A stretch of DNA of 64,000 nucleotides from Alcaligenaceae bacterium. GTDB lineage: Bacteria; Pseudomonadota; Gammaproteobacteria; Burkholderiales; Burkholderiaceae_B. Position numbers and translations under genes: made by a program. The DNA is taken from the NCBI GenBank assembly GCA_012727555.1, contig JAAYGT010000033.1:21921-85920 (forward strand), read 5' to 3'. Under the pieces are notes generated by a model that searched no databases, had not been told where the DNA came from, and worked only from the letters and a program-made list of their open reading frames with translations. Below, in pieces: positions 1 through 64,000 of the stretch. The number at the start of each line of letters is the position of its first letter. The stretch's first letter is position 1.

Positions 1-840
1 CATTTGCGTGAGCGTGGCCGTATGGAGATCGGTGGCCTGCTTGATTTGCACCAGTTTGGCAATGATGGGGCGCGGTGCCACGATATAACCCAGGCGCAGG
101 CCGGGTGCCAGCACCTTGGAGAAAGAACCCAGACGGATGACCGTGGCGCCAGCCTTGCGACCCAGACCCAGCACGCTGGGCTGCTCGGAGCCTGCGTAGC
201 GCAGTTCACCGTAGGGGTCGTCTTCGACAATGGGTAGACCCAGTTCGGCACAACGCTGAACCAGTGCCTGGCGACGGGCGAGATCAAGCGTGAGCCCGGT
301 GGGGTTCTGAAAGTTGGGCAATACGTAAATGAAACGGGCGCCATCAGCGCGTTCGGCCGTGATGCTTTCAGGGATCAGGCCGCCGGCATCGGTGGGCACT
401 GCTTCGTACTGGGGCTGGAACATGGAAAACGACTGCAGGGCACCCAGGTAGCTGGGAGCTTCCACCAGCACTTTGCTGCCCGGATCGATGAACAGTTTGC
501 CAAGCATGTCGAGGGCCTGCTGCGAGCCGGACACGATCAGGATTTCATCGGGGGAAACGTCGTCGGCGCCATGGCGCTTGAGGTCGTTGGCCACCCAGGC
601 GCGCAGGGGCGCATAGCCTTCGGTGGGGCCATACTGAAGCGCCGACATGCCATTGGTTTCAAGCACACGGTTGAAGGCGTTCTGGATAACCTGTACCGGA
701 AACCCCTTGGGCGATGGCAAGCCACCCGCGAACGAAATGATTTCCGGGCGCTCGGTGACCTTGAGAATTTCCCGGATGGCCGAGCTGGTCAGTTGCTGGG
801 CGCGCTGGGAAAACGTGTATGTACGGGTAGCAGAGTCCAT
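1..840 (-). CDS. PLP-dependent aminotransferase, fold type I (partial; C-terminus outside window)
   Basis: Absent from the ORF track because it runs off the window edge. My minus-strand translation from ATG (rc of 838-840) is open to base 1: MDSATRTYTFSQRAQQLTSSAIREILKV...LPNFQNPTG...GSFSKVLAPGLRLGYIV. The NPTG and SFSK (PLP-lysine) motifs are typical of class I/II aminotransferases. Confidence 0.8.
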   Translation of the reverse strand, partial: MDSATRTYTFSQRAQQLTSSAIREILKVTERPEIISFAGGLPSPKGFPVQVIQNAFNRVLETNGMSALQYGPTEGYAPLRAWVANDLKRHGADDVSPDEILIVSGSQQALDMLGKLFIDPGSKVLVEAPSYLGALQSFSMFQPQYEAVPTDAGGLIPESITAERADGARFIYVLPNFQNPTGLTLDLARRQALVQRCAELGLPIVEDDPYGELRYAGSEQPSVLGLGRKAGATVIRLGSFSKVLAPGLRLGYIVAPRPIIAKLVQIKQATDLHTATLTQM

Positions 841-1092
841 GATGCAGTAAGTATCCGGTAAAGAGCAGAAGGATAAACCAGAACTCTACTCGATAACGGC
901 AAGTTATGCGATTCCCGCGACGGGACAACGGGCACACCTGAACGCCCGGGAACCCGTATCAGCGCAAAACAAGCCGGCCAGCCCGCACGGATCACAACGG
1001 AAATCAGGTAAAATTTTACCCCCTGTTTTCGCACAACCAAGGTGTACGCCGAATGGCCTTGCCCTTAACCGAACACGGAGTGGTCGTGCATC

Positions 1093-1722
1093 ATGCGCCT
1101 GACTGAGCCACTCATTGATCGCCTGGCCGAACACGGCTGGGCCAGCTGCGACACACTCATCCCTTGCGCATTGCGCGACCAACTCTACACCACCGCCCAC
1201 ACCCTGTGGGACACCGGCCACTTCCATCAAGCCGCCATCGGCCGGGGCCTGACCCAAACCAGCAACACCACCCTGCGCGGCGATGCCATTTGCTGGCTCG
1301 ACCGGCACACGGCTTTCCCCCCCACCGAAAACACCGTCACCCAGCACTTCCTCGACTGGACCGACACGCTGCGCCACGACCTGAACCAGGCCCTGTACCT
1401 GGGCCTGAACAACGCTGAATTTCACTTTGCCCGTTATCCGGCCGGCGCAGGCTATACCACCCACATCGACCAGCACCGCGATGCACCGCAACGCCGCATT
1501 TCGCTGGTGCTGTACCTGAACCCCGAGTGGCACACTCAAGACCACGGCGAACTGATCATGTACAAGCCCGACAACCCGGCACACGTACTTGAAAGCCTGT
1601 TGCCCATGCCGGGACGCCTGGTGATCTTCCGCAGTGATCTCATGCCCCACGAAGTTGCCCCTTGCCTGCGTACGCGCTGGAGCCTGACCGGCTGGTTCCG
1701 CACCGATCACGGGGTGTTCTAG
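1093..1722 (+). CDS. 2OG-Fe(II) oxygenase (prolyl 4-hydroxylase-like)
   Basis: 209 aa. Candidate HxD...H iron triad (YTTHIDQH ... LMPHEV) and a distal RWSLTGW motif. Size and layout match small P4H-like 2OG oxygenases. Confidence 0.7.
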   Translation: MRLTEPLIDRLAEHGWASCDTLIPCALRDQLYTTAHTLWDTGHFHQAAIGRGLTQTSNTTLRGDAICWLDRHTAFPPTENTVTQHFLDWTDTLRHDLNQALYLGLNNAEFHFARYPAGAGYTTHIDQHRDAPQRRISLVLYLNPEWHTQDHGELIMYKPDNPAHVLESLLPMPGRLVIFRSDLMPHEVAPCLRTRWSLTGWFRTDHGVF

Positions 1723-1816
1723 CCGTCCCCGGGCCTGGGCTCGCTGGCGGCAAACCGGTCGCAGCAACCTCTTTTTTGATGTCACTTTCTTGACAGTCAC
1801 ACCGTTTAGCCTGTAA

Positions 1817-1830
1817 CTTGTACGAACAAG
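1817..1830. promoter_or_regulatory. Inverted repeat CTTGT-ACGA-ACAAG, candidate GntR/HutC operator
   Basis: Read directly from the sequence, about 80 nt upstream of the GntR start. It fits the loose GT-N-AC core of GntR-family operators. This is a sequence-only guess. Confidence 0.3.
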
Positions 1831-1911
1831 CGTATAGGTAGGAATCCGGACGCACACCGAATCGTCCTGCAACGCAACGAAAAAGAACATGCAGCACGGA
1901 GACACGGCCAC

Positions 1912-2664
1912 ATGCGCAGTCATGCACACATACCGGGAAATGCCAAACATGCACAGGTTGCACGCGCTCTGCTGGCCGGTATAGATCGCGGCACCTACCC
2001 GCTCGATTCCCTGCTGCCTTCGGAAAGCGAATTGGCCACCGCCTTTGGCGTCAGCCGCCAGACCATACGGGCAGCATTGCGCACGCTGCGAGAACTGGGC
2101 ATTGTTGAAGGACACCAAGGGGTTGGAAGCTTCGTGCGCGCCACCCGGCCCAGCACGCGCTACGCCTACTCATTCGACACCCCCAACGACCTGCAACAGT
2201 ACGCCACAACCACCCAGGTACGTGTTCTCGGGCATCGGGAAATCGTGGTACAGGGCGCGCTGGCCAAGCGACTGGAGCGTCGTGAAGGTGAGCGTTGGTG
2301 GGAAATCAGCACCTTGCGTACAGCCTCCGATGGTGCGCCCGTGGCCGCCTCACGCATCCTGATCCCCTATGCCTTCGCACCGCTGCTCGACACCCTGCAT
2401 GCAACGCGCGAACCCCTGTTTGCGCTGATCCAGTCCGAAATGGGGCATCCGATCACGGAAATCTGGCAGAACATCATGGCCACGTCCATCAGCACCGCCG
2501 ACGCCGCCTTGCTGAACGTGCCTGAAAACAGCCCGGGCCTGCAGATTGAACGACGCTATTTCGGACGCAACGGCGAACTGCTGGAAGTGTCTGAATCCGT
2601 TCACCCGGCCAACACCTTCAACTACGCCATGCGCATGCGCCTGACGGCCGCAGACAGCGCCTGA
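1912..2664 (+). CDS. GntR family transcriptional regulator (HutC/UTRA subfamily)
   Basis: 250 aa. Winged HTH SESELATAFGVSRQTIRAALRTLRELGIVEGHQGVGSFV followed by a UTRA-sized effector domain. Confidence 0.85.
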   Translation: MRSHAHIPGNAKHAQVARALLAGIDRGTYPLDSLLPSESELATAFGVSRQTIRAALRTLRELGIVEGHQGVGSFVRATRPSTRYAYSFDTPNDLQQYATTTQVRVLGHREIVVQGALAKRLERREGERWWEISTLRTASDGAPVAASRILIPYAFAPLLDTLHATREPLFALIQSEMGHPITEIWQNIMATSISTADAALLNVPENSPGLQIERRYFGRNGELLEVSESVHPANTFNYAMRMRLTAADSA

Positions 2665-2685
2665 CCCCCAGGAAAACAGCACCCC

Positions 2686-3879
2686 ATGTTCGATACCCTG
2701 CTTAAAGACCTTCGGGTTCTCGACCTCACACAAAACGTGGCCGGCCCGTTCTGCACCCAGATTCTGGGTGACCTGGGCGCCGAGATCATCAAGATCGAGC
2801 GCCCGGGCACCGGTGATGACACCCGGGCCTGGCGCCCGCCGGAACTGGATGGCCACTCGTCCACGTTCCTGGCCCTGAATCGCAACAAACGCAGTATCTG
2901 CATTGATCTGGCCACGCCGGAAGGCCAGGACCTCGTGCGGCGCCTGGCCCAATCGGCCGACGTGGTTGTTCACTCAATGAAACCCGGCAGCGCCGAGAAA
3001 ATGGGTCTGGGTTCAGACACCCTGCGCGCCTTGAATCCACGCCTGGTGTACTGCGCCATCAGTGCCTTCGGAGAAACCGGCCCCCTGGCCAGCCTGCCTG
3101 GCTACGATCCGCTCATGCAGGCGTTCTCGGGCATCATGAGCGTTACCGGCAATGAAGGCGACGACCCCGTACGCGTCAGTGTGTCACTGATCGACATGGG
3201 CACCGGCATGTGGTCTGCCCTGGGCATTCTGGCCGCCATCATGGCGCGCCAGACCTCCGGCGAAGGCGCGGTGGTCAGTGCCAGCCTGCTTGAAACCGGC
3301 TTGTCATGGATGACCGTCTTTGTGGCAGGCTACCTGGCCTCCGGTCAATTGCCCCGCAAAATGGGTTCGGCCATGAGCATGGCAGCCCCCTACGAACTGT
3401 TCAAGACCGAGGACGGTTACGTGTTCATTGCCGCCGGCAATGACCGCCTGTTCGCCAAAGTCTGTGCCGCACTGAAGTGCCCCGAACTGTGCAGCGACCC
3501 CCGTTTTGCCACCAACGCCGACCGGGTCCGCAACCGCGATGCCCTGAAACAGACGCTGACCACACACACACAAACCTGGCACTCCGTGGATCTGGCCAAC
3601 GCACTGCGCCGCGAAGGTGCACCCTGCAGCGAACTGAACACCATTGATCAGGCACTGGATCATGAACAGGTGAAGGTGTCGGGCATGGTTACCCCCCTGC
3701 CGTCTGACCATGCACCCAACCTGCGCGTTGTCGGGTTGCCCCTGCGCATGAATGGCGAACGGGTTGGTCAGCACCAGCCTCCGCCCCTGCTGGGCGCCGA
3801 CACCGACGCTATTCTGGCCGGCCTCGGGCTGCAACCCCAGGAACTGACTGAACTCAGAACACGTGGCATCACGGGTTGA
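2686..3879 (+). CDS. Family III (CaiB/BaiF) acyl-CoA transferase
   Basis: 397 aa. N-terminal LRVLDLTQNVAGPFCTQILGDLGAEIIKIERPGTGDDTR signature of CaiB/BaiF CoA-transferases. AGGAAA RBS. Confidence 0.9.
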   Translation: MFDTLLKDLRVLDLTQNVAGPFCTQILGDLGAEIIKIERPGTGDDTRAWRPPELDGHSSTFLALNRNKRSICIDLATPEGQDLVRRLAQSADVVVHSMKPGSAEKMGLGSDTLRALNPRLVYCAISAFGETGPLASLPGYDPLMQAFSGIMSVTGNEGDDPVRVSVSLIDMGTGMWSALGILAAIMARQTSGEGAVVSASLLETGLSWMTVFVAGYLASGQLPRKMGSAMSMAAPYELFKTEDGYVFIAAGNDRLFAKVCAALKCPELCSDPRFATNADRVRNRDALKQTLTTHTQTWHSVDLANALRREGAPCSELNTIDQALDHEQVKVSGMVTPLPSDHAPNLRVVGLPLRMNGERVGQHQPPPLLGADTDAILAGLGLQPQELTELRTRGITG

Positions 3880-3905
3880 TGCGATTTTCTCAAGGACACT
3901 TCACC

Positions 3906-4697
3906 ATGACGTACGAAACCCTGTTGCTTGACTACACCGAGGCCGATCGCCAGATCGCCATTGTCCGGCTGAATCGTCCGGATGTCATGAACGCCATGAA
4001 CACCCGCATGTTCCATGAAATGCTACTGGTGCAACGCGCACTGAAGGACAACGATGCGCTGCGTTGTGTGGTACTGACCGGCAGCGGCAGCAAGGCCTTC
4101 TGCGCCGGCGGCGACCTGAAAGAACGCAATGGCATGAGCGACGACACCTGGCGCAAGCAGCACGATCTCATCGAAGAGGCCTTCCTGGGCTTCAAGAATT
4201 TCCCGCTGCCCCTGATTGCCGCTGTGGAAGGTCATGCGCACGGCGGTGGGTTCGAGCTGGCCCTGATGTGCGATTTCATCATCGCTTCGGAAACGGCACG
4301 ACTTTCAGTGCCTGAAGTGACCCGCGGCATCATGCCCGGTGGCGGGGGCATCCAGAACCTGGTGCGAGCGGCCGGTGCGCGCCGCGCCAAGCAATGGATC
4401 CTGACCGGTGCAGCGATGCAGGCACAGCAGGCCCTCGACTGGAACATCGTGAACGAGGTCACCCCGGCCGGGCAGGCCCTGGACCGTGCACTGGCCATCG
4501 CACAGCAGATCACACGCAATGCCCCGATGTCAGTGCGTTACGCCAAAATGGCCGCCGACAAAGGCGGCGAAGTCGATTTCCATACCGGCTATGCCATGGA
4601 CATTGCCGCCTACAACATTCTGGTGTCGTCCGAAGACCGTCTTGAAGGCGTGCGTGCCTTCAACGAAAAGCGTGCACCCCGCTGGATGAACCGTTGA
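3906..4697 (+). CDS. Enoyl-CoA hydratase/isomerase (crotonase family)
   Basis: VLTGSGSKAFCAGGDLKE and HGGGFELALMCD crotonase motifs. The ORF track starts at TTG 3876, overlapping the upstream stop. ATG 3906 (MTYETLLLDY) with AAGGA upstream is preferred. Confidence 0.85.
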   Translation: MTYETLLLDYTEADRQIAIVRLNRPDVMNAMNTRMFHEMLLVQRALKDNDALRCVVLTGSGSKAFCAGGDLKERNGMSDDTWRKQHDLIEEAFLGFKNFPLPLIAAVEGHAHGGGFELALMCDFIIASETARLSVPEVTRGIMPGGGGIQNLVRAAGARRAKQWILTGAAMQAQQALDWNIVNEVTPAGQALDRALAIAQQITRNAPMSVRYAKMAADKGGEVDFHTGYAMDIAAYNILVSSEDRLEGVRAFNEKRAPRWMNR

Positions 4698-4705
4698 GAG
4701 CCGCC

Positions 4706-6073
4706 ATGCCAGGTACTGACACCCTCGTCCAGTTCATCCATACGCCGCACGCACGCCTGAATCGCCCGCTGCTGAGGGAACGGGCGGTACGCTACCTGAT
4801 CGACACGCTGGCGGTCACGGTGGCCGGCTCCACCGAGCCGGCGGTGGCAACGCTGCTGGACAACTACGCTACCCTCCAGATGAACGGCACCCCCCTGCCC
4901 TGGACAGCCCGAACCCTGTCAACGGACGATGCCTGCCTGGTCTTCGGCACCGCATCGCATGTGCTCGATTACGACGATGTCAGCATGCTGGCCGTGTGCC
5001 ACCCCAGCGCACCCATCGTGACCGCACTGAACAGCCTGGCGCACCTGAAACCGATGTCGGGGGCCGAACTGGTCGATGCCTTCATTGTGGGCACCGAAGT
5101 GCTGATCCGCACCGGCCAGGCCATGGGGTTTCGCCACTACGAACTCGGTTTTCACGCAACGGCCACACTTGGCGCCCTGGGGGCCGCCGCCTGCAGCGCC
5201 CGGGTGCTGGGCCTGACGGCCGCACAAACACGGCATGCCTTGTCGATCGCAGCCAGCCAGTCGGCCGGCCTGCGCAAGAACTTTGGCAGCATGGTGAAGT
5301 CATTGCATGTAGGCCTGGCCGCCAGCCATGGCCTGCAAGCCGCCCGCCTGGCCCAGGCCGGCGTGGAAGGCTCGCACGAGGCCTTCATGAACGGTGGCTG
5401 GCTGCACGCCTACTCGGGCGGCGAAACCGACCGCTGGCCCGACGACTTTCAGCCAGGCAACCCAACCGCCATTGAAGAAACCGGGTTTGAGCAAAAACGC
5501 TTTCCCTGCTGCTACATGACCCACAAGATCATCACAGCGGCACTGGCCCTGAAAACGCACCATGGCCTGACACTGGACACCATTGAGCAGATCGATGTCC
5601 AGTTGTGCAAGGGCGGCACAACCCCCCTGATCCACCCACGCCCGACCACGGGCCTGCACGCCAAATTCAGCGCGCCCTACACCGTGCTGGCTGCGCTGGC
5701 CGATGGCCGGGTCAATCTGGCCAGTTTTGAAGAGGGTGCCGTGATGCGCCCCGAGATTCAGGCACGTCTGGATGATGTCAGGGTGGGCGAAGACACCGCC
5801 CCCCTGGCCCACGGCAACGATGTGGGCAAAGCACCCGCCACCGTCACGGTGCAGACCCGCGATGGCCACACCCTGTCGCACACCGTCGTGGCTTCGCCAG
5901 GCTCACCCGATGATCCACTGAGCGATGCCGATCTGGCCATCAAATGGGCCGACTGCCTGCGCCACACCCGGCCGGACCTGACGCCCGCAACGACCCACAC
6001 CCTGTTTGCAACAGGCCTTGACCTTGACAACGTGGCCGATGCAGGCCGCTGGCTCAGGCTGGAAACGCCCTGA
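4706..6073 (+). CDS. MmgE/PrpD family protein
   Basis: About 455 aa with MmgE/PrpD-like blocks (HVLDYDDV, CHPSAPIV, GFHATATLGALGAAA). ATG 4706 is preferred to the TTG 4694 in the ORF track. Confidence 0.85.
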   Translation: MPGTDTLVQFIHTPHARLNRPLLRERAVRYLIDTLAVTVAGSTEPAVATLLDNYATLQMNGTPLPWTARTLSTDDACLVFGTASHVLDYDDVSMLAVCHPSAPIVTALNSLAHLKPMSGAELVDAFIVGTEVLIRTGQAMGFRHYELGFHATATLGALGAAACSARVLGLTAAQTRHALSIAASQSAGLRKNFGSMVKSLHVGLAASHGLQAARLAQAGVEGSHEAFMNGGWLHAYSGGETDRWPDDFQPGNPTAIEETGFEQKRFPCCYMTHKIITAALALKTHHGLTLDTIEQIDVQLCKGGTTPLIHPRPTTGLHAKFSAPYTVLAALADGRVNLASFEEGAVMRPEIQARLDDVRVGEDTAPLAHGNDVGKAPATVTVQTRDGHTLSHTVVASPGSPDDPLSDADLAIKWADCLRHTRPDLTPATTHTLFATGLDLDNVADAGRWLRLETP

Positions 6074-6148
6074 CCACCACTGCGCGGGCCTCTTGAAACA
6101 CCCGCGCGCACGACGACAAACGCCCTCACCCAAACCCAGGAGACAACC

Positions 6149-7183
6149 ATGAAACTACAGCGCCGCACCCTTCTTTCCGCCGCACTGGGCGCCTCGCTCA
6201 TGCTGGCTGCCCATCTGCCCGCCTACAGCGCAGAACAGGCCACCATCCGTATCGCCTACAACCTGCCCAAAAACCATGCAACCGGTTTCTATTTCGAAAC
6301 GCTTGCCAAGGAAATCGAGGCACGCACTGCCAAAACCTCGTTGCAACTCAAGGCGCGCACGTTCCCGAACGGCCAGCTTTTCAACGATACCCAGTTGCCG
6401 GATGCCGTCAGTACCGGTGCCGCCGAAATCGGCCAGATGAACATTGGTTTCATGAACGGCCCGGGCACCGAACCCCTGCGCGTCTGGGGTCTGCCCTTCC
6501 TGTACAACTCCTGGGAAGCGCTGTGGGCCACCGAAGACAACCCGACGTTCAAAGGCGTGTTCAATACCCAGTTTGAAAAATTCGGCATGCACATGCTGAG
6601 TTGGGTGCAATATGGCCTGGTCGAGTTTTACGCCAGCAAACCCATCAAATTGCCGGCCGACATGAAAGGCCTGCGCATGCGTGCCTTCGGTGTGGACACC
6701 AGCATGCTGATCCGCGACCTGGGCGGCTCACCTGTCAGTCTGAGTTCACAGGAAATGTTCCAAGCCGTGCAACGTGGCACGATCGACGGTTTCATCACCG
6801 GCCCCACATCGGTCTATTCCCGCAAACTGTACGAAGTCACCAAATACGGCACCAACCTGGGCATCAACTACCTTTCGTTCATGGCCACGGCCAACCTGGA
6901 CTGGTGGAAGAAACTGCCGGCTGACACGCGCGCTGCCGTTGTGGAAGCCGCCGATGTTGCCCAGAAAGCCGCCCGTGAACGCGCCAAAGTGGATGACCAG
7001 GACGCCAAGGACAAGCTGACCGCCAAAGGCGTGGTGGCCTACAACCCCACGCCGGCCGACTTCCAGCAATGGGTCGATGCCTCGAAAGACTTGTATGAAA
7101 ACTACAAGAAACAAGCCGGTCCGCAAGGCGAGGAACTGCTGGCCATCATTTCGGCTGCCAACAAGCAGTTCGCCCCCAAGTAA
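6149..7183 (+). CDS. dctP: TRAP transporter substrate-binding protein (DctP family)
   Basis: 344 aa. Signal peptide MKLQRRTLLSAALGASLMLAAHLPAYSA, DctP-like pattern, AGGAGA RBS, followed by dctQ and dctM. Confidence 0.9.
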   Translation: MKLQRRTLLSAALGASLMLAAHLPAYSAEQATIRIAYNLPKNHATGFYFETLAKEIEARTAKTSLQLKARTFPNGQLFNDTQLPDAVSTGAAEIGQMNIGFMNGPGTEPLRVWGLPFLYNSWEALWATEDNPTFKGVFNTQFEKFGMHMLSWVQYGLVEFYASKPIKLPADMKGLRMRAFGVDTSMLIRDLGGSPVSLSSQEMFQAVQRGTIDGFITGPTSVYSRKLYEVTKYGTNLGINYLSFMATANLDWWKKLPADTRAAVVEAADVAQKAARERAKVDDQDAKDKLTAKGVVAYNPTPADFQQWVDASKDLYENYKKQAGPQGEELLAIISAANKQFAPK

Positions 7184-7213
7184 CCATCTGAACGGGCCCC
7201 CAAGGAGCTACGC

Positions 7214-7690
7214 ATGAATCTCTGGAGAAACAGCCTGACGGCGCTTAACCGGATTGTGGTCGGTATCGGTCTGGTCGCATTGGGCATACTGCCTTTTGTG
7301 GTTTTCTACGATGTGACTGCACGGTACGTATTCAACGCACCCACCATCTGGGCAACGGAAACCGCCATCCATCTCCTCCAGATTCTCGTGTTTCTTCCCA
7401 TGGGTCTGTTGCTCAGGAAGAATCAGCATATCCGCTCCACCCTCATTGTGGATCTGCTGCCCCGGCGCGCTCAAAAAGCGCTACAGGTAGTTTCCACCCT
7501 GCTGGTTGCCACGCTTGCCGTGTGCATTACCTGGCTGGGCTGGAAACTGACCGCCCACGCCTGGAACCAACAACAGGTGTCGGCAACCCTGCTGGCCATT
7601 CCGCTCTGGATACCAAACGCCCTGATCCCGGGGGGCGGATTCCTGCTGCTGGCCAACGCCCTTGGCAATCTTGTGTGTCCTGAACACTGA
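7214..7690 (+). CDS. dctQ: TRAP transporter small permease (DctQ family)
   Basis: 158 aa hydrophobic four-helix protein located between dctP and dctM. Confidence 0.85.
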   Translation: MNLWRNSLTALNRIVVGIGLVALGILPFVVFYDVTARYVFNAPTIWATETAIHLLQILVFLPMGLLLRKNQHIRSTLIVDLLPRRAQKALQVVSTLLVATLAVCITWLGWKLTAHAWNQQQVSATLLAIPLWIPNALIPGGGFLLLANALGNLVCPEH

Positions 7691-7722
7691 AACGCTCGTA
7701 CTGTCCAACAAGGAAAACGTTC

Positions 7723-8994
7723 ATGGACTTTCTGACCATCGGCATTCTGGTCGCCACGCTATTGGGTCTTTTAATGATCGGCATGCCGGTCGGCTTCGCG
7801 CTGGGTCTGGCTGGCGTGGCCAGTATCCTGACCATCGGTCCCTCATTCCTGATCCAGATCCCGCTCACTTTCACCCGGGCCTTTTCAGACGTTATTCTGA
7901 TCGCCATTCCCCTGTTCGTGCTGATGGGTGAAATACTGTACAGAGGCAAAGTCGGCCAGCAACTGTTCGACACCGCGAACCAGTGGCTCGCGCGTCTGCG
8001 CGGCGGGGCCGGCATGTCGGCCATCTTTGCGTTCACCTTTTTTGCTGCCATTGTCGGTTCCAGCATGGCTTCAGTGCTCACGATCGGCAAAATTGCCATG
8101 CCGGAAATGGAACAGCAAGGGTACAGCAAGCGCCTCACCTACGGCGTGACGGCCATCGGCGGCTCACTGGGCATTCTGATTCCACCCAGCATTCCGCTGA
8201 TCATCTATGCCTCGCTGACCGACGTTTCACCCGGCCAGGTATTTATCGCCGGTTTCCTGCCGGGCTTGATGATCGCCCTGTTGCTGGCCGCCTGGGTCGC
8301 CTGGAAAGCACCGTCAACCCACACGGCCCCTGCCTTCAGCCTGACACGCGCTTTATCGGCCACACTAAGGGCCCTGCCTGACTTGATGTTGCCGGTCGTG
8401 ATTCTGGGTGGTATCTATGCCGGTATCTACACCCCCACGGAAGCCGCCGCCATTGGTGTGGTCTATGCATTGATCCTGACCATGGTGGTGCGCAAGACCA
8501 TTCGCCTGCGCGATTTGCCGGGCGTGTTGCAGGCATCACTGGTGAACAATGCCATGCTGCTCACCATCGTGCTGGGCGCACTGATTTTTGGGTCGGCCCT
8601 GACGCTGATCGGCCTGCCGCAGATGCTGTCCGACATGGTGCAGGAAGCCCAATTGCCGAACTGGGCCCTGATGCTGCTGTTCTCGCTGATCTGGATGGTC
8701 ATGGGCTGCTTTCTGGAAGTGATCTCCATCATTCTGATCACTGTGCCCGTGTTTTTCCCGATCGCCGAAGCCGCCGGCATTGACCCGATCTGGTTCGGCA
8801 TTTTCATGGTGATCAACATGGAAATGTCCGTGATCACCCCGCCGGTCGGCATGAACCTGTTCGCGATCAAATCGCTGCTGCCCCATGAGCCCCTGGGTAC
8901 GATCACCCGCGCGGCGGTACCCTCGCTCATCATTCTGCTGATCAGCCTGGTTGTCCTGTGGTTTTTCCCGGAACTGGTCAGCGCCTTGCTGTAA
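7723..8994 (+). CDS. dctM: TRAP transporter large permease (DctM family)
   Basis: 423 aa polytopic membrane protein with DctM-like blocks (GILIPPSIPLIIYA, TPTEAAAIGVVYAL). Confidence 0.9.
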   Translation: MDFLTIGILVATLLGLLMIGMPVGFALGLAGVASILTIGPSFLIQIPLTFTRAFSDVILIAIPLFVLMGEILYRGKVGQQLFDTANQWLARLRGGAGMSAIFAFTFFAAIVGSSMASVLTIGKIAMPEMEQQGYSKRLTYGVTAIGGSLGILIPPSIPLIIYASLTDVSPGQVFIAGFLPGLMIALLLAAWVAWKAPSTHTAPAFSLTRALSATLRALPDLMLPVVILGGIYAGIYTPTEAAAIGVVYALILTMVVRKTIRLRDLPGVLQASLVNNAMLLTIVLGALIFGSALTLIGLPQMLSDMVQEAQLPNWALMLLFSLIWMVMGCFLEVISIILITVPVFFPIAEAAGIDPIWFGIFMVINMEMSVITPPVGMNLFAIKSLLPHEPLGTITRAAVPSLIILLISLVVLWFFPELVSALL

Positions 8995-9028
8995 AAAAAG
9001 CACCGTACCGCACATGCGGATACGGTGC
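8993..9028 (-). terminator. Intrinsic terminator candidate between convergent dctM and bug
   Basis: Hairpin GCACCGTACCGCA-CA-TGCGGATACGGTGC at 9000-9028. On the minus strand it is followed by T7 (8993-8999). A second 10-bp stem pairs GCATGCCGTG (9033-9042) with CACGGCATGC (9060-9069). Confidence 0.5.
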
Positions 9029-9090
9029 CGGAGCATGCCGTGACAGCAGGCCGTTTTGACACGGCATGCTGCGTGCTGGACAAACCGTGC

Positions 9091-10083
9091 TTACTGCACG
9101 GATGCACCGGTTGATTTGATCAGTGGAACCCAGCGCGCTTCTTCGGCTTTCAGAAATTCCCCGAACTGGGCGGCATCCATCTGCAATGCCTGCATACCCT
9201 GTTCGTTGAAACGCTTGACCACTTCCGGTGCCTTCAGTGCTTTGGCAACTTCGGTATTCAGGCGCTGAACAATGGTATCCGGCGTACCCGACTTCACCAC
9301 CATGCCAAACCATACGCCGGCATCGACCTCGGGAATACCCAATTCAGCCAGTGTTTTGACATTCGGCAAAGCGTCGGAGCGTTTTTCTGCCGCGATGGCC
9401 AAAGGCTTGAGCTTCTGACCGGCAATCAGGGGCGCAGTGGTAATGACCGGATCGAACATCATGTCGACATGGTTACCCATGACATCTTGCAGACCGGGTG
9501 CGGACCCTTTATAAGGCACATGGGCCAGCTTGGCCTGGGTCTGGTTGGCGAACTGGGCACCCAGCAAATGGCCGATCGAACCCACACCCTGCGATGCAAA
9601 AGTGACCCCATCCGGTTTGGACTTGGACAAGGCGACCAGTTCCTCGACGGTATTGGCCGGACTCTGTGCAGGCACCACCAACACCAGCGGTGAAGCCGCC
9701 AAAGGACTGACAGGTGCAAAATCCTTCATGGGACTGTAGGAAAAGTTCGTGAACAGGGTGGGGTTGATCACGAACATTTCCGTTGCGGCAACAAACACCG
9801 TATAGCCATCAGCCGGGTTACGCAAGACTTGGGTCGCCGCGATCTGGCCACCGCCACCCGGTTTGTTCTCGACAATGATGGGCTGCCCCATGCTGGTCGA
9901 CATTTCCGAGGCGATCATGCGGGACAGCACATCGGTGATGCCACCGGCAGGGAACGGCAGCACCATGGTGATGGGCCGGGACGGGTAGGATGCGCTCTGG
10001 GCCTGGGCCGTGCCCGCCCCGACCGCAAAGACGCTACCCAAAGCCAGCGTGGTGGCAAGAAAACGACGTTTGGCTGCTTTCAT
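9091..10083 (-). CDS. Bug family (TctC-like) tripartite tricarboxylate transporter substrate-binding protein
   Basis: 330 aa. Signal peptide, NKPGGGGQIAA block, Bug/TctC-like layout, GGAGA RBS. Last gene of the mhpA-B-D transcription unit by position. Confidence 0.9.
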   Translation of the reverse strand: MKAAKRRFLATTLALGSVFAVGAGTAQAQSASYPSRPITMVLPFPAGGITDVLSRMIASEMSTSMGQPIIVENKPGGGGQIAATQVLRNPADGYTVFVAATEMFVINPTLFTNFSYSPMKDFAPVSPLAASPLVLVVPAQSPANTVEELVALSKSKPDGVTFASQGVGSIGHLLGAQFANQTQAKLAHVPYKGSAPGLQDVMGNHVDMMFDPVITTAPLIAGQKLKPLAIAAEKRSDALPNVKTLAELGIPEVDAGVWFGMVVKSGTPDTIVQRLNTEVAKALKAPEVVKRFNEQGMQALQMDAAQFGEFLKAEEARWVPLIKSTGASVQ

Positions 10084-10141
10084 GGAAAGTCTCCGTAAGT
10101 TGTAGATATGTTTACTGATTCATGTTGCAGAGGTGAGCATT

Positions 10142-10927
10142 TCAGGCATCGAACCGTGCGCGCACTGTACCCACCTGGCCGATGCGGGCTTCATAGGTTT
10201 TACCGGCCTCCACCGGCACCATGGGGCCCAGGGCGCCTGTCAGGATCAGGTCGCCGGCACGTAACGGTGTTTTCAGGGCAGCCAGCTTGCGGGCCAACCA
10301 TACGGCGGCATTCAGGGGATGCCCCAGGCAATCACTGCCACGCCCGGTCGAACGAACCTCATCGCCACACAACAGGCTCATGTCAACGGTTTTAAGATCA
10401 AGCCCTTTCAGGGATACCGGCACTGCACCCAGCACCACCAGACCGCTGGACGCGTTGTCGGCCACGGTATCAACGTAGCGAATGTTCCAGTTGGCCACGC
10501 GACTGCCCACCACCTCGATGGCCGGCATGACATAGGCAACCGCATTGATCAGATCCACCAAGGTGGCATCTTCGTGCGTGACATCGCGCTCAAGCACCAG
10601 CGCGATCTCGGCCTCAACCTTGGGTTGCAGCGTGCGACTGACGGGAATGGGCTCGTCGTCACCAAAGACCATATCAGCAAACAAGGTGCCGAAGTCGGGC
10701 TGACTGACACCCAGTTGGCGCTGCACGGCCGGCGAGGTGAGACCGATCTTGCGCCCCACAATGCGACGCCCCCGGGCACACCAGAAATCCACATTGGCCT
10801 GCTGGATGGCGTAGGCCGTGGCTTCATCGTCCTCGGCCACCTGACCGCGAATCGGCTCAATGGGCGTTGCGGTTTCTTCGGCAGTACGCAAGCGCGTGGC
10901 CAGTTCCTGGATCAATGTCGAACTCAT
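10142..10927 (-). CDS. mhpD: 2-keto-4-pentenoate hydratase
   Basis: 261 aa with a MhpD-like sequence ([23 protein letters not shown]), adjacent to mhpB and mhpA. Confidence 0.85.
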
Positions 10928-10988
10928 TCAGATTTCCTTGTAAAAGACGACAGGGCAGGAAACCTGCCCACTGTGGTCGATAGGGTAC

Positions 10989-11933
10989 TCAAATTGAAGA
11001 AGGCTGACCATGCATGACAGCAAAACCGGCGATCCATTCGTCAATCGCACGGTAGTAGTCAAGCTCCGCACGGTAAGGTCCGGTCGCTGCAAGGGCACCG
11101 AAGGCGGCGATCCAGGTACGTATTTCATGGGCCGACTTGCCGCCTTCGCGGGTAATGACCGCATTGGTCAGACCATCAAGCGCCGTCAGGTCACCACTCG
11201 CCAGACTATCCAGAAACGCGCGATCCCATTCCGGATTCAATGGGTGCAGAGGACTGTTGCCCGAGGCAAATGCCTGTGCTGCCGCCACCGTACGCGCCTG
11301 GCGTGCTGCACGCGCCTCGGGGGTCGGGTTGCGGCCTGCGATCAAACGCTCGGCCACTTCGGCATCGGCCCGGGCAATTTCCGGCACGGGTGGCTCATGG
11401 GAAATGCCGCCCGAACCAACCACCAGAACCCGCCTGTTCAATGTGCTCAGGTAACGGCCAATGGCCTGCCCCAGCAAGCGGGATCGACGGGCACTTGCCA
11501 TGGGCGGTGCCACAGAATTGATGAACACCGGAACGACCGGGTAGGCATCAAGCCCACCTGTCAATACCTCAAGGGCCTGGGCACAGCCATGATCCACCTG
11601 CATGCGATACGACACCGCCGTATCGATGTCGGCATCAAGCACCGCCTGGGCCATATCCAGTGCAATGTCGCGCGGCACGTTCAACGGACCCGCCAGGCTT
11701 TTGAAATCACCGACCGCCGAGGCCTCGACTCCGATGCAGAACTGAGGCATGAGATCGTAGAAAAAACCATTGTAGTGGTCAGGCGCAAACACCACGATCA
11801 GTTCCGGATCGTAAGCCCGGACGCGGTCACGAGCTTGCGCCAGCACACTTTCCACCTCGGCAACCACAGTGGCTGCGGGATCGTAGTAGCCATGCAAGGG
11901 CGTATGCGACAGGCATTCCAGCTGGATGCTCAT
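10989..11933 (-). CDS. mhpB: 2,3-dihydroxyphenylpropionate 1,2-dioxygenase (LigB-type extradiol)
   Basis: 314 aa. The N-terminus [19 protein letters not shown] is typical of MhpB. The start overlaps the mhpA stop (ATGA at 11930-11933). Confidence 0.85.
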
Positions 11934-13726
11934 GCGGGATTCTCCGTAAGTGACAGACGCCCGGCCAGGGCAACAATGGTCTGCGAAACTTGCTGGGGCG
12001 AGCAGACCCCGGCCACAAAGCGATCAGGCCTCAGTACGACCACCGAGTGTGCAGAAGCACCGAACCAGTCTTTAAGACGGTTCTGCACATCACCCACGAC
12101 CAACACGTCGTCCGCGACGTCGGCGGTATAGGCCATCTGGACATCCGGTTTCACAACAACAAAAGCTGCACCCAGACGGGCCCAGATAGCACGCGCCTGC
12201 GGGCTGAGAGCGAAGGTGGGGTCCGTGCCCCACGACACGATCGCAAACCGCTGACCGATCACATCGTCGAGCAAAGCCTGCTCACCGGCCACCGTGCGCA
12301 CACGGGGTTGAATGAAGAGGCGACCCACCGGCGATTGGCCGTGAGGATCCTTGCCATGCACAATGCGCCCCCAGAGCGAGTCACGTTTTTCAGCCATCAA
12401 CCCGAGCAAACGCCCGATGGCCGAATTGCCTGCCTTATCGAGCCGCCGTGCCAGCCAACCTTTGGAAACTTTTCTGCGTGGCAACAGCACGACACCCGAC
12501 TCATAACGCGGCATGGGTTTAAAACGCATCTCGACAAAGTAACGCTTGAACGCCGGCACACCATTGAAAAGCCAGGTGAAACCGTCACGCAAGGCGGCTG
12601 CCCAGCGGCTGGGGGGATTGAAAATATCACCCGCCACTTCAGACAGGTGGATCATGGCACGGGCATGGGCCCGACGCTCTTCCCCATAGGTATCGAGCAG
12701 TTTGTCGGAGGCCAGCCCCTTGACCACCATGGCCAGCTTCCAGCCAAGATTGTTGGCATCGCGAATGCCGCTGTTGTAGCCCTGGCCCTGCCAGACCGGC
12801 ATGATGTGGGCGGCATCGCCGGCGAGCAAAACCCGCCCCTGACGGAACGTAGCCGCCAGGCGTGCATTGTGCGTGTAGACCCGTTTACGGATGTAATCGA
12901 CGTTTTCGGGATCCGGGACGACCTTGGACATCAGTGCAGCCAGATTATCCGGCCGGTACAGCTCCTCTTCGGTTTCTCCCGGCATCACCATGAATTCGAA
13001 GCGCCGCACGCCATGTGGCAAAGCGGCAGACACATAGGGGCGTTCAGGATCGCAGTGCAAATAAATGTGTGGTGTACCTACCGGATCGTTGCGTACATCA
13101 ACGACGATCCACTGATTGGCTTTGGTACGACCCTCGAAGGGGATATCGAGTGTTCGACGAATAAAACTGTTGCCGCCATCGGCAGCCACCAGATAGGCTG
13201 CCTGGATCGCTTTTTTACGGCCATCACTGCCCTCGGTGATCACCGTCACCCCTTGAGCATCATGGGTGAAACTGGACACTTTCTGGCTGAACCAGACCGC
13301 GACATTCGGAAAACGGCTCAAGCCACGGTAAAGCAACTGGTCAGCCTGCGGTTGGTGGAACGCATTGCGACGCGACCAACCGAACTCGTCGGTACGGGGC
13401 TCAATCGACGCAAAGCAACGGCCTCGTGGTGTTACGAAACGCATCCAGTGCCAAGGGGTCGTATGGGGCAGCAGTTCATCGGCCAGGCCCACCGACTGAA
13501 AAACCCGCAACGCCTCGTCGTCCAGCCCAATGGCGCGTGGATAATCGATAATGGCATCCAGTTGCTCCAGCATGATCACGCTCACACCTTCGCGCCCCAG
13601 AATATTGGCGATCGTCAGCCCGACAGGGCCGGCCCCCACAATCACGACATCGGCAGACACAACCGCCGATGCCTCGGTGGCAGCATTCACTTCGGGCCCA
13701 ATACCCGTTTCAGACGCGGCCGACAT
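11930..13726 (-). CDS. mhpA: 3-(3-hydroxyphenyl)propionate hydroxylase (FAD monooxygenase)
   Basis: [19 protein letters not shown] Rossmann motif and [25 protein letters not shown] motif, about 598 aa. The start is ATG 13726 or GTG 13732. Confidence 0.85.
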
Positions 13727-13839
13727 ACACACCCCCCCCGATTTTCAATGACCCGCTCATGATTGCTCCTCATTTTTTGAACATGGAATGCGCGCAGTCT
13801 AGCGAAGCAACTTGATCTGGAACAAAAAAAACTTCAAGA

Positions 13840-13856
13840 TGTGCAAGGAGTGCACA
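13840..13856. promoter_or_regulatory. MhpR-type operator candidate TGTGCAAGGAGTGCACA
   Basis: Lies in the mhpA/mhpR divergent region. GTGCA half-sites have the same spacing as the E. coli MhpR site as I recall it (GGTGCACCTGGTGCACA). 12 of 17 positions are identical, and both half-sites are conserved. Confidence 0.45.
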
Positions 13857-13882
13857 GCGTTGATTTAAAAGTGAAAGGCCCA

Positions 13883-14710
13883 ATGACACCCCAGCCCTCC
13901 GACCGATCCCCCTACAGTGCCGTACGCGGTCTGGCACGTGGCCTGCAGGTGCTGCGGGCACTGAACCGTATGCAAAGCGGGCGGGCCTCGGCCCAGCAAC
14001 TCAGTCAGGCAACCGGTTTGCATCGCACCACCGTCAAACGCCTGCTTGAAACACTGGTAACCGAAGGCCTGGTGCGCCGCAGCCCCTCCGATGACAGCTA
14101 CCGGCTCACTCTGCAGGTACGCGACCTCAGCGAAGGCTTCACCGACGATGAATGGATATCGACCGTTGCCGCCCCCCTGATGGGCGAACTGATGCACAGC
14201 GTGATCTGGCCGTCTGATCTGGCAACACCCGATGGCGGAGCCATGATCATTCGCGAAACCACACACCGTTTCAGCCCGCTGTCGTTTCACCGGTCCATGG
14301 TGGGCAGGCGCCTGCCCCTGCTGCTCACGGCCGCCGGACGTGCCTATTTTGCTCGCTGTCCATCAGGCGAACGGGAGCATTTGCTCACGCTGCTGCGCAG
14401 CGGACAAGGGGGTGAAATACAGGCAGCACTGGCCAATGATCCACATTACGTGCGTAACCTGCTCAGAACCTTTGAGGCATGCGGCTACGCCACCAATCGC
14501 GGCGACTGGTCGGAACAGAGCACAATCAGTGCCATTGCAGTGGCCATAGAACACGACAACCGTGTTCTGGGTTCGCTGAATGTGGTTTACCTGACGCGCG
14601 CCCTGAGCGCCGGACAGGCAGTGGAACTGTTCGTTCCACCGCTGCGACATATTGCAACACGCATCTGCACGGGCCTTCGGCAAGCTGCGGCACACAGCCC
14701 GCCTGCCTGA
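13883..14710 (+). CDS. mhpR: IclR family transcriptional activator MhpR
   Basis: Colinear with E. coli MhpR as I recall it (GLHRTTVKRLLETL, VRRSPSDDSYRLTLQVRDLSEGF, RETTHRFSPLSFHRSMVGRRLPLL). ATG 13883 with an AAAGG RBS is preferred to GTG 13841. Confidence 0.8.
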   Translation: MTPQPSDRSPYSAVRGLARGLQVLRALNRMQSGRASAQQLSQATGLHRTTVKRLLETLVTEGLVRRSPSDDSYRLTLQVRDLSEGFTDDEWISTVAAPLMGELMHSVIWPSDLATPDGGAMIIRETTHRFSPLSFHRSMVGRRLPLLLTAAGRAYFARCPSGEREHLLTLLRSGQGGEIQAALANDPHYVRNLLRTFEACGYATNRGDWSEQSTISAIAVAIEHDNRVLGSLNVVYLTRALSAGQAVELFVPPLRHIATRICTGLRQAAAHSPPA

Positions 14711-14723
14711 ATGTGGCAAGACA

Positions 14724-14743
14724 CGGCGGCATGCGAGCCGCCG
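14724..14743. terminator. Short GC hairpin between convergent mhpR and mhpC
   Basis: CGGCGGC-atgcga-GCCGCCG, a 7-bp stem. There is no clear T-run on either strand, so this is a weak call. Confidence 0.3.
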
Positions 14744-14748
14744 GAAGA

Positions 14749-15609
14749 TCAGTGCGTGAAAAAGTCGAGCGTCAGGCGGTTGAACGCCTCGGCATGCTCC
14801 CACTGAGCCCAGTGACCGCACTTGTTGAAAATGTGCATTTGTGCGTTGGGCAGGTTGGCCAACGCACGCAAACCGACATCAAGCGGCACAAAACGGTCGT
14901 TGCGACCCCAGATGATCAGTGTTTCCGCCTGGATTTCATCCATACGGTAACCGTAGTCGGTGAACTGCTTGGGAAATGCCTGCAAACTTCGGACAAAATT
15001 CTGCAGATGCTCGGGGCGGGCAAGAATATTGCTCAGCCGCTGCTCGTACAAATCTTCAGAGAGGCTGCTGGTGTCAAAAACGAAAACCTCCATCATGCGC
15101 TTGAGATTTTCGATGGTGGGATTGCGATACAACTGACCGATCAGCTTGATGCCTTCGGCCGGCATGGGGGTGAACAGACTGGGCCCGCCTGTGCCGCCGC
15201 CCATCAGTATCAGCTTGCCGACACGACCGGGGTTGGCCAACGCGAACGCCGTAGTGCTGTGGGCCCCCATGGAATTGCCAATGATGTGGGCCTTGTTGAT
15301 ATTGAGCGTATCCATGAGCTGAAGCAGGCAGCGCGCATTCAGTTCGGAACGGGATTCTGCGCAGAGAATGGAATCACTTTTGCTCCAGCCCAGGCAATCC
15401 ATGAGAATGACGCGGAAACCGGCGCTGGCAAGCGGCTCGATATTGCGATGAAAGTTGGCCCAGCCACTAGCGCCAGGCCCTGACCCGTGCAACATGACGA
15501 CGACATCGGTACCCGTCAGGGTGTCGTTGTAATGAAGCCGGTACGCTTTGCCACCTTCCTGGATCGTGATGAAATGACTTGTAGATTCTTCGGTAATGCC
15601 TGACGACAT
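14749..15609 (-). CDS. mhpC: 2-hydroxy-6-ketonona-2,4-dienedioate hydrolase (alpha/beta hydrolase)
   Basis: [42 protein letters not shown] and the GNSMGAH nucleophile elbow match MhpC. ATG 15609 with a strong GGGGGA RBS is preferred to ATG 15630. Confidence 0.85.
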
Positions 15610-15735
15610 GAAATTCCCCCTGGTTTGCATTCAAAACGGTGAAAATAACAGACATTGTGCCTTTTTCGGGTTGCGAACGTAAACCAGACATTCAATTGGC
15701 CCCGGCCGCCGACGACCTCCGGAGACCCCAGGCGG

Positions 15736-16284
15736 TTAGTCACGTGCCGTGAATTCTTCAGCCCGTGCAACCAGTTTGTCGACCATCGCGGCCAGCTGCT
15801 GCAGCTCTTCTTCGGTGAACTGTTCAAGCAGGAAAGCGGCCTGCTGCTCGGAATGAGGCGCAATTTCACGAAAGATCTGTTGACCGGATTCGGTCAGCCA
15901 GAGCAAGGCACGCCGATGATTTTCGGGATCGCGCTCATCGCGCACACGGCCTGCTGTACGCAGGCCGGTAACGGCACGGCTGATGTTCATGGGATGCAGG
16001 CCGGTCAGGGCGGCGATGTCCTGGGCCGCGATACCGGGGCGGTTGGCCAGGACCACCATGGTGCGCCATTCCGTGAGCGTAAGGGCGTGCTGCTTGGCAA
16101 ACTTGCCAAAAAATGGCCGCGTCAACAGGTTGGTGAGCTTGAGCAAACGAAAACCCACCATTTCAGGCGTCAGCGGCGGGCGCCGGGCCGTAGTGGTTTG
16201 TATGCTGCCTGGCACTGTCGTTACAGCCGACGATTGGGTTCGTGTTGACACGCGCTTACGCCCTGAGGAATGGGATGAAGTCAT
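15736..16284 (-). CDS. MarR family transcriptional regulator
   Basis: Winged HTH LTLTEWRTMVVLANRPGIAAQDIAALTGLHPMNISRAVTGLRTAGRVRDERDPENHRR. The start is uncertain (ATG 16284 or GTG 16335). Confidence 0.75.
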   Translation of the reverse strand: MTSSHSSGRKRVSTRTQSSAVTTVPGSIQTTTARRPPLTPEMVGFRLLKLTNLLTRPFFGKFAKQHALTLTEWRTMVVLANRPGIAAQDIAALTGLHPMNISRAVTGLRTAGRVRDERDPENHRRALLWLTESGQQIFREIAPHSEQQAAFLLEQFTEEELQQLAAMVDKLVARAEEFTARD

Positions 16285-16389
16285 GGTTTTTACAGGGTGT
16301 ACATGATACACAGTTGAAACAGGAAAACAGGCCACTGAATTTTCAGAGCGGCTCCGTGTTTTCCCTGCATCGGGTTTTCCCTGCTATTA

Positions 16390-16419
16390 ATAACAAAAGT
16401 TATCGATAATAATTGTTAT
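16390..16419. promoter_or_regulatory. Nested 30-bp palindrome ATAACAA-aag-TTATCGATAA-taa-TTGTTAT
   Basis: Perfect 10-bp palindrome TTATCGATAA (16400-16409) concentric with the ATAACAA/TTGTTAT arms. It sits in the MarR/ABC divergent promoter region and is a candidate MarR operator. Confidence 0.4.
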
Positions 16420-16477
16420 AGAGGACAGCTTCCATGATTTGCATCAAATAATCCGCTGTTCGCACTGGAGACACATC

Positions 16478-17368
16478 ATGCTTAATGCGTTCACGAAAAC
16501 ACGTTTGCTGGGGCAGGCCGTTCTGGCAGTATCCGCCTTCCTGGTGGCGGGCCCGATGGCACCCGCGCACGCCAGCTCGGCCCCCTTGTACAACGAACTG
16601 CCGGAAACTATCAAGAAAGCCGGCAAAATACACGTTGCAGCCGACAAACTTCCACCCTACCGCATTTCATCGGAAGATGGCCGCAAGGTGGAAGGCCTGG
16701 AAGTGGAACTGATCCAGGCACTGGAAAAACAACTGGGTGTTCCCTTCGAAACGTCGATTGTAGCCAATGGCCCTGCTATTTTCACCGGCATTGATACCGG
16801 TCGCTACGACATTTCATTCGGCCCTGCTCTGGCAACCGCTGAACGCGAAAAACGCTACGACATCATTCCCTGGCTGCTGAGCAAACCCGCCTTTGTACTT
16901 CCCGCGCAACACGGCTTGAAAACGAAATCGCTCATGGACCTCTGCGGGCGCCGCATTTCGGTCATGACAGGTTCAGCAGCCATTCGCGAAATCGAAATCA
17001 TGGACGGTCTGTGCGAAAAAGCAGGGCAGAAAAAGGTGCAGCAGGTCGTCATGCCTGATCAAAACGCCACGCTGCTGGCCGCACAATCAGGCCGCGCCGA
17101 TGCCTTCTCGATGCAATATGCAGCCGCTCTTTACCTGCTGAAAACCCGTCCGGGTGAATACACTGTCCAGACAGACGAAAGCAACTCGCTGACCACGCTG
17201 CGCCTTGGCATGATCCTGAAAAGCGGCTCGGCACTTTCGCCCGTCATGCAGAAAGCCATGCAAAACCTGCTCGACAACGGCGAGTACAAACGTATTCTGC
17301 AGAACTGGGGTCTGGATCCGGCATCCATCGATACCATCCAGCTGAATCCGAACTCCCAGAAACGCTGA
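16478..17368 (+). CDS. Polar amino-acid ABC transporter substrate-binding protein (family 3)
   Basis: Signal peptide MLNAFTKTRLLGQAVLAVSAFLVAGPMAPAHA and a family-3 SBP layout. ATG 16478 with a GGAG RBS is preferred to TTG 16439. Confidence 0.85.
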   Translation: MLNAFTKTRLLGQAVLAVSAFLVAGPMAPAHASSAPLYNELPETIKKAGKIHVAADKLPPYRISSEDGRKVEGLEVELIQALEKQLGVPFETSIVANGPAIFTGIDTGRYDISFGPALATAEREKRYDIIPWLLSKPAFVLPAQHGLKTKSLMDLCGRRISVMTGSAAIREIEIMDGLCEKAGQKKVQQVVMPDQNATLLAAQSGRADAFSMQYAAALYLLKTRPGEYTVQTDESNSLTTLRLGMILKSGSALSPVMQKAMQNLLDNGEYKRILQNWGLDPASIDTIQLNPNSQKR

Positions 17369-17381
17369 CCGAACCCGCATC

Positions 17382-18299
17382 ATGTCCAGTATGCCCTTAC
17401 CCTCACCCCTTACGGCCCCGGCAACACCGCTCTGTGCCGACGATGTCTCCCGGGCCCGCTACCCTGTCAGTCCGGCGCGGCGCGCAGCCAGTATCGCGCT
17501 GATCCTGGTGGCTGCATGGCTGGCCTGGTTTCTGGTCAGCAATCCCCGTTTCGAATGGCCTGTCGTCTGGAAATATCTCTTCGCCCCTGCCGTACTCGAA
17601 GGCCTGGGTGTCACCCTGGCACTGACCGTCATCGGTATGGTGGGTGGCATTATTATGGGTACCATTGCGGCCCTGCTGCTCATGAGCGACTACAAGCCGG
17701 GTCGCTGGGCTGCCAATACCTACCTGTGGGCCTTTCGGGCAACGCCACTGATGATCCAGTTGCTGTTCTGGTACAACCTGGCCTACCTTTTGCCCACCAT
17801 TTCCATTGGGCTGCCCTTCGGTGACCCCTGGATCGAATGGCGCACCATTGAATTGATCAGTCCGTTCACGGCTGCCGTACTGGGCCTGAGCCTGGCCGAA
17901 GGTGCCTATATGGCCGAGATCATGCGTGCCGGATTGCTCTCGGTGGATCAACGCCAGCACGATGCCGCCAAAGCCATCGGCATGAGCCCACGCCAGGCCT
18001 TCTTTCGCATTATCGTGCCCCAGGCCATGCGCTTCATCATCCCGCCAACGGGCAATCAGGTGATCAGCATGGCCAAAGCCACCGCCCTGGTCTCGGTCAT
18101 TGCCATGAACGACCTGCTGTTTGCGGTACAGGCCATCTACAACCGCACCTATGAAATCGTTCCGCTGCTGATGGTCGCCGTATTCTGGTATCTGGTTGTC
18201 ATCACCTGCCTGTACGCTGTGCAATCCCGTCTGGAAAAACACTATTCCAGAGGCCATCAACGTACCGCACCGGCACCTGCCGAAGCAGCGACTGCCTGA
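17382..18299 (+). CDS. Amino-acid ABC transporter permease (His/Glu/Gln/Arg/opine family)
   Basis: 305 aa with an EAA-like loop (AAKAIGMSPRQAFFRIIVPQAMRFIIPPTGNQ). It carries an unusual N-terminal extension of about 50 aa. Confidence 0.85.
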   Translation: MSSMPLPSPLTAPATPLCADDVSRARYPVSPARRAASIALILVAAWLAWFLVSNPRFEWPVVWKYLFAPAVLEGLGVTLALTVIGMVGGIIMGTIAALLLMSDYKPGRWAANTYLWAFRATPLMIQLLFWYNLAYLLPTISIGLPFGDPWIEWRTIELISPFTAAVLGLSLAEGAYMAEIMRAGLLSVDQRQHDAAKAIGMSPRQAFFRIIVPQAMRFIIPPTGNQVISMAKATALVSVIAMNDLLFAVQAIYNRTYEIVPLLMVAVFWYLVVITCLYAVQSRLEKHYSRGHQRTAPAPAEAATA

Positions 18300-18312
18300 G
18301 GAGCTCACGAAC

Positions 18313-19101
18313 ATGTCCGAATTATCTCCGCCCGGTTCAAAACGCAAAATACTCCGGGCTGAAAACGTGACCAAACGCTATGGCCGTTATGTTGCGCTGA
18401 ATGAAGTCAGCCTTGATGTTCACGAAGGTGAAGTCGTTGCCATCATCGGGCCATCAGGATCAGGAAAATCCACCCTGATCCGCTGCATGCACCAACTCGA
18501 ATCCATCGAAGGCGGCGCCATTTACCTGAACGACGAATTGCTGGGCTTTCGTCGTCAGGGCAACCAACTGCTTGCCCTGAATGCCAAGGCGGTGGCACGC
18601 CAGCGTCGTGAACTGGGCATGGTGTTCCAGCAGTTTGTGCTCTTTCCGCACATGACCGTCGCAGAGAACATCATGGAAGGCCCCGTCCATGTGCTGGGAG
18701 ACAGCGCCGCCGATGCCCGCAAACTGGCCGAACACCTGCTCGACCGGGTAGGCCTGGCCCAGAAAATGGATGCCTACCCGCCCCAGTTATCCGGTGGGCA
18801 ACAACAGCGCGTTGCGATTGCGCGGGCCCTGGCCATGCGCCCCAAGGTGCTGTTGTTCGATGAACCCACCAGCGCACTTGATCCCGAACTGGTCGGCGAA
18901 GTGCTGAACGTGGTCACTGACCTGGCCAAGGCCGGCAAAACGATGGTGGTGGTTACCCACGAAATCGGCTTTGCCCGCGAAGCGGCCCACCGCGTGGTGT
19001 TCATGGAACATGGTCGTATTGTCGAAGAAGGCGAGGCACGCAGCACGCTGGCCAACCCCCGCACGGAAAGACTGCGCACGTTCCTTTCGCGGGTCATGTG
19101 A
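18313..19101 (+). CDS. Amino-acid ABC transporter ATP-binding protein
   Basis: Walker A GPSGSGKST, signature LSGGQQQRVAIARAL, Walker B LLFDEPTSALD. ATG 18313 with a GAGGAG RBS. Confidence 0.9.
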   Translation: MSELSPPGSKRKILRAENVTKRYGRYVALNEVSLDVHEGEVVAIIGPSGSGKSTLIRCMHQLESIEGGAIYLNDELLGFRRQGNQLLALNAKAVARQRRELGMVFQQFVLFPHMTVAENIMEGPVHVLGDSAADARKLAEHLLDRVGLAQKMDAYPPQLSGGQQQRVAIARALAMRPKVLLFDEPTSALDPELVGEVLNVVTDLAKAGKTMVVVTHEIGFAREAAHRVVFMEHGRIVEEGEARSTLANPRTERLRTFLSRVM

Positions 19102-19154
19102 GCTGTTTTTTTTATTTTCTCAATAACAAAAGATACTGAATGGATACCTGATTC

Positions 19155-20525
19155 ATGGCACGAAAAATCAAATATTTGTCACCGACCGGTGTACTTGGCG
19201 TGGGGTTCTCCGAAGATCACTTCATGGCCGCACTCAGTCCGGAACTGGCCTTCATCGGCTGCGATGCAGGCTCCACCGACGGTGGGCCTGCCAACCTGGG
19301 CGGCAATAAACCCTTTTTCTCGCGCGGGGCCATCAAACGCGACCTGCGCATACTGATCAAGGGTGCACGCACGCTGGACATCCCGCTACTGGTGGGCTCC
19401 TGCGGGGGCAGCGGCGGCAACTGGAATCTGAACTGGGTGCGTGAAATCGTGCTGGAAATTGCCGCCGAAGAAAACCTGCACTTCAAAACAGCCGTGATCG
19501 AGTCGGAGCCCGACCGGGAGCTGCTGTTGAAAAAATACCGGGAAGGCAAGTTCCGTGCCCTGGACCCGGCACCGGAAATCACTGAAGACACACTGCGCGA
19601 CACCGATCACATTGTGGCCATGATGGGTGCCGAAGCCTATCAGGAAGCCTTGGCCAATGGCGCACAGGTGGTGCTGGCAGGCCGCTCGACCGATGCCGCG
19701 ATTTTTGCGGCCATTCCAGTGGCTCAAGGCTTTCCGGCGGGTCTGTGCTGGCATGCCGCCAAGATCATGGAGTGTGGCGGGGCAGCCGTCGTGACCATGG
19801 ACAAGCCCGAGGGCATGCTCTGCACCATCACCGATGACTACTTTGAGCTTGAGCCCGTCAGCCCGACCCAGCGTTGCTCCCCACTGAGCGTGGCCGCCCA
19901 CGCACTGTACGAAACAGGCGACCCCTACATGATGCGCGAACCAGGCGGTGTCATGGACCTGACCCACGCCCGGTATGAGCAGTCCGGGGAGCGCACTGTA
20001 CGGGTCTCCGGCAGCGCATTTCATCCCGAACCCTACACCGTGAAACTGGAAGGCGCCAAGCAGATCGGCTACCGGGCCATGGTACTGGGTGGCGTGCGTG
20101 ATCCGGTGATTCTCGAACAATTCGACAGCTGGTTCGGCGGCTTGCAGGGGTCTATTCGCGACAACATCGATGCCGTGTACGGCCAGTCGATGGCCGGTAA
20201 ATACCGCATCGACTTCAAACTTTATGGCCACAGCGGCGTACTGGGTACGCGCGAGCCGACACTGGGCCAGACACCGACCGAAGTGGGTGTACTGATGGTG
20301 AGCCTGGCCGACACCCAGGAAGTGGCCTACGCCATTGCCGGTCAGGCCGCACACATGGTGCTGCACCACGCCGTTCCGCAATGGCAAGGCCTTGTCTCGA
20401 ACCTTGCCTTCCCGATCGCTCCACATTTCTGGAGTCTGGGACCCGCTTACAAATTTGTACTCAATCATGTGGTGGAACTGGATCACCCGCTTGAGCTGCA
20501 CCGTATCCGCTACGAGGAGATCTGA
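19155..20525 (+). CDS. AtuA-like protein (DUF1446), function unknown
   Basis: 456 aa. The N-terminus IKYLSPTGVLGVGFSEDHF...FIGCDAGSTDGGP...LLVGSCGGSGG matches the acyclic-terpene-utilisation AtuA/DUF1446 pattern as I recognise it. Confidence 0.75.
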   Translation: MARKIKYLSPTGVLGVGFSEDHFMAALSPELAFIGCDAGSTDGGPANLGGNKPFFSRGAIKRDLRILIKGARTLDIPLLVGSCGGSGGNWNLNWVREIVLEIAAEENLHFKTAVIESEPDRELLLKKYREGKFRALDPAPEITEDTLRDTDHIVAMMGAEAYQEALANGAQVVLAGRSTDAAIFAAIPVAQGFPAGLCWHAAKIMECGGAAVVTMDKPEGMLCTITDDYFELEPVSPTQRCSPLSVAAHALYETGDPYMMREPGGVMDLTHARYEQSGERTVRVSGSAFHPEPYTVKLEGAKQIGYRAMVLGGVRDPVILEQFDSWFGGLQGSIRDNIDAVYGQSMAGKYRIDFKLYGHSGVLGTREPTLGQTPTEVGVLMVSLADTQEVAYAIAGQAAHMVLHHAVPQWQGLVSNLAFPIAPHFWSLGPAYKFVLNHVVELDHPLELHRIRYEEI

Positions 20526-20527
20526 TC

Positions 20528-20857
20528 ATGGCCCTGTTACGCGACCTCGCCAAACTCATTCGCACCAAGAACGCCGGCCCCTTCCAGCTGACAACGGACA
20601 TCATGTTTGCCGATGCGGCCACTTACCGGCATGTGGCAGACAGCGGTGTACTGTCCGTCGCCCTGATGGCCCGCACCTTCAAAGTACCCGAAACGTCGGT
20701 GCGGCTGTTTCACTACGACCCTGCCAATGCCATCAAAGTCACCATCCCGCGCCCGGTGACCTCGGGCAACCCCGAAGACACCGATCTGTTTGGCGGCCAG
20801 CAATTTGCCCCGCTTGTGAACATCGAAGTACCCGACCTGCCCTCCACCCAATCCTGA
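20528..20857 (+). CDS. DUF4387 domain protein (usual partner of DUF1446)
   Basis: 109 aa starting 2 nt after the AtuA stop. LIRTKNAGPFQLTTDIMF is typical of DUF4387 as I recognise it. Confidence 0.65.
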   Translation: MALLRDLAKLIRTKNAGPFQLTTDIMFADAATYRHVADSGVLSVALMARTFKVPETSVRLFHYDPANAIKVTIPRPVTSGNPEDTDLFGGQQFAPLVNIEVPDLPSTQS

Positions 20858-20872
20858 TCCAGGAGCTGAAAA

Positions 20873-21913
20873 ATGACCCAACCCATTCTGCGTGAACTTG
20901 TCACCGATGCAACGGCCTGGAAAGGCCCTGACCTGCAAAACGATACATCCTGGATCTATCACCTGGATGCGGCCGACCTGAACGAGCTGGAGCAGGCCTG
21001 TGCGACCGTCAAAGAGGCCGGCCTGAACTGGGGGAACTTCACGAAAGAGCAGTTCCCACTGCCCGGGCTGAGCGCCAAACTGGCCGACATTGACCAGCAG
21101 ATCCGTCACGGACGCGGCTTTGTAGTGATCCGTGGTCTGCCCGTCAAAAAATACGACAACGAACAGATCAGAACGCTTTACTGGGGCCTTGGCACCCACC
21201 TGGGCCAGATCATTTCCCACAACGTGAAAGGCGACACCATGGCCCCGGTCACCGACCTGGGACTCAAGGACAACGACCCCAACCGCCGCAACAACACAAC
21301 AAACCAGGTGCTGGATCCGCACACGGATCTGGCCGATGTGGTTGCCCTGCTGTGCATTGAAAAAGCCCGCGAGGGCGGCATGAGCAGCCTGGCCAGTTCC
21401 GTGGCCATCCACAACGAAATCGTGAAAAACCACCCGGAATACCTGGAGGTGCTTTACAACGGCTTTTATCACGACTACCGGGGGTATGGCCCCAACGGTG
21501 ATCCCAACGAAGTGACCGAAACACGCATCCCCGTCTTCGAGTTCAACAATGGCCGTGTGAACTGCGCATTTGCCAAGAAAATCATCGAAACCGGTGCCCG
21601 CAAGCACGGTGTGCCACTGACCGAACTGCAACAGGCGGCGATCGACTACGTGCATGAACTGGCCATTCGTGAAGACATGCGGATCGACATGCTGCTGGAG
21701 CCGGGCGATATCCAGATCATCAACAACTACATGACCCTGCACGCACGCACCAACTACATTGACCACGATGACGGACGCAAGCGTTACCTGTTGCGCATGT
21801 GGATCAACCTGCCCGACAGCGTTCAACTGTCGCCGGATTTTGCCAAATTCGTGCGCCGCGGTATTCCTGCCCAGGAAAAGGCCGTGAAAGAGACTGCGGG
21901 AGCGGCTGCATGA
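20873..21913 (+). CDS. TauD/TfdA family Fe(II)/2-oxoglutarate dioxygenase
   Basis: 346 aa. HxD (DPHTDLAD) and distal His (TLHART) with a RYLLRMWI tail, typical of the TauD/clavaminate-synthase-like fold. AGGAG RBS. Confidence 0.8.
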   Translation: MTQPILRELVTDATAWKGPDLQNDTSWIYHLDAADLNELEQACATVKEAGLNWGNFTKEQFPLPGLSAKLADIDQQIRHGRGFVVIRGLPVKKYDNEQIRTLYWGLGTHLGQIISHNVKGDTMAPVTDLGLKDNDPNRRNNTTNQVLDPHTDLADVVALLCIEKAREGGMSSLASSVAIHNEIVKNHPEYLEVLYNGFYHDYRGYGPNGDPNEVTETRIPVFEFNNGRVNCAFAKKIIETGARKHGVPLTELQQAAIDYVHELAIREDMRIDMLLEPGDIQIINNYMTLHARTNYIDHDDGRKRYLLRMWINLPDSVQLSPDFAKFVRRGIPAQEKAVKETAGAAA

Positions 21914-23319
21914 ATGCCCCGGAAACCCTCGTGACCATGCCGGCAGTCACTGACACACTGGCCGCCTTCGCAGCCGGGCTGCGCTTTGAGGATCTGCCCG
22001 CTGACGTCGTTGAGCGCACCAAAATGCTGGTACTGGACCTGTCCGGCATTATCATCCGCTCGCAGGATTTCGATTCCACACTCAGCATGAAACAGGCACT
22101 GCATTGCCTGCAGGGTAACCGTGGCTCACTGCGCGTGATGGGCAGCAACGAACACTGGACCCCGCAGGCAGCAGCGCACCTGGCCGGCGCGGCAGCGCAC
22201 AGCATGGATTTCGATGACACCCATGCACGTGCGCAACTGCACCCCGGGGCCCCCGTGATCGCAGCCGCCTTCGCAGCCGCCCAATTGGCCGGCTGCAGCA
22301 CCCGGGCCCTGCTGACCGGCATTGTGGCGGGGTACGAAGTGATGATTCGTGCCGCCCTGGGCGCAGGTGCCCGCGCACACGCCGAGCGCGGTTTTCACCC
22401 GACCGCCACGGTGGGCGTGTTCGGGGCCGCCGCCGCGTGCGGCAACATTCTTGGACTTGATGCCACACAAATGGCGCACGCCTTCGGTTCGGCCCTGAGC
22501 CAGTCTGCAGGCACAGGACAATTTGCAGTCAACGGGGCCTGGACAAAACGCTTTCACGTTGGCTATGCCGCATCCAGTGGCCTGACCAGTGCCGTATTCG
22601 CCAGCCAGGGTTACACCGGCGCCACACAGGCCCTTGAAGGCCGGGAAGGTTTCTTCAACGTGTACTCACCCAGGCCGGAACCCGAACTGGCCGTACAAGG
22701 CCTGGGCCAACGCTGGGAAATCATGGAATCCGGCATCAAACCCTACCCCTGCTGCCGCGGCATTCATGCACCGCTCGATGCCCTGACCAGCTTGCAGCAA
22801 CAACACCCCTTCACGGCGGCCGATGTCGCAGCCGTACGTGTCGGTATGGCACGTCGTAGTGTGTTTGTGGTGGGTGAACCCCAGGAACGCCGCCGCAAAC
22901 CACGCAATGTGGTGGACTGCCAGTTCTCGACCCATCTGTGCATGGCCATTGCCCTGAAACACCGCCGCATGGGCTGGGATGACTACGAACCCGCACTGCT
23001 AGACCCGGACATCTTCAAACTGATGGAACGCATTGATGTCTTTGAAGATGCCGAATGCGAAGCCAACTTCCCCACAGCATTTTCTGCGGTCGTGGAAGTG
23101 ACGCTGAACTCGGGTGAAACACTGCGTGCCTTCCAGTACGCCCCCCGTGGCGAACCCGATGACATGCCCACACAGGACGCCATGCAGCAGAAATTCACCC
23201 TGCTGGCGCAACCCGTGCTGGGTGCCGCTGCGGCACAGGGGCTCTACCAGACGCTCATGCAACTGGATGCCGACCTGCCTGTGGATAAACTCTTTGATCA
23301 CTGCGCGCACATCGCCTGA
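21910..23319 (+). CDS. MmgE/PrpD family protein (second copy)
   Basis: About 469 aa from ATG 21910, which overlaps the TauD stop (ATGA). It has the same family blocks as the first copy (HSMDFDDTH, LHPGAPVIAAA, GFHPTATVGVFGAAAA). The longer ORF-track start at 21799 lies inside the TauD gene. Confidence 0.85.
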   Translation: MNAPETLVTMPAVTDTLAAFAAGLRFEDLPADVVERTKMLVLDLSGIIIRSQDFDSTLSMKQALHCLQGNRGSLRVMGSNEHWTPQAAAHLAGAAAHSMDFDDTHARAQLHPGAPVIAAAFAAAQLAGCSTRALLTGIVAGYEVMIRAALGAGARAHAERGFHPTATVGVFGAAAACGNILGLDATQMAHAFGSALSQSAGTGQFAVNGAWTKRFHVGYAASSGLTSAVFASQGYTGATQALEGREGFFNVYSPRPEPELAVQGLGQRWEIMESGIKPYPCCRGIHAPLDALTSLQQQHPFTAADVAAVRVGMARRSVFVVGEPQERRRKPRNVVDCQFSTHLCMAIALKHRRMGWDDYEPALLDPDIFKLMERIDVFEDAECEANFPTAFSAVVEVTLNSGETLRAFQYAPRGEPDDMPTQDAMQQKFTLLAQPVLGAAAAQGLYQTLMQLDADLPVDKLFDHCAHIA

Positions 23320-23341
23320 TGTGCAAAGGACCCGGCTCACC

Positions 23342-24088
23342 ATGACACAAGCCACACACCCACACACCGAACAGGAACTTCGCGTACAGCTGGCTGCCTG
23401 CTACCGCATCTTCGACATGCTGCGCTGGACCGAAATGATCTACAACCACATCACGCTGCGGGTACCTGGTCCGGAAAAACATTTTCTGATCAATCCGTTC
23501 GGACTGCTCTACAACGAGGTCACCGCCTCGAAACTGGTCAAGATCGACATTGACGGAAACGTGATTCAGGACAACGGTTACCCGGTCAATCCGGCAGGCT
23601 TCACCCTGCATTCGGCCATCCACAAACATGTGCCGGACGCGCACTGCATCATGCACACCCACACCACCGCGGGGTGTGCCGTTGCAAGCGCCGATTGCGG
23701 GCTGTCACCCGACAATTTCTATTCTGCCCAGTTGTACGACCGCGTGGCCTACCATGCGTTTGAAGGCATCACACTGCATGCCGAAGAAGGACCGCGGCTG
23801 ATCAAGTCCATCGACAACAAACCCGCCGTCATTCTGCGCAACCATGGCCTGCTCAGCTGGGGCCCCACACTACCCATGGCCTTCGCCACGCTCTGGACGC
23901 TCCAGCGTGCCTGTGAAATTCAGGTGATGGGCGCCGCACTGGGACCGACACGCGCCATTTCCAAAGCCATCCAGCAACAATGCAGTGCCCAGGCCCTGCA
24001 GTTCGATCCCCGGCACGGCGCAGGCGAAGACGTATTTGCTGCGCTGGTGCGCCAGGTCGAGCGGCTTGACCCGTCCTACAAAGACTGA
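23342..24088 (+). CDS. Class II aldolase/adducin family protein
   Basis: 248 aa. Blocks NHITLRVPG, HSAIHKHVPDAHCIMHTHTTAG and LRNHGLLSWG are typical of the class II aldolase/adducin head fold. Family members act as aldolases, decarboxylases or dehydratases. Confidence 0.8.
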   Translation: MTQATHPHTEQELRVQLAACYRIFDMLRWTEMIYNHITLRVPGPEKHFLINPFGLLYNEVTASKLVKIDIDGNVIQDNGYPVNPAGFTLHSAIHKHVPDAHCIMHTHTTAGCAVASADCGLSPDNFYSAQLYDRVAYHAFEGITLHAEEGPRLIKSIDNKPAVILRNHGLLSWGPTLPMAFATLWTLQRACEIQVMGAALGPTRAISKAIQQQCSAQALQFDPRHGAGEDVFAALVRQVERLDPSYKD

Positions 24089-24099
24089 AAAGGTACACC

Positions 24100-25098
24100 A
24101 TGAAAGTATGTATCTACGGCCTGGGTGCGATCGGCGGCTTGCTGGCCGCGCGGCTGGCCGCACGCGGCGAAGTACAGACCAGTGCGGTGGCACGCGGAGC
24201 AACACTGCACACGCTGCAGCAACAGGGCCTGACCCTCATTGAAGGCCCGCCTGAGCAGTCAAAAGAGCAGCGCCATCGCCTGCACGCCAGCGACAACCCG
24301 ACCGACCTGGGTGTTCAGGATGTCGTCATTCTTTCGGTCAAAGCCACCGCTTTACCCGACGTGGCGAAGCACATCGCCCCCCTGCTGGGGCCCGACACCA
24401 CCTTGCTGTCCATGATGAACGGGGTTCCCTGGTGGTTCTTCCATGGTTTGCCCAACGCCCCCGAACAGATCCAGCTGACCAGTCTGGATCCTGACGGCAG
24501 GCTTGTGGCGGCACTGCCCTGCGACCGCGTGGTGGGTACCGTCACCCACCTGTCGGCGGCCAACCTGGGGCCCGGTATGGTGCGCCATGTAGCCGGTAAC
24601 CGCATCATCATCGGTGAACCTGGCGGCGGCACGGCCACCCCGCGGGCCCAGGCCATCCTGCAGGCACTGCAATCCGCCGGCTTCGACGTTGAACCCTCGG
24701 AACAAATCCAGAAAGACATCTGGTACAAACTGTGGGGCAACATGACTGTCAACCCGATTTCCGGACTGACCGGTGCAACAGGCGACAGAATTCTGGATGA
24801 TGCCTACGTGCGCCAGTTCATGAGCCGCTGCATGCACGAAGCTGCCGAAATCGGCCGTCGTATCGGCATAACGATTGACCAGGATCCGGAAGATCGTCAC
24901 CAGGTCACCCGTCAGCTGGGCGCATTTCGCACCTCCATGCTTCAGGACGTGCAGGCCGGCAAGGCCATCGAACTGGACGCCCTGGTGGGCGCTGTACTGG
25001 ACATTGCCCGCCAGGTACACGTTGCCGCACCGAATATTGAAACCCTCATGGGCCTGAGCCGGCTGCACGCCCGCACCCTGGGACTTTACCCGGCCTGA
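24100..25098 (+). CDS. Ketopantoate reductase (PanE/ApbA) family 2-oxoacid reductase
   Basis: 332 aa. N-terminal MKVCIYGLGAIGGLLAARLA Rossmann motif and KPR-family layout. Confidence 0.8.
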   Translation: MKVCIYGLGAIGGLLAARLAARGEVQTSAVARGATLHTLQQQGLTLIEGPPEQSKEQRHRLHASDNPTDLGVQDVVILSVKATALPDVAKHIAPLLGPDTTLLSMMNGVPWWFFHGLPNAPEQIQLTSLDPDGRLVAALPCDRVVGTVTHLSAANLGPGMVRHVAGNRIIIGEPGGGTATPRAQAILQALQSAGFDVEPSEQIQKDIWYKLWGNMTVNPISGLTGATGDRILDDAYVRQFMSRCMHEAAEIGRRIGITIDQDPEDRHQVTRQLGAFRTSMLQDVQAGKAIELDALVGAVLDIARQVHVAAPNIETLMGLSRLHARTLGLYPA

Positions 25099-25126
25099 GC
25101 AACGGTACAAGGAAAACGACAGCGTT

Positions 25127-25196
25127 AAGTGAACGCTGTCAGGTAAACGCTGTGAAGTGAAAGCTGTTAAGTGAACGCTGTCAGGTGAACGCTGTC
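25127..25196. repeat. Tandem repeat, 5 x 14 bp (consensus ARGTGAACGCTGTC)
   Basis: Read directly: aagtgaacgctgtc / aggtaaacgctgtg / aagtgaaagctgtt / aagtgaacgctgtc / aggtgaacgctgtc. A degenerate sixth unit follows. Upstream gacagcgtt (25118-25126) is the inverted complement of aacgctgtc. Confidence 0.9.
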
Positions 25197-25274
25197 AACG
25201 CAGCTCGTTCAAACCTTACCTGCCAACACAGACCTGGGGCTCTTGGAAGCAAGCATTACCCTGAGGTTCTGACA

Positions 25275-25470
25275 GGGAGCGGGGCCGCGCCGGGTGCTTG
25301 AGCACGCCGTTGTTTCTGCCCTGACCGGGGAAACAAGGGTCCAGCTGTCTGAGCGCGATGCTTGTCGATCCACCGGATCGACCGCGCGAGTTCTGGACCC
25401 GCCCCGGTCAGGGCAGAAACAACGGGAAGCCCGCAGGGCCGTGCGATGCACCTGGTGCGGCCCTGCACCC
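25275..25470. repeat. Long imperfect palindrome (rod-like hairpin) with a perfect 22-bp core stem
   Basis: GTTGTTTCTGCCCTGACCGGGG (25309-25330) is the exact reverse complement of 25402-25423. Further pairings: 25337-25344/25393-25400 (GGGTCCAG/CTGGACCC), apical 25366-25371/25375-25380, and an imperfect outer stem 25275-25297/25448-25470. Confidence 0.85.
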
Positions 25471-25534
25471 TGACAGAACCGGCAAAGCATACCCACACCC
25501 TTTGCAAGAAGCCACCCCTTTGCAAGAAAACGCA

Positions 25535-25584
25535 TCAAAGAAGCAAAGAACCGGCCGATGCAGTAAAAATCGCATCGGCCGGTT
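25535..25584 (-). terminator. Intrinsic terminator downstream of mhpE
   Basis: Perfect 13-bp stem AACCGGCCGATGC (25549-25561) / GCATCGGCCGGTT (25572-25584). On the minus strand a T-rich tract follows (CTTTGCTTCTTTG). It lies 25 nt after the mhpE stop. Confidence 0.65.
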
Positions 25585-25608
25585 TATTCACCAGATCTGA
25601 AACGTTGA

Positions 25609-26637
25609 TCAGCCTTGCTGCTTGGCACGCACCAGCGAAAGAGCGGTGTCTTCGATCATGTCTTCCTGGCCACCGACCATCCCGCGACGGCCCATTTCAA
25701 CCAAAATTTCACGGGCAGGAATGCCGAACTTCTGTTCAGCCCGTTTCGCAAACAACAGGAACGAACCATACACACCGGCGTAGCCCAATGTCAGGGCATC
25801 GCGGTCAACACGGATCGGGAAATCCATGATGGGTACGACCAGATCTTCGGCGACGTCCTGGATCTTGAAAACATCCACCCCGGTCTCAATGCCCATCAGG
25901 TCGAGCACGGCAACCAGCACTTCCATGGGCGTATTACCGGCACCGGCACCCAGACCGGCAGCAGCCGCATCGATACGGTCGGCACCGACTTCAATAGCGG
26001 CAATACTGTTGGCCACACCCATGGCCAGGTTGTGGTGGCCGTGGAAACCCAGTTCTGTTTCGGGCTTGAGGGCATCGCGCACAGCCTGCAGACGCTCTTT
26101 CACTGTACCAGGCAGCAAGTGGCCGGCGGAATCCGTGATGTAGATACAGTTCGCACCGTAGCTTTCCATCAGGCGTGCCTGCTTGACCAGACCTTCGGGG
26201 CTGTTCATGTGGCTCATCATCAGAAAACCGACCGTATCCATACCCAGTTTGCGACCCAGGGTAATGTGCTGTTCCGACACATCGGCTTCAGTACAGTGGG
26301 TGGCCACACGAATGGTGGTCACGCCCAGATCGTGGGCCATTTTCAGGTGATCCACAGTGCCAATGCCGGGCAACAACAAGGCCGAGACCTTGGCCTGCTT
26401 CAACTGGGGAATCACGGCGCTCAGGTATTCTTCGTCGCTGTGCGCAGGAAAGCCGTAGTTCACGGACGCACCGCCCAGACCATCACCGTGAGTGACTTCG
26501 ATCAGGGGAATGCCGGCCTCATCGAGCCCGCGGGCGATGGAAACCATCTGGTCCAGCGTGATCTGGTGACGCTTGGGGTGCATGCCATCGCGCAGGCTCA
26601 TGTCATGCAGAACGATTTTCTTGGTAGTTGCAGTCAT
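25609..26637 (-). CDS. mhpE: 4-hydroxy-2-oxovalerate aldolase
   Basis: 342 aa. [19 protein letters not shown] and [13 protein letters not shown] match DmpG/MhpE-type aldolases. AAGGAGA RBS. Confidence 0.9.
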
Positions 26638-26651
26638 GGTGTTCTCCTTGC

Positions 26652-27548
26652 TCAGGCGGTTTCGGCCGCGATCATCTGTTCGGCAAACATTTCGGCGGTA
26701 CGTGCTGCGGCAGCTGTCATGATGTCAAGGTTGCCCGAATACTTGGGCAGGTAGTCGCCCAGGCCTTCCACTTCCAGATAGATGGAAACGCGGTTGCCAT
26801 CGAACACCGGACCGTTGACCAGACGATAGCCCGGCACATACTTCTGCACTTCCTTGATCATGGCGTGCACCGATTCGGTGATACGGGCCTGATCGGGTTC
26901 ATCATCGGTCAGGCAGTGCACGGTATCACGCATGATCAGCGGCGGTTCGGCCGGGTTCAGAATGATGATGGCCTTGCCTTCGCGAGCGCCACCCACACGT
27001 TCGACCGCGCCGGCGGTGGTGCGGGTGAACTCATCAATGTTCTTGCGTGTACCGGGACCGGCCGATTTGGAAGACACCGTAGCCACGATTTCAGCGTATT
27101 TAACCGACTGCACACGCGAAACGGCATGCACCATGGGAATGGTGGCCTGACCGCCGCACGTCACCATGTTCACGTTTTTCTCGCCACGACCCAGGTGTTC
27201 CTGCAGGTTGACCGGAGGCACACAGAACGGGCCAATGGCTGCCGGCGTGAGATCGATCATCATCACGCCCAGTGCGGTGAGCTTGTCGGAGTTGTCTTTG
27301 TGCACATAGGCACTGGTTGCATCGAATGCAATCTGGATGTTGTCTGCCTTGACATGCGGCACCAGGGCATCGACCCCTTCTGCCGTCGTCTTGATACCCA
27401 GTGCCGCAGCGCGCTTCAAGCCATCGGACTCAGGATCGACCCCGACCATCCAGACAGGTTCCAGTACAGGGCTGCGCATGAGCTTGGCCAGAAGGTCCGT
27501 GCCGATGTTGCCCGGGCCAATAATGGCGCAACGAAGTTTTTTCGCCAT
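26652..27548 (-). CDS. mhpF: Acetaldehyde dehydrogenase (acetylating)
   Basis: 298 aa. [19 protein letters not shown] and [12 protein letters not shown] match DmpF/MhpF. Located immediately upstream of mhpE. Confidence 0.9.
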
Positions 27549-27610
27549 GGTGTTCTCCAGTAAAAAAAGGAGCCCCGGACCTGTGACCCGGGACGGGTAT
27601 CAGGAAGGGC

Positions 27611-28894
27611 TTATTGCCCGAAAAGACTCAGGGGTGCCAGTGAAATCCAGGGCACATACGTTGTCAGGATCAGTGCCAGGAACATGGCGAACACAAAGGG
27701 CATTGATCCGGCCGACACTTTTTCAAGCGAGGTTTCACCCACCCGGGCCCCGACGAACAGGTTGACACCAACCGGCGGCGTGACCATGCCAATGGCCAGG
27801 TTCACGATCATGACAATACCGAAGTGAATGGGATCAACACCCACGGCCGTAACCACCGGCAACAGAATGGGCACCAGAATGATGATGGCCGCCAGGGTTT
27901 CCATGAACATGCCAACAAACAACAGCAGTACGTTAACCAGCAGCAGGATCAAGATAGGGTTGTCGGTCAGGTGCACGATGTAGTCGGCGATCATGAACGG
28001 AATACGCTCAATGGCCAGCATGCGCCCGAAAATGGTGGCGGTTCCGACAATCACGATCACTGTAGCCGACGTAAGGGCCGACGTGCTGATGACCTTGTAC
28101 AGGTCTTTCCATTGCAGTTCGCGGTAAACAAATACCCCGACAATGAAACCGTAAATGACACCAACGGCAGCGGCTTCAGTGGGCGTGAACACACCGCCAT
28201 AAATACCGCCGAGGATGATCACGGGCACCAGCAAGGCCCATTTGGCATCGGAAATGACAGCCCAGGCCTGCGCTGCGTTAAAGCGCTGTTCAGACCCCGT
28301 GTAACCTTCCTTGCGAGCCTTCAGCCAGGCCGTGACAATAAGAAATGCACCGATCATGAACCCGGGAATGATGCCGGCCAGAAACATTTGCGTAATCGAC
28401 ACGTTAGCCGACACGGCGTAAATGATCATGGGGATACTGGGCGGGATAATGATACCCAGGCTGCCGGCAGACGCCAGCAAACCGACGGAATAACCTTTGT
28501 CGTAACCCGCTTTGGCCATCGCAGGTAACAGCAGACCGCCAATTGCAGCAACCGTTGCAGGGCCCGATCCGGAAATAGCGGCAAAAAACAGGCAGGTGAC
28601 CACGCCGATGATGGCCAGACCCCCGGTATAGCGACCGAAGAAAACATTGGCAACCGCCAGCAGGCGGCGCGACAGCCCCCCGGCCCCCATCAGATCACCG
28701 GCCAGAATGAAGAACGGCACTGCCATGAGCGGAAAGGAGTCAATCGAGGTGACCAACCCCTGGGCGATGTACGAACTGCTGACCTTGCCGCTATAGAGCA
28801 AAGCCAATGCCGATGCCAGGCCCAGTGATATGGCCACCGGCACGCTGGCGACCAGGAAAAGAATGAAACAACCGAAAAGAATCAGTGAGACCAT
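27611..28894 (-). CDS. dctM: TRAP transporter large permease (DctM family)
   Basis: 427 aa polytopic membrane protein (GIIIPPSIPMIIYA, TPTEAAAVGVIYGF). Downstream of dctQ and upstream of mhpF on the minus strand. Confidence 0.9.
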   Translation of the reverse strand: MVSLILFGCFILFLVASVPVAISLGLASALALLYSGKVSSSYIAQGLVTSIDSFPLMAVPFFILAGDLMGAGGLSRRLLAVANVFFGRYTGGLAIIGVVTCLFFAAISGSGPATVAAIGGLLLPAMAKAGYDKGYSVGLLASAGSLGIIIPPSIPMIIYAVSANVSITQMFLAGIIPGFMIGAFLIVTAWLKARKEGYTGSEQRFNAAQAWAVISDAKWALLVPVIILGGIYGGVFTPTEAAAVGVIYGFIVGVFVYRELQWKDLYKVISTSALTSATVIVIVGTATIFGRMLAIERIPFMIADYIVHLTDNPILILLLVNVLLLFVGMFMETLAAIIILVPILLPVVTAVGVDPIHFGIVMIVNLAIGMVTPPVGVNLFVGARVGETSLEKVSAGSMPFVFAMFLALILTTYVPWISLAPLSLFGQ

Positions 28895-28899
28895 GATGG

Positions 28900-29376
28900 T
28901 CAGGCTCCCGAACGCATGGCGCGAATTTCACCCACGATGGACTGGATCAGCCTGAGGATGACCAGCCCGAACCCCACAACCGGTGCCATATAGATATAGC
29001 CCATGGGCACGCCCATGGCTGAGGACTGCTGGCCGAACTTGAAAATTTTCAGAGTCAGCGCATAGCCTTCCTTGAGCACCAGTACAGCAAACAGAATGAA
29101 CAGCAGGTGAGCCACGATGGCAGCAATATGGCGATAAAACGGGCTGAAACGCTGAACCAGGGCCTCAACGGCAATGTGACCTTTGCGCTTCACGCCGCAG
29201 GCCACCCCGATGTACGTTGCCCAGATGAAACAATACCGGGCCAACTCTTCAGACCACGTGAGCGAGTCGTTCATGACATAACGCATGAACACTTGCACAC
29301 CGATCAAAAGGGACATAAGAGACAGAAGAAACACAAGCAGCATTTCTTCGAAATTTTCATCGAGAAACTTGAGCAT
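28900..29376 (-). CDS. dctQ: TRAP transporter small permease (DctQ family)
   Basis: 158 aa four-helix hydrophobic protein between dctP and dctM. Confidence 0.85.
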   Translation of the reverse strand: MLKFLDENFEEMLLVFLLSLMSLLIGVQVFMRYVMNDSLTWSEELARYCFIWATYIGVACGVKRKGHIAVEALVQRFSPFYRHIAAIVAHLLFILFAVLVLKEGYALTLKIFKFGQQSSAMGVPMGYIYMAPVVGFGLVILRLIQSIVGEIRAMRSGA

Positions 29377-29425
29377 GGGGGTAGCGCCTGATCGGGCAAT
29401 GGCACGTGCAATGGCCTGGGAAATT

Positions 29426-29459
29426 ACGACAAAGGCAGGTGGATACCTGCCCTTGTCGT
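29426..29459 (-). other. Intercistronic stem-loop between dctP and dctQ
   Basis: ACGACAAAGGCAGG-tggata-CCTGCCCTTGTCGT, a 14-bp stem with one mismatch. It starts 15 nt after the dctP stop on the minus strand. Confidence 0.5.
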
Positions 29460-29473
29460 GATGGCGTTAATGC

Positions 29474-30487
29474 TTACTTGCTGGCTTCAGCAATGATGGC
29501 GTCAACGATTTCTGCGCCAACACGCTTTTTCACCATGTCCTGAACAGGGCCCATGCGTGAGGAAAAGGCAGTCATTTCTTCAGGCGTCAATTCAACGATC
29601 GTGACATCTTTCATGGCTTCAACCGCTTTTTCGTCGGCTTTCTGGGCCAGATCGCGCTGGTAGGCCGTTGTCTTGTTCACGGCTTCGACCAGAATTTTCT
29701 TGTCGGCATCGCTCAGACGGTTGTAGACGTCGGGGTTGATGAGAACGGGCCAGGGCGAGTAAACGTGGTTCGTTTTTGTGATGAACTTCTGGACTTCGTA
29801 GAACTTCATGTCGTAGAACAGGTTGATCGGGCCTTCCTGGGCATCGAATGTACCTTGTTGCAGCGCAGTGAACAGTTCACCAAATGCCAGAGGCGCGGGG
29901 TTTGCACCCTCTGCTTTCCAGGCGGCAATGTGCACTTCGTTTTCCATCGTGCGCATCTTCATGCCTTTCAGGTCATCAGGCGACTTGATGACTTTCTTGC
30001 TGTTGGTCAGCTGACGGAAACCGTTTTCCCAGTAACCCAGGCCCTTGATACCCACTTTGTCGAGGCTGGCCAACAGATCGGTACCGATCTTGCCATCGAG
30101 AACACGGTAGACCGAAGCGCGGTCTTTGAACAGGAAGGGGATATCGAGTGCAAAGAACTGCTTGTTGAACGCGCCCAGCACAGCCGATGACACAAACGTC
30201 ATGTCAACGTTGCCCAGCTGAATGCTTTCGACCAGTTCGCGCTCGCTGCCCAGTTGCGAGTTCGGGAAAATTTCAACGGTGATGCGACCGTTGGTCTTTT
30301 CAGCCAGTTCCTTGCCCAGAAATTCAAAAGCGAGGTGACCGGTGTTGGACGTGGACGCGGCATGGCCGGCCTTGAGCACAACCTTGTCGTTGGCGAGAAC
30401 GGACGTATTCACGCCCAATGAAAAAGCACAGAAACCCAGTGCCATGGCTGCGGAACGAACGAATTTCCGGGGAAACAGGAAAGACAT
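29474..30487 (-). CDS. dctP: TRAP transporter substrate-binding protein (DctP family)
   Basis: Signal peptide MSFLFPRKFVRSAAMALGFCAFSLGVNTSVLA and DctP-like layout. ATG 30487 with a GGAGA RBS is preferred to the 30577 start in the ORF track. Confidence 0.9.
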   Translation of the reverse strand: MSFLFPRKFVRSAAMALGFCAFSLGVNTSVLANDKVVLKAGHAASTSNTGHLAFEFLGKELAEKTNGRITVEIFPNSQLGSERELVESIQLGNVDMTFVSSAVLGAFNKQFFALDIPFLFKDRASVYRVLDGKIGTDLLASLDKVGIKGLGYWENGFRQLTNSKKVIKSPDDLKGMKMRTMENEVHIAAWKAEGANPAPLAFGELFTALQQGTFDAQEGPINLFYDMKFYEVQKFITKTNHVYSPWPVLINPDVYNRLSDADKKILVEAVNKTTAYQRDLAQKADEKAVEAMKDVTIVELTPEEMTAFSSRMGPVQDMVKKRVGAEIVDAIIAEASK

Positions 30488-30718
30488 GAGGTATCTCCGT
30501 TTTGATGTTTTTGATCGAAGGAAGGCCGTTATGCAACACGGCACATAGAGCGGCGGACTGAAAAGCCAGGGAATCAATCACATAGAGACGTGCATTTCAC
30601 CCATTCAAGCCACAGCGTTTCTGCGAGGATTGTAAAATGCACCCATACATTTATCAACTATTGAATTTTAATCTCAATATTTGAGAAAAATTATTAACGA
30701 ATTTCTGGATACCGCACC

Positions 30719-32149
30719 ATGACTCATTCACAACCTGCCATCGCTTTTGATCCCGTCCAGGCACAGACCGTTGTTCAGGCACTGCGTGATTGCCTGGATC
30801 CTGCCGGACTGCTGACCGGTGATGACATCGGCGCCCGTTATCTGACCGACTGGAGCGGCGAGCCGGGTCAAATGCCGCTGGCGGTGGCGCGCCCATCCAC
30901 CACGGAACAGGTTGCCGCCGTATTGAAGGTGTGTACAGCCCACAGCTGGCCGGTTGTACCTCAGGGCGGGCTCACCGGCCTGGCCGGCGGGGCGGTACCG
31001 GCGCAGCACGCCGTTGCCTTGTCGCTTGATCGCATGAGCGGTATTGAGGCAATAGACACCGCCAATGCCACCCTGACCGTGCTGGCTGGCACGCCACTGC
31101 AAACCATCCAGGAAGCCGCCGAAGGTGCCGGTTTTTTCTTTCCTCTGGATCTGGGCGCACGCGGCTCCTGCCAGATTGGCGGGAATATCGGCACCAACGC
31201 CGGGGGCAACCGGGTGATCCGCTACGGCATGACACGCGATCTGGTGCTGGGGCTGGAAGTGGTCCTGCCTGATGGCACGGTGCTGTCCATGATGAACAAA
31301 ATGATCAAGAACAACGCTGGCCCCGACCTGAAAGGCCTGTTCATCGGCACCGAAGGCACGCTGGGGGTTGTCACGCGCGCGGTGCTGCGCCTGCATCCGG
31401 GTGTCAAGGGGGCCAATACCGCGCTGGTAGCTGTCAGTGATTTTGACGCGGTCATCAAACTGCTGCGTCATGCGCAGCAACAGCTTTCGGGTCGCGTCAG
31501 CGCCTTTGAAGTCATGTGGTCGGACTACTACCGCTGCGCCACCACCGCAGGCGGAATACGTGCCCCCTTGCCGTCCGACTACCCGATCTACGTCCTGATG
31601 GATATGCAGGGCTCGGAGCCCGAAGCTTCGGCACCGCTATTCGAGTCCGTGCTGGAACATGCCCTGGCCCAGGGCTGGGCGCTGGACGCCGCCGTTGCCC
31701 AGTCGCATGCCGACACCCTGGCGTTCTGGGCGCTGCGCGATTCGATCGGTGAAATGCTCAAGACATTTGCGCCCACCATCAATTTTGACGTGTCGTTCCC
31801 CATTTCCCTGATGGGCGAAGGGGTAGAGCGGCTGCGTCAGATCATGGACACACAATTCCCGGGCATTCAAGCCATGTATTTCGGCCACGTGGGTGATGGC
31901 AACGTGCACATTGTGGTGGGCCCACTGCCCGATGATGCTCGCAAAACCGAACACGCCATTGAAGACGCTTTCTACCAGGTGACTGCGGCCCTGGAAGGGT
32001 CCGTATCCGCCGAACACGGCATTGGCCTGCACAAGAAGCCTTATCTGCACTACAGCCGCACACCGGAAGAGCTGGCACTGATCCGCACGCTGAAGCAGGC
32101 GATCGACCCGAAAGGCATCATGAATCCGGGGAAAATACTGTCGATGTGA
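30719..32149 (+). CDS. FAD-linked oxidase (GlcD / D-2-hydroxyacid dehydrogenase family)
   Basis: 476 aa. PCMH-type FAD-binding block VVPQGGLTGLAGGAVP and C-terminal SAEHGIGLHKKPYL, typical of D-lactate/glycolate oxidase-like enzymes. Confidence 0.8.
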   Translation: MTHSQPAIAFDPVQAQTVVQALRDCLDPAGLLTGDDIGARYLTDWSGEPGQMPLAVARPSTTEQVAAVLKVCTAHSWPVVPQGGLTGLAGGAVPAQHAVALSLDRMSGIEAIDTANATLTVLAGTPLQTIQEAAEGAGFFFPLDLGARGSCQIGGNIGTNAGGNRVIRYGMTRDLVLGLEVVLPDGTVLSMMNKMIKNNAGPDLKGLFIGTEGTLGVVTRAVLRLHPGVKGANTALVAVSDFDAVIKLLRHAQQQLSGRVSAFEVMWSDYYRCATTAGGIRAPLPSDYPIYVLMDMQGSEPEASAPLFESVLEHALAQGWALDAAVAQSHADTLAFWALRDSIGEMLKTFAPTINFDVSFPISLMGEGVERLRQIMDTQFPGIQAMYFGHVGDGNVHIVVGPLPDDARKTEHAIEDAFYQVTAALEGSVSAEHGIGLHKKPYLHYSRTPEELALIRTLKQAIDPKGIMNPGKILSM

Positions 32150-32207
32150 GGGTGGGTTGACACGAAGGGTAAGAAAACACCGCCAACGCGATTGGCCTTA
32201 CTTTCAG

Positions 32208-32224
32208 GGTGCACAATGTGCACC
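32208..32224. promoter_or_regulatory. 17-bp palindrome GGTGCACAATGTGCACC, MhpR-type operator candidate
   Basis: Perfect 8-bp arms, about 70 nt upstream of the Rieske alpha-subunit start. 13 of 17 positions are identical to the recalled E. coli MhpR site, with the same half-site spacing as 13840-13856. Confidence 0.5.
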
Positions 32225-32295
32225 TTCCTTTGAAGAATCGTTGATACAGATCAAGGCGAAACCTACCATGGCCTCCTACCGAAAGGAGAACTTCC

Positions 32296-33561
32296 ATGGA
32301 CACCTACACCCCCGAAACACTTCAGGCGCTGGTTGATGACCAGCCTGAAGAATTCCGCGTTTCCACCGCTGCCTACCGTGGCAAAGAAATTTTTGAAGAA
32401 GAAATGGACCGGATTTTCCATAAAACGTGGATCTTCCTGTGCCATGAAAGCGAGATCGCCAAACCGGGTGATTTTAAATCCACCCAACTGGGCTCCCGTC
32501 CGGTCATCGTGTCACGCGCACGCGACGGCAAGATCCACGCATTGTTGAACGTCTGTACACACCGGGGCGCCACACTGTGCCGTGAAGAGCACGGCAATAC
32601 CCGTGCGTTCGTCTGCCCCTACCATGGGTGGTCATTCCGCCCCTCGGGTGAATTGATCGGCATACCCGACGAAGACCGCTACCACGCCTGTTTCAACAAA
32701 GCCGATAAAAACCTGAAAGCTGTTCCCCGCGTTGCCTCGTACGGCGGGCTGGTTTTCGGTTCTTTCAACCCGGATGTCGAGCCACTGGAAGACTTCCTGG
32801 GGGGCGCGAAACAACACATCGACATCTGGCTCAAGCGTACAGCAGGCGGCACCTACCGCGTATCCACTGCACACAAATACGGTTACGACGGCAACTGGAA
32901 ATTCCAGGCTGAAAACGTCTGTGACGGCTATCACCCCGGATTTGTACACCGGTCTGCCTTCAATACAGTAAGCAAATTCTCGGGCTCATTCGAAAACCGG
33001 GCTCTGGACGTTGCTGTGCGCCAGCAAGGCTATACACGCGGCTACCCGGAAGGCCATGGAACACTGGAAGCCGGTGCACCGCTGGAGTCGGGCGGCATTG
33101 ATCCTGACGTTCGCCAAGCTTACAACGACCAACTGACAGCGCTATACGGTGAAGAAGGTGCTGCAGAAGTATTGACCAACCGCCAATTCCTGATTTTCCC
33201 CAACCTGACCATCTTCGACTTCAATATTCGTGTCATTCAACCCATCAGTCATGATCGTACCGAGGTTTATTCCTACCCGCTCATGATCGAAGGTGCCCAC
33301 GACCAGATCAACAGCAACCGCATGCTCGATGCACAAACCCGAGTGGGCACGGCCGGTATTCTTTCAGCCGATGACATCGATGTATTTGCCGGTGGACAAA
33401 ACGCCCTGAAAGCCGAAGGGTTTGACTGGATCACACTGAGCCGAGGCCTGGGTAAAGAAGAGATCAAGCCCGATGGCGAACGTGTTGGCGTTTATAGCGA
33501 TGAAGTACCGCAACGTGCGTTCTGGCGCAAATGGCGCTCAATGATGAAAAGCGACTCTTGA
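32296..33561 (+). CDS. Aromatic ring-hydroxylating dioxygenase alpha subunit (Rieske, benzoate/anthranilate-like group)
   Basis: Rieske motif CTHRGATLC...CPYHGWSF and mononuclear iron motif DGYHPGFVH. The N-terminal region resembles the BenA/AntA/XylX group. GAAAGGAGA RBS. Confidence 0.85.
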   Translation: MDTYTPETLQALVDDQPEEFRVSTAAYRGKEIFEEEMDRIFHKTWIFLCHESEIAKPGDFKSTQLGSRPVIVSRARDGKIHALLNVCTHRGATLCREEHGNTRAFVCPYHGWSFRPSGELIGIPDEDRYHACFNKADKNLKAVPRVASYGGLVFGSFNPDVEPLEDFLGGAKQHIDIWLKRTAGGTYRVSTAHKYGYDGNWKFQAENVCDGYHPGFVHRSAFNTVSKFSGSFENRALDVAVRQQGYTRGYPEGHGTLEAGAPLESGGIDPDVRQAYNDQLTALYGEEGAAEVLTNRQFLIFPNLTIFDFNIRVIQPISHDRTEVYSYPLMIEGAHDQINSNRMLDAQTRVGTAGILSADDIDVFAGGQNALKAEGFDWITLSRGLGKEEIKPDGERVGVYSDEVPQRAFWRKWRSMMKSDS

Positions 33562-33582
33562 ACACAGACCCCTGGAACCACC

Positions 33583-34068
33583 ATGACACATGCTATTGAA
33601 AAACTGATTTTGCGTGAAGCCCAGTTGCTGGATGCCGGAAAACTGGATGACTGGCTGGCGCTGTACACCGAGGATGCCACCTATTGGCTTCCTATTGATG
33701 AAACCGTTGATCCGCTTAAAGAATCTTCGATCATCTTCGACAACCACATACGCCTGGCAATGCGTGTCGAACAGATCATGCGTCAGGCACGCGTGGCACA
33801 GCAACCGCCATCACAAACACTGCGCATGATTTCGAATGTTGATGTACAGGAAAGCACGGACGAGACCGCCACAGTGAACTACGCCCTGTTGATGACCGAA
33901 GTGCGTTCCGGCGACTGGCGCCAGAACGGGCTGGGACAAACGCGTTTCTTCCCGGGTCATTGCACCGTCAAGGCACGAAACGTGAATGGCGACTGGAAAA
34001 TTTGCCAGAAAACCATTGTGCTGCTGAACCGGCACCAACCCATCGTAGGTATGTCCTTCATCATCTAA
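33583..34068 (+). CDS. Aromatic ring-hydroxylating dioxygenase beta subunit
   Basis: 161 aa with an NTF2-like beta-subunit pattern (REAQLLDAGKLDDWLALYTEDATYW). Immediately follows the alpha subunit. Confidence 0.85.
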   Translation: MTHAIEKLILREAQLLDAGKLDDWLALYTEDATYWLPIDETVDPLKESSIIFDNHIRLAMRVEQIMRQARVAQQPPSQTLRMISNVDVQESTDETATVNYALLMTEVRSGDWRQNGLGQTRFFPGHCTVKARNVNGDWKICQKTIVLLNRHQPIVGMSFII

Positions 34069-34148
34069 AACTGATACCGGAATCGTGGGCTGACAGCTGA
34101 CTGAAACGGCCAACAGCTCCACATCAACATTATCCCCTGGAGAAGACA

Positions 34149-35132
34149 ATGAATCCTTCCAAACGTGCTTTCTGTACCTGGACCGGCGCCGCACTGTTGG
34201 CGCTGTCCACAACATTCGGCAGTCTGGCGACCGCACAGGCCGCCTATCCTGAAAAACCCGTTACACTGGTTGTACCGTTTGCACCGGGTGGGTCTTCGGA
34301 CAGCGCCACACGCATTCTGGCCGAACTCCTTGGCACAAAGTGGAAGCAATCTGTCATCGTGCAGAACAAACCGGGCGCACTGGGTTCGATTGGTGCCATG
34401 TCCGTTGCAAAGGCCCCCGCCGACGGCTACACACTGCTCGTAGCACCGGTTTCAATTGGCACGATCGAACTGTTCCTGAAAAACCCAGGCTTCAATCGTG
34501 ACACCGATCTGGCCCCCATTACCCAGTTTGCCAAGGGTGACTATGTTCTGTCAGTCGGCAAGGACATTCCTGTCTCGACCATGGCCGAACTGGTCGAGTA
34601 TTCACGTCAGCGCCCGGAACAAGTGTTTCATGGCGCCTTTGGCGGCGCATCGCGCCTGGCCTTTGAAAGTTTTGCCCTGCAAAACGATATCCAACCCACA
34701 AACACCAATTATCGCGGCGAGGCCTTGACCTTGACCGCCCTGGCGGGCGGTGAAATCCAGGTGGCACTGACTACTTTAGTGGGCGCTCGCCCCTTCATTG
34801 AATCAGGCCGCATCAAGGCGCTGGGCATTCCTGCCAAAGAGCGCTCACCCCTGGCACCCAATATTCCTACCTCGGATGAAAGCGGAGCGAAAAACTTCTA
34901 CGCCGATTTCTGGTTCGGTCTGATGGCACCGGGCCAAACCCCTGAACCCCTGCGCGCGCAGATAGCCGCCGATGTTGCCGAGGTTCTGGCACGTCCGGAA
35001 GTTCAAACCCGCTTTCAGGAACTGGGCTTGCTGGCACGCTCATCAACCCCAGCCGAATTTGCAGCATTGATCAAACATGAATCAGAACGCTGGGTTGAGG
35101 TTGCCAAAAAAATTGGTCTTGAACCCCAGTAA
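34149..35132 (+). CDS. Bug family (TctC-like) substrate-binding protein
   Basis: 327 aa. Signal peptide, YPEKPVTLVVPFAPGGSSD and NKPGALGSIGA Bug blocks. Embedded within the dioxygenase operon. Confidence 0.9.
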   Translation: MNPSKRAFCTWTGAALLALSTTFGSLATAQAAYPEKPVTLVVPFAPGGSSDSATRILAELLGTKWKQSVIVQNKPGALGSIGAMSVAKAPADGYTLLVAPVSIGTIELFLKNPGFNRDTDLAPITQFAKGDYVLSVGKDIPVSTMAELVEYSRQRPEQVFHGAFGGASRLAFESFALQNDIQPTNTNYRGEALTLTALAGGEIQVALTTLVGARPFIESGRIKALGIPAKERSPLAPNIPTSDESGAKNFYADFWFGLMAPGQTPEPLRAQIAADVAEVLARPEVQTRFQELGLLARSSTPAEFAALIKHESERWVEVAKKIGLEPQ

Positions 35133-35186
35133 GCAGCATACCGCCCACAGCGCCCCGTTTTCACATACCCATCAGGACTTTTGATC

Positions 35187-36221
35187 ATGTTGACTGTCAG
35201 CAAAGTAGCCGCCGGATCAGGCGGCCTAGCCATCCGGCACGCCGAACCCCGGGAACCCGGCCCAGGTGAAATTATGCTGAAGGTACACGCTGCCGGTGTC
35301 TGTGGCACCGATATGCAGATCTACCACAGCTACGGCGCCATTGCCAAACGTGTGAAACTTCCAACCACACTGGGCCATGAAGCCTGCGGCACGGTGGTAC
35401 AAACGGGTCTGGGTGTGGATCGGGTCAGTGTGGGCGATCTGGTCAGTCTGGAAAGCCACATACCCTGTGGGCGGTGCAAAGCGTGTCACACGGGTCGTGC
35501 ACATGTCTGCCCGAATACACGGTATCCAGGTATCGATATCGATGGCACATTCGCAGAATATGTAACCGTGCCGGCTGAAATCGCCTGGGTAAACCCCAAA
35601 GGCACCGACCCTGCACTGGCCGCGCTGCTTGAACCTCTGGGCATTGCCGTCCATGCAACCCTGGAAGGCTCCGGGGTATCCGGTCAAACAGTTGTCGTCA
35701 ACGGCTGCGGCCCGATCGGATTGATGAATGTGGCAGTGGCACGCCACTTCGGTGCCCATAAAATCATTGCATTTGACCCCAATCCGGGGCGTCGTGCCAT
35801 TGCCGAACGCATGGGAGCCGACATCGTGGCGGACCCGTCCAGTGTGTCTCCACCGCACCTTGTGAACGAGTCAACGCGCGGTGATGGTGCCGATGTTGTG
35901 TTCGAATACAGCGGCAATGAACAAGGTGCCCTGAACTGTTTCGCCATGGTGGGCTCATTGGGCGACGTTCGATGGTGCGCCACACCGGGCCAACCCATGA
36001 CCTTTGACTTCGGGGCATGGCGCAAAGGGCGCCCGACCATCTACAACATCCACGGACGACGTATCTGGTCGACCTGGCACGCCATGGCACCCCTCGTTTA
36101 CGAGAAAAAAATCGATCTCGAACCCGTTATCAGTCACCGCCTTCCGCTGTCTGAAGGCGTCAAGGCCTTTGAACTGATCGTGGCCGGCGCAGCCATCAAA
36201 CCCCTGATCATGTGCTCCTGA
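35187..36221 (+). CDS. Zinc-dependent alcohol dehydrogenase (MDR family)
   Basis: GHEACGTVV catalytic-zinc motif, CGRCKACHTGRAHVC structural-zinc cluster, VNGCGPIGL NAD motif. ATG 35187 is preferred to TTG 35181. Confidence 0.85.
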   Translation: MLTVSKVAAGSGGLAIRHAEPREPGPGEIMLKVHAAGVCGTDMQIYHSYGAIAKRVKLPTTLGHEACGTVVQTGLGVDRVSVGDLVSLESHIPCGRCKACHTGRAHVCPNTRYPGIDIDGTFAEYVTVPAEIAWVNPKGTDPALAALLEPLGIAVHATLEGSGVSGQTVVVNGCGPIGLMNVAVARHFGAHKIIAFDPNPGRRAIAERMGADIVADPSSVSPPHLVNESTRGDGADVVFEYSGNEQGALNCFAMVGSLGDVRWCATPGQPMTFDFGAWRKGRPTIYNIHGRRIWSTWHAMAPLVYEKKIDLEPVISHRLPLSEGVKAFELIVAGAAIKPLIMCS

Positions 36222-36226
36222 TTATC

Positions 36227-37183
36227 ATGACTTCATCCATTCCCCTTCGTATCAAGCGCATTGAAACAGTCGCACTGGATGTCAAATTTCTGACACTGCA
36301 CCATCGCGATGACGCACCCCTGCCTGACTGGCAAGCCGGTGCCCACATTGAACTGGAATTGCCCAACGGACTGGTACGCAGTTATTCCCTGTTAAACAGG
36401 CCGGGTGAGACCGGGCATTACCAGATCGCGGTGCATAAATCACCCACCAGCGCCGGCGGGTCCCGCTGCGTTCACGAGGCATTGTCCGAGGGCAGCGAAC
36501 TCTCTGCACAAGCGCCCCGCAACCACTTCCCCCTGCATGAAGAAGCGGGTCATTCATGCCTGATCGCTGGCGGCATTGGCATCACGCCACTGATGGCCAT
36601 GGCGCAGCGTCTTAACCAGTTGGGCCGCCGTTGGGAATTGCACTACTGCGTGCGCACGCCGGAACATGCAGCCTTCGTCAGGGAACTGCAGACGCTGGCC
36701 GATGAGCACGGAAACCACTTCGTATGCCATTTCGATCAAGTCTCCGACGCTAATCCACTCGACATCGCCGCCACTGTGCGCACGGGCAACGCTGACACGC
36801 ACTGGTACTGCTGCGGCCCTACCGGCATGCTTGAGGCCTTTGAACAGGCCACAAAACACTGTCGTGACAGGGCCCATGTGGAATACTTCGGTGCCAAACA
36901 AGAGGCCGCCCTTGAGGGTGGCTACACGATCGAGCTTGCCCGTAGTGGCAAAACCCTGCACGTCCCGCCCGGACGCTCTATACTCGATGTCGTGCTGGCT
37001 GCAGGCATCAATGTGAAAACATCCTGCCGTGAAGGTATATGCGGCAGTTGTGAAACCGGCATTATTGAAGGCGAAGCCGATCACCGTGATGCCCTTCTTA
37101 CGCCTGAAGAACAGGCAGAAAACACAACCATGATGATCTGTTGCTCCGGTGCCAAATCCGGAAAACTGGTGCTTGATCTTTAA
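36227..37183 (+). CDS. PDR/VanB-type oxygenase reductase (FMN + NAD + [2Fe-2S])
   Basis: RSYSL FMN motif, GGIGITPLMAM NAD motif, C-terminal CREGICGSCETGII...MICCS plant-type ferredoxin. ATG 36227 is preferred to GTG 36212. Confidence 0.85.
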   Translation: MTSSIPLRIKRIETVALDVKFLTLHHRDDAPLPDWQAGAHIELELPNGLVRSYSLLNRPGETGHYQIAVHKSPTSAGGSRCVHEALSEGSELSAQAPRNHFPLHEEAGHSCLIAGGIGITPLMAMAQRLNQLGRRWELHYCVRTPEHAAFVRELQTLADEHGNHFVCHFDQVSDANPLDIAATVRTGNADTHWYCCGPTGMLEAFEQATKHCRDRAHVEYFGAKQEAALEGGYTIELARSGKTLHVPPGRSILDVVLAAGINVKTSCREGICGSCETGIIEGEADHRDALLTPEEQAENTTMMICCSGAKSGKLVLDL

Positions 37184-37217
37184 GTATTTTCCCGGGCGAA
37201 ACCTGGTTTCGTCCGTC

Positions 37218-38060
37218 ATGCGCCCCCCCATGCCCTCCACCGAACAACCCGACCCCGTTTACCGACATTGTGAATCCCTGATCAAAGGGCTGTCACTGCT
37301 GGCCGAACTGAACCGCTCTCCCAACGCAAGCGCGGTCATTTCGGAACTGTCAAGAACCACCGGTTTACATCGCACCACTGTCAAACGACTGCTCGAAACA
37401 CTTAAACACGCGGGCTATCTTGAGCACGATCTCATCACCAATGAATACCGGTTGTCATTTCGTGTGCTGCAACTCAGTTACGGTTATCGTGACACCACAC
37501 GGGTAACCGAGCTGGCATGGCCGTTCATGCGCACCTTCACACAGAAAATGGTCTGGCCTTGTTCGCTGGTGGCACCTGAAGGCGACGAAATGGTGGTCCG
37601 GATATCCACCCGCCCCTACAGCAAACTTTCGTTTCACCCTGGCATGCCCGGCCGGCGGATGCCCATGGTCACCACAGCCGCTGGCCGGGCTTACTTTGCT
37701 TTTGCCTCGAAAGCAGCCCAGGAAACCCTGCTGGCTATGCTGTGCCACAAACCTGACATCGCCAAAGCCAGACACCATCACAGCGCATCCTGGATACACG
37801 ATGTCATGGATCAGACACGGACGCGTGGCTATGCAATAAACCGTGGCGAATGGGAAGACGAACCACGATTCAGTGCGTTTGCTGTACCCATACGGAATAC
37901 AACCGGTGAGGCGATCGTGGCACTGAATGTGATTTTCCTGACTACAGCGGTCAAGACACCACAAGCCCAGAACAAACTGCTCGAAGGGTTGCATGAAACT
38001 GCGCGGGCCATTGAAGCAGCATACGCCCAGAATGCCCTTGAGATACACCGCTCTGCATGA
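37218..38060 (+). CDS. IclR family regulator, MhpR paralog
   Basis: Shares the 15-aa HTH segment TGLHRTTVKRLLETL and the LSFH...GRR...TAAGRAYFA blocks with the mhpR product at 13883-14710. Start is ATG 37218 or ATG 37230. Confidence 0.8.
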   Translation: MRPPMPSTEQPDPVYRHCESLIKGLSLLAELNRSPNASAVISELSRTTGLHRTTVKRLLETLKHAGYLEHDLITNEYRLSFRVLQLSYGYRDTTRVTELAWPFMRTFTQKMVWPCSLVAPEGDEMVVRISTRPYSKLSFHPGMPGRRMPMVTTAAGRAYFAFASKAAQETLLAMLCHKPDIAKARHHHSASWIHDVMDQTRTRGYAINRGEWEDEPRFSAFAVPIRNTTGEAIVALNVIFLTTAVKTPQAQNKLLEGLHETARAIEAAYAQNALEIHRSA

Positions 38061-38066
38061 AAGGAA

Positions 38067-38894
38067 TCAAGCCTTCGATGCGCCCAGTTCGTGACTGATC
38101 TGGCGAGCCGTGCGCCGCACCAGCGGCACCAGGGACTCCATGCGGTCAAGGTCCATGTATTCAAGCGTACTTGACACACTGATGGCCGCCACGATGCGGT
38201 TGCTGCTGTCGCGCAGCGGCGCCGCCACACAACGTATGCTCTGTTCGTCTTCGCCCAGATCATAGGTATAACCCTGGGCGGCATACCGGCGCATATTGGC
38301 AAGCCACTGCTGGCGGCTCAAGGGCTCACGGGCCAGGTGGGCGGTACGCTCGTGCAAACCCAGCCAGTCTTCTTCCGACCAGTCAAGAATCAGGGCCTTG
38401 CCGATCCCGGTACAGATCAGGGGCTTGATACCACCGATTCGCGAACTGATTTCCACGGGTCGCCGGCTGGAAATTTTTTCAAGGTAAATGACGTTGTCCT
38501 GCTCGACATAGCCCAGATGCACGGTATCGCGGGTTTCTTTGGCCAGCACACGCAGAAACGGGTTGGCCAGGCGCACAAGATCAACCTGGGAATACGCACG
38601 GTAACCCAATTCCAGCACCTTGCGTCCCAACCGGTAACCGCGTTCGGGGTCACGTGCCAGATAATGCCGCTGCTGCAAGGCCGACAGAATACGATGCGTC
38701 GTGCTGTAGGTCATGCCGGTGCGGGCGGCAATATCGGCGATATCGCCCACCCCTTCGGCAACGGATTCCAGAATATCCAGACCCCGGAGAAGGGTCTGGC
38801 TGGCCAAAGGCTTGGCCGCCTTTTCGCCGGGGGATTTCGATTGCGCCTGGCCGGCCTGTACAACGTGGCCGGCCTTATTGCTGCGTAGATTCAT
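38067..38894 (-). CDS. IclR family transcriptional regulator
   Basis: 275 aa. HTH IADIAARTGMTYSTTHRILSALQQRHYLA plus an IclR effector domain. Its stop is 6 nt from the convergent IclR gene. Confidence 0.85.
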   Translation of the reverse strand: MNLRSNKAGHVVQAGQAQSKSPGEKAAKPLASQTLLRGLDILESVAEGVGDIADIAARTGMTYSTTHRILSALQQRHYLARDPERGYRLGRKVLELGYRAYSQVDLVRLANPFLRVLAKETRDTVHLGYVEQDNVIYLEKISSRRPVEISSRIGGIKPLICTGIGKALILDWSEEDWLGLHERTAHLAREPLSRQQWLANMRRYAAQGYTYDLGEDEQSIRCVAAPLRDSSNRIVAAISVSSTLEYMDLDRMESLVPLVRRTARQISHELGASKA

Positions 38895-38905
38895 AAAAGG
38901 GAAAG

Positions 38906-40099
38906 TCAGGCAGAACGCACCTGCGCCACAATGGCATCAAGGCGTTCGAGCATGAGATCGATTTCTTCAGTGGTGACGTTCAGGGCCGGCATGAAACGCA
39001 ACAAGTTCGGGCGGGGAGCATTCAACAGCATGCCTTCCGGGCTGAAATCGCGTGCGGCTTCAACGATGGCGGGACCATCGTCACGGTCAAGGATAAGAGC
39101 GCGCAGCAAACCTTCACCACGCTCGCCCTGCATGCCCCACTTGGCTGACAGTTTCAACAAACCCTGCGACAAGTAGTTTCCGCGTTCCTGGACACCCTGC
39201 AGGAAACCCGGTGCCATGAGGGCGTCGAACACCGCCACGCCAACCGCTGTCATGAGCGGGTTACCGTTGTAGGTGCCGCCCTGGTCGCCGTGCTGGAAGA
39301 CGGAAACGGCTTCGCGGGCACACAAGGCCGCCAGCGGCACGCCGCCGCCAATGCCTTTGCCAAGCGTCATGATGTCGGGCTCGATGCCAAACAACTGATA
39401 GGCAAACATGGCACCCGTGCGGCCGTAGCCGGTTTGCACTTCATCGACAATAAGCAACAGGCCACGCTCGGTGGTGAGCTGGCGCAACGCTTTCATGAAT
39501 TCGCGATCGGCGGGAATGACACCGCCTTCGCCCTGAACGGGTTCGAGCATGACGGCAACAGTCTGGTCGTCGATGAGCGCCTTGACGGAATCGATGTCGT
39601 TCAGACGGGCTTTGGGGAAGCCTTCAACCTGAGGCGGGAACATGGTGCCCCAGCCCGGTTTGCCGGACGCCGACATGGTGGCAATGGTGCGGCCATGAAA
39701 GCTGTGATCGAAGGTGATGATCTTGTAGGCACCGTTGCGCTTGAGCTGGCCCCACTTGCGCGCCAGCTTGATGGCACCTTCGTTGGCCTCGGCACCGGTA
39801 TTGGCAAAGAACACGCGGTCGAAACAGGAAGCACCGGTGATGCGGTTGGAAAGATCAATGGAGGGCTTGTTGTAGAAGGCCGGCGACGGGTTCAACAACA
39901 ACGAGGCCTGTTCATTGATGGCCTTGACGGCTTCGGCAGGGCAATGCCCCAGGCAATTGACTGCCCACCCCTGAACAAAATCGAGGTATCGCTTGCCAGT
40001 GTGATCGTACAGCCAGGAACCCTGGCCACGAACGAAAACGAGTTCGGGACGCTTGGTGATGTCCATGAGCGCATTGACACTGGAAGGATCAAATTTCAT
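38906..40099 (-). CDS. argD: Class III aminotransferase (acetylornithine/succinylornithine aminotransferase-like)
   Basis: About 397 aa from ATG 40099 (AGGAAA RBS). Colinear with ArgD as I recall it ([44 protein letters not shown]). The gene symbol is tentative. Confidence 0.75.
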
Positions 40100-40296
40100 T
40101 GTGCTTTCCTGAGAAGGATGGAGTGGGGAAAACCGGGATGGCTGAAGAAGAAAGTCCGGTACGCCATTATCCCAGATTTGAAGGCCCTTCCCCAAGCATC
40201 AGTCGCCAAAACGTGCGAAAACACCACCTGAAAACACATTAAATACGCTAAAGTGCGTTGATGCACGTTCTCGCATGAACCGACAGGAACCGAACG

Positions 40297-41166
40297 ATGA
40301 CAGCAACCTTGCTTTCCCTGCACAGTTACCCCGTCAAATCGTGTGCTGCACTGAACCATGAGCAGGTCAGCATCAGCCAGAGCGGGCTGTTCCTTGATCG
40401 TCACTGGGTGGTTGTTTCGGAATCCGGCACCTTCCTGACCCAGCGCAGCCACCCCCGCATGGCCCTCATTCAGCCCGCGCTGCAACAACACGACCTCACG
40501 CTGTCGGCACCGGGCATGCCGCCCCTGCACGTGCCCTGGCTCACCGACACCGACACCCCCGATCCCGTACCGGTACGCATCTGGTCCAGCAACACGCTGG
40601 GCTTCGATGAAGGCCCCGAAGCCGCGCACTGGCTTTCAGGTTTTCTTGAAACCCCCTGCCGCTTGCTGCGCGTGCATCCCACCGCCGAACGCCTGGCCAG
40701 CCCTGAACACCTGAACGCATGGCGTGTGCAGCACGGCCACCAGGCCCCCAACCTCCCGGCCAGCCACCGTTTCGGTTTTGCCGACGGTTTCCCGTTTCTG
40801 GTGGCATTCACAGCATCACTGGATCAGTTGAACCACGATATTGCGGCCAGTGGCCATGCGCCGGTGCCTATGAACCGTTTCCGGCCCAATCTGGTGATCA
40901 GCGGTACACAAGCCTTCGAAGAAGACTTCCTGGCCGGCCTGCGCATCGGTACGCTCACGTTCGCGTTCGTGAAAGCGTGTACGCGCTGCACGGTACCCGA
41001 CATCAACCAGGCCACCGCAGAACGGGGCGCCGAACCCGGCCTCACTCTGGCCCAAACCCGCCAGAGCCACGAAGGCACGCTGTTTGGCTGCAATGCCGTA
41101 GTAGCCGGCACCCACCCGGGATCCACCCTGGCAACCGGCCTGGATGTGCAGCTGCTGTACGCCTGA
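40297..41166 (+). CDS. MOSC domain protein (YcbX-like, N-terminal beta-barrel + MOSC)
   Basis: 289 aa. LSLHSYPVKSCAA N-terminal motif, RFRPNLVISG and a C-terminal CTRCTVP cysteine motif typical of MOSC proteins. Confidence 0.8.
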   Translation: MTATLLSLHSYPVKSCAALNHEQVSISQSGLFLDRHWVVVSESGTFLTQRSHPRMALIQPALQQHDLTLSAPGMPPLHVPWLTDTDTPDPVPVRIWSSNTLGFDEGPEAAHWLSGFLETPCRLLRVHPTAERLASPEHLNAWRVQHGHQAPNLPASHRFGFADGFPFLVAFTASLDQLNHDIAASGHAPVPMNRFRPNLVISGTQAFEEDFLAGLRIGTLTFAFVKACTRCTVPDINQATAERGAEPGLTLAQTRQSHEGTLFGCNAVVAGTHPGSTLATGLDVQLLYA

Positions 41167-41212
41167 GCCCACCGCAGACACAACACGATCTGAACAAAGC
41201 ACCGGGAACACT

Positions 41213-42364
41213 TCAGTACAGCGAAAGCTGCACCGGTTCGTGCAGGATTGCTCCCCCGGCATCCGTGCCGGCCGACAACGTGCCCACCCGCACGCCCAGC
41301 AAACGTATTCGCCGTGAAAGATCCACCCGCTTCAGGCACGATCCGGCGGCGCGACGGATCTGCACCGGATCATCGGTTGGATCAGCCAGGGTGCAATCGC
41401 GCGTTACCGTATGAAAATCCTCAAAGCGCAGCTTGATGCCCACGGTACGCCCCGCACAGCCCTTGTTTTTCAGGTCCTGGCTCACGCGCTGGCACAAATC
41501 GGAAAAAATGGCAGACAAGGCCGCCTTGTCGCGCACCACATGCAGATCGCGCTCGAACGTTGTTTCACGGCTGACCGACTTCGGGTCTGAAACCGTAACA
41601 ACAGGACGCTCATCAACGCCCTGTGCAACCTGCAGCATCCAGCGGGCCTGCCCCAGGCCAAACTGTGCCTGCAAAAGGTGGGGTTTGGCCTGGGCAAGGT
41701 CGCGAATGGTAAAAATACCCAGACTTTCAAGCCGTGTCCGGGCACGGGGCCCGATGCCATTGATTTTGCCCACGGGCAAAGGCCAGATACGGGTTTGCAG
41801 ATCCCCCGGCTCCAGAATGGTAATGCCATCCGGCTTGTTCAGATCCGAAGCAATCTTGGACAACAATTTATTGGGCGAAATGCCCACAGAGCAGGTCAAC
41901 CCGGTGGCCTCGAACACCGCACGCTTCAGCATCCGGGCCAACGTGTCCGAATCCTGTTCGTGCAGCGTCAGATCAATATAGATTTCATCGATCCCCCGAT
42001 CTTCAACCTGTGGGGCAATCGCCCGCACGGCCGCCTTGAAACGGCGTGAATAATCGCGGTAGGCGTTGAAATCGGCTGGTAAAACCACCGCATCCGGTGC
42101 AAGACGGGCCGCTTTCATCATGCCCATTGCCGAAAAAACGCCCAAGGCACGCGCTTCGTAAGTGGATGTGGTAACAACGCCGCGGCCCGTATAGTCCTTC
42201 AATTGAGCGAACTGCAGCACGCCATCCGGACCGGCAACCGGCGCCTTCGTGGATCGACCACCAATCACCACCGCCTGCCCGCGCAACTGCGGGTAACGCA
42301 GCAATTCAACGGACGCATAGAAAGCATCCATATCGAGATGAGCAACACGGCGTTGATGTGACAT
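41213..42364 (-). CDS. dinB: DNA polymerase IV
   Basis: Typical Y-family polymerase blocks VAHLDMDAFYASVELLRYPQLRGQAVVIGG and SVGISPNKLLSKIASDLNKPDG. ATG 42364 is preferred to GTG 42424. Confidence 0.9.
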   Translation of the reverse strand: MSHQRRVAHLDMDAFYASVELLRYPQLRGQAVVIGGRSTKAPVAGPDGVLQFAQLKDYTGRGVVTTSTYEARALGVFSAMGMMKAARLAPDAVVLPADFNAYRDYSRRFKAAVRAIAPQVEDRGIDEIYIDLTLHEQDSDTLARMLKRAVFEATGLTCSVGISPNKLLSKIASDLNKPDGITILEPGDLQTRIWPLPVGKINGIGPRARTRLESLGIFTIRDLAQAKPHLLQAQFGLGQARWMLQVAQGVDERPVVTVSDPKSVSRETTFERDLHVVRDKAALSAIFSDLCQRVSQDLKNKGCAGRTVGIKLRFEDFHTVTRDCTLADPTDDPVQIRRAAGSCLKRVDLSRRIRLLGVRVGTLSAGTDAGGAILHEPVQLSLY

Positions 42365-42616
42365 GGCAAAAGTGTACAACCGGAACAACGCCACCATGAT
42401 TGTGCATCGCAACACAAAATGCACCGGATTGGTGCATCACCCTGTTCAGAAAAAGCCTGAAATGAACGCCCCTTCACGCCCTGACGAACACCTGCCGGAC
42501 AGTTAGATCAACATGGGCTGCCGCAGACCATCACGAATGACTGGCACAAAAATTGCTTGAGGGAAATCCGTAAAACCCCTGAATCAGTAAGCAAGCCGTT
42601 TATCAAGGAGCATGGC

Positions 42617-43444
42617 ATGAAACCCCCGGCGATCCGTCTGGCCCCTGGCACACACACACGACGTTGTGTGCGACAGTTGGACAGGATCTCTACCAGCATG
42701 GCCGGGCCGATCACAGGCTTCACGCTGCTGTTGCTGATCTGGCAGATTCTGGCGTTGTTCATCGAGACAATCCCGGACCCCGGCAGTACGCTCCAGACGG
42801 CGCTGGCGCTGTTTGGCAACCCGTTTCCCGACCCCGCAACCGGCCAGACAGGACTGGGCTGGAACATTCTGATCACCCTCGAACGCCTGTTCACCGGGCT
42901 TGCACTGGCCCTGCTGGCTGGATTCCCGGCCGGTGTACTGCTGGGCCGACTGCCCTGGCTGACCAATGTCTGCACGCCCGTGATCAACTTGTTCCGCCAC
43001 GTCTCGCCCCTGGCCTGGCTACCCTTCGGACTGCTGGTATTCAATGCCCCGGAATCGGCCGCTGTCTGGACCATTTTTGTGTGCTCGGTCTGGCCGTTGC
43101 TGAACAACACGGCCGAAGGCATACGTCGAGTGCCCCGTGATTACCTGAATCTGGCGCGCACCCTGGCACTGCCGGAGTGGAAGGTATTTACACGCATCAT
43201 TTTGCCGGCTGCCGCACCGCACATCGTCACGGGACTGCGCATGTCGGTCAGCGGTGCCTGGCTTGTGGTGGTGGCCTCGGAAATGTTCATTGGCGGGGAA
43301 GGCATAGGATCCTGGCTGCGTACAGCCCTGGCGAACCTGAACAGCGAAAAAATCGTGATCGCCATTTTGCTTGTCGGCACAATTGGGCTGTTGCTGGACC
43401 TGCCCCTGCTTGCACTGCGAAAACGCCTGACCCCGAAAAACTGA
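42617..43444 (+). CDS. ABC transporter permease (NitT/TauT nitrate/sulfonate/bicarbonate family)
   Basis: About 275 aa from ATG 42617 (AAGGAG RBS). NitT/TauT-like permease pattern (NLARTLALPEWKVFTRIILPAAAPHIVTGLRMS). Confidence 0.8.
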   Translation: MKPPAIRLAPGTHTRRCVRQLDRISTSMAGPITGFTLLLLIWQILALFIETIPDPGSTLQTALALFGNPFPDPATGQTGLGWNILITLERLFTGLALALLAGFPAGVLLGRLPWLTNVCTPVINLFRHVSPLAWLPFGLLVFNAPESAAVWTIFVCSVWPLLNNTAEGIRRVPRDYLNLARTLALPEWKVFTRIILPAAAPHIVTGLRMSVSGAWLVVVASEMFIGGEGIGSWLRTALANLNSEKIVIAILLVGTIGLLLDLPLLALRKRLTPKN

Positions 43445-43512
43445 CCTCTCATTCGCATCAACACGTTCGATCTGAAACGCACACCGCACGCAACCACGGA
43501 AAAGGCCTGACC

Positions 43513-44322
43513 ATGGAAAATCATGTCCGTATCGACCACCTGAGCCATCGCTTCATCAACAAAAAAACACAACCGTACCCGGTGCTGCACAACATCAACC
43601 TGAGCATCCGTAAAGGTGAAGTCGTCTGTCTGGTGGGTAATTCAGGCTGTGGAAAATCAACACTCATCCAGATGCTGGCCGGCCTGGAACGCCCTTCGGA
43701 AGGCGTGCTGATCTGCAACAACCGCGAAATCTCGGGACCCGGCCCCGACCGGGCCCTGGTGCTGGAACAACCCACCTTGCTGCCCTGGCTCAGTTGCTTT
43801 CAGAACGTGTACCTGGCGGTTGAACAGGTGTTCGGGGCCCGGGAAACCCCGGGTGAACTGCGTGCCCGCGCACGTGCTGCGCTGACACGGGTGGGACTGC
43901 TGAACGATGCAGCCAAGTTCCCGGGTGAGTTGTCGGCCGGCATGCGGCAGCGTGTCAGCATTGCCCGGGCCATTGCCATGGAACCCAAGGTATTACTGAT
44001 GGACGAACCCTTCAATGCCCTGGACCCCCTGACCCGCAGTCACCTGCAGGACGATGTTCTGCGCATTGTAGGCACCCTGGACACAACCGTGATCATGGTG
44101 TCACACGACGTTGACGAAGCCTTGCTGATGGCGGACCGGATTGTTCTGCTGACACAAGGGCCGGCCGCCACGATCGGAACCATTGTGCCGGTTGATCTGC
44201 CCAGACCACGCAACCGGCTGACGGTGCTCAGCGAGCCCCGTTATCTGGAACTGCGCACACGCATATTGACATTTCTTCACGATCAGCGTCACCATCGTGA
44301 ACCGGAGTTACACGCAGCATGA
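43513..44322 (+). CDS. ABC transporter ATP-binding protein (NitT/TauT family)
   Basis: Walker A GNSGCGKST, signature LSAGMRQRVSIARAI, Walker B LLMDEPFNALD. ATG 43513. The longer ORF-track start overlaps the permease gene. Confidence 0.85.
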   Translation: MENHVRIDHLSHRFINKKTQPYPVLHNINLSIRKGEVVCLVGNSGCGKSTLIQMLAGLERPSEGVLICNNREISGPGPDRALVLEQPTLLPWLSCFQNVYLAVEQVFGARETPGELRARARAALTRVGLLNDAAKFPGELSAGMRQRVSIARAIAMEPKVLLMDEPFNALDPLTRSHLQDDVLRIVGTLDTTVIMVSHDVDEALLMADRIVLLTQGPAATIGTIVPVDLPRPRNRLTVLSEPRYLELRTRILTFLHDQRHHREPELHAA

Positions 44323-44359
44323 CGCTGAAATTCGTACCAATTCTACGTACAATTCAAGC

Positions 44360-44929
44360 ATGGAACGTTGTCACTGGTGCACCCAGGATCCCCTCTATAT
44401 TCAGTACCATGATACCGAGTGGGGTGTCCCTTCGTTTCATGCGCCGCATTTATTCGAAAAATTGATCCTTGAAGGCTTCCAGGCCGGTCTGTCGTGGTTC
44501 ACCATACTGCGCAAGCGCGAACACTTTCGTGCTGTCCTGCACCGGTTCAATCCCGAACGCCTGGCGGCACTCACCGATGCCGATCTCCAGGCGCTCATGC
44601 AAGACCCCGGCATTGTGCGCAACCGGCTCAAGCTGCAGGCCACCCGGCGCAACGCGCAGGCCTGGCTGCAGCTGAACGATCCGGTCGATCTCATCTGGTC
44701 TGTCGTGAACCACACACCGATCATTCATCATTACGATCACCACAACCAGATCCCGGCCACCAGCGTTCAGGGCGATGCACTCTGCAAACACTTGCGCAAG
44801 GCCGGGTTCACCTTCGTGGGCCCCACCATTTGCCACGCTTACCTGCAGGGTATCGGGGCATTCATGGATCACACCACCCGCTGTCACCGTCACGCGGTGC
44901 TGTCAGGCCGTGCTCACACCCCGGAATGA
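44360..44929 (+). CDS. tag: DNA-3-methyladenine glycosylase I
   Basis: MERCHWCTQDPLYIQYHDTEWGVP...EGFQAGLSWFTILRKRE is near-colinear with E. coli Tag as I recall it (MERCGWVSQDPLYIAYHDNEWGVP). The zinc-ligand Cys/His pattern is present. Confidence 0.9.
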   Translation: MERCHWCTQDPLYIQYHDTEWGVPSFHAPHLFEKLILEGFQAGLSWFTILRKREHFRAVLHRFNPERLAALTDADLQALMQDPGIVRNRLKLQATRRNAQAWLQLNDPVDLIWSVVNHTPIIHHYDHHNQIPATSVQGDALCKHLRKAGFTFVGPTICHAYLQGIGAFMDHTTRCHRHAVLSGRAHTPE

Positions 44930-45633
44930 ACCCCGCACCATTCTCCCAACGGGCAAACCCCCAGATCATCCGGCACACAGAAGGTCCGCTGACCGACTGG
45001 CTGCGGGAATACACGCGCCCCCTGCACAGGGCCCTGGACACCAGCCCCATGCTGCACAACCTGCTGAGGCCCGAACTGAGCATCGCCGATTACGCGACAA
45101 CGCTGCGGGCGCTGCATCAGGCCCACACCCGGGCTGAAACCTGTTTACAGACTCTGGCGCACGCACGCCCACCGGCGCTGCCCCCCTATGTGGCGCGCAG
45201 TCCTGCACTGGCACGTGATCTGCTGGCCGTTGAAACGCTCCGTGCCAACGGCACACACACGGCGCCACCTTCCGTACACGTGTCCGGAACGATCCTGGCC
45301 GCTGCATCACCCGCAACCGATCCCCCGCGTGTCACACACACTGACCCGCACGCCACCTACCTGGGCCTGCGTTATGTGCTGGAAGGTGCCAGCCTGGGCT
45401 CACGTGTGATCGCCCAACAACTAAAAAAACGATGGCCTGAAATTGAACAACATGCTTTTGCCTACTGGGGCTTACAATCCGAACTAATGCAGCACTGGCT
45501 TGGTGTGTGCGAACAGATCAACAGCCACCCGGCCGGCCTGCATGAATCCTCCCTGCTTCAGGGCGCTGAAACGGCATACCACTGCTTCCTGAGCGTGTTC
45601 AGGCCGGAAACCCATGACACCACCCACCTTTGA
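44926..45633 (+). CDS. bphO: Biliverdin-producing heme oxygenase (BphO-like)
   Basis: 235 aa from ATG 44926, which overlaps the tag stop (ATGA). Proximal-His region LREYTRPLHRALD and the YVLEGASLG motif of heme oxygenases. The upstream part of the ORF-track entry is an out-of-frame overlap with tag. Confidence 0.75.
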   Translation: MNPAPFSQRANPQIIRHTEGPLTDWLREYTRPLHRALDTSPMLHNLLRPELSIADYATTLRALHQAHTRAETCLQTLAHARPPALPPYVARSPALARDLLAVETLRANGTHTAPPSVHVSGTILAAASPATDPPRVTHTDPHATYLGLRYVLEGASLGSRVIAQQLKKRWPEIEQHAFAYWGLQSELMQHWLGVCEQINSHPAGLHESSLLQGAETAYHCFLSVFRPETHDTTHL

Positions 45634-47644
45634 CGACTGCCTGACCGCCCCGCTGCATTTTTCCAGGGCAATTCAACCTCATGGGGCGCTGCTTGTGGTG
45701 AACCCGGGCGGCGCGATCATTGGTGCATCGGCCAATGCAGGCCGTTGGCTGCACGTGCCTGAAACCGAACTGGAAGGGGCCCGCTGGCACGCACTGTTCC
45801 CGCAAACGCCCTTGCCGCCCGCACCCACCTGTACCACCATCCCCGTCAGCGCACCGGTTTTGCATGCCCTGCACTTGAACGGACAAGCCCTGGTGGTTGC
45901 ACACCGCACACTGAAGGTCGGTACGTTACTGGAATTTGAACAGGTCACCTACTGCACCGAGGAACTGGCCTACAGCAATGCTGCACGCATGGCGATCTGC
46001 ATGGCCGAACTGCCCGACTGCAACAACGAACAAGCGGCCGCTGAATGCCTGATGCGGCATATCGCAGAAGTCACCGGTTTTGACCGGACCATGCTGCTGC
46101 AATTCCTGCCCGACTGGCATGGTGCCGTGGTGGCTGAACAGTGCAAACCCGGCATCACGGGTTATCTGCACCAGCACTTCCCGGCCAACGACATACCGGA
46201 AAACGCCCGTGCGCTCTACCGCCTGAAACACCAGCGCCTGATTGCCGACGCCTGCGCCGAACCGGTACCCATTCTTTCCACGCACCCTGAACCTTTCGAC
46301 CTGACCTACTCCGAGCTCAGGGCCGTACATCCGGCGCATATCCAGTACATGCGCAATATGGGCATACGTACCGCCTTCAGCGTGTCGATCGTGGTCAACG
46401 GAACACTGTGGGGCCTGATTACTTGCCACAACCTGCAGCCTGCCACGCTGTCCTTTGCAAAGCGACTGCTTTGCGAGCAACTGGCCAGTGCAACCGCGTT
46501 GCACATGGCCGGCCTGGCCCGCCTGGCGCATGCCACGGCGCGCCACACCCACCAGCTTGTGCGCACCCAGGTCAAACAGGCACTGCAAACCGGCGGAACA
46601 TCCCCCGAAACCCTCAAGAACAGCCTCCAGGACATCGCGCTGCAGTTCAACGCGCAGGGCGCCTGGGCGCGCGTGCGTGGTCAAACGGTACTCTGGGGTG
46701 TACTGCCCTCTTCACGCCGGCTCAAACGGCTGCGTTCCTGGCTGGCCAGGCATGTAGCACCCGACCTGGCCGTTTTCCATACACATGAAATCCCTGCGCA
46801 ACTGCGCGATGACACCGAACTGGTGCGCCATGCCAGCGGCCTTTTGCTCATCCGGATCAACGCCAACGTCACCCTTCTGCTGCTACGCTCGGAACAACAA
46901 GAACACATCGACTGGGCCGGTGAACAGCAACACGTCAAACCTGAAACGCACCGGCAAAAACTGTCCCCGCGCACGTCATTTGCTGTATGGCGCGAACAGG
47001 TCAAGGGGCAGGCCTGGCCCTGGACAGCCACCGACATTGAAGCGGCCCACGACCTGCGCACGGCCCTGGTTGAACTGATCGACTACCTGGCCCTGGAACA
47101 CAAAAGCCTGACCGATCCTCTTACCGGACTGGGCAACCGCAACTTGCTGCAGCAACGCTTTGACGCCCTGCAATCCAACTCGGGCAAGGAAGCCCGGGCG
47201 GCACTCCTGCTGATCGACCTGGACAACTTCAAACCCATCAACGACACCCTGGGGCACGCCGCCGGCGACGACCTTTTGGTGCAAATTGCAAACCGTCTGC
47301 GTTCACTGGTACGCACCGAGGACACCCTGGTGCGCCTGGGTGGTGATGAATTTGCCGTTGTACTCAAACGGATCAGTACTGCGAAACAGGTTCAGGATCT
47401 GGGTGAACGACTGGTTCAGGCCCTGGCGGAGCCGTATACGCTGAACGACACCCAGGTAACCCTGAGCGCCAGCGTGGGAGCCGCCTTGTTTCCGCAACAC
47501 GCCCGAACCGGGCAATCATTGGTGCACCATGCCGACATGGCCATGTACCAGGTGAAGCGCCGTGGCCGCAACGGGTTCATGTTGTATTCGGCATCGGAAT
47601 CAGGCTCTGCACAATCGGCCCCCGATACCACAGGCACGGCCTGA
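45614..47644 (+). CDS. bphP: Bacteriophytochrome (PAS-GAF-PHY) fused to a GGDEF diguanylate cyclase domain
   Basis: N-terminal Cys9 followed by IQPHGALL. GAF motifs FPANDIPENARALY, HPAHIQYMRNMG and LWGLITCH. PHY tongue WAG and PRTSF. C-terminal RTED-x5-GGDEF (GGDEF codons at 47339-47353). Overlaps bphO by 20 nt. Confidence 0.9.
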   Translation: MTPPTFDDCLTAPLHFSRAIQPHGALLVVNPGGAIIGASANAGRWLHVPETELEGARWHALFPQTPLPPAPTCTTIPVSAPVLHALHLNGQALVVAHRTLKVGTLLEFEQVTYCTEELAYSNAARMAICMAELPDCNNEQAAAECLMRHIAEVTGFDRTMLLQFLPDWHGAVVAEQCKPGITGYLHQHFPANDIPENARALYRLKHQRLIADACAEPVPILSTHPEPFDLTYSELRAVHPAHIQYMRNMGIRTAFSVSIVVNGTLWGLITCHNLQPATLSFAKRLLCEQLASATALHMAGLARLAHATARHTHQLVRTQVKQALQTGGTSPETLKNSLQDIALQFNAQGAWARVRGQTVLWGVLPSSRRLKRLRSWLARHVAPDLAVFHTHEIPAQLRDDTELVRHASGLLLIRINANVTLLLLRSEQQEHIDWAGEQQHVKPETHRQKLSPRTSFAVWREQVKGQAWPWTATDIEAAHDLRTALVELIDYLALEHKSLTDPLTGLGNRNLLQQRFDALQSNSGKEARAALLLIDLDNFKPINDTLGHAAGDDLLVQIANRLRSLVRTEDTLVRLGGDEFAVVLKRISTAKQVQDLGERLVQALAEPYTLNDTQVTLSASVGAALFPQHARTGQSLVHHADMAMYQVKRRGRNGFMLYSASESGSAQSAPDTTGTA

Positions 47645-47646
47645 CT

Positions 47647-48456
47647 TTATCTAGACGCCGCAGGCGCTGTTTGAGTGCTGTACAAACGCGCCGGCAAAAA
47701 CCCGCCATCCACCACAATATCCTGGCCGGTAAGGTACCGCGCTCCGTCCGTCGAAAGAAAGGCGACCACCTGGGCGATATCCTCAGGAACCCCGAAATGC
47801 CCTACGGGCAAAGCAGCCAACCGGGCTGCAGCACGTTCCGGATTCTGGTAATAGGGCTCAGACAAGGGGGTGCGCACCATACCCGGACTGACTGAATTAG
47901 CGCGTATACCTTTTTCACCCCAGGCCACGGCCATCTGGCGAGTGAGACCACACATGGCCGATTTGCTTGCCCCATAGGCGCCCCCACGCGTAGGTGTCTG
48001 ATTACCGATTGAAGCAATGTTCACGATACGTCCCCACCCTTGGACAAACATCATGGGTACCAATGCCTGGGCACAGAGCAACGCCCCTTTGACGTTGACG
48101 TTGAATACACTATCCCACTCGTCCACAGAAATAGCTTCCAGAGGTGTCAGGGCTGTACGGCCTGCGTTGTTCACCAGGATATCGCAGCGCCCAAACCGTT
48201 CCCTGACCGTCTCAGCCATCTGTTCAATCGCTTCGGGCACCGTAATATCGCAGGCAATTGCTACGGCACCAACCGGCAGAACAGCATCGACAGGAACCGT
48301 ACGATCAATCATGGCAACACGTGCGCCCATCGCCAAGAACTGCTGGGCAATCGCCAGGCCCAGACCGCCAAATGCACCGGTGACAACAGCCACTCGCCCC
48401 TTGAGCGAGTCTGGGCTGAAAACAGGGGAAGGAAGCTCAGGAGTCCAAGATGTCAT
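47647..48456 (-). CDS. SDR family oxidoreductase
   Basis: 269 aa with VTGAFGGLGLAIA, NNAG and YGASKSAM motifs. Confidence 0.85.
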   Translation of the reverse strand: MTSWTPELPSPVFSPDSLKGRVAVVTGAFGGLGLAIAQQFLAMGARVAMIDRTVPVDAVLPVGAVAIACDITVPEAIEQMAETVRERFGRCDILVNNAGRTALTPLEAISVDEWDSVFNVNVKGALLCAQALVPMMFVQGWGRIVNIASIGNQTPTRGGAYGASKSAMCGLTRQMAVAWGEKGIRANSVSPGMVRTPLSEPYYQNPERAAARLAALPVGHFGVPEDIAQVVAFLSTDGARYLTGQDIVVDGGFLPARLYSTQTAPAASR

Positions 48457-48553
48457 GGTAATTCAATAAGGTAAAGTCAGGTAACACGAGGGGGACTGCA
48501 TCAGGGTAGAACAGCACACTACGGTCCGACCCGGCAAAAATACGGCTGATGTT

Positions 48554-50056
48554 TCAAGCACGCTTGAGCACAGCATGCAAAAACCGAACCACGAAGAAAA
48601 GCAACATGAGCAGCATAATGGCGAGCAAAGTTGCAGAAATCGGGCGCTCAATGAAGGTCGCAAAATCGCCTTGGGCAACAACCATCGTGCGCCGGAAGTT
48701 TTCCTCGACCATGGGGCCCAGCACAAACCCCAGCAACAGGGTCGCACCATCAAACTGCAGTGCCCTGAACAACAAGCCCAGCAGGCCAAAAATCACCAGC
48801 ACATAGATATCAGTCACGGAACTGCTGACCGAGTACACACCCACACAAACGCAGGCCACCATTACCGGGAACAACAGGTGATAGGGAATGCGCAGCAAAC
48901 GCACCCAAAGTCCCACCAAAGGCACATTCAGAATCACCAGCAATATATTGCCCACCACAAACGAGGCTACCAGCCCCCAGAAAATTTCCGGATTATTGGA
49001 AATGACAGCTGGACCTGGAATGATGCCATGCACCATCAGCACGCCCAGCATCATCGCCATCACGGCATCACCTGGTATGCCGATACTCATGGTGGGAATG
49101 AACGCCGTCTGAACCGCTGCATTATTGGCAGCCTCGGGCGCAGCAACACCCGCCAGCGCACCATGACCAAATTTTTCAGGGGTTCTGGAAACCCGTTTTT
49201 CCAGGGCATACGAAAGGAATGTGGCGATCAGACCGCCAGTTCCTGGTAATGCACCAAAAAACGAACCAATCGCCGATCCACGCAAAGTGGGCATGGTGCA
49301 CTCCCTGACCTGCGCGCGATCAGGCAACATGGAACGCAGGGTGATCCGGTTTTCCGCAACCTTGCCTTCAGGCCCGCCATGGGCCGTGGAAATGATTTCA
49401 GGCAGACCAAACAAACCGAGTGCCAGGGCGACCAGTGACAGACCGTCAAACAAAACGGGCAACCCAAAGGTGAAGCGGGCCTCACCGCTGTTCAGATCCA
49501 GCCCGATCAACCCAAGCAGAACGCCGATGCACACCATGATGAGCGACTTCAAGGGTTTACCTGAAGACAGCAAGGACGCGGACACCAGGCCGAAGGTCAT
49601 GAGCATAAAGTATTCCTGAGGCCCAAAGCTCATGGCCACATTGGCCAGCGGGATGGTCAGCACGGCAAGCAACACCGCACCAAGCATTGAACCCACGAAC
49701 GAAGCAATTGCCGTGATAAAAAGCGCCAGGCCCGCCTGACCATTACGCGCCATCGGATAGCCATCAAGCGTTGTGACCACACTGGTGACCGTACCCGGCA
49801 AATTCAGGAGAATGGAGGCCGTGGAGCCACCGTATGCTGCACCATAATAAATACCGGCCAGCATGATGATCGAGTAGGTCGGTTCGATATGAAATGTGAT
49901 CGGCATCAGTACGGCCAATGTCGCCATGGTGCCTAAACCGGGCAGAACACCTACAACTGTGCCCAGAAAAACACCAAGAAAACAATACATCAGGCCATTT
50001 AATGACAAGGCCACCGAGAAACCCAGTGCGATGTTATCCAGCAAGGATACATTCAT
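48554..50056 (-). CDS. tctA: Tripartite tricarboxylate transporter large permease TctA
   Basis: About 500 aa polytopic protein from ATG 50056, which overlaps the tctB stop (ATGA). TctA-like blocks (GVLPGLG, GAAYGGSTASILLN). Confidence 0.85.
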   Translation of the reverse strand: MNVSLLDNIALGFSVALSLNGLMYCFLGVFLGTVVGVLPGLGTMATLAVLMPITFHIEPTYSIIMLAGIYYGAAYGGSTASILLNLPGTVTSVVTTLDGYPMARNGQAGLALFITAIASFVGSMLGAVLLAVLTIPLANVAMSFGPQEYFMLMTFGLVSASLLSSGKPLKSLIMVCIGVLLGLIGLDLNSGEARFTFGLPVLFDGLSLVALALGLFGLPEIISTAHGGPEGKVAENRITLRSMLPDRAQVRECTMPTLRGSAIGSFFGALPGTGGLIATFLSYALEKRVSRTPEKFGHGALAGVAAPEAANNAAVQTAFIPTMSIGIPGDAVMAMMLGVLMVHGIIPGPAVISNNPEIFWGLVASFVVGNILLVILNVPLVGLWVRLLRIPYHLLFPVMVACVCVGVYSVSSSVTDIYVLVIFGLLGLLFRALQFDGATLLLGFVLGPMVEENFRRTMVVAQGDFATFIERPISATLLAIMLLMLLFFVVRFLHAVLKRA

Positions 50057-50514
50057 AGTGCAAACACCTTGATCGGCAGGCCAAGAACAGCCACAAACAA
50101 AATGGAACACCCAACTGCCGTTACCGCTGACAACACAACTGAACGTGCAATGTGTGCGTTCGCCGAGGCAAACGTTGACAGAAAAACGGCTGCAAAAATG
50201 GCCGGAAGCAAACCAAACCGATCAATCAGCAACGCGAACGCCATAAATGCTGCAATGATCGATACCACCGAGAAAAAACGGGGGAAGGTAGCCTTGGGGG
50301 CCACTGTTGAACTGAATAGCGTGACCCCTGCCAGCAAACAGCCCAAAACAATCAGGACGATTGCGAACATACCGGGGAAATAGCCTGGCCCCATATCACG
50401 CAAGGAACCCATGACATAACTCTGCGACTCGACCAGCACAAAAAGGCCCAGGGCGACTGCAAAACCGGCACCGGCAAGATCAGGCAGTTTTGCATGCAAA
50501 CTCTTCTCACTCAT
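50053..50514 (-). CDS. tctB: Tripartite tricarboxylate transporter small subunit TctB
   Basis: 153 aa four-helix hydrophobic protein directly upstream of tctA. Confidence 0.75.
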   Translation of the reverse strand: MSEKSLHAKLPDLAGAGFAVALGLFVLVESQSYVMGSLRDMGPGYFPGMFAIVLIVLGCLLAGVTLFSSTVAPKATFPRFFSVVSIIAAFMAFALLIDRFGLLPAIFAAVFLSTFASANAHIARSVVLSAVTAVGCSILFVAVLGLPIKVFAL

Positions 50515-50540
50515 TGTTCAGTCTCCTCTTTTTTGAATTG

Positions 50541-50558
50541 TGATCGTGCACACGATCA
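50541..50558. promoter_or_regulatory. 18-bp palindrome TGATCGTG-CA-CACGATCA
   Basis: Perfect 8-bp arms in the 61-nt gap between the CMD-family gene and tctB. This is the only sizeable gap inside the otherwise overlapping operon. Confidence 0.4.
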
Positions 50559-50575
50559 AAGTTAGTTCATCTCGC

Positions 50576-51358
50576 TCAACCCGGCGGAACACCTGCAGTC
50601 CCGGTACCCATAGGCAACCCAGAGTGATCACTCAATGCCGCAGCGCCCAGCGCCGTGCCGTGCACGGACAAATGCGCACCAAGCTGTATGACCTGGACAA
50701 TGTCTGCAACAGCACCACCTTCTTGCAAAGTTGTACGTATTTCAGTGCGCAGTGCATCAGGATTGAACCCCGTGAAACAGGCGTGTAACGCAATATGAAT
50801 CAGATGGCGCTCATACGGTGACAGACCAGCCCCAGGTGTATCAAGAGCGATAAACTCAAGCACAACCCGCACATACCCAGGATCAAACCGACCAACGACA
50901 CGCAACTGCTCACACAAAGCCACGGGCAACGTCGCCAGGTGTGCCGCCAGACCATCAGGCCAGGCCGCATCCGCTGGCACTGAGTCAAGTCCAGCCTCTT
51001 CGGCCAGGATATTCAACCCCTGATACACCGACGACAGCCCCTGTACGGCCACACAATGCAGCACACCCAGTATGTCGGCAGGACTCGCCCCCGCCTCGAA
51101 CGCTTTGGCCAGATGTGTCTTGAGACCCGGACCATATAAATGGGTTGATGAAGCATCCAGAGCCACATAGACCAGTTCGACCATGCGTGCCGACAATGAA
51201 CCTGTGCGGGCAGGGTAGCCGGCATAATTTGCATACGCCTGCAAAAACTGCGGGTGTTGCGCCAGTATGACCTCGGTCCAGGGGCGCCAGTAACCACGCT
51301 CACGGATAAAACAGGCCTTGATAGCCTCTTGCTCAGGCGTCAAATGGGCCATCATCAT
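50576..51358 (-). CDS. Carboxymuconolactone decarboxylase (AhpD-like) family protein, two-domain
   Basis: 260 aa. Two AhpD/CMD-like helical halves (LSARMVELVYVALDASSTHLY... and LSPYERHLIHIALHACF...). The family call is moderate. Confidence 0.55.
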   Translation of the reverse strand: MMMAHLTPEQEAIKACFIRERGYWRPWTEVILAQHPQFLQAYANYAGYPARTGSLSARMVELVYVALDASSTHLYGPGLKTHLAKAFEAGASPADILGVLHCVAVQGLSSVYQGLNILAEEAGLDSVPADAAWPDGLAAHLATLPVALCEQLRVVGRFDPGYVRVVLEFIALDTPGAGLSPYERHLIHIALHACFTGFNPDALRTEIRTTLQEGGAVADIVQVIQLGAHLSVHGTALGAAALSDHSGLPMGTGTAGVPPG

Positions 51359-52581
51359 GCTCCTTGTTCAGTTCGCAGCACAAGCACTTGCCCTGTCAGG
51401 AACTGTGCACGTGCCCCGGCCACGTAATTAATCAACAAAGCGGTATCGTCCAGCGGATACTCTGGCGGCAGGCAGAGGCCGTTCACGCGGAACCCAAGCG
51501 GCCCGAGCTCGCAGGCCAGTGTGGCCACCATCATGCGAGCAGCGGCGTAATCCCCTGCAGCCTGTGCACCGGCAGAAACAGGTCCCTGCGGAAGAATCAG
51601 TGTCAGACTCGACGGTGCCAGCGCATGCTGCACAAACTGCCGGGCCGCTGCATGCAGAGCGGCAACCAGCTCACCTGATGCACACTGCCAGACGGAAAAG
51701 TCCACAACAGCCTGATAACAACCCGCATCGGACCCAGTATCCTGCGCCTGCAGACGGGCCTCCAGTTCAAGGGGCACAGTGCCGCATAGCCGCAGCCGTG
51801 TCGAAGCCGACAAAGAAACCGGGGGAACCTGAGCCGGTGAGAACGCAGCACTGCCGCCAAAAGCGCCCGAACCGCCGTCCACACGCAACGGCTCAGGCCC
51901 AAGGAGTCGAGCAGGCGCACTGGCCAGAAACAACAGAGCATGGGCCAGCTCTTCCGGTTCCGCCATGCGTCCCAACGGAATTTTTGCAACGGCACGTACA
52001 GGATCGAGCCGTTTTTCATCAATCAGGTGCTGCACTAACTCCGTTCGAACAAAACCCGGTGCCAGAACGGATACACACCGCTCGGGCCACTCAGATGCCA
52101 GTGCACGGGATTGCGCAATGAGCCCGGCTTTGGAGGCACTGTAAAGACCACGCCACGGAATGGCCTGAAAAGCGGCACCTGAAGCCACATTCACGATATG
52201 AGCCCGGGGCGCCAGACATGGCTGCAGGACGTGCAGGACAGCCAGTGGAACCTGCAGATTCAGTGTCATCAGACGCTGACACTCCGCCCAGGCCATGTCA
52301 GCCAGGCGCAGACCTCGCGTATCAGAGATACCCGCATTATTGATGACGGCATCCAGCGGTTGTCTGAAATCAGCCAGTGCCGCCAAACCCGCCGGATCCA
52401 GAAGGTCCAGGCACAAAGCCATATGCCCTTGCCCATCGGGATCAGGTAGCGCATCCGCCAGGGCAACAACCCGCGCCGTATCACGATCCAGCAAAACGCA
52501 ACGCCAGCCCTGCGATGCAAACAGCAGGGCGGCTGCACGGCCAATCCCGGCAGCGGCACCCGTGATCAGAACAGTGGCCAC
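51355..52581 (-). CDS. SDR oxidoreductase fused to a degenerate second SDR-like half
   Basis: The first ~250 residues form a canonical SDR (TGAAAGIGRAAA, NNAG, YSASKAGL). The C-terminal ~150 aa keep only late SDR blocks (YAAARMMV, GFRVNGLCLP, FLTGQVLVL) and have no Gly-rich dinucleotide motif. Confidence 0.7.
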   Translation of the reverse strand: MATVLITGAAAGIGRAAALLFASQGWRCVLLDRDTARVVALADALPDPDGQGHMALCLDLLDPAGLAALADFRQPLDAVINNAGISDTRGLRLADMAWAECQRLMTLNLQVPLAVLHVLQPCLAPRAHIVNVASGAAFQAIPWRGLYSASKAGLIAQSRALASEWPERCVSVLAPGFVRTELVQHLIDEKRLDPVRAVAKIPLGRMAEPEELAHALLFLASAPARLLGPEPLRVDGGSGAFGGSAAFSPAQVPPVSLSASTRLRLCGTVPLELEARLQAQDTGSDAGCYQAVVDFSVWQCASGELVAALHAAARQFVQHALAPSSLTLILPQGPVSAGAQAAGDYAAARMMVATLACELGPLGFRVNGLCLPPEYPLDDTALLINYVAGARAQFLTGQVLVLRTEQGA

Positions 52582-52599
52582 AGTCGTCCCCGTGCGTAA

Positions 52600-53358
52600 T
52601 CAGATATTGGTGAATGTGACGCCGCCGTCTACCACCAACGACTGGGCGGTGATGAACCCGGCGTCATCACTGACCAGAAAACAAATGCCGCGAGCGATAT
52701 CCTGCACGTTGCCGAGCCGTCCCAGAGGGGTACGCGCAGCGCGTAAGGCATCCCGCTCGGCATTGCGGTTACGCTGAGTGCCTTCCGTGGGCACTGCAGA
52801 CGGGCAAACAGCATTGACACGAATACGACGAGCCCCCAGTTCGGCAGCAGCGGCACGCGTGATGCCCAAAATACCTGCTTTAATACCGGAATACACCACG
52901 GAATTCAGCGTGGAACGCAACGCAGCCGTGGACGCCACATTCACGATGGCACCACCACGCTCGGGATCCATGGCCTCGGCGGCAGCCTGAATGCCCCAGA
53001 TCACTGCCTTGAAACCAACATCCAGCATACGATCCACGGTTTCAGGCTGGATATCAGGCACCGCTTGATAACGGACCCAGGCAGCGTTGTTGACCAGCGC
53101 ATCAAAACGGCCACCCACCTGGGCCGCCTGGCGAACAGCGGCTTGAATACCTTCGCGGGTAGAAATATTCTGGACCACGCCAAAGGCTTTGCCACCCTGA
53201 TCCGTGATTTCACGAACAGCGGCCTCAACAAACTCTTCCTTGAGGTCATTGACACCGACCAAAGCACCACGCGCAGCCATCTGGCGTGCAGCCTCGCGAC
53301 CAATGCCATTGCCAGCGCCTGTGATCAGGATTACACGACCTTCCATATCCTTATGCAT
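52600..53358 (-). CDS. SDR family oxidoreductase
   Basis: ITGAGNGIGREAA, NNAAW and YSGIKAGI motifs. ATG 53358 is preferred, overlapping the upstream ACAD stop by 8 nt. Confidence 0.85.
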   Translation of the reverse strand: MHKDMEGRVILITGAGNGIGREAARQMAARGALVGVNDLKEEFVEAAVREITDQGGKAFGVVQNISTREGIQAAVRQAAQVGGRFDALVNNAAWVRYQAVPDIQPETVDRMLDVGFKAVIWGIQAAAEAMDPERGGAIVNVASTAALRSTLNSVVYSGIKAGILGITRAAAAELGARRIRVNAVCPSAVPTEGTQRNRNAERDALRAARTPLGRLGNVQDIARGICFLVSDDAGFITAQSLVVDGGVTFTNI

Positions 53359-54331
53359 GTGCTGCCTCCTTGGCAGATTCAATAAATGTCTGGCCGGCAA
53401 TCTGCAATGCCGTCGAGCCTTTCAGAGCCGTATTCAGACGCTGGGCATCACGCAGCGACCAGTGCAATGGCACTTCCCAGGTAAAACCCATGCCGCCGTT
53501 CAGGTGAATGGCACGCTCGATGGCAAAAATTGCGTTATGCACAGCCCCGGTCCAGGCCACCTGGGCATCACGCTCGCAACCGAATTCATCGCTGGTCAAA
53601 ACCCTTTGAACGGCAGCAATCGAAACCTCATTCAGCAATTTCATACGCGCCAGCGTATGACGCACCGCCTGCTTGGCCGTCAATGGGCGACCGAACTGGA
53701 CACGCGTTGCGAGGTACTGCGCTGTAAACTCCAGCGCACCTTGGGCAGCTCCGTTCAGGAAGGCTGCTGTAAGTACGTAAGCATCCCGCCGTAAAACAGC
53801 ATACTGTTCGGCGGTCAGACGCGCCTTCACGACAGCGGATTGCAAACCAACGGTGTATCGGGGTACATCGGGATCAAGCACATCCTCGGTTTCCAGCGAC
53901 ACAGAAGAGCGCTCAACCAACACTGCACGTTCACCGTCAGGCACCAGGATCCAGTCAGCCCGGTCCGCATAGGCCGCATGAGAAGCCAGGCAGCGGCTCC
54001 AGTCACCTTGCCAGGCGATAACCACAACACGGCGTCCACCGACCAGTTCGGCCGCTTCGGGCGTACCCGCCAGCGCCTTGGCCACAAGCAGTTGTTCCAC
54101 CAGGGGAAAGCGCAAACGCAATTTGCCCGCCTGCTGTGCAATCGGTACGGCAAAGGCCAGGCTCAGATTCAAGCCACCATCGCTTTCGGGAACACACACA
54201 CCAACCAGACCGGCCTGGGCCAATATGGACGCCATCGTGGAAAAATCGTGCGACTGCGCATCGGCAATCGCTGCCGCAGCGGCTTCGGCAAATTCCTCGG
54301 GCCGCAGACTTTCATCGTGGGAACTCATCAT
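53351..54331 (-). CDS. Acyl-CoA dehydrogenase family protein (short, 326 aa)
   Basis: ACAD C-terminal blocks (RPLTAKQAVRHTLARM, LNGGMGFTWEVPLHWSLRDAQ). It is shorter than typical ACADs of about 380 aa. Its start overlaps the upstream ACAD stop (ATGA). Confidence 0.75.
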   Translation of the reverse strand: MMSSHDESLRPEEFAEAAAAAIADAQSHDFSTMASILAQAGLVGVCVPESDGGLNLSLAFAVPIAQQAGKLRLRFPLVEQLLVAKALAGTPEAAELVGGRRVVVIAWQGDWSRCLASHAAYADRADWILVPDGERAVLVERSSVSLETEDVLDPDVPRYTVGLQSAVVKARLTAEQYAVLRRDAYVLTAAFLNGAAQGALEFTAQYLATRVQFGRPLTAKQAVRHTLARMKLLNEVSIAAVQRVLTSDEFGCERDAQVAWTGAVHNAIFAIERAIHLNGGMGFTWEVPLHWSLRDAQRLNTALKGSTALQIAGQTFIESAKEAAHA

Positions 54332-55536
54332 TTCTGGACGTCCATGGGCAGTTTGAGAATACGCTGGGCAATAATGTCGAGCTGAACTTCAGTCACGCCT
54401 GCATAAATGGTTTCAGCACGGGCAAACAGGTAGGCGGTTGTGAAATGCTTCCGGGCACGGCGGGCCAGTGGGCTCGAACAATCGTGCACACGAGAAACAA
54501 TGTCCATTGCAAGCCCCGCAAAGGCTTGATGACATTCTGACCAGTACAGTTTGTTCAATGAACCCAGGGCACCAACTGGCCGATCACGCATCAGGTGATC
54601 CACCACGGCCTCGATCAACCCTTTCAGGCCGTCGATTTCGGCAGCAATCTGCCCAATACGACGCTGGTAATAGCCATCGTCCAATACCTTGGCCAGTTCG
54701 GCATCCGAAAGGCATGCACGCACCAGCTGGCGCAGTTCGCACTCGAAACGCCACGGGCGATACATACGATTGGTGGCACGCTCGATCGACAACACACGAA
54801 TTGCCGCATCCCAGCCTTCATCAGGCGCACCCAGTCGGGCGCTGTCAGGCACAATGACATTGTCAAAGAAGACCTCGGCAAACGATTCCTTGCCATCGAT
54901 GGACTTGATCGGCACAACACGAATGCCGGGTGTATCCATAGGCACGGCAAACATCAACAAGCCACGATGTTTGTCGGCCACTGTTCCAGTGCGTGTCAAC
55001 AACAGGCAATAGTGTGCTTTTGCAGCCCCGCTGGTCCAGATTTTCTGGCCATTGATACGCCACACATCGCCTTCCTGAGTCGCCTTGGTACGCAATCCGG
55101 CAAGGTCAGACCCTGCTCCAGGTTCGGAAAACCCCTGGCACCAGTAGTTTTCAATCGCCAGAATGGCTGGCAAAAAAGTGCGTTTCTGTTCTTCGGTACC
55201 CACCGCCATGATGATGGGACCCGCCAGTTCCTTCCCGATCGAGCTGACACTCTCGGGCATGGGCAGCGAACCGATTTCCTTGTTCACGACCAAATGCTCA
55301 CGCAACGACAGCCCATAGCCACCGTATTCTTTTGGCCAGGTCATGCCGGCCAGCCCCGCACGGTACATTGCCGCTTCCCACGCACTGCTTTCCTGCAGTG
55401 TGGGTGTACGGTAGTTCAGGCTGTCCGAACGCATGTAGTCGGGTAAATTGGCAGCCAGCCATTGGCGGGCATGGCGACGATAGGCATCGCGCCCGGACGC
55501 AGGGTCCGGAATCACCACAGTGGTATCAAACGACAT
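54328..55536 (-). CDS. Acyl-CoA dehydrogenase family protein
   Basis: 402 aa. ACAD blocks YWCQGFSEPGAGSD, WTSGA and a C-terminal IYAGVTEVQLDIIA, which corresponds to the usual IYEGT..IQ position with Ala in place of Glu. Confidence 0.85.
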   Translation of the reverse strand: MSFDTTVVIPDPASGRDAYRRHARQWLAANLPDYMRSDSLNYRTPTLQESSAWEAAMYRAGLAGMTWPKEYGGYGLSLREHLVVNKEIGSLPMPESVSSIGKELAGPIIMAVGTEEQKRTFLPAILAIENYWCQGFSEPGAGSDLAGLRTKATQEGDVWRINGQKIWTSGAAKAHYCLLLTRTGTVADKHRGLLMFAVPMDTPGIRVVPIKSIDGKESFAEVFFDNVIVPDSARLGAPDEGWDAAIRVLSIERATNRMYRPWRFECELRQLVRACLSDAELAKVLDDGYYQRRIGQIAAEIDGLKGLIEAVVDHLMRDRPVGALGSLNKLYWSECHQAFAGLAMDIVSRVHDCSSPLARRARKHFTTAYLFARAETIYAGVTEVQLDIIAQRILKLPMDVQK

Positions 55537-57686
55537 CAGTGAGCTCCTGGAGTCAAAGCGAATTCATTCACGGGCACCATCAGTGCATCAAGCACCACAA
55601 CACCCTGGCCCAGGGGGCGCACCAGGACCGGATTCATATCGATTTCAGCGACATTGGCGGCATGGCGGCAGGCGAACTCTGAAAGACGGACCAGTGTCTG
55701 AGCGGCAGCCTGGATATCGGCCTTGGGCTGACCACGAGCCCCATCCAGAATGGGGAACATGCGCAATGACCGGATCATGCGCAGCGCGTCATCCTGGCTC
55801 ACGGGTGCAACCTGTACCGCAATATCTTTGAGCACTTCGGCATGAATACCGCCCATACCCACCATGACCACCGGGCCAAAAACCGGATCGCGGGAAATAC
55901 CCATGATCAGTTCAACACCGCCCTTGGCCATCGGCGTAACCAGAACACCCTCGATGCGAGCGTGTGGCACCTTGCGGGCTACATTGGCCATGATCTGTTC
56001 ATATGCCTGCTGCACAGCCTGGGCCGTTTCCAGATTCAGCAATACGCCACCCACTTCGGTTTTATGGGCGATATCAGGCGACACAATCTTGAGCACCACG
56101 GGCAGCCCAAGCTGTACGGCCTGCTCAGCAGCCTCATCGGCAGAACGCACAATCGCTTCCTGCAAAACGGAAACACCCGCGTGAGCCAACACACGTTTGG
56201 CCACAACCTCATTACCAAACGCAGCTGCGTCCAGAGGCATACGCGGACCATCGTACGCAGGAGCCGCATCCAGGGCTGTAAGTTGCCCCAGCGCCACCAG
56301 GCTCGCAAGGCCTTTTGCAGCTGAGTCGATTGAAGCGAAAACAGGAATACCCAGCGCGTTGATTTCAGCCACGGCATCGGCCGGGCCGGCACTGATGATC
56401 GCCAGCAGGCGATCGGGGCGGCTTGCCCGCACTTTGGCCAGGGCTTCCATGTAAACGCCCCGCAAACGGCTGTTGTAAAGCGACAGGGACAAGAACAACA
56501 ACGTGGCATCTGTCCGGGGTTCTTCGACCAAAGCTGACAAAATACCGTGCAAAATGTCAGGGCGGCTGGACATCTGGGCCGAAGCATCCACCGGATTATT
56601 AGTACCTGCCAACGGCAAGACAGCCTGAATGCGAGCTTTGGTCTCAACACTGAGCTCGGGCAGAATGAGCCCAGCCCGCGTTGTGGCATCGGCCATCATG
56701 ATGCCAAAACCACCCGAAGCCGCCACCAGAGTCACACGAGGCCCTTGGGGCAAACGGCTTGTGCCCAGCAAAGACACGGAATGACCAATCTCCAGCAGCT
56801 CTTCAATAGAGTGCACACGCAGGGCACCATAGCGCCGGAACACAGCGTCAATCACGTTATCCGCACCGGCCAGCGCACCCGTATGCGACGCGGCGGCAGC
56901 CTGGCCGCTTTCCGTGGAACCGATCTTGATGACAACCACCGGTTTGCGATTGTGTCGTGCCCTGTCAAGAGCCCAGGTCAGACGCCCTGCATCACGGCAG
57001 GTTTCCATACAGCACAAAATGACTTGTGTCGCCTCATCATCGGCCAATGCTGCGATACCATCGGCGACATCCACATCCGCTTCATTACCGGTTGCGATGA
57101 AACGGCTGACCCCAAGACCGCGCCGGGCAATATTCTGCATGACAAAGCTGCCAATATTGCCCGACTGGGAAACAATACCCACGTTGCCGGCCGGGGGCAT
57201 GCTTTGTTCGAGTACGATGGTAAACGAACCCACGACACCATCCGCAACGCTGACCACACCCAAACAGTTAGGCCCCAGCAAGCGCATCGTGTGCGCACGC
57301 GCAATACGGACCAATTCCGCCTGACGGGCAGCCCCCTCTTCACCCGACTCGGCAAAACCGGACGACAACACGATCACAGCACGGACACCTTTGTCGGCAC
57401 ACTGCTGCATCGCCTGTACGGCATGTTCGGCCGGCACGGCAAGAATCGCCATATCAGGAGCCGAGGGCAGATCATCAATACGGGCATAGGCTGGCAAGCC
57501 CTGTATTGTGCCTCCTTTGGGATTAACGGGGTACACAGCACCCTGATAACCATATTTGCGCAAGAACCAGACAGGACGACCACCGATTTTGGTTTGATCG
57601 TCGCTGGCTCCGACAACAGCAATAGAGCGGGCCTTGAACAAGGCATCAAGCCCGGCCCCAGGTTGTTGAACAGGCTGACTCACCAT
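55536..57686 (-). CDS. ADP-forming acyl-CoA synthetase (acetate--CoA ligase family; CoA-binding + ATP-grasp)
   Basis: 716 aa. N-terminal CoA-binding domain ARSIAVVGASDDQTKIGGRPV, a succinyl-CoA-synthetase-like flavodoxin domain and a C-terminal ATP-grasp region. Confidence 0.85.
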   Translation of the reverse strand: MVSQPVQQPGAGLDALFKARSIAVVGASDDQTKIGGRPVWFLRKYGYQGAVYPVNPKGGTIQGLPAYARIDDLPSAPDMAILAVPAEHAVQAMQQCADKGVRAVIVLSSGFAESGEEGAARQAELVRIARAHTMRLLGPNCLGVVSVADGVVGSFTIVLEQSMPPAGNVGIVSQSGNIGSFVMQNIARRGLGVSRFIATGNEADVDVADGIAALADDEATQVILCCMETCRDAGRLTWALDRARHNRKPVVVIKIGSTESGQAAAASHTGALAGADNVIDAVFRRYGALRVHSIEELLEIGHSVSLLGTSRLPQGPRVTLVAASGGFGIMMADATTRAGLILPELSVETKARIQAVLPLAGTNNPVDASAQMSSRPDILHGILSALVEEPRTDATLLFLSLSLYNSRLRGVYMEALAKVRASRPDRLLAIISAGPADAVAEINALGIPVFASIDSAAKGLASLVALGQLTALDAAPAYDGPRMPLDAAAFGNEVVAKRVLAHAGVSVLQEAIVRSADEAAEQAVQLGLPVVLKIVSPDIAHKTEVGGVLLNLETAQAVQQAYEQIMANVARKVPHARIEGVLVTPMAKGGVELIMGISRDPVFGPVVMVGMGGIHAEVLKDIAVQVAPVSQDDALRMIRSLRMFPILDGARGQPKADIQAAAQTLVRLSEFACRHAANVAEIDMNPVLVRPLGQGVVVLDALMVPVNEFALTPGAH

Positions 57687-57689
57687 GAT

Positions 57690-58460
57690 TCAACGCCCCT
57701 TGAACACAGGCTGACGCTTTTCAAGAAAGGCCAGACGGGCTTCGCGGGCGTCTTCCGTACGTGCCAGTGTCATGGTGAATTCTTGCTCGAAACGGTAGGC
57801 ATCGCGCTGTGGCATGACATCGACCATATTGGCGGCGCGCTTGGCGTACATGGTGGCCAATGGTGCCTTCGAAGCAATTTCACGCGCCAGTTCCATGGCG
57901 ACAGGCAACAACTGCTCGCGTGGCAGAACATCTTCCAGTACATTGCGACGCAACAAATCATGGGCTGTCAGGCGCTGCCCGGTATAGAACATGCGACGCA
58001 ACGTAGAACGCCCGAACAGGGTGCGCAGCATTGACGCGCCACCCGCAAGACCCACATTGATTTCAGGCATACCGAATGTGGCGTTTTCAGAGGCGTACAT
58101 AATGTCGCAGGCGGCCATCAAGCCCAGTCCGGCACCCAATGCTGTGCCATTGACGGCAGCAATAACGGGTTTTGCACACTCACGAATGGCATTGCCGGTT
58201 TCACGCGTGATACGGTTATGTTCAAGAAAATCACCGGGAATGTCAGCATTGGGCCGGTCTTTCAGGTCGGCACCTGCACAAAACACATCGCCTGCACCGG
58301 TCAGCACGGCACAACGAATGTCCTCGCGCTCGGAAATTTCATCAAACGCAGCGACCATCTGGCGGCGCATGTCCCGGCTCAGCGCATTGACCGGCTTGCG
58401 GTCCATGGTCACAAGTGCAACGTAATCAGCGACTTCTATTCTTACGACTTTGTCTGTCAT
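57690..58460 (-). CDS. Enoyl-CoA hydratase/isomerase (crotonase family)
   Basis: About 256 aa from ATG 58460 (AGGAAAGGA RBS). Motifs VLTGAGDVFCAGADLKD and GTALGAGLGLMAACD. The longer ORF-track start lacks an RBS. Confidence 0.85.
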   Translation of the reverse strand: MTDKVVRIEVADYVALVTMDRKPVNALSRDMRRQMVAAFDEISEREDIRCAVLTGAGDVFCAGADLKDRPNADIPGDFLEHNRITRETGNAIRECAKPVIAAVNGTALGAGLGLMAACDIMYASENATFGMPEINVGLAGGASMLRTLFGRSTLRRMFYTGQRLTAHDLLRRNVLEDVLPREQLLPVAMELAREIASKAPLATMYAKRAANMVDVMPQRDAYRFEQEFTMTLARTEDAREARLAFLEKRQPVFKGR

Positions 58461-59041
58461 GTCCTTTCCTTGGGCAGTGGGGTGTCGGCGCGCAACAACG
58501 CGATAGAGCGAAAACACAGTCGGACTAGACTGTGCCGATGCGAACGGACGGACCGAGGCGTCTTGTCTGTGCAAGCTCTGGGCCAACGGGCCTGTACGGT
58601 TGTACGAATGAATGTGACAGGCACTCCGGACGATGTTTTATGAGCGCGTCCGCTGCCTGTGACCCGCTCTTGATACGTGGTGCGTGAGCCGGCATGAGGT
58701 GGGGATTCTAATGTCAATTTTTTGAACGGACACCTTCGTTTTCACGCAGGCGGGTAGTCTGACAGGTGTCATAAAACCAACTCCCGGATGTTTAAGCGAT
58801 TAGATAAAGCCCTGATTTTTTTGATTTTTATCAATTATTTTCGGAATCAAAAAAGCGGCTTATCCGGCTCGCTACAGCGAAGTAGTTCAAACAGTTCTGC
58901 ACTATTCATCAAGAATGGCAAGGTATTCGCTCGGGTATAGTCTGATCCAGATCAAGAAACAGATGCACCAAAAGCGGTGCATTCTTAACCCGTACCGGGA
59001 CATTACCCATTAACAACAGAAAATCAGGAGAGACAGCAGTC

Positions 59042-60028
59042 ATGCGTCTGTTTTCACGCCGTCACTTCATTGGCCAAGCGGCCGCTTTGGCACTTGCAGG
59101 TGCCTTTACCCTGCCCGCAATGGCAACCGAACTCAAAACGGGGCGCCCCATCAGCATCGTGGTGCCTTACGGTTCGGGCGGCACCTACGATACGTTTTCC
59201 AGAATCCTGGCAAAGGGCATGAGCGATTACCTCAAGCATCCTGTCATTGTCGAAAACAAACCCGGTGCCAACGGTGTAATCGGCGCAACCTACGTGGCCC
59301 AGGCCGCGCCCGATGGCCACACCCTGCTGATGGGTGGTACCGGCCCGGTATCCCTGAATATCATGCTGCGCAAGTCGCTACGATACAACTTCGACAGTTT
59401 TGATTCCGTGTCGCTACTATTCGATGGTCCGTTGTCGATTGCCGTCCCCACCAAACTGGGTTTCAAGAGCCTGCAAGACGTCATCGATCACTCGAAAAAA
59501 ACAGGTACACCTGTGAACTATGCAACGCTCGGACCAGGCAGCGTCACGCATCTTTATGGCCTTTTACTGGGTGATACGCTGGGTATCAAAACAGAACCCG
59601 TGGCCTACAAGGGCGAGGCACCTTCGTTCATTGATTTCATCGCCGGGCTGACAACACTGTCGTTTTCCAACCCCAACTCACTGAATGAATACGTGAAATC
59701 GGGCGAAGTGGATATTCTTGCGTTGAGCACACCTGAACGTGTCCCGTCGTTCCCCAACATTCCCACAATCGGTGAGCTGGGGTATCCCCAGCTGGTGTCC
59801 TCATTCTGGGGCTCAATGCATGCCCCAAAAGGAACACCACCCGATCTGCTGAAAAAACTGTCTGACGCCACGATGTACGCAGCCAAGCAGCCTGAATTCG
59901 TTGACATGCTCACCAAAGGCGGGCTGCGCCCCCTGGGTGAAAGCCCTGAACGCCTGGATGCCCAAATGGCCTCTGACCGCGAAGTCTGGGGCAAGATCAT
60001 CAAAGACAACAACATTGTGCTTGATTAA
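59042..60028 (+). CDS. Bug family (TctC-like) substrate-binding protein, tandem paralog 1
   Basis: 328 aa with a Tat-like RRHF signal and Bug blocks PISIVVPYGSGGTYD and NKPGANGVIGA. AGGAGA RBS. Confidence 0.9.
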   Translation: MRLFSRRHFIGQAAALALAGAFTLPAMATELKTGRPISIVVPYGSGGTYDTFSRILAKGMSDYLKHPVIVENKPGANGVIGATYVAQAAPDGHTLLMGGTGPVSLNIMLRKSLRYNFDSFDSVSLLFDGPLSIAVPTKLGFKSLQDVIDHSKKTGTPVNYATLGPGSVTHLYGLLLGDTLGIKTEPVAYKGEAPSFIDFIAGLTTLSFSNPNSLNEYVKSGEVDILALSTPERVPSFPNIPTIGELGYPQLVSSFWGSMHAPKGTPPDLLKKLSDATMYAAKQPEFVDMLTKGGLRPLGESPERLDAQMASDREVWGKIIKDNNIVLD

Positions 60029-60067
60029 GCCGGCACCTTAAACGCCCACATTCCAAAAGCCCTGACC

Positions 60068-60100
60068 TGGCAACTGATTTTAGTTGCCAAGCTGGTTTTT
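60068..60100 (+). terminator. Weak hairpin plus T-run between Bug paralogs 1 and 2
   Basis: TGGCAACT-gatttt-AGTTGCCA (8-bp stem), then AGCTGG and T5 (60096-60100). The T-run is displaced from the stem, so this is a partial terminator or attenuator at best. Confidence 0.3.
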
Positions 60101-60138
60101 CGCATCCAAAACCAAAATCTTATAAACGGAGACAATAC

Positions 60139-61128
60139 ATGCAAACACAGCGTTCCAGAAGAACTTTTCTTGCACAAGGTGCCGCCTTACTGGCTGCAAG
60201 CAGCTTGCCTGCCCTGACACAAGCCACAGCATTACAGTCAGGTAAGCCGATCAGCATCATTGTTCCCTATGCTCCAGGCGGTACATATGACGCATCACTG
60301 CGCATCATTGCAGAAGGCATGACCAAACACCTTGGTCGCCCCGTCATCATCGAAAACAAACCGGGGGCCAATGGCATCATCGGTGCGTCTTATGTAGCTA
60401 AAGCAGCACCCGACGGGCACACACTGCTCATGGGCGGAACAGGGCCGATCTCGTTGAATATTATGCTGCGCAAATCGCTGCCTTATAACTTCGATAGCTT
60501 TGAATCGGTTGCCATGCTGTTCGATGGCCCTCTTGGTATTGCCGTTCCTTCAAAAATAGGTGTGAACACCCTGCAGGAATTTGTGGACTACGCCAAGAAA
60601 TCGCCCAACCCGGTGCCCTATGGCACACTGGGACCTGGCAGCGTCACCCATCTTTACGGCCTGCTGTTTTCCGATATTTTTGGTTTCAAGTCGATTCCGG
60701 TGGCCTACAAAAGCAACACAGCATCGCTGGCTGACTTCATTGCCGCACAAACAGTGCTCTCTTTTTCGGCCCCCAATGCGCTGGCTGAATATGAAAAGTC
60801 AGGTGACGTCAAGATTCTTGCGATCAGCACCCGCGAACGCGACTCCGCCTTCCCGGACATCGCTTCGATCACCGAACTTGGATACCCGCAGCTGGTTTCG
60901 TCCTTCTGGGCATCGCTGCATGCGCCACGAGGCACTGACCCTGCAATCATTAAAACACTGTCAACAGTGGCCGTGGCTGCAGCCAATGAACCTGCCTTCG
61001 TTGATTTGCTCAGAAAAGGAGGGCTCTCGCCGCGCGGAGGCGATGCATCCGCATTGAATGAACAGCTGAAATCTGACCGCGAAGTCTGGGGCAAGATCAT
61101 CAAAGACAACAACATTGTGCTTGACTGA
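60139..61128 (+). CDS. Bug family (TctC-like) substrate-binding protein, tandem paralog 2
   Basis: 329 aa with an RRTF signal. Roughly two-thirds of residues look identical to paralog 1 by eye. The last 17 codons are nucleotide-identical to paralog 1. Confidence 0.9.
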   Translation: MQTQRSRRTFLAQGAALLAASSLPALTQATALQSGKPISIIVPYAPGGTYDASLRIIAEGMTKHLGRPVIIENKPGANGIIGASYVAKAAPDGHTLLMGGTGPISLNIMLRKSLPYNFDSFESVAMLFDGPLGIAVPSKIGVNTLQEFVDYAKKSPNPVPYGTLGPGSVTHLYGLLFSDIFGFKSIPVAYKSNTASLADFIAAQTVLSFSAPNALAEYEKSGDVKILAISTRERDSAFPDIASITELGYPQLVSSFWASLHAPRGTDPAIIKTLSTVAVAAANEPAFVDLLRKGGLSPRGGDASALNEQLKSDREVWGKIIKDNNIVLD

Positions 61129-61142
61129 CAGGAGACATGACC

Positions 61143-62114
61143 ATGAACACCAAAACCCGCCGCCATTTTCTGGCCACAACGCTCGCCCTGCTGACACTGC
61201 TTGGCACGGGTAGCGTTGCAGCCAGCGAGAAACCCATCAGTATCGTGGTGCCCTATGCTGCCGGTGGTACCAACGATGCCTACATGCGCCTGATCGCTGA
61301 GGGCATGTCACGTGAACTGGGTCGCACAGTTCTGGTTGAAAACAAACCAGGGGCCAATGGCATCATCGGCTCAACCTATGTGGCCAAAGCGGCTCCCGAT
61401 GGCACAACGCTGTTAATGGGCGGCACAGGGCCGGTGTCGCTGAACAGTATGCTGCGTCCCAAACTGGCCTACAACACCGACAGTTTTGACTCAGTAGCCA
61501 TGTTGTTCGACGGACCCCTGACAATCACCGTACCCACCAAACTGGGGGTCAATTCGGTCGAAGAACTCGTAAACCATGCAAAAAAAATATCGACCCCCGT
61601 GCGCTACGGTACGCTGGGTCCGGGTAGTGTGACGCATCTGTACGGGCTTTTACTGGGCAAAAACCTTGGCATCAAAACCGTGCCGGTCGCCTACAAAAAC
61701 AATCCTTCGTCACTGGTCGACCTCATTGCAGGCCAAGCAGAACTGTCATTTGCAACACCCAGCGCACTGGTCGAATACCAGAAAGCCGGTGATCTGAAAA
61801 TCCTGGCGCTGACCACCAAAGAACGTGACCCCTCATTTCCGGACATCCCAACGGTCACTGAACTGGGTTATCCACAACTGATCTCCTCATACTGGGCCGG
61901 ACTGCATGCGCCCAAGGGCACACCCCCCGATGTCTTGAAAAAACTATCAGATGCCGCCGTCAAAGCCGCTCAAGCTCCTGAGTTCGTCGAATTGCTGCGC
62001 AAGAATGGACTGACGGCCAAAGGTGGTGGCAAGGAGGCCCTTGATGCCCAACTTGAAACCGACCGCCAGAACTGGGGCACGATCATCAAAGAGAACAACA
62101 TTGTCCTGAACTAA
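61143..62114 (+). CDS. Bug family (TctC-like) substrate-binding protein, tandem paralog 3
   Basis: About 323 aa with an RRHF signal. ATG 61143 is 7 nt after GGAGA and is preferred to ATG 61137. Confidence 0.9.
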   Translation: MNTKTRRHFLATTLALLTLLGTGSVAASEKPISIVVPYAAGGTNDAYMRLIAEGMSRELGRTVLVENKPGANGIIGSTYVAKAAPDGTTLLMGGTGPVSLNSMLRPKLAYNTDSFDSVAMLFDGPLTITVPTKLGVNSVEELVNHAKKISTPVRYGTLGPGSVTHLYGLLLGKNLGIKTVPVAYKNNPSSLVDLIAGQAELSFATPSALVEYQKAGDLKILALTTKERDPSFPDIPTVTELGYPQLISSYWAGLHAPKGTPPDVLKKLSDAAVKAAQAPEFVELLRKNGLTAKGGGKEALDAQLETDRQNWGTIIKENNIVLN

Positions 62115-62196
62115 GGCAAGCCAGGTATCCAGGCCACTATCAACCGCCTGGATACTGCCAGCCCTTGCTATCAAACACCCCGAACCTGAAACTACA

Positions 62197-63117
62197 ATGA
62201 CCACCCGAAATGCGATCAGCCAGGTAGGCATTCTTAGCACTTTGCTGGGCGAATGCCCGGTCTGGGATACCCTGAACCACCGTTTATGGCTCATGGATTG
62301 CCGCGCCGGCAAACTCATGTCCGTCGAACCAGAAACAGGTGCGATTGTGAGCTCCTTCAGGTTACCGGCCCCCACCGGCTCATTCGCCTTCAACCACGAT
62401 GGACAGATTGTAGTTGCCCTGAAAGAGTCCATTGTGTTGCTCGACCCCGCAACGGGTACGTTCAGCCACCTGGCCCAACTGCCAGTCAGCCACCCGAATG
62501 TTCGTCTGAACGATGGCACGGCGCTACCCGACGGCAGTTTTATTGTGGGTACCATGCATGTACATCGAGAACCTGGCGAAGCGGCACTGGGTGGCATTTT
62601 TCAGCTCAGGCACTCTGGCCAACTACACAAAATTGCCCCCGCTCCCGGCGTTACCAACGGGCCTAATTTCAGCCCTTTCGACAACCGGTTTTATGTTTGT
62701 GACAGCGCCGTGCGAACGATCTTCTCGTATCGGCTTGAACCGGTTCCAGCGGCAGCAAACAACGCAACCGAAGCACCCGTGATCTTTCAGGACAAGCAGA
62801 TTTTTGCCGACACCAGTGCCCTGGATTCGGCACCTGACGGTTGCTGCTTCGACAGCACTGGCGGACTATGGACTGCGCTGGTACATGCGGGGGCGGTTGT
62901 GCGGTTTGACCCCGATGGTTCACTGACGCACCGAATCGATCTGCCTGTCAAACACCCAACGTCACTCTGCTTTGGCGGTCCTGAGCTGCAGGATATGTTC
63001 ATAACCTCAATTCGCGACAGTGGACGGCTGAAAGCTGACGGACGCCTGGATGGCGCGGTATTGAAAATTCGCAATAGTGGCTTTCAGGGTTTTAACCGGC
63101 CACGCTGCTCTTTTTGA
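62197..63117 (+). CDS. SMP-30/gluconolactonase/LRE family protein
   Basis: 306 aa. The GECPVWD N-terminal motif, NDG and a six-bladed propeller repeat pattern are typical of SMP-30-type lactonases. Confidence 0.8.
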   Translation: MTTRNAISQVGILSTLLGECPVWDTLNHRLWLMDCRAGKLMSVEPETGAIVSSFRLPAPTGSFAFNHDGQIVVALKESIVLLDPATGTFSHLAQLPVSHPNVRLNDGTALPDGSFIVGTMHVHREPGEAALGGIFQLRHSGQLHKIAPAPGVTNGPNFSPFDNRFYVCDSAVRTIFSYRLEPVPAAANNATEAPVIFQDKQIFADTSALDSAPDGCCFDSTGGLWTALVHAGAVVRFDPDGSLTHRIDLPVKHPTSLCFGGPELQDMFITSIRDSGRLKADGRLDGAVLKIRNSGFQGFNRPRCSF

Positions 63118-64000
63118 CACCCTGCAAATACTTGTGCAGCTTGAAACGGGCATCTTTGCCTGACACATGCGAAGCGATGAAATCCATGAACAACCTGACT
63201 TTGGCGGGAATCACGGGAGTGTCGGGAATCGTCGCATAGATACCCTCTTCAAAGGTGGTATTTGTAACCCGGTAGTTGGGCAGCAAACGCACAAGATGCC
63301 CTTCTTCGATGTCAGGCGCCACAGTGTAGTCATCGAGCAATGCAATGCCCTCGCCCAGTCGGGCCATTTTCAGCAGAACCATACCATTATTGGTCAGATG
63401 CCTGGGCTTGATCACAATTTCCCGGGTTTTCTGGTCGCACATGAAACGCCATACATGCTGATCACCCGGCAACCAATACACCAGGCAGTCATGCTTGAGA
63501 ATGTCGTCGGGTTGCTCAAGCCGGGGCATACGCGCGACATAAGCCGGCGAAGCCACCAGGTAACGGTCGCTCATGAACAACATGCGACGCCGGACCCCGG
63601 CTTCGACAGGGGGCGAAATACGAAAATCAATATCGACTTGCTGCTTCCGAAGATCGGCCTTGGCCTCGGTGAAAAGCAGTTCGACCAGAATATCAGGGTA
63701 TTCGACACGAAAAGCAGCAATCAGCGGCGTAAGCACCCCCAAACCGAACATCGTACGGGAGTGAATGCGCAAAACCCCTTTAGGTGATGAATTGATCGCA
63801 GTAATGCTGTTACGCGCTTCATTGATGCTCCAGAGAATGCCATCAAGCTGACGAGCATATTCCTGACCCGCTTCGGTAAGCACAACCTGACGCGTGGAAC
63901 GCTGGAGCAGAGTAACGCCCAGATCACTTTCAAATTCAGTAATCATTCTGGAAACAGACGTAGCCGAGACGCCAAACAAACGAGACGTTTCCGTGAAGCT
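63092..64000 (-). CDS. LysR family transcriptional regulator (partial; N-terminus beyond window end)
   Basis: The frame stays open to base 64000 (..SFTETSRLFGVSATSVSRMITEFESDLGVTLLQRSTRQVVLTEAGQEY), so the HTH starts outside the window. The 3' end overlaps the convergent SMP-30 gene by 26 nt. Confidence 0.85.
   Translation of the reverse strand, partial: SFTETSRLFGVSATSVSRMITEFESDLGVTLLQRSTRQVVLTEAGQEYARQLDGILWSINEARNSITAINSSPKGVLRIHSRTMFGLGVLTPLIAAFRVEYPDILVELLFTEAKADLRKQQVDIDFRISPPVEAGVRRRMLFMSDRYLVASPAYVARMPRLEQPDDILKHDCLVYWLPGDQHVWRFMCDQKTREIVIKPRHLTNNGMVLLKMARLGEGIALLDDYTVAPDIEEGHLVRLLPNYRVTNTTFEEGIYATIPDTPVIPAKVRLFMDFIASHVSGKDARFKLHKYLQGVKKSSVAG

What the first reader, a model, noticed from the sequence alone, without database searches (positions are those of the whole stretch)
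47647..58460. Ten-gene minus-strand acyl-CoA operon combining an ADP-forming CoA ligase, paired ACADs, three SDRs, a CMD-family protein and tctBA
From ATG 58460 the genes run ECH, ADP-forming acyl-CoA synthetase, ACAD, short ACAD, SDR, SDR-fusion, CMD-family protein, tctB, tctA, SDR. The junctions are 3-nt gap, 1-nt overlap, 4-nt overlap, 8-nt overlap, 18-nt gap, 4-nt overlap, 61-nt gap, 4-nt overlap and 97-nt gap. Activation by an NDP-forming ligase rather than an AMP-forming one is unusual in a beta-oxidation-like set. The set has two ACADs, one hydratase and three dehydrogenases, plus an AhpD/CMD-fold enzyme and a dedicated TTT membrane unit. It faces three Bug receptors and a lactonase-like gene. 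This looks like a self-contained pathway for an unidentified carboxylic acid (alicyclic, branched or lactone-forming) that I cannot assign.
Basis: inference. Interest (0 to 1): 0.6.

Follow-up and report, generated by a model that had tools for sequence, protein, structure and literature searches.

The report
Conserved orphan alicyclic-acid catabolic gene cluster
The ten genes are real and are part of a larger, uncharacterised gene cluster found in over a hundred genomes of soil, water and host-associated bacteria, which most likely imports a bulky or ring-shaped carboxylic acid and degrades it through oxygen insertion, lactone opening and CoA-linked oxidation.

Summary
In detail: all ten minus-strand genes, their domain families and all nine junctions are as described. 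The LysR gene runs off the window end. It is divergently paired with a luciferase-like monooxygenase (LLM) and a flavin reductase. The LLM lies next to the cluster in 15 of 15 other genomes tested, at 68-87% identity. Of 80 loci holding a relative of the CMD protein, 57 keep the collinear core ECH-ACS-ACAD(large)-ACAD(small)-SDR-SDRfusion-CMD. These loci come from Beta- and Alphaproteobacteria. The tctBA genes and the last SDR change position or are absent. Gene fusions link SDRfusion+CMD (Sulfitobacter) and the two ACAD subunits (Paraburkholderia). The crotonase lacks one of the two hydratase glutamates in all 73 orthologs. Variant loci add a CoA-transferase, a 3-oxoadipyl-CoA thiolase, ETF, ADH/ALDH or a type I BVMO. 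No characterised ortholog or publication was found. My best reading, at moderate confidence, is TTT uptake of an alicyclic or bulky carboxylate, CoA activation, heteromeric ACAD desaturation, Baeyer-Villiger-type oxygenation, lactone processing by CMD and the SMP30 lactonase, and a dicarboxylyl-CoA end product. The substrate is unknown, and expression data could not be obtained.

The parts
47647..48456 (-). SDR3, a classical short-chain dehydrogenase (269 aa). It is the last gene, lying after a 97-nt gap.
   Evidence: Pfam adh_short_C2 206 bits. TGxxxGxG and YGASK motifs are seen in the sequence. Orthologs at 53-56% identity sit next to the LLM genes in Variovorax, Ramlibacter and Ottowia, so SDR3 is a conserved member whose position varies.
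48554..50056 (-). tctA, the large TTT membrane subunit (500 aa from the ATG at 50056).
   Evidence: Pfam TctA 505 bits. It is 75-80% identical to the tctA that follows CMD in Gemmobacter, Falsigemmobacter, Seohaeicola and Nitratireductor. No close (>=60% identical) tctA was found in the other surveyed loci.
50053..50514 (-). tctB, the small TTT membrane subunit (153 aa).
   Evidence: Pfam TctB 51 bits. Its stop overlaps the tctA start by 4 nt.
50541..50558 (.). Perfect palindrome TGATCGTG-TG-CACGATCA in the 61-nt CMD-tctB spacer. It may be an operator or the seam where tctBA was added.
   Evidence: Sequence read. In the Gemmobacter locus CMD and tctB overlap with no spacer.
50576..51358 (-). 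Double-domain CMD/AhpD-fold protein (260 aa).
   Evidence: Pfam CMD 34.9 bits. It falls far below the PcaC equivalog cut-off (22.6 vs 155.7). The AF2 model has pLDDT 84.8, and its best fold match is 2q0t, followed by AhpD. There are 423 homologs at E<=0.001, the best at about 55-60% identity. Invariant residues include D68, H73, H82, C194, H229 and H233, and there is no CxxC motif. It is fused to the SDR-fusion gene in Sulfitobacter W074. A 36% homolog lies next to an SGL gene and near a type I BVMO in Novosphingobium RL4.
51355..52581 (-). SDR-fusion (408 aa): a complete N-terminal SDR plus a roughly 150-aa degenerate SDR-like tail. Its stop overlaps the CMD start by 4 nt.
   Evidence: Pfam adh_short covers residues 3-237 only. 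The best NCBIfam match is PRK06484, a double-SDR family (207 bits, below the 713 cut-off). It is adjacent to CMD in 73 of 80 loci.
52600..53358 (-). SDR1 (252 aa), the presumed hydroxyacyl(-CoA) dehydrogenase of the CoA module.
   Evidence: Pfam adh_short_C2 188 bits. Orthologs are 73-84% identical.
53351..54331 (-). ACAD small (beta-type) subunit (326 aa).
   Evidence: Only the C-terminal ACAD domain is detected. The best NCBIfam match is IpdE2. The best PDB match is Tcur3481, the partner of Tcur3483. The large and small parts are fused into one 765-aa ACAD in Paraburkholderia unamae.
54328..55536 (-). ACAD large (alpha-type, catalytic) subunit (402 aa).
   Evidence: All three ACAD domains are present. 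PimC-large scores 217 bits, below the 624 cut-off. The best PDB matches are 4x28_A (ChsE4) and 6wy8/6wy9 (Tcur3483). E252 aligns with ChsE4 E247.
55536..57686 (-). Fused NDP(ADP)-forming acyl-CoA synthetase (716 aa).
   Evidence: Pfam CoA_binding, Succ_CoA_lig and ATP-grasp_5. The best PDB matches are the ADP-forming 4-hydroxybutyrate-CoA ligase 8wzu (356 bits), the 3-hydroxypropionate-CoA ligase (331 bits) and the DMSP lyase 7cm9 (245 bits). No equivalog cut-off is reached.
57690..58460 (-). Crotonase-fold protein (256 aa), the first gene. It has only one of the two catalytic glutamates.
   Evidence: Pfam ECH_1 176 bits. The NCBIfam subfamily PRK06495 is met (390 vs 296). The first catalytic Glu of hydratases is Gly113 here, with G in 69 and A in 4 of 73 orthologs. 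E133 is invariant. It is the most conserved operon gene, at 80-88% identity.
58461..59041 (.). 581-bp divergent control region. It carries the conserved element GTTCTGCA (TGCAGAAC on the other strand) at 58894-58901.
   Evidence: GCAGAACA occurs in 39 of 50 orthologous intergenic regions upstream of ECH, within a longer conserved block, typically 110-225 bp before the ECH start. The simple sigma-70 scan found nothing.
59042..60028 (+). TctC/Bug receptor paralog 1 (328 aa, twin-arginine signal).
   Evidence: Pfam TctC 175 bits. It is 62-64% identical to paralogs 2 and 3.
60139..61128 (+). TctC/Bug receptor paralog 2 (329 aa).
   Evidence: Pfam TctC 194 bits. Its 3' end shares a 53-nt identical tract with paralog 1.
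61137..62114 (+). TctC/Bug receptor paralog 3 (325 aa), the paralog conserved with the cluster.
   Evidence: Pfam TctC 193 bits. Orthologs at 63-68% identity sit beside the cluster in Gemmobacter, Falsigemmobacter, Verticiella and Bordetella pseudohinzii. No liganded PDB relative is close.
62197..63117 (+). SMP30/gluconolactonase-family lactonase (306 aa), predicted cytoplasmic.
   Evidence: Pfam SGL 212 bits. The best PDB match is 7plb, an Smp-30/Cgr1 family protein. It has no signal peptide, and E/N/N/D metal-ligand motifs are present on inspection. An ortholog lies within 10 kb of CMD in 56 of 80 loci.
63092..64000 (-). LysR-family regulator. It is 319 aa in full and runs past the window end to the equivalent of 64051. 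Beyond it, divergently transcribed, lie an LLM monooxygenase (353 aa) and a flavin reductase (261 aa).
   Evidence: Pfam HTH_1 and LysR_substrate. The contig extension L087 shows LysR at 1013-1972(-), LLM at 2081-3142(+) and Fre at 3154-3939(+). LysR orthologs at 57-68% identity occur in 59 of 80 loci. The LLM lies beside or close to the cluster in 15 of 15 genomes.

Best explanation
The ten genes are the window's share of a roughly 17-gene catabolic locus. It comprises LLM monooxygenase + flavin reductase / LysR / SMP30 lactonase + three TctC receptors / crotonase - ADP-forming acyl-CoA synthetase - heteromeric ACAD - SDR1 - SDR-fusion - CMD - TctBA - SDR3. The locus is patchily distributed and probably horizontally acquired.

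Proposed mechanism, with shown and inferred steps marked:
1. A carboxylic acid is bound by TctC3-type receptors and imported by TctBA. The families are shown; the ligand is unknown.
2. The NDP-forming synthetase makes the CoA thioester. The family is shown; the substrate is inferred.
3. The 402-aa and 326-aa ACAD proteins act as one alpha/beta heteromeric dehydrogenase, a type known from bulky steroid-CoA substrates. It introduces the 2,3-double bond. This is inferred from homology and from a gene fusion.
4. The single-Glu crotonase and SDR1 process the enoyl-CoA. The reaction may be hydration plus oxidation, isomerisation, or hydratase/lyase-type cleavage. This is inferred.
5. An SDR-generated ring or chain ketone is oxygenated in a Baeyer-Villiger-type reaction by the FMNH2-dependent LLM, which is supplied by the flavin reductase. 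The resulting, possibly carboxylated, lactone is decarboxylated or isomerised by the CMD protein working with the SDR-fusion. The SMP30 lactonase then hydrolyses it, in analogy to PcaC/PcaD. This is inferred from conserved gene association.
6. The hydroxy- or dicarboxylyl product is finished by generic beta-oxidation and a 3-oxoadipyl-CoA-type thiolase encoded elsewhere in this genome.

The most likely substrate class is an alicyclic (terpenoid-, naphthenic- or cyclohexane/cyclopentane-type) or otherwise bulky carboxylate. The exact compound is unknown.
For: - Gene families.
- Synteny: 57 of 80 loci from Burkholderiales and Alphaproteobacteria keep the seven-gene core collinear.
- LLM: it lies beside or close to the cluster in 15 of 15 genomes at 68-87% identity, sometimes duplicated. 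In Advenella, LLM and Fre are in the same string as ECH...CMD.
- Fusions: SDR-fusion+CMD form one 658-aa ORF in Sulfitobacter W074. The large and small ACAD parts form one 765-aa protein in P. unamae.
- ACAD relatives: the closest structures are ChsE4 and Tcur3483/Tcur3481, and E252 aligns with ChsE4 E247.
- Accessory genes in variants point to lactone, then omega-hydroxy acid, then dicarboxylate beta-oxidation. W074 has a CoA-transferase, FadB-like protein, ACAD, pcaF-annotated thiolase and ETF. P. unamae has Zn-ADH, ALDH and an AMP-ligase. Pseudosulfitobacter has a type I BVMO-like protein, a second SGL, a second ACS and an SDR next door.
- An independent distant variant in Novosphingobium RL4 has CMD-SGL adjacent to an ACAD, a type I BVMO (FMO-like Pfam), a ligase and a thiolase.
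- LLM-type BVMOs in catabolism are documented for camphor (PMC6352141) and progesterone (PMC13707411).
- A shared operator-like element occurs upstream of ECH in 39 of 50 loci and in the window.
- A 67%-identical PcaF-like thiolase lies elsewhere in the genome.
Against: - No biochemical or genetic data exist for any ortholog, and no paper was found.
- The LLM is only distantly related to the diketocamphane monooxygenases (39 bits) and is closer to LuxA-type proteins. Hydroxylation or aldehyde oxidation are therefore equally possible chemistries.
- The Advenella loci show no SGL within 10 kb.
- The Ottowia variant lacks the whole CoA module, so two semi-independent modules may act on different intermediates or even on different substrates.
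- The CMD function is unassigned: there is no CxxC, no PcaC-level score, and the only close structure has no known function.
- The order of steps is conjecture.
- Co-transcription is untested.
Confidence: 0.5

Rival explanations
1. This is a plain beta-oxidation-like pathway for a branched or dicarboxylic aliphatic acid, with no ring and no Baeyer-Villiger step. ACS, ACAD, crotonase and SDR1 perform one modified beta-oxidation round. The lactonase opens an exogenous lactone that is the true growth substrate. The LLM hydroxylates or oxidises an aldehyde, and the CMD protein decarboxylates a beta-keto acid.
For: The large ACAD subunit's best NCBIfam match is the pimeloyl-CoA dehydrogenase large subunit (217 bits). 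TTT systems are known for di- and tricarboxylates such as adipate and terephthalate (PDB relatives). Variants carry a 3-oxoadipyl-CoA thiolase and a CoA-transferase. The LLM is nearer to LuxA-type aldehyde monooxygenases than to the DKCMOs.
Against: The recurrent association with type I BVMO-like genes in two independent variants is not explained by this reading. Nor is the steroid-type heteromeric ACAD, or the conserved pairing of lactonase, CMD and monooxygenase. PimC scores far below its cut-off.
Confidence: 0.25
2. The locus degrades a polycyclic steroid- or terpenoid-derived acid, such as a HIP-like bile-acid or sterol ring fragment or a resin acid. It would be functionally analogous to the actinobacterial Chs/Ipd enzymes.
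For: The nearest characterised relatives of the ACAD pair and the crotonase come from steroid catabolism: ChsE4 (4x28), Tcur3483/3481 (6wy8/9), IpdE2 and EchA19. The LLM homolog in NGR234 sits with a P450, an NTF2 protein and a double SDR. LLM-type BVMO activity acts on progesterone in Caenibius (PMC13707411).
Against: No equivalog cut-off is reached (IpdE2 58 vs 450; EchA19 193 vs 400). No further steroid-catabolic gene families were seen in the window or in the loci annotated here. The hosts include small-genome freshwater bacteria. This rival is a special case of the best explanation rather than a true alternative.
Confidence: 0.1
3. The locus scavenges sulfur or removes a heteroatom. LLM plus flavin reductase would act as a desulfonating or dealkylating monooxygenase of the SsuD/SfnG type on a sulfonated or ether-linked carboxylate, and the CoA module would consume the carbon skeleton.
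For: LLM plus reductase pairs are typical of sulfonate monooxygenases. There are weak NCBIfam hits to SfnG (61 bits) and SsuD (42 bits). A TauE/SafE exporter lies 5 kb further on, and a sulfatase lies next to the Hydrogenophaga locus.
Against: The scores are far below the cut-offs (383 and 518). The neighbouring sulfur genes are not conserved with the cluster. The regulator is not Cbl/CysB-like, its best match being YafC. No sulfonate-specific uptake genes such as ssu or tau were seen in the locus.
Confidence: 0.05

Closest known systems
Camphor degradation pathway of Pseudomonas putida ATCC 17453 (CamD, CamE25/CamE36 + flavin reductase, CamF1F2, CamG), ending in 3,4,4-trimethylpimelyl-CoA
   Same: A dehydrogenase makes a ring ketone. 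An FMNH2-dependent luciferase-like two-component monooxygenase with a separate flavin reductase inserts oxygen to give a lactone. The ring-opened acid is activated to a CoA ester, and a substituted pimelyl-type CoA ester enters beta-oxidation (PMC6352141, PMC4097962).
   Different: The LLM here is only remotely similar to 3,6-DKCMO (39 bits). There is no P450. The camphor lactones open spontaneously, whereas this locus has a dedicated SMP30 lactonase. CamF is recorded as AMP-forming (PMC4097962), whereas this ligase is of the NDP-forming family. The camphor pathway as described in those reviews includes no CMD protein, heteromeric ACAD or TTT transporter.
Cyclohexanol / cyclohexylacetate routes to adipate (chn-type BVMO pathway; Arthrobacter CA1 side-chain removal followed by cyclohexanone oxidation). 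This comparison rests on my own knowledge.
   Same: The logic is side-chain CoA chemistry, then a ketone, a BVMO, a lactone hydrolase, an omega-hydroxy acid, ADH/ALDH, a dicarboxylate and a 3-oxoadipyl-CoA thiolase. Variant loci carry exactly these accessory genes.
   Different: Those pathways use type I BVMOs and alpha/beta-hydrolase lactonases. None of them uses an LLM, an SMP30 lactonase, a CMD protein or an ADP-forming ligase.
Alpha2beta2 acyl-CoA dehydrogenases of actinobacterial steroid catabolism (ChsE4-ChsE5, PDB 4x28; IpdE1-IpdE2 orthologs Tcur3483/Tcur3481, PDB 6wy8)
   Same: These are the best structural relatives of both ACAD genes. The genes are adjacent and overlapping. The large subunit keeps the Glu that aligns with ChsE4 E247. 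The small subunit is degenerate. The two are fused in one lineage.
   Different: The similarity scores are modest (142 bits for the large subunit against ChsE4, 64 bits for the small subunit against Tcur3481). The hosts are Proteobacteria without the steroid gene sets. Oligomeric state and substrate are untested.
Protocatechuate branch of the 3-oxoadipate pathway (PcaC carboxymuconolactone decarboxylase + PcaD enol-lactone hydrolase + PcaIJ + PcaF)
   Same: A CMD-fold enzyme is paired with a lactone hydrolase. In variants they are followed by a CoA-transferase and a 3-oxoadipyl-CoA thiolase.
   Different: The CMD protein here is a 260-aa double-domain form that fails the PcaC model (22.6 vs 155.7). 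The hydrolase is a beta-propeller SMP30 protein, not an alpha/beta hydrolase. No ring-cleavage dioxygenase is present.
NDP-forming acyl-CoA synthetase superfamily members with solved structures (4-hydroxybutyrate-CoA ligase 8wzu, 3-hydroxypropionate-CoA ligase 9y43, DMSP lyase 7cm9)
   Same: The fused domain set is the same, and the match to 8wzu covers the full length at 356 bits.
   Different: All NCBIfam equivalog cut-offs are missed by a factor of about three. The genomic context is entirely different, so substrate specificity cannot be transferred.

Membership tests
NDP(ADP)-forming acyl-CoA synthetase (ACD) superfamily | Domain set CoA_binding + Succ_CoA_lig (flavodoxin-like) + ATP-grasp_5 | tested here: met
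   Pfam scores of 93.8, 156.8 and 244.2 bits, all above the cut-offs. Full-length match to 8wzu at 356 bits.
NDP(ADP)-forming acyl-CoA synthetase (ACD) superfamily | ADP (not AMP) as the product, and a phosphohistidine intermediate | not testable with these tools
   An SHTGALAG loop with His is present in the sequence. Its role is inferred from family knowledge only.
Characterised ACD specificities (acetate, 3-hydroxypropionate, 4-hydroxybutyrate ligases) | Score above the NCBIfam equivalog cut-off | tested here: not met
   Scores of 456, 395 and 406 bits against cut-offs of 1200-1300.
Heteromeric alpha2beta2 acyl-CoA dehydrogenases (ChsE/IpdE type) | Two adjacent ACAD genes, one complete with a catalytic base and one degenerate | tested here: met
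   The genes overlap by 4 nt. The 402-aa protein has all three domains and E252 aligned to ChsE4 E247. The 326-aa protein has only the C-terminal domain. The two are fused as a 765-aa protein in P. unamae.
Heteromeric alpha2beta2 acyl-CoA dehydrogenases (ChsE/IpdE type) | Heterotetramer with one FAD per heterodimer | not testable with these tools
   This requires co-purification and flavin stoichiometry.
Pimeloyl-CoA dehydrogenase PimC/PimD | Equivalog-level score | tested here: not met
   PimC_large scores 217 vs 624. PimD_small scores 26.5 vs 653.
Canonical enoyl-CoA hydratase (crotonase) | Crotonase fold | tested here: met
   ECH_1 scores 176 bits. The PRK06495 subfamily scores 390 vs 296.
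Canonical enoyl-CoA hydratase (crotonase) | Both catalytic glutamates, the equivalents of E144 and E164 in rat enoyl-CoA hydratase (numbering from my own knowledge) | tested here: not met
   The first position is G113 (G in 69 and A in 4 of 73 orthologs). The second, E133, is invariant. The protein is therefore not filed as a proven hydratase.
Classical SDR | TGxxxGxG cofactor motif and a YxxxK active site | tested here: met
   SDR1, SDR3 and the N-terminal half of the SDR-fusion carry both motifs. The C-terminal ~150 aa of the fusion gives no separate adh_short match (Pfam covers residues 3-237 only) and, on reading the sequence, lacks the Gly motif.
CMD / AhpD fold | Pfam CMD above the gathering score, and an all-helical AhpD-like fold | tested here: met
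   CMD scores 34.9 vs 23. The AF2 model matches 2q0t (E 1e-10) and AhpD.
AhpD alkylhydroperoxidase | CxxC redox motif | tested here: not met
   There is a single invariant Cys194 in the ALHACFT block and no second Cys.
4-carboxymuconolactone decarboxylase PcaC | Equivalog-level score | tested here: not met
   TIGR02425 scores 22.6 vs 155.7, and only for the C-terminal half.
Tripartite tricarboxylate transporter (TTT) | TctA + TctB + a TctC-family periplasmic receptor | tested here: met
   Pfam TctA 505, TctB 51 and three TctC at 175-194 bits. The receptors carry twin-arginine signals.
SMP30/gluconolactonase/LRE lactonases | SGL beta-propeller domain with metal-ligand residues | tested here: met
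   SGL scores 212 bits. The best PDB match is 7plb. E/N/N/D motifs were seen on inspection. No substrate-level family is matched, with 0 NCBIfam hits.
Two-component (type II) Baeyer-Villiger monooxygenases of the LLM class | Luciferase-like TIM-barrel oxygenase with a separate flavin reductase | tested here: met
   Bac_luciferase scores 220 bits, with an adjacent Flavin_Reduct gene at 101 bits.
Two-component (type II) Baeyer-Villiger monooxygenases of the LLM class | Close relationship to a proven BVMO, or demonstrated lactone formation | tested here: inconclusive
   3,6-DKCMO scores only 39 bits, and LuxA-type proteins score 94-125 bits. The activity is untested.

The most novel reading that the evidence does not exclude
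The locus encodes a previously undescribed, widely distributed route for mineralising carboxylated alicyclic compounds, such as terpenoid or naphthenic acids and carboxyl-rich alicyclic organic matter. In this route a single-Glu crotonase acts as a hydratase/lyase or isomerase. A LuxA-like two-component monooxygenase performs the ring-opening oxygen insertion. A new SDR-coupled double-CMD enzyme, together with an SMP30 lactonase, processes the carboxy-lactone. This would give the CMD/AhpD fold a second catabolic decarboxylase or isomerase role outside the 3-oxoadipate pathway.
Probability: 0.2. Interest if true: 0.75.

Novelty: new variant of a known kind. Interest (0 to 1): 0.5.

Why it matters
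If the proposed logic holds, this is an unstudied catabolic module present in many environmental and opportunistic Proteobacteria, including Variovorax, Achromobacter, Bordetella, Advenella, Hydrogenophaga, Paraburkholderia, Gemmobacter and Sulfitobacter plasmids. It would be relevant to the turnover of alicyclic and terpenoid acids and naphthenic-acid pollutants.

It would also assign functions to several large 'family protein' groups that currently have none. These are the fused bacterial NDP-forming acyl-CoA synthetases, the 250-aa double-CMD proteins, the PRK06495 crotonases, non-actinobacterial heteromeric ACADs and a highly conserved LLM clade.

The survey gives clear experimental handles: tractable strains, a conserved LysR and operator, and one conserved receptor.

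Tried and rejected
- Literature: eight full-text searches found no description of the cluster. The y4v gene-name search returned only noise.
- NCBIfam: no equivalog cut-off was reached by any enzyme. Only the PRK06495 (crotonase) and PRK07231 (SDR) subfamily models passed, and neither assigns a substrate.
- Solved structures: the hits are family-level only, and the closest CMD structure, 2q0t, has no known function.
- CamF hypothesis: I tested the idea that the two-subunit CamF1F2 of the camphor pathway is an ADP-forming ligase. A review lists it as EC 6.2.1.38 with AMP and diphosphate, and the primary paper is not held, so I dropped the idea.
- CATAAAAC motif: it is shared by the LysR-LLM and ECH-TctC spacers but is only weakly enriched, with 5 observed vs 1.2 expected. 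I did not pursue it. The TGCAGAAC element is the better candidate.
- Promoter and terminator scan: uninformative.
- Earlier scan notes: searches by words and by LLM sequence returned nothing. The search with the ECH sequence returned only a note on the adjacent control region of this window.
- The thiolase locus elsewhere in the genome shows no dca-like neighbours among my query set.

Full report
**Observation.** The junctions, in order, are a 3-nt gap, overlaps of 1, 4 and 8 nt, an 18-nt gap, a 4-nt overlap, a 61-nt gap, a 4-nt overlap and a 97-nt gap. Pfam confirms each family above its curated cut-off:
- a crotonase (ECH_1);
- a fused NDP-forming acyl-CoA synthetase (CoA_binding, Succ_CoA_lig, ATP-grasp_5);
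- a complete ACAD of 402 aa;
- a 326-aa protein with only the C-terminal ACAD domain;
- an SDR;
- a 408-aa SDR with an extra tail;
- a CMD-family protein;
- TctB and TctA;
- a third SDR.

On the divergent side there are three TctC receptors, an SMP30/SGL lactonase and a LysR gene. The receptors are 62-66% identical to each other and carry twin-arginine signals. No NCBIfam equivalog cut-off is reached by any enzyme, so none can be filed under a characterised specificity.

**The unit is larger than the window.** The LysR ORF is cut by the window end. The contig continues for 8.9 kb. There the full 319-aa LysR is divergently paired with a 353-aa luciferase-like monooxygenase (LLM) and a 261-aa flavin reductase. 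This LLM is the best conserved protein of the whole system. In 15 of 15 genomes reached through related loci, a 68-87% identical copy lies beside or close to the cluster, and some genomes have two tandem copies. In Advenella, LLM and the reductase are in the same gene string as ECH...CMD. In Variovorax, Ramlibacter and Ottowia the LLM genes are followed by an ortholog of the window's last SDR at 53-56% identity. That SDR therefore belongs to the system even though its position varies.

**Conservation survey.** The CMD protein has 423 homologs at E<=0.001 in the large protein collection, the best at about 55-60% identity. A pattern scan of one genome per species found 126 loci, of which the best 80 were kept. 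tblastn with the window's proteins gave the following results.
- 57 of 80 loci carry the seven genes ECH-ACS-ACADlarge-ACADsmall-SDR1-SDRfusion-CMD on one strand, in this order, within 9.5 kb.
- Identities are ECH 80-88%, ACAD-large 73-80%, SDR1 73-84%, ACS 59-71%, CMD 49-58%, ACAD-small 42-59% and SDR-fusion 40-50%.
- LysR is present in 59 loci and the lactonase in 56.
- A close tctBA pair (tctA 75-80% identical) accompanies the cluster only in the window and in Rhodobacterales and Nitratireductor.
- Hosts span Burkholderiales and Alphaproteobacteria. The Burkholderiales include Variovorax, Achromobacter, Bordetella, Advenella, Verticiella, Hydrogenophaga, Ramlibacter, Ottowia, Paraburkholderia and Cupriavidus gilardii. 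The Alphaproteobacteria include Gemmobacter, Falsigemmobacter, Seohaeicola, Nitratireductor and Sulfitobacter plasmids.

In the window's own lineage the cluster is rare. CMD is found in 2 of 41 relatives and is absent from the congener. An ECH ortholog at E<=1e-90 is found in only 6 of 301 genomes of the order. This patchiness suggests horizontal acquisition. The slightly lower G+C of the last 16 kb fits that reading.

**Variants that inform function.**
- *Sulfitobacter sp. W074 plasmid*. The order is SGL / LysR / LLM-Fre-CoA transferase-FadB-like-ACAD-3-oxoadipyl-CoA thiolase-TetR-ECH-ACS-ACADlarge-ACADsmall-SDR1-[SDRfusion+CMD as one 658-aa ORF]-TctB-TctA-ETFbeta-ETFalpha-SDR3 / TctC. The fusion ties SDR-fusion and CMD to one step or to successive steps. 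The added genes form a complete dicarboxylyl-CoA beta-oxidation set.
- *Paraburkholderia unamae*. A more divergent version has LLM, Fre, a porin, a Zn-ADH, an ALDH and a CoA-transferase on one side. On the other side it has an AMP-ligase, SDR-fusion, CMD, SDR3, ECH, a 765-aa ACAD with two C-terminal domains (the large and small subunits fused), ACS, SGL and SDR1.
- *Ottowia*. It keeps only LLM, TctC, SDR3, LysR, SGL, SDR-fusion and CMD. The system therefore consists of an oxygenase/lactone module and a CoA module.
- *Falsigemmobacter*. It lacks ACS but has the CoA-transferase.
- *Pseudosulfitobacter plasmid*. It lacks CMD. Next to the cluster it has a type I BVMO-like flavoprotein with GxGxxG and BVMO-type motifs, a reductase, an NTF2 protein, a second ACS, a second SGL and an SDR.
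- *Novosphingobium RL4*. A 36% CMD homolog is directly followed by an SGL homolog. Nearby lie an ACAD, a type I BVMO (FMO-like Pfam, 61% identical to the Pseudosulfitobacter one), an AMP-ligase and a thiolase.

The association of CMD, an SMP30 lactonase, a Baeyer-Villiger-type monooxygenase and CoA enzymes thus recurs with two unrelated monooxygenase classes. This is my main argument for lactone chemistry.

**Individual proteins.**
- *ACAD pair.* The two proteins look like one heteromeric enzyme. Their best structural relatives are ChsE4 (4x28) and the Tcur3483/Tcur3481 pair (6wy8/6wy9). E252 of the large subunit aligns with ChsE4 E247, which I recall as the catalytic base. The small subunit is degenerate. 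The two are fused in one lineage.
- *Crotonase.* It has Gly at the position of the first catalytic glutamate of hydratases, with G in 69 and A in 4 of 73 orthologs. It keeps the second glutamate, E133, in all 73. It should therefore not be assumed to be a plain hydratase. From family knowledge, single-Glu crotonases include isomerases and the hydratase/lyase HCHL.
- *CMD protein.* It folds as a double AhpD/CMD domain (pLDDT 84.8). Its closest match is the function-less structure 2q0t. It has no CxxC motif and fails the PcaC model.
- *Lactonase.* It has no signal peptide, and the family's metal-ligand motifs are visible in the sequence.
- *Ligase.* It matches the ADP-forming 4-hydroxybutyrate-CoA ligase over its full length (356 bits) and the DMSP lyase 7cm9. 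Fused homologs occur on 322 plasmids, so the family is common in proteobacterial accessory genomes.
- *LLM.* It is nearer to LuxA-type proteins (94-125 bits) than to 3,6-diketocamphane monooxygenase (39 bits).
- *Thiolase.* The genome encodes a 67% identical PcaF-like thiolase and five further thiolase homologs on other contigs.

**Regulation.** Upstream of ECH, 39 of 50 orthologous intergenic regions contain GCAGAACA inside a longer conserved block (for example CTTCATTTTTTGCAGAACAC), usually 110-225 bp before the ECH start. The window has GTTCTGCA at 58894-58901 in its 581-bp divergent spacer. This is a plausible site for the conserved LysR, but binding is untested. The 61-nt CMD-tctB spacer holds a perfect 8+2+8 palindrome. 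In the Gemmobacter locus this spacer does not exist. The simple promoter and terminator scans were uninformative.

**Interpretation.** I favour the following mechanism at confidence 0.5. TTT imports an alicyclic or otherwise bulky carboxylate. The ADP-forming ligase activates it to a CoA ester. The heteromeric ACAD desaturates it. The single-Glu crotonase and SDR1 process the enoyl-CoA. The LLM and its reductase oxygenate an SDR-generated ketone in a Baeyer-Villiger-type reaction. SDR-fusion/CMD and the SMP30 lactonase then process the lactone, in analogy to PcaC/PcaD. Finally, generic enzymes carry out dicarboxylyl-CoA beta-oxidation.

What is shown:
- the protein families;
- the synteny;
- the gene fusions;
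- the residue patterns.

What is inferred:
- the substrate class;
- the order of steps;
- every catalytic assignment.

The rivals are a non-ring dicarboxylate or branched-acid route (0.25), a steroid- or terpenoid-fragment route (0.1, really a special case of the best explanation), and sulfonate or heteroatom removal (0.05). The closest known logic is the camphor pathway (PMC6352141, PMC4097962) and the cyclohexanol/cyclohexylacetate routes. LLM-type BVMO activity in a catabolic cluster is also reported for progesterone in Caenibius (PMC13707411). The locus is not a member of any of these systems.

**Verdict.** This is a real, strongly conserved, uncharacterised catabolic locus. It is a new variant of the monooxygenase-lactonase-beta-oxidation kind and is of moderate interest (0.5). 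Orphan catabolic clusters are common in these bacteria. This one stands out for its unusual combination of enzyme families, its two gene fusions and its breadth of distribution, which make it a good target for pathway discovery.

Noticed in passing
L087:2081-3939 (contig beyond the window end; window-equivalent 64160-66018): A luciferase-like monooxygenase and a flavin reductase are divergently transcribed from the LysR gene. The LLM is 80-87% identical in most cluster-bearing genomes tested, across two proteobacterial classes. The reductase has an unassigned 113-aa N-terminal extension with no Pfam hit.
   Followed up: yes
window 59972-60024 and 61072-61124: The 3' ends of TctC paralogs 1 and 2 share a 53-nt identical tract, while the rest of the two genes is only about 68% identical at DNA level. 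This looks like gene conversion.
   Followed up: partly
L092 (Sinorhizobium fredii NGR234 pNGR234a, record 141701-146474): A 64% identical LLM homolog forms a string P450 - NTF2 - 548-aa double SDR - LLM between dctA/nifQ and nifHDK on the symbiosis plasmid. About 100 rhizobial plasmids carry such an LLM, whose function is unknown to me.
   Followed up: partly
window 45614-47644 (+) and 47647 (-): A bacteriophytochrome-GGDEF gene preceded by a heme oxygenase ends 2 nt from the stop codon of SDR3, in convergent orientation. The neighbourhood appears unrelated to the catabolic locus.
   Followed up: no
L087:3936-8203: The next cluster on the contig is an M20 peptidase, an N-formylglutamate amidohydrolase-family protein, another TctC receptor and a second LysR. 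It is probably a separate TTT-linked amide or amino-acid-derivative module. A TauE/SafE exporter and a type I restriction-modification HsdM gene follow.
   Followed up: no
L093:16028-24000 (Pseudosulfitobacter pseudonitzschiae plasmid): A compact string of SDR - substrate-binding protein - SGL lactonase - second NDP-forming ACS - NTF2 - flavin reductase - type I BVMO-like protein lies beside the main cluster. The BVMO fingerprint reads FKGRILRAQKWP, with Arg where His is usual.
   Followed up: partly
window 58635-58642, 58770-58777 and L087:1981-1988: The octamer CATAAAAC occurs twice in the ECH-TctC spacer and once in the LysR-LLM spacer. The window holds 5 copies against 1.2 expected. This is weak evidence for a second shared site.
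   Followed up: partly
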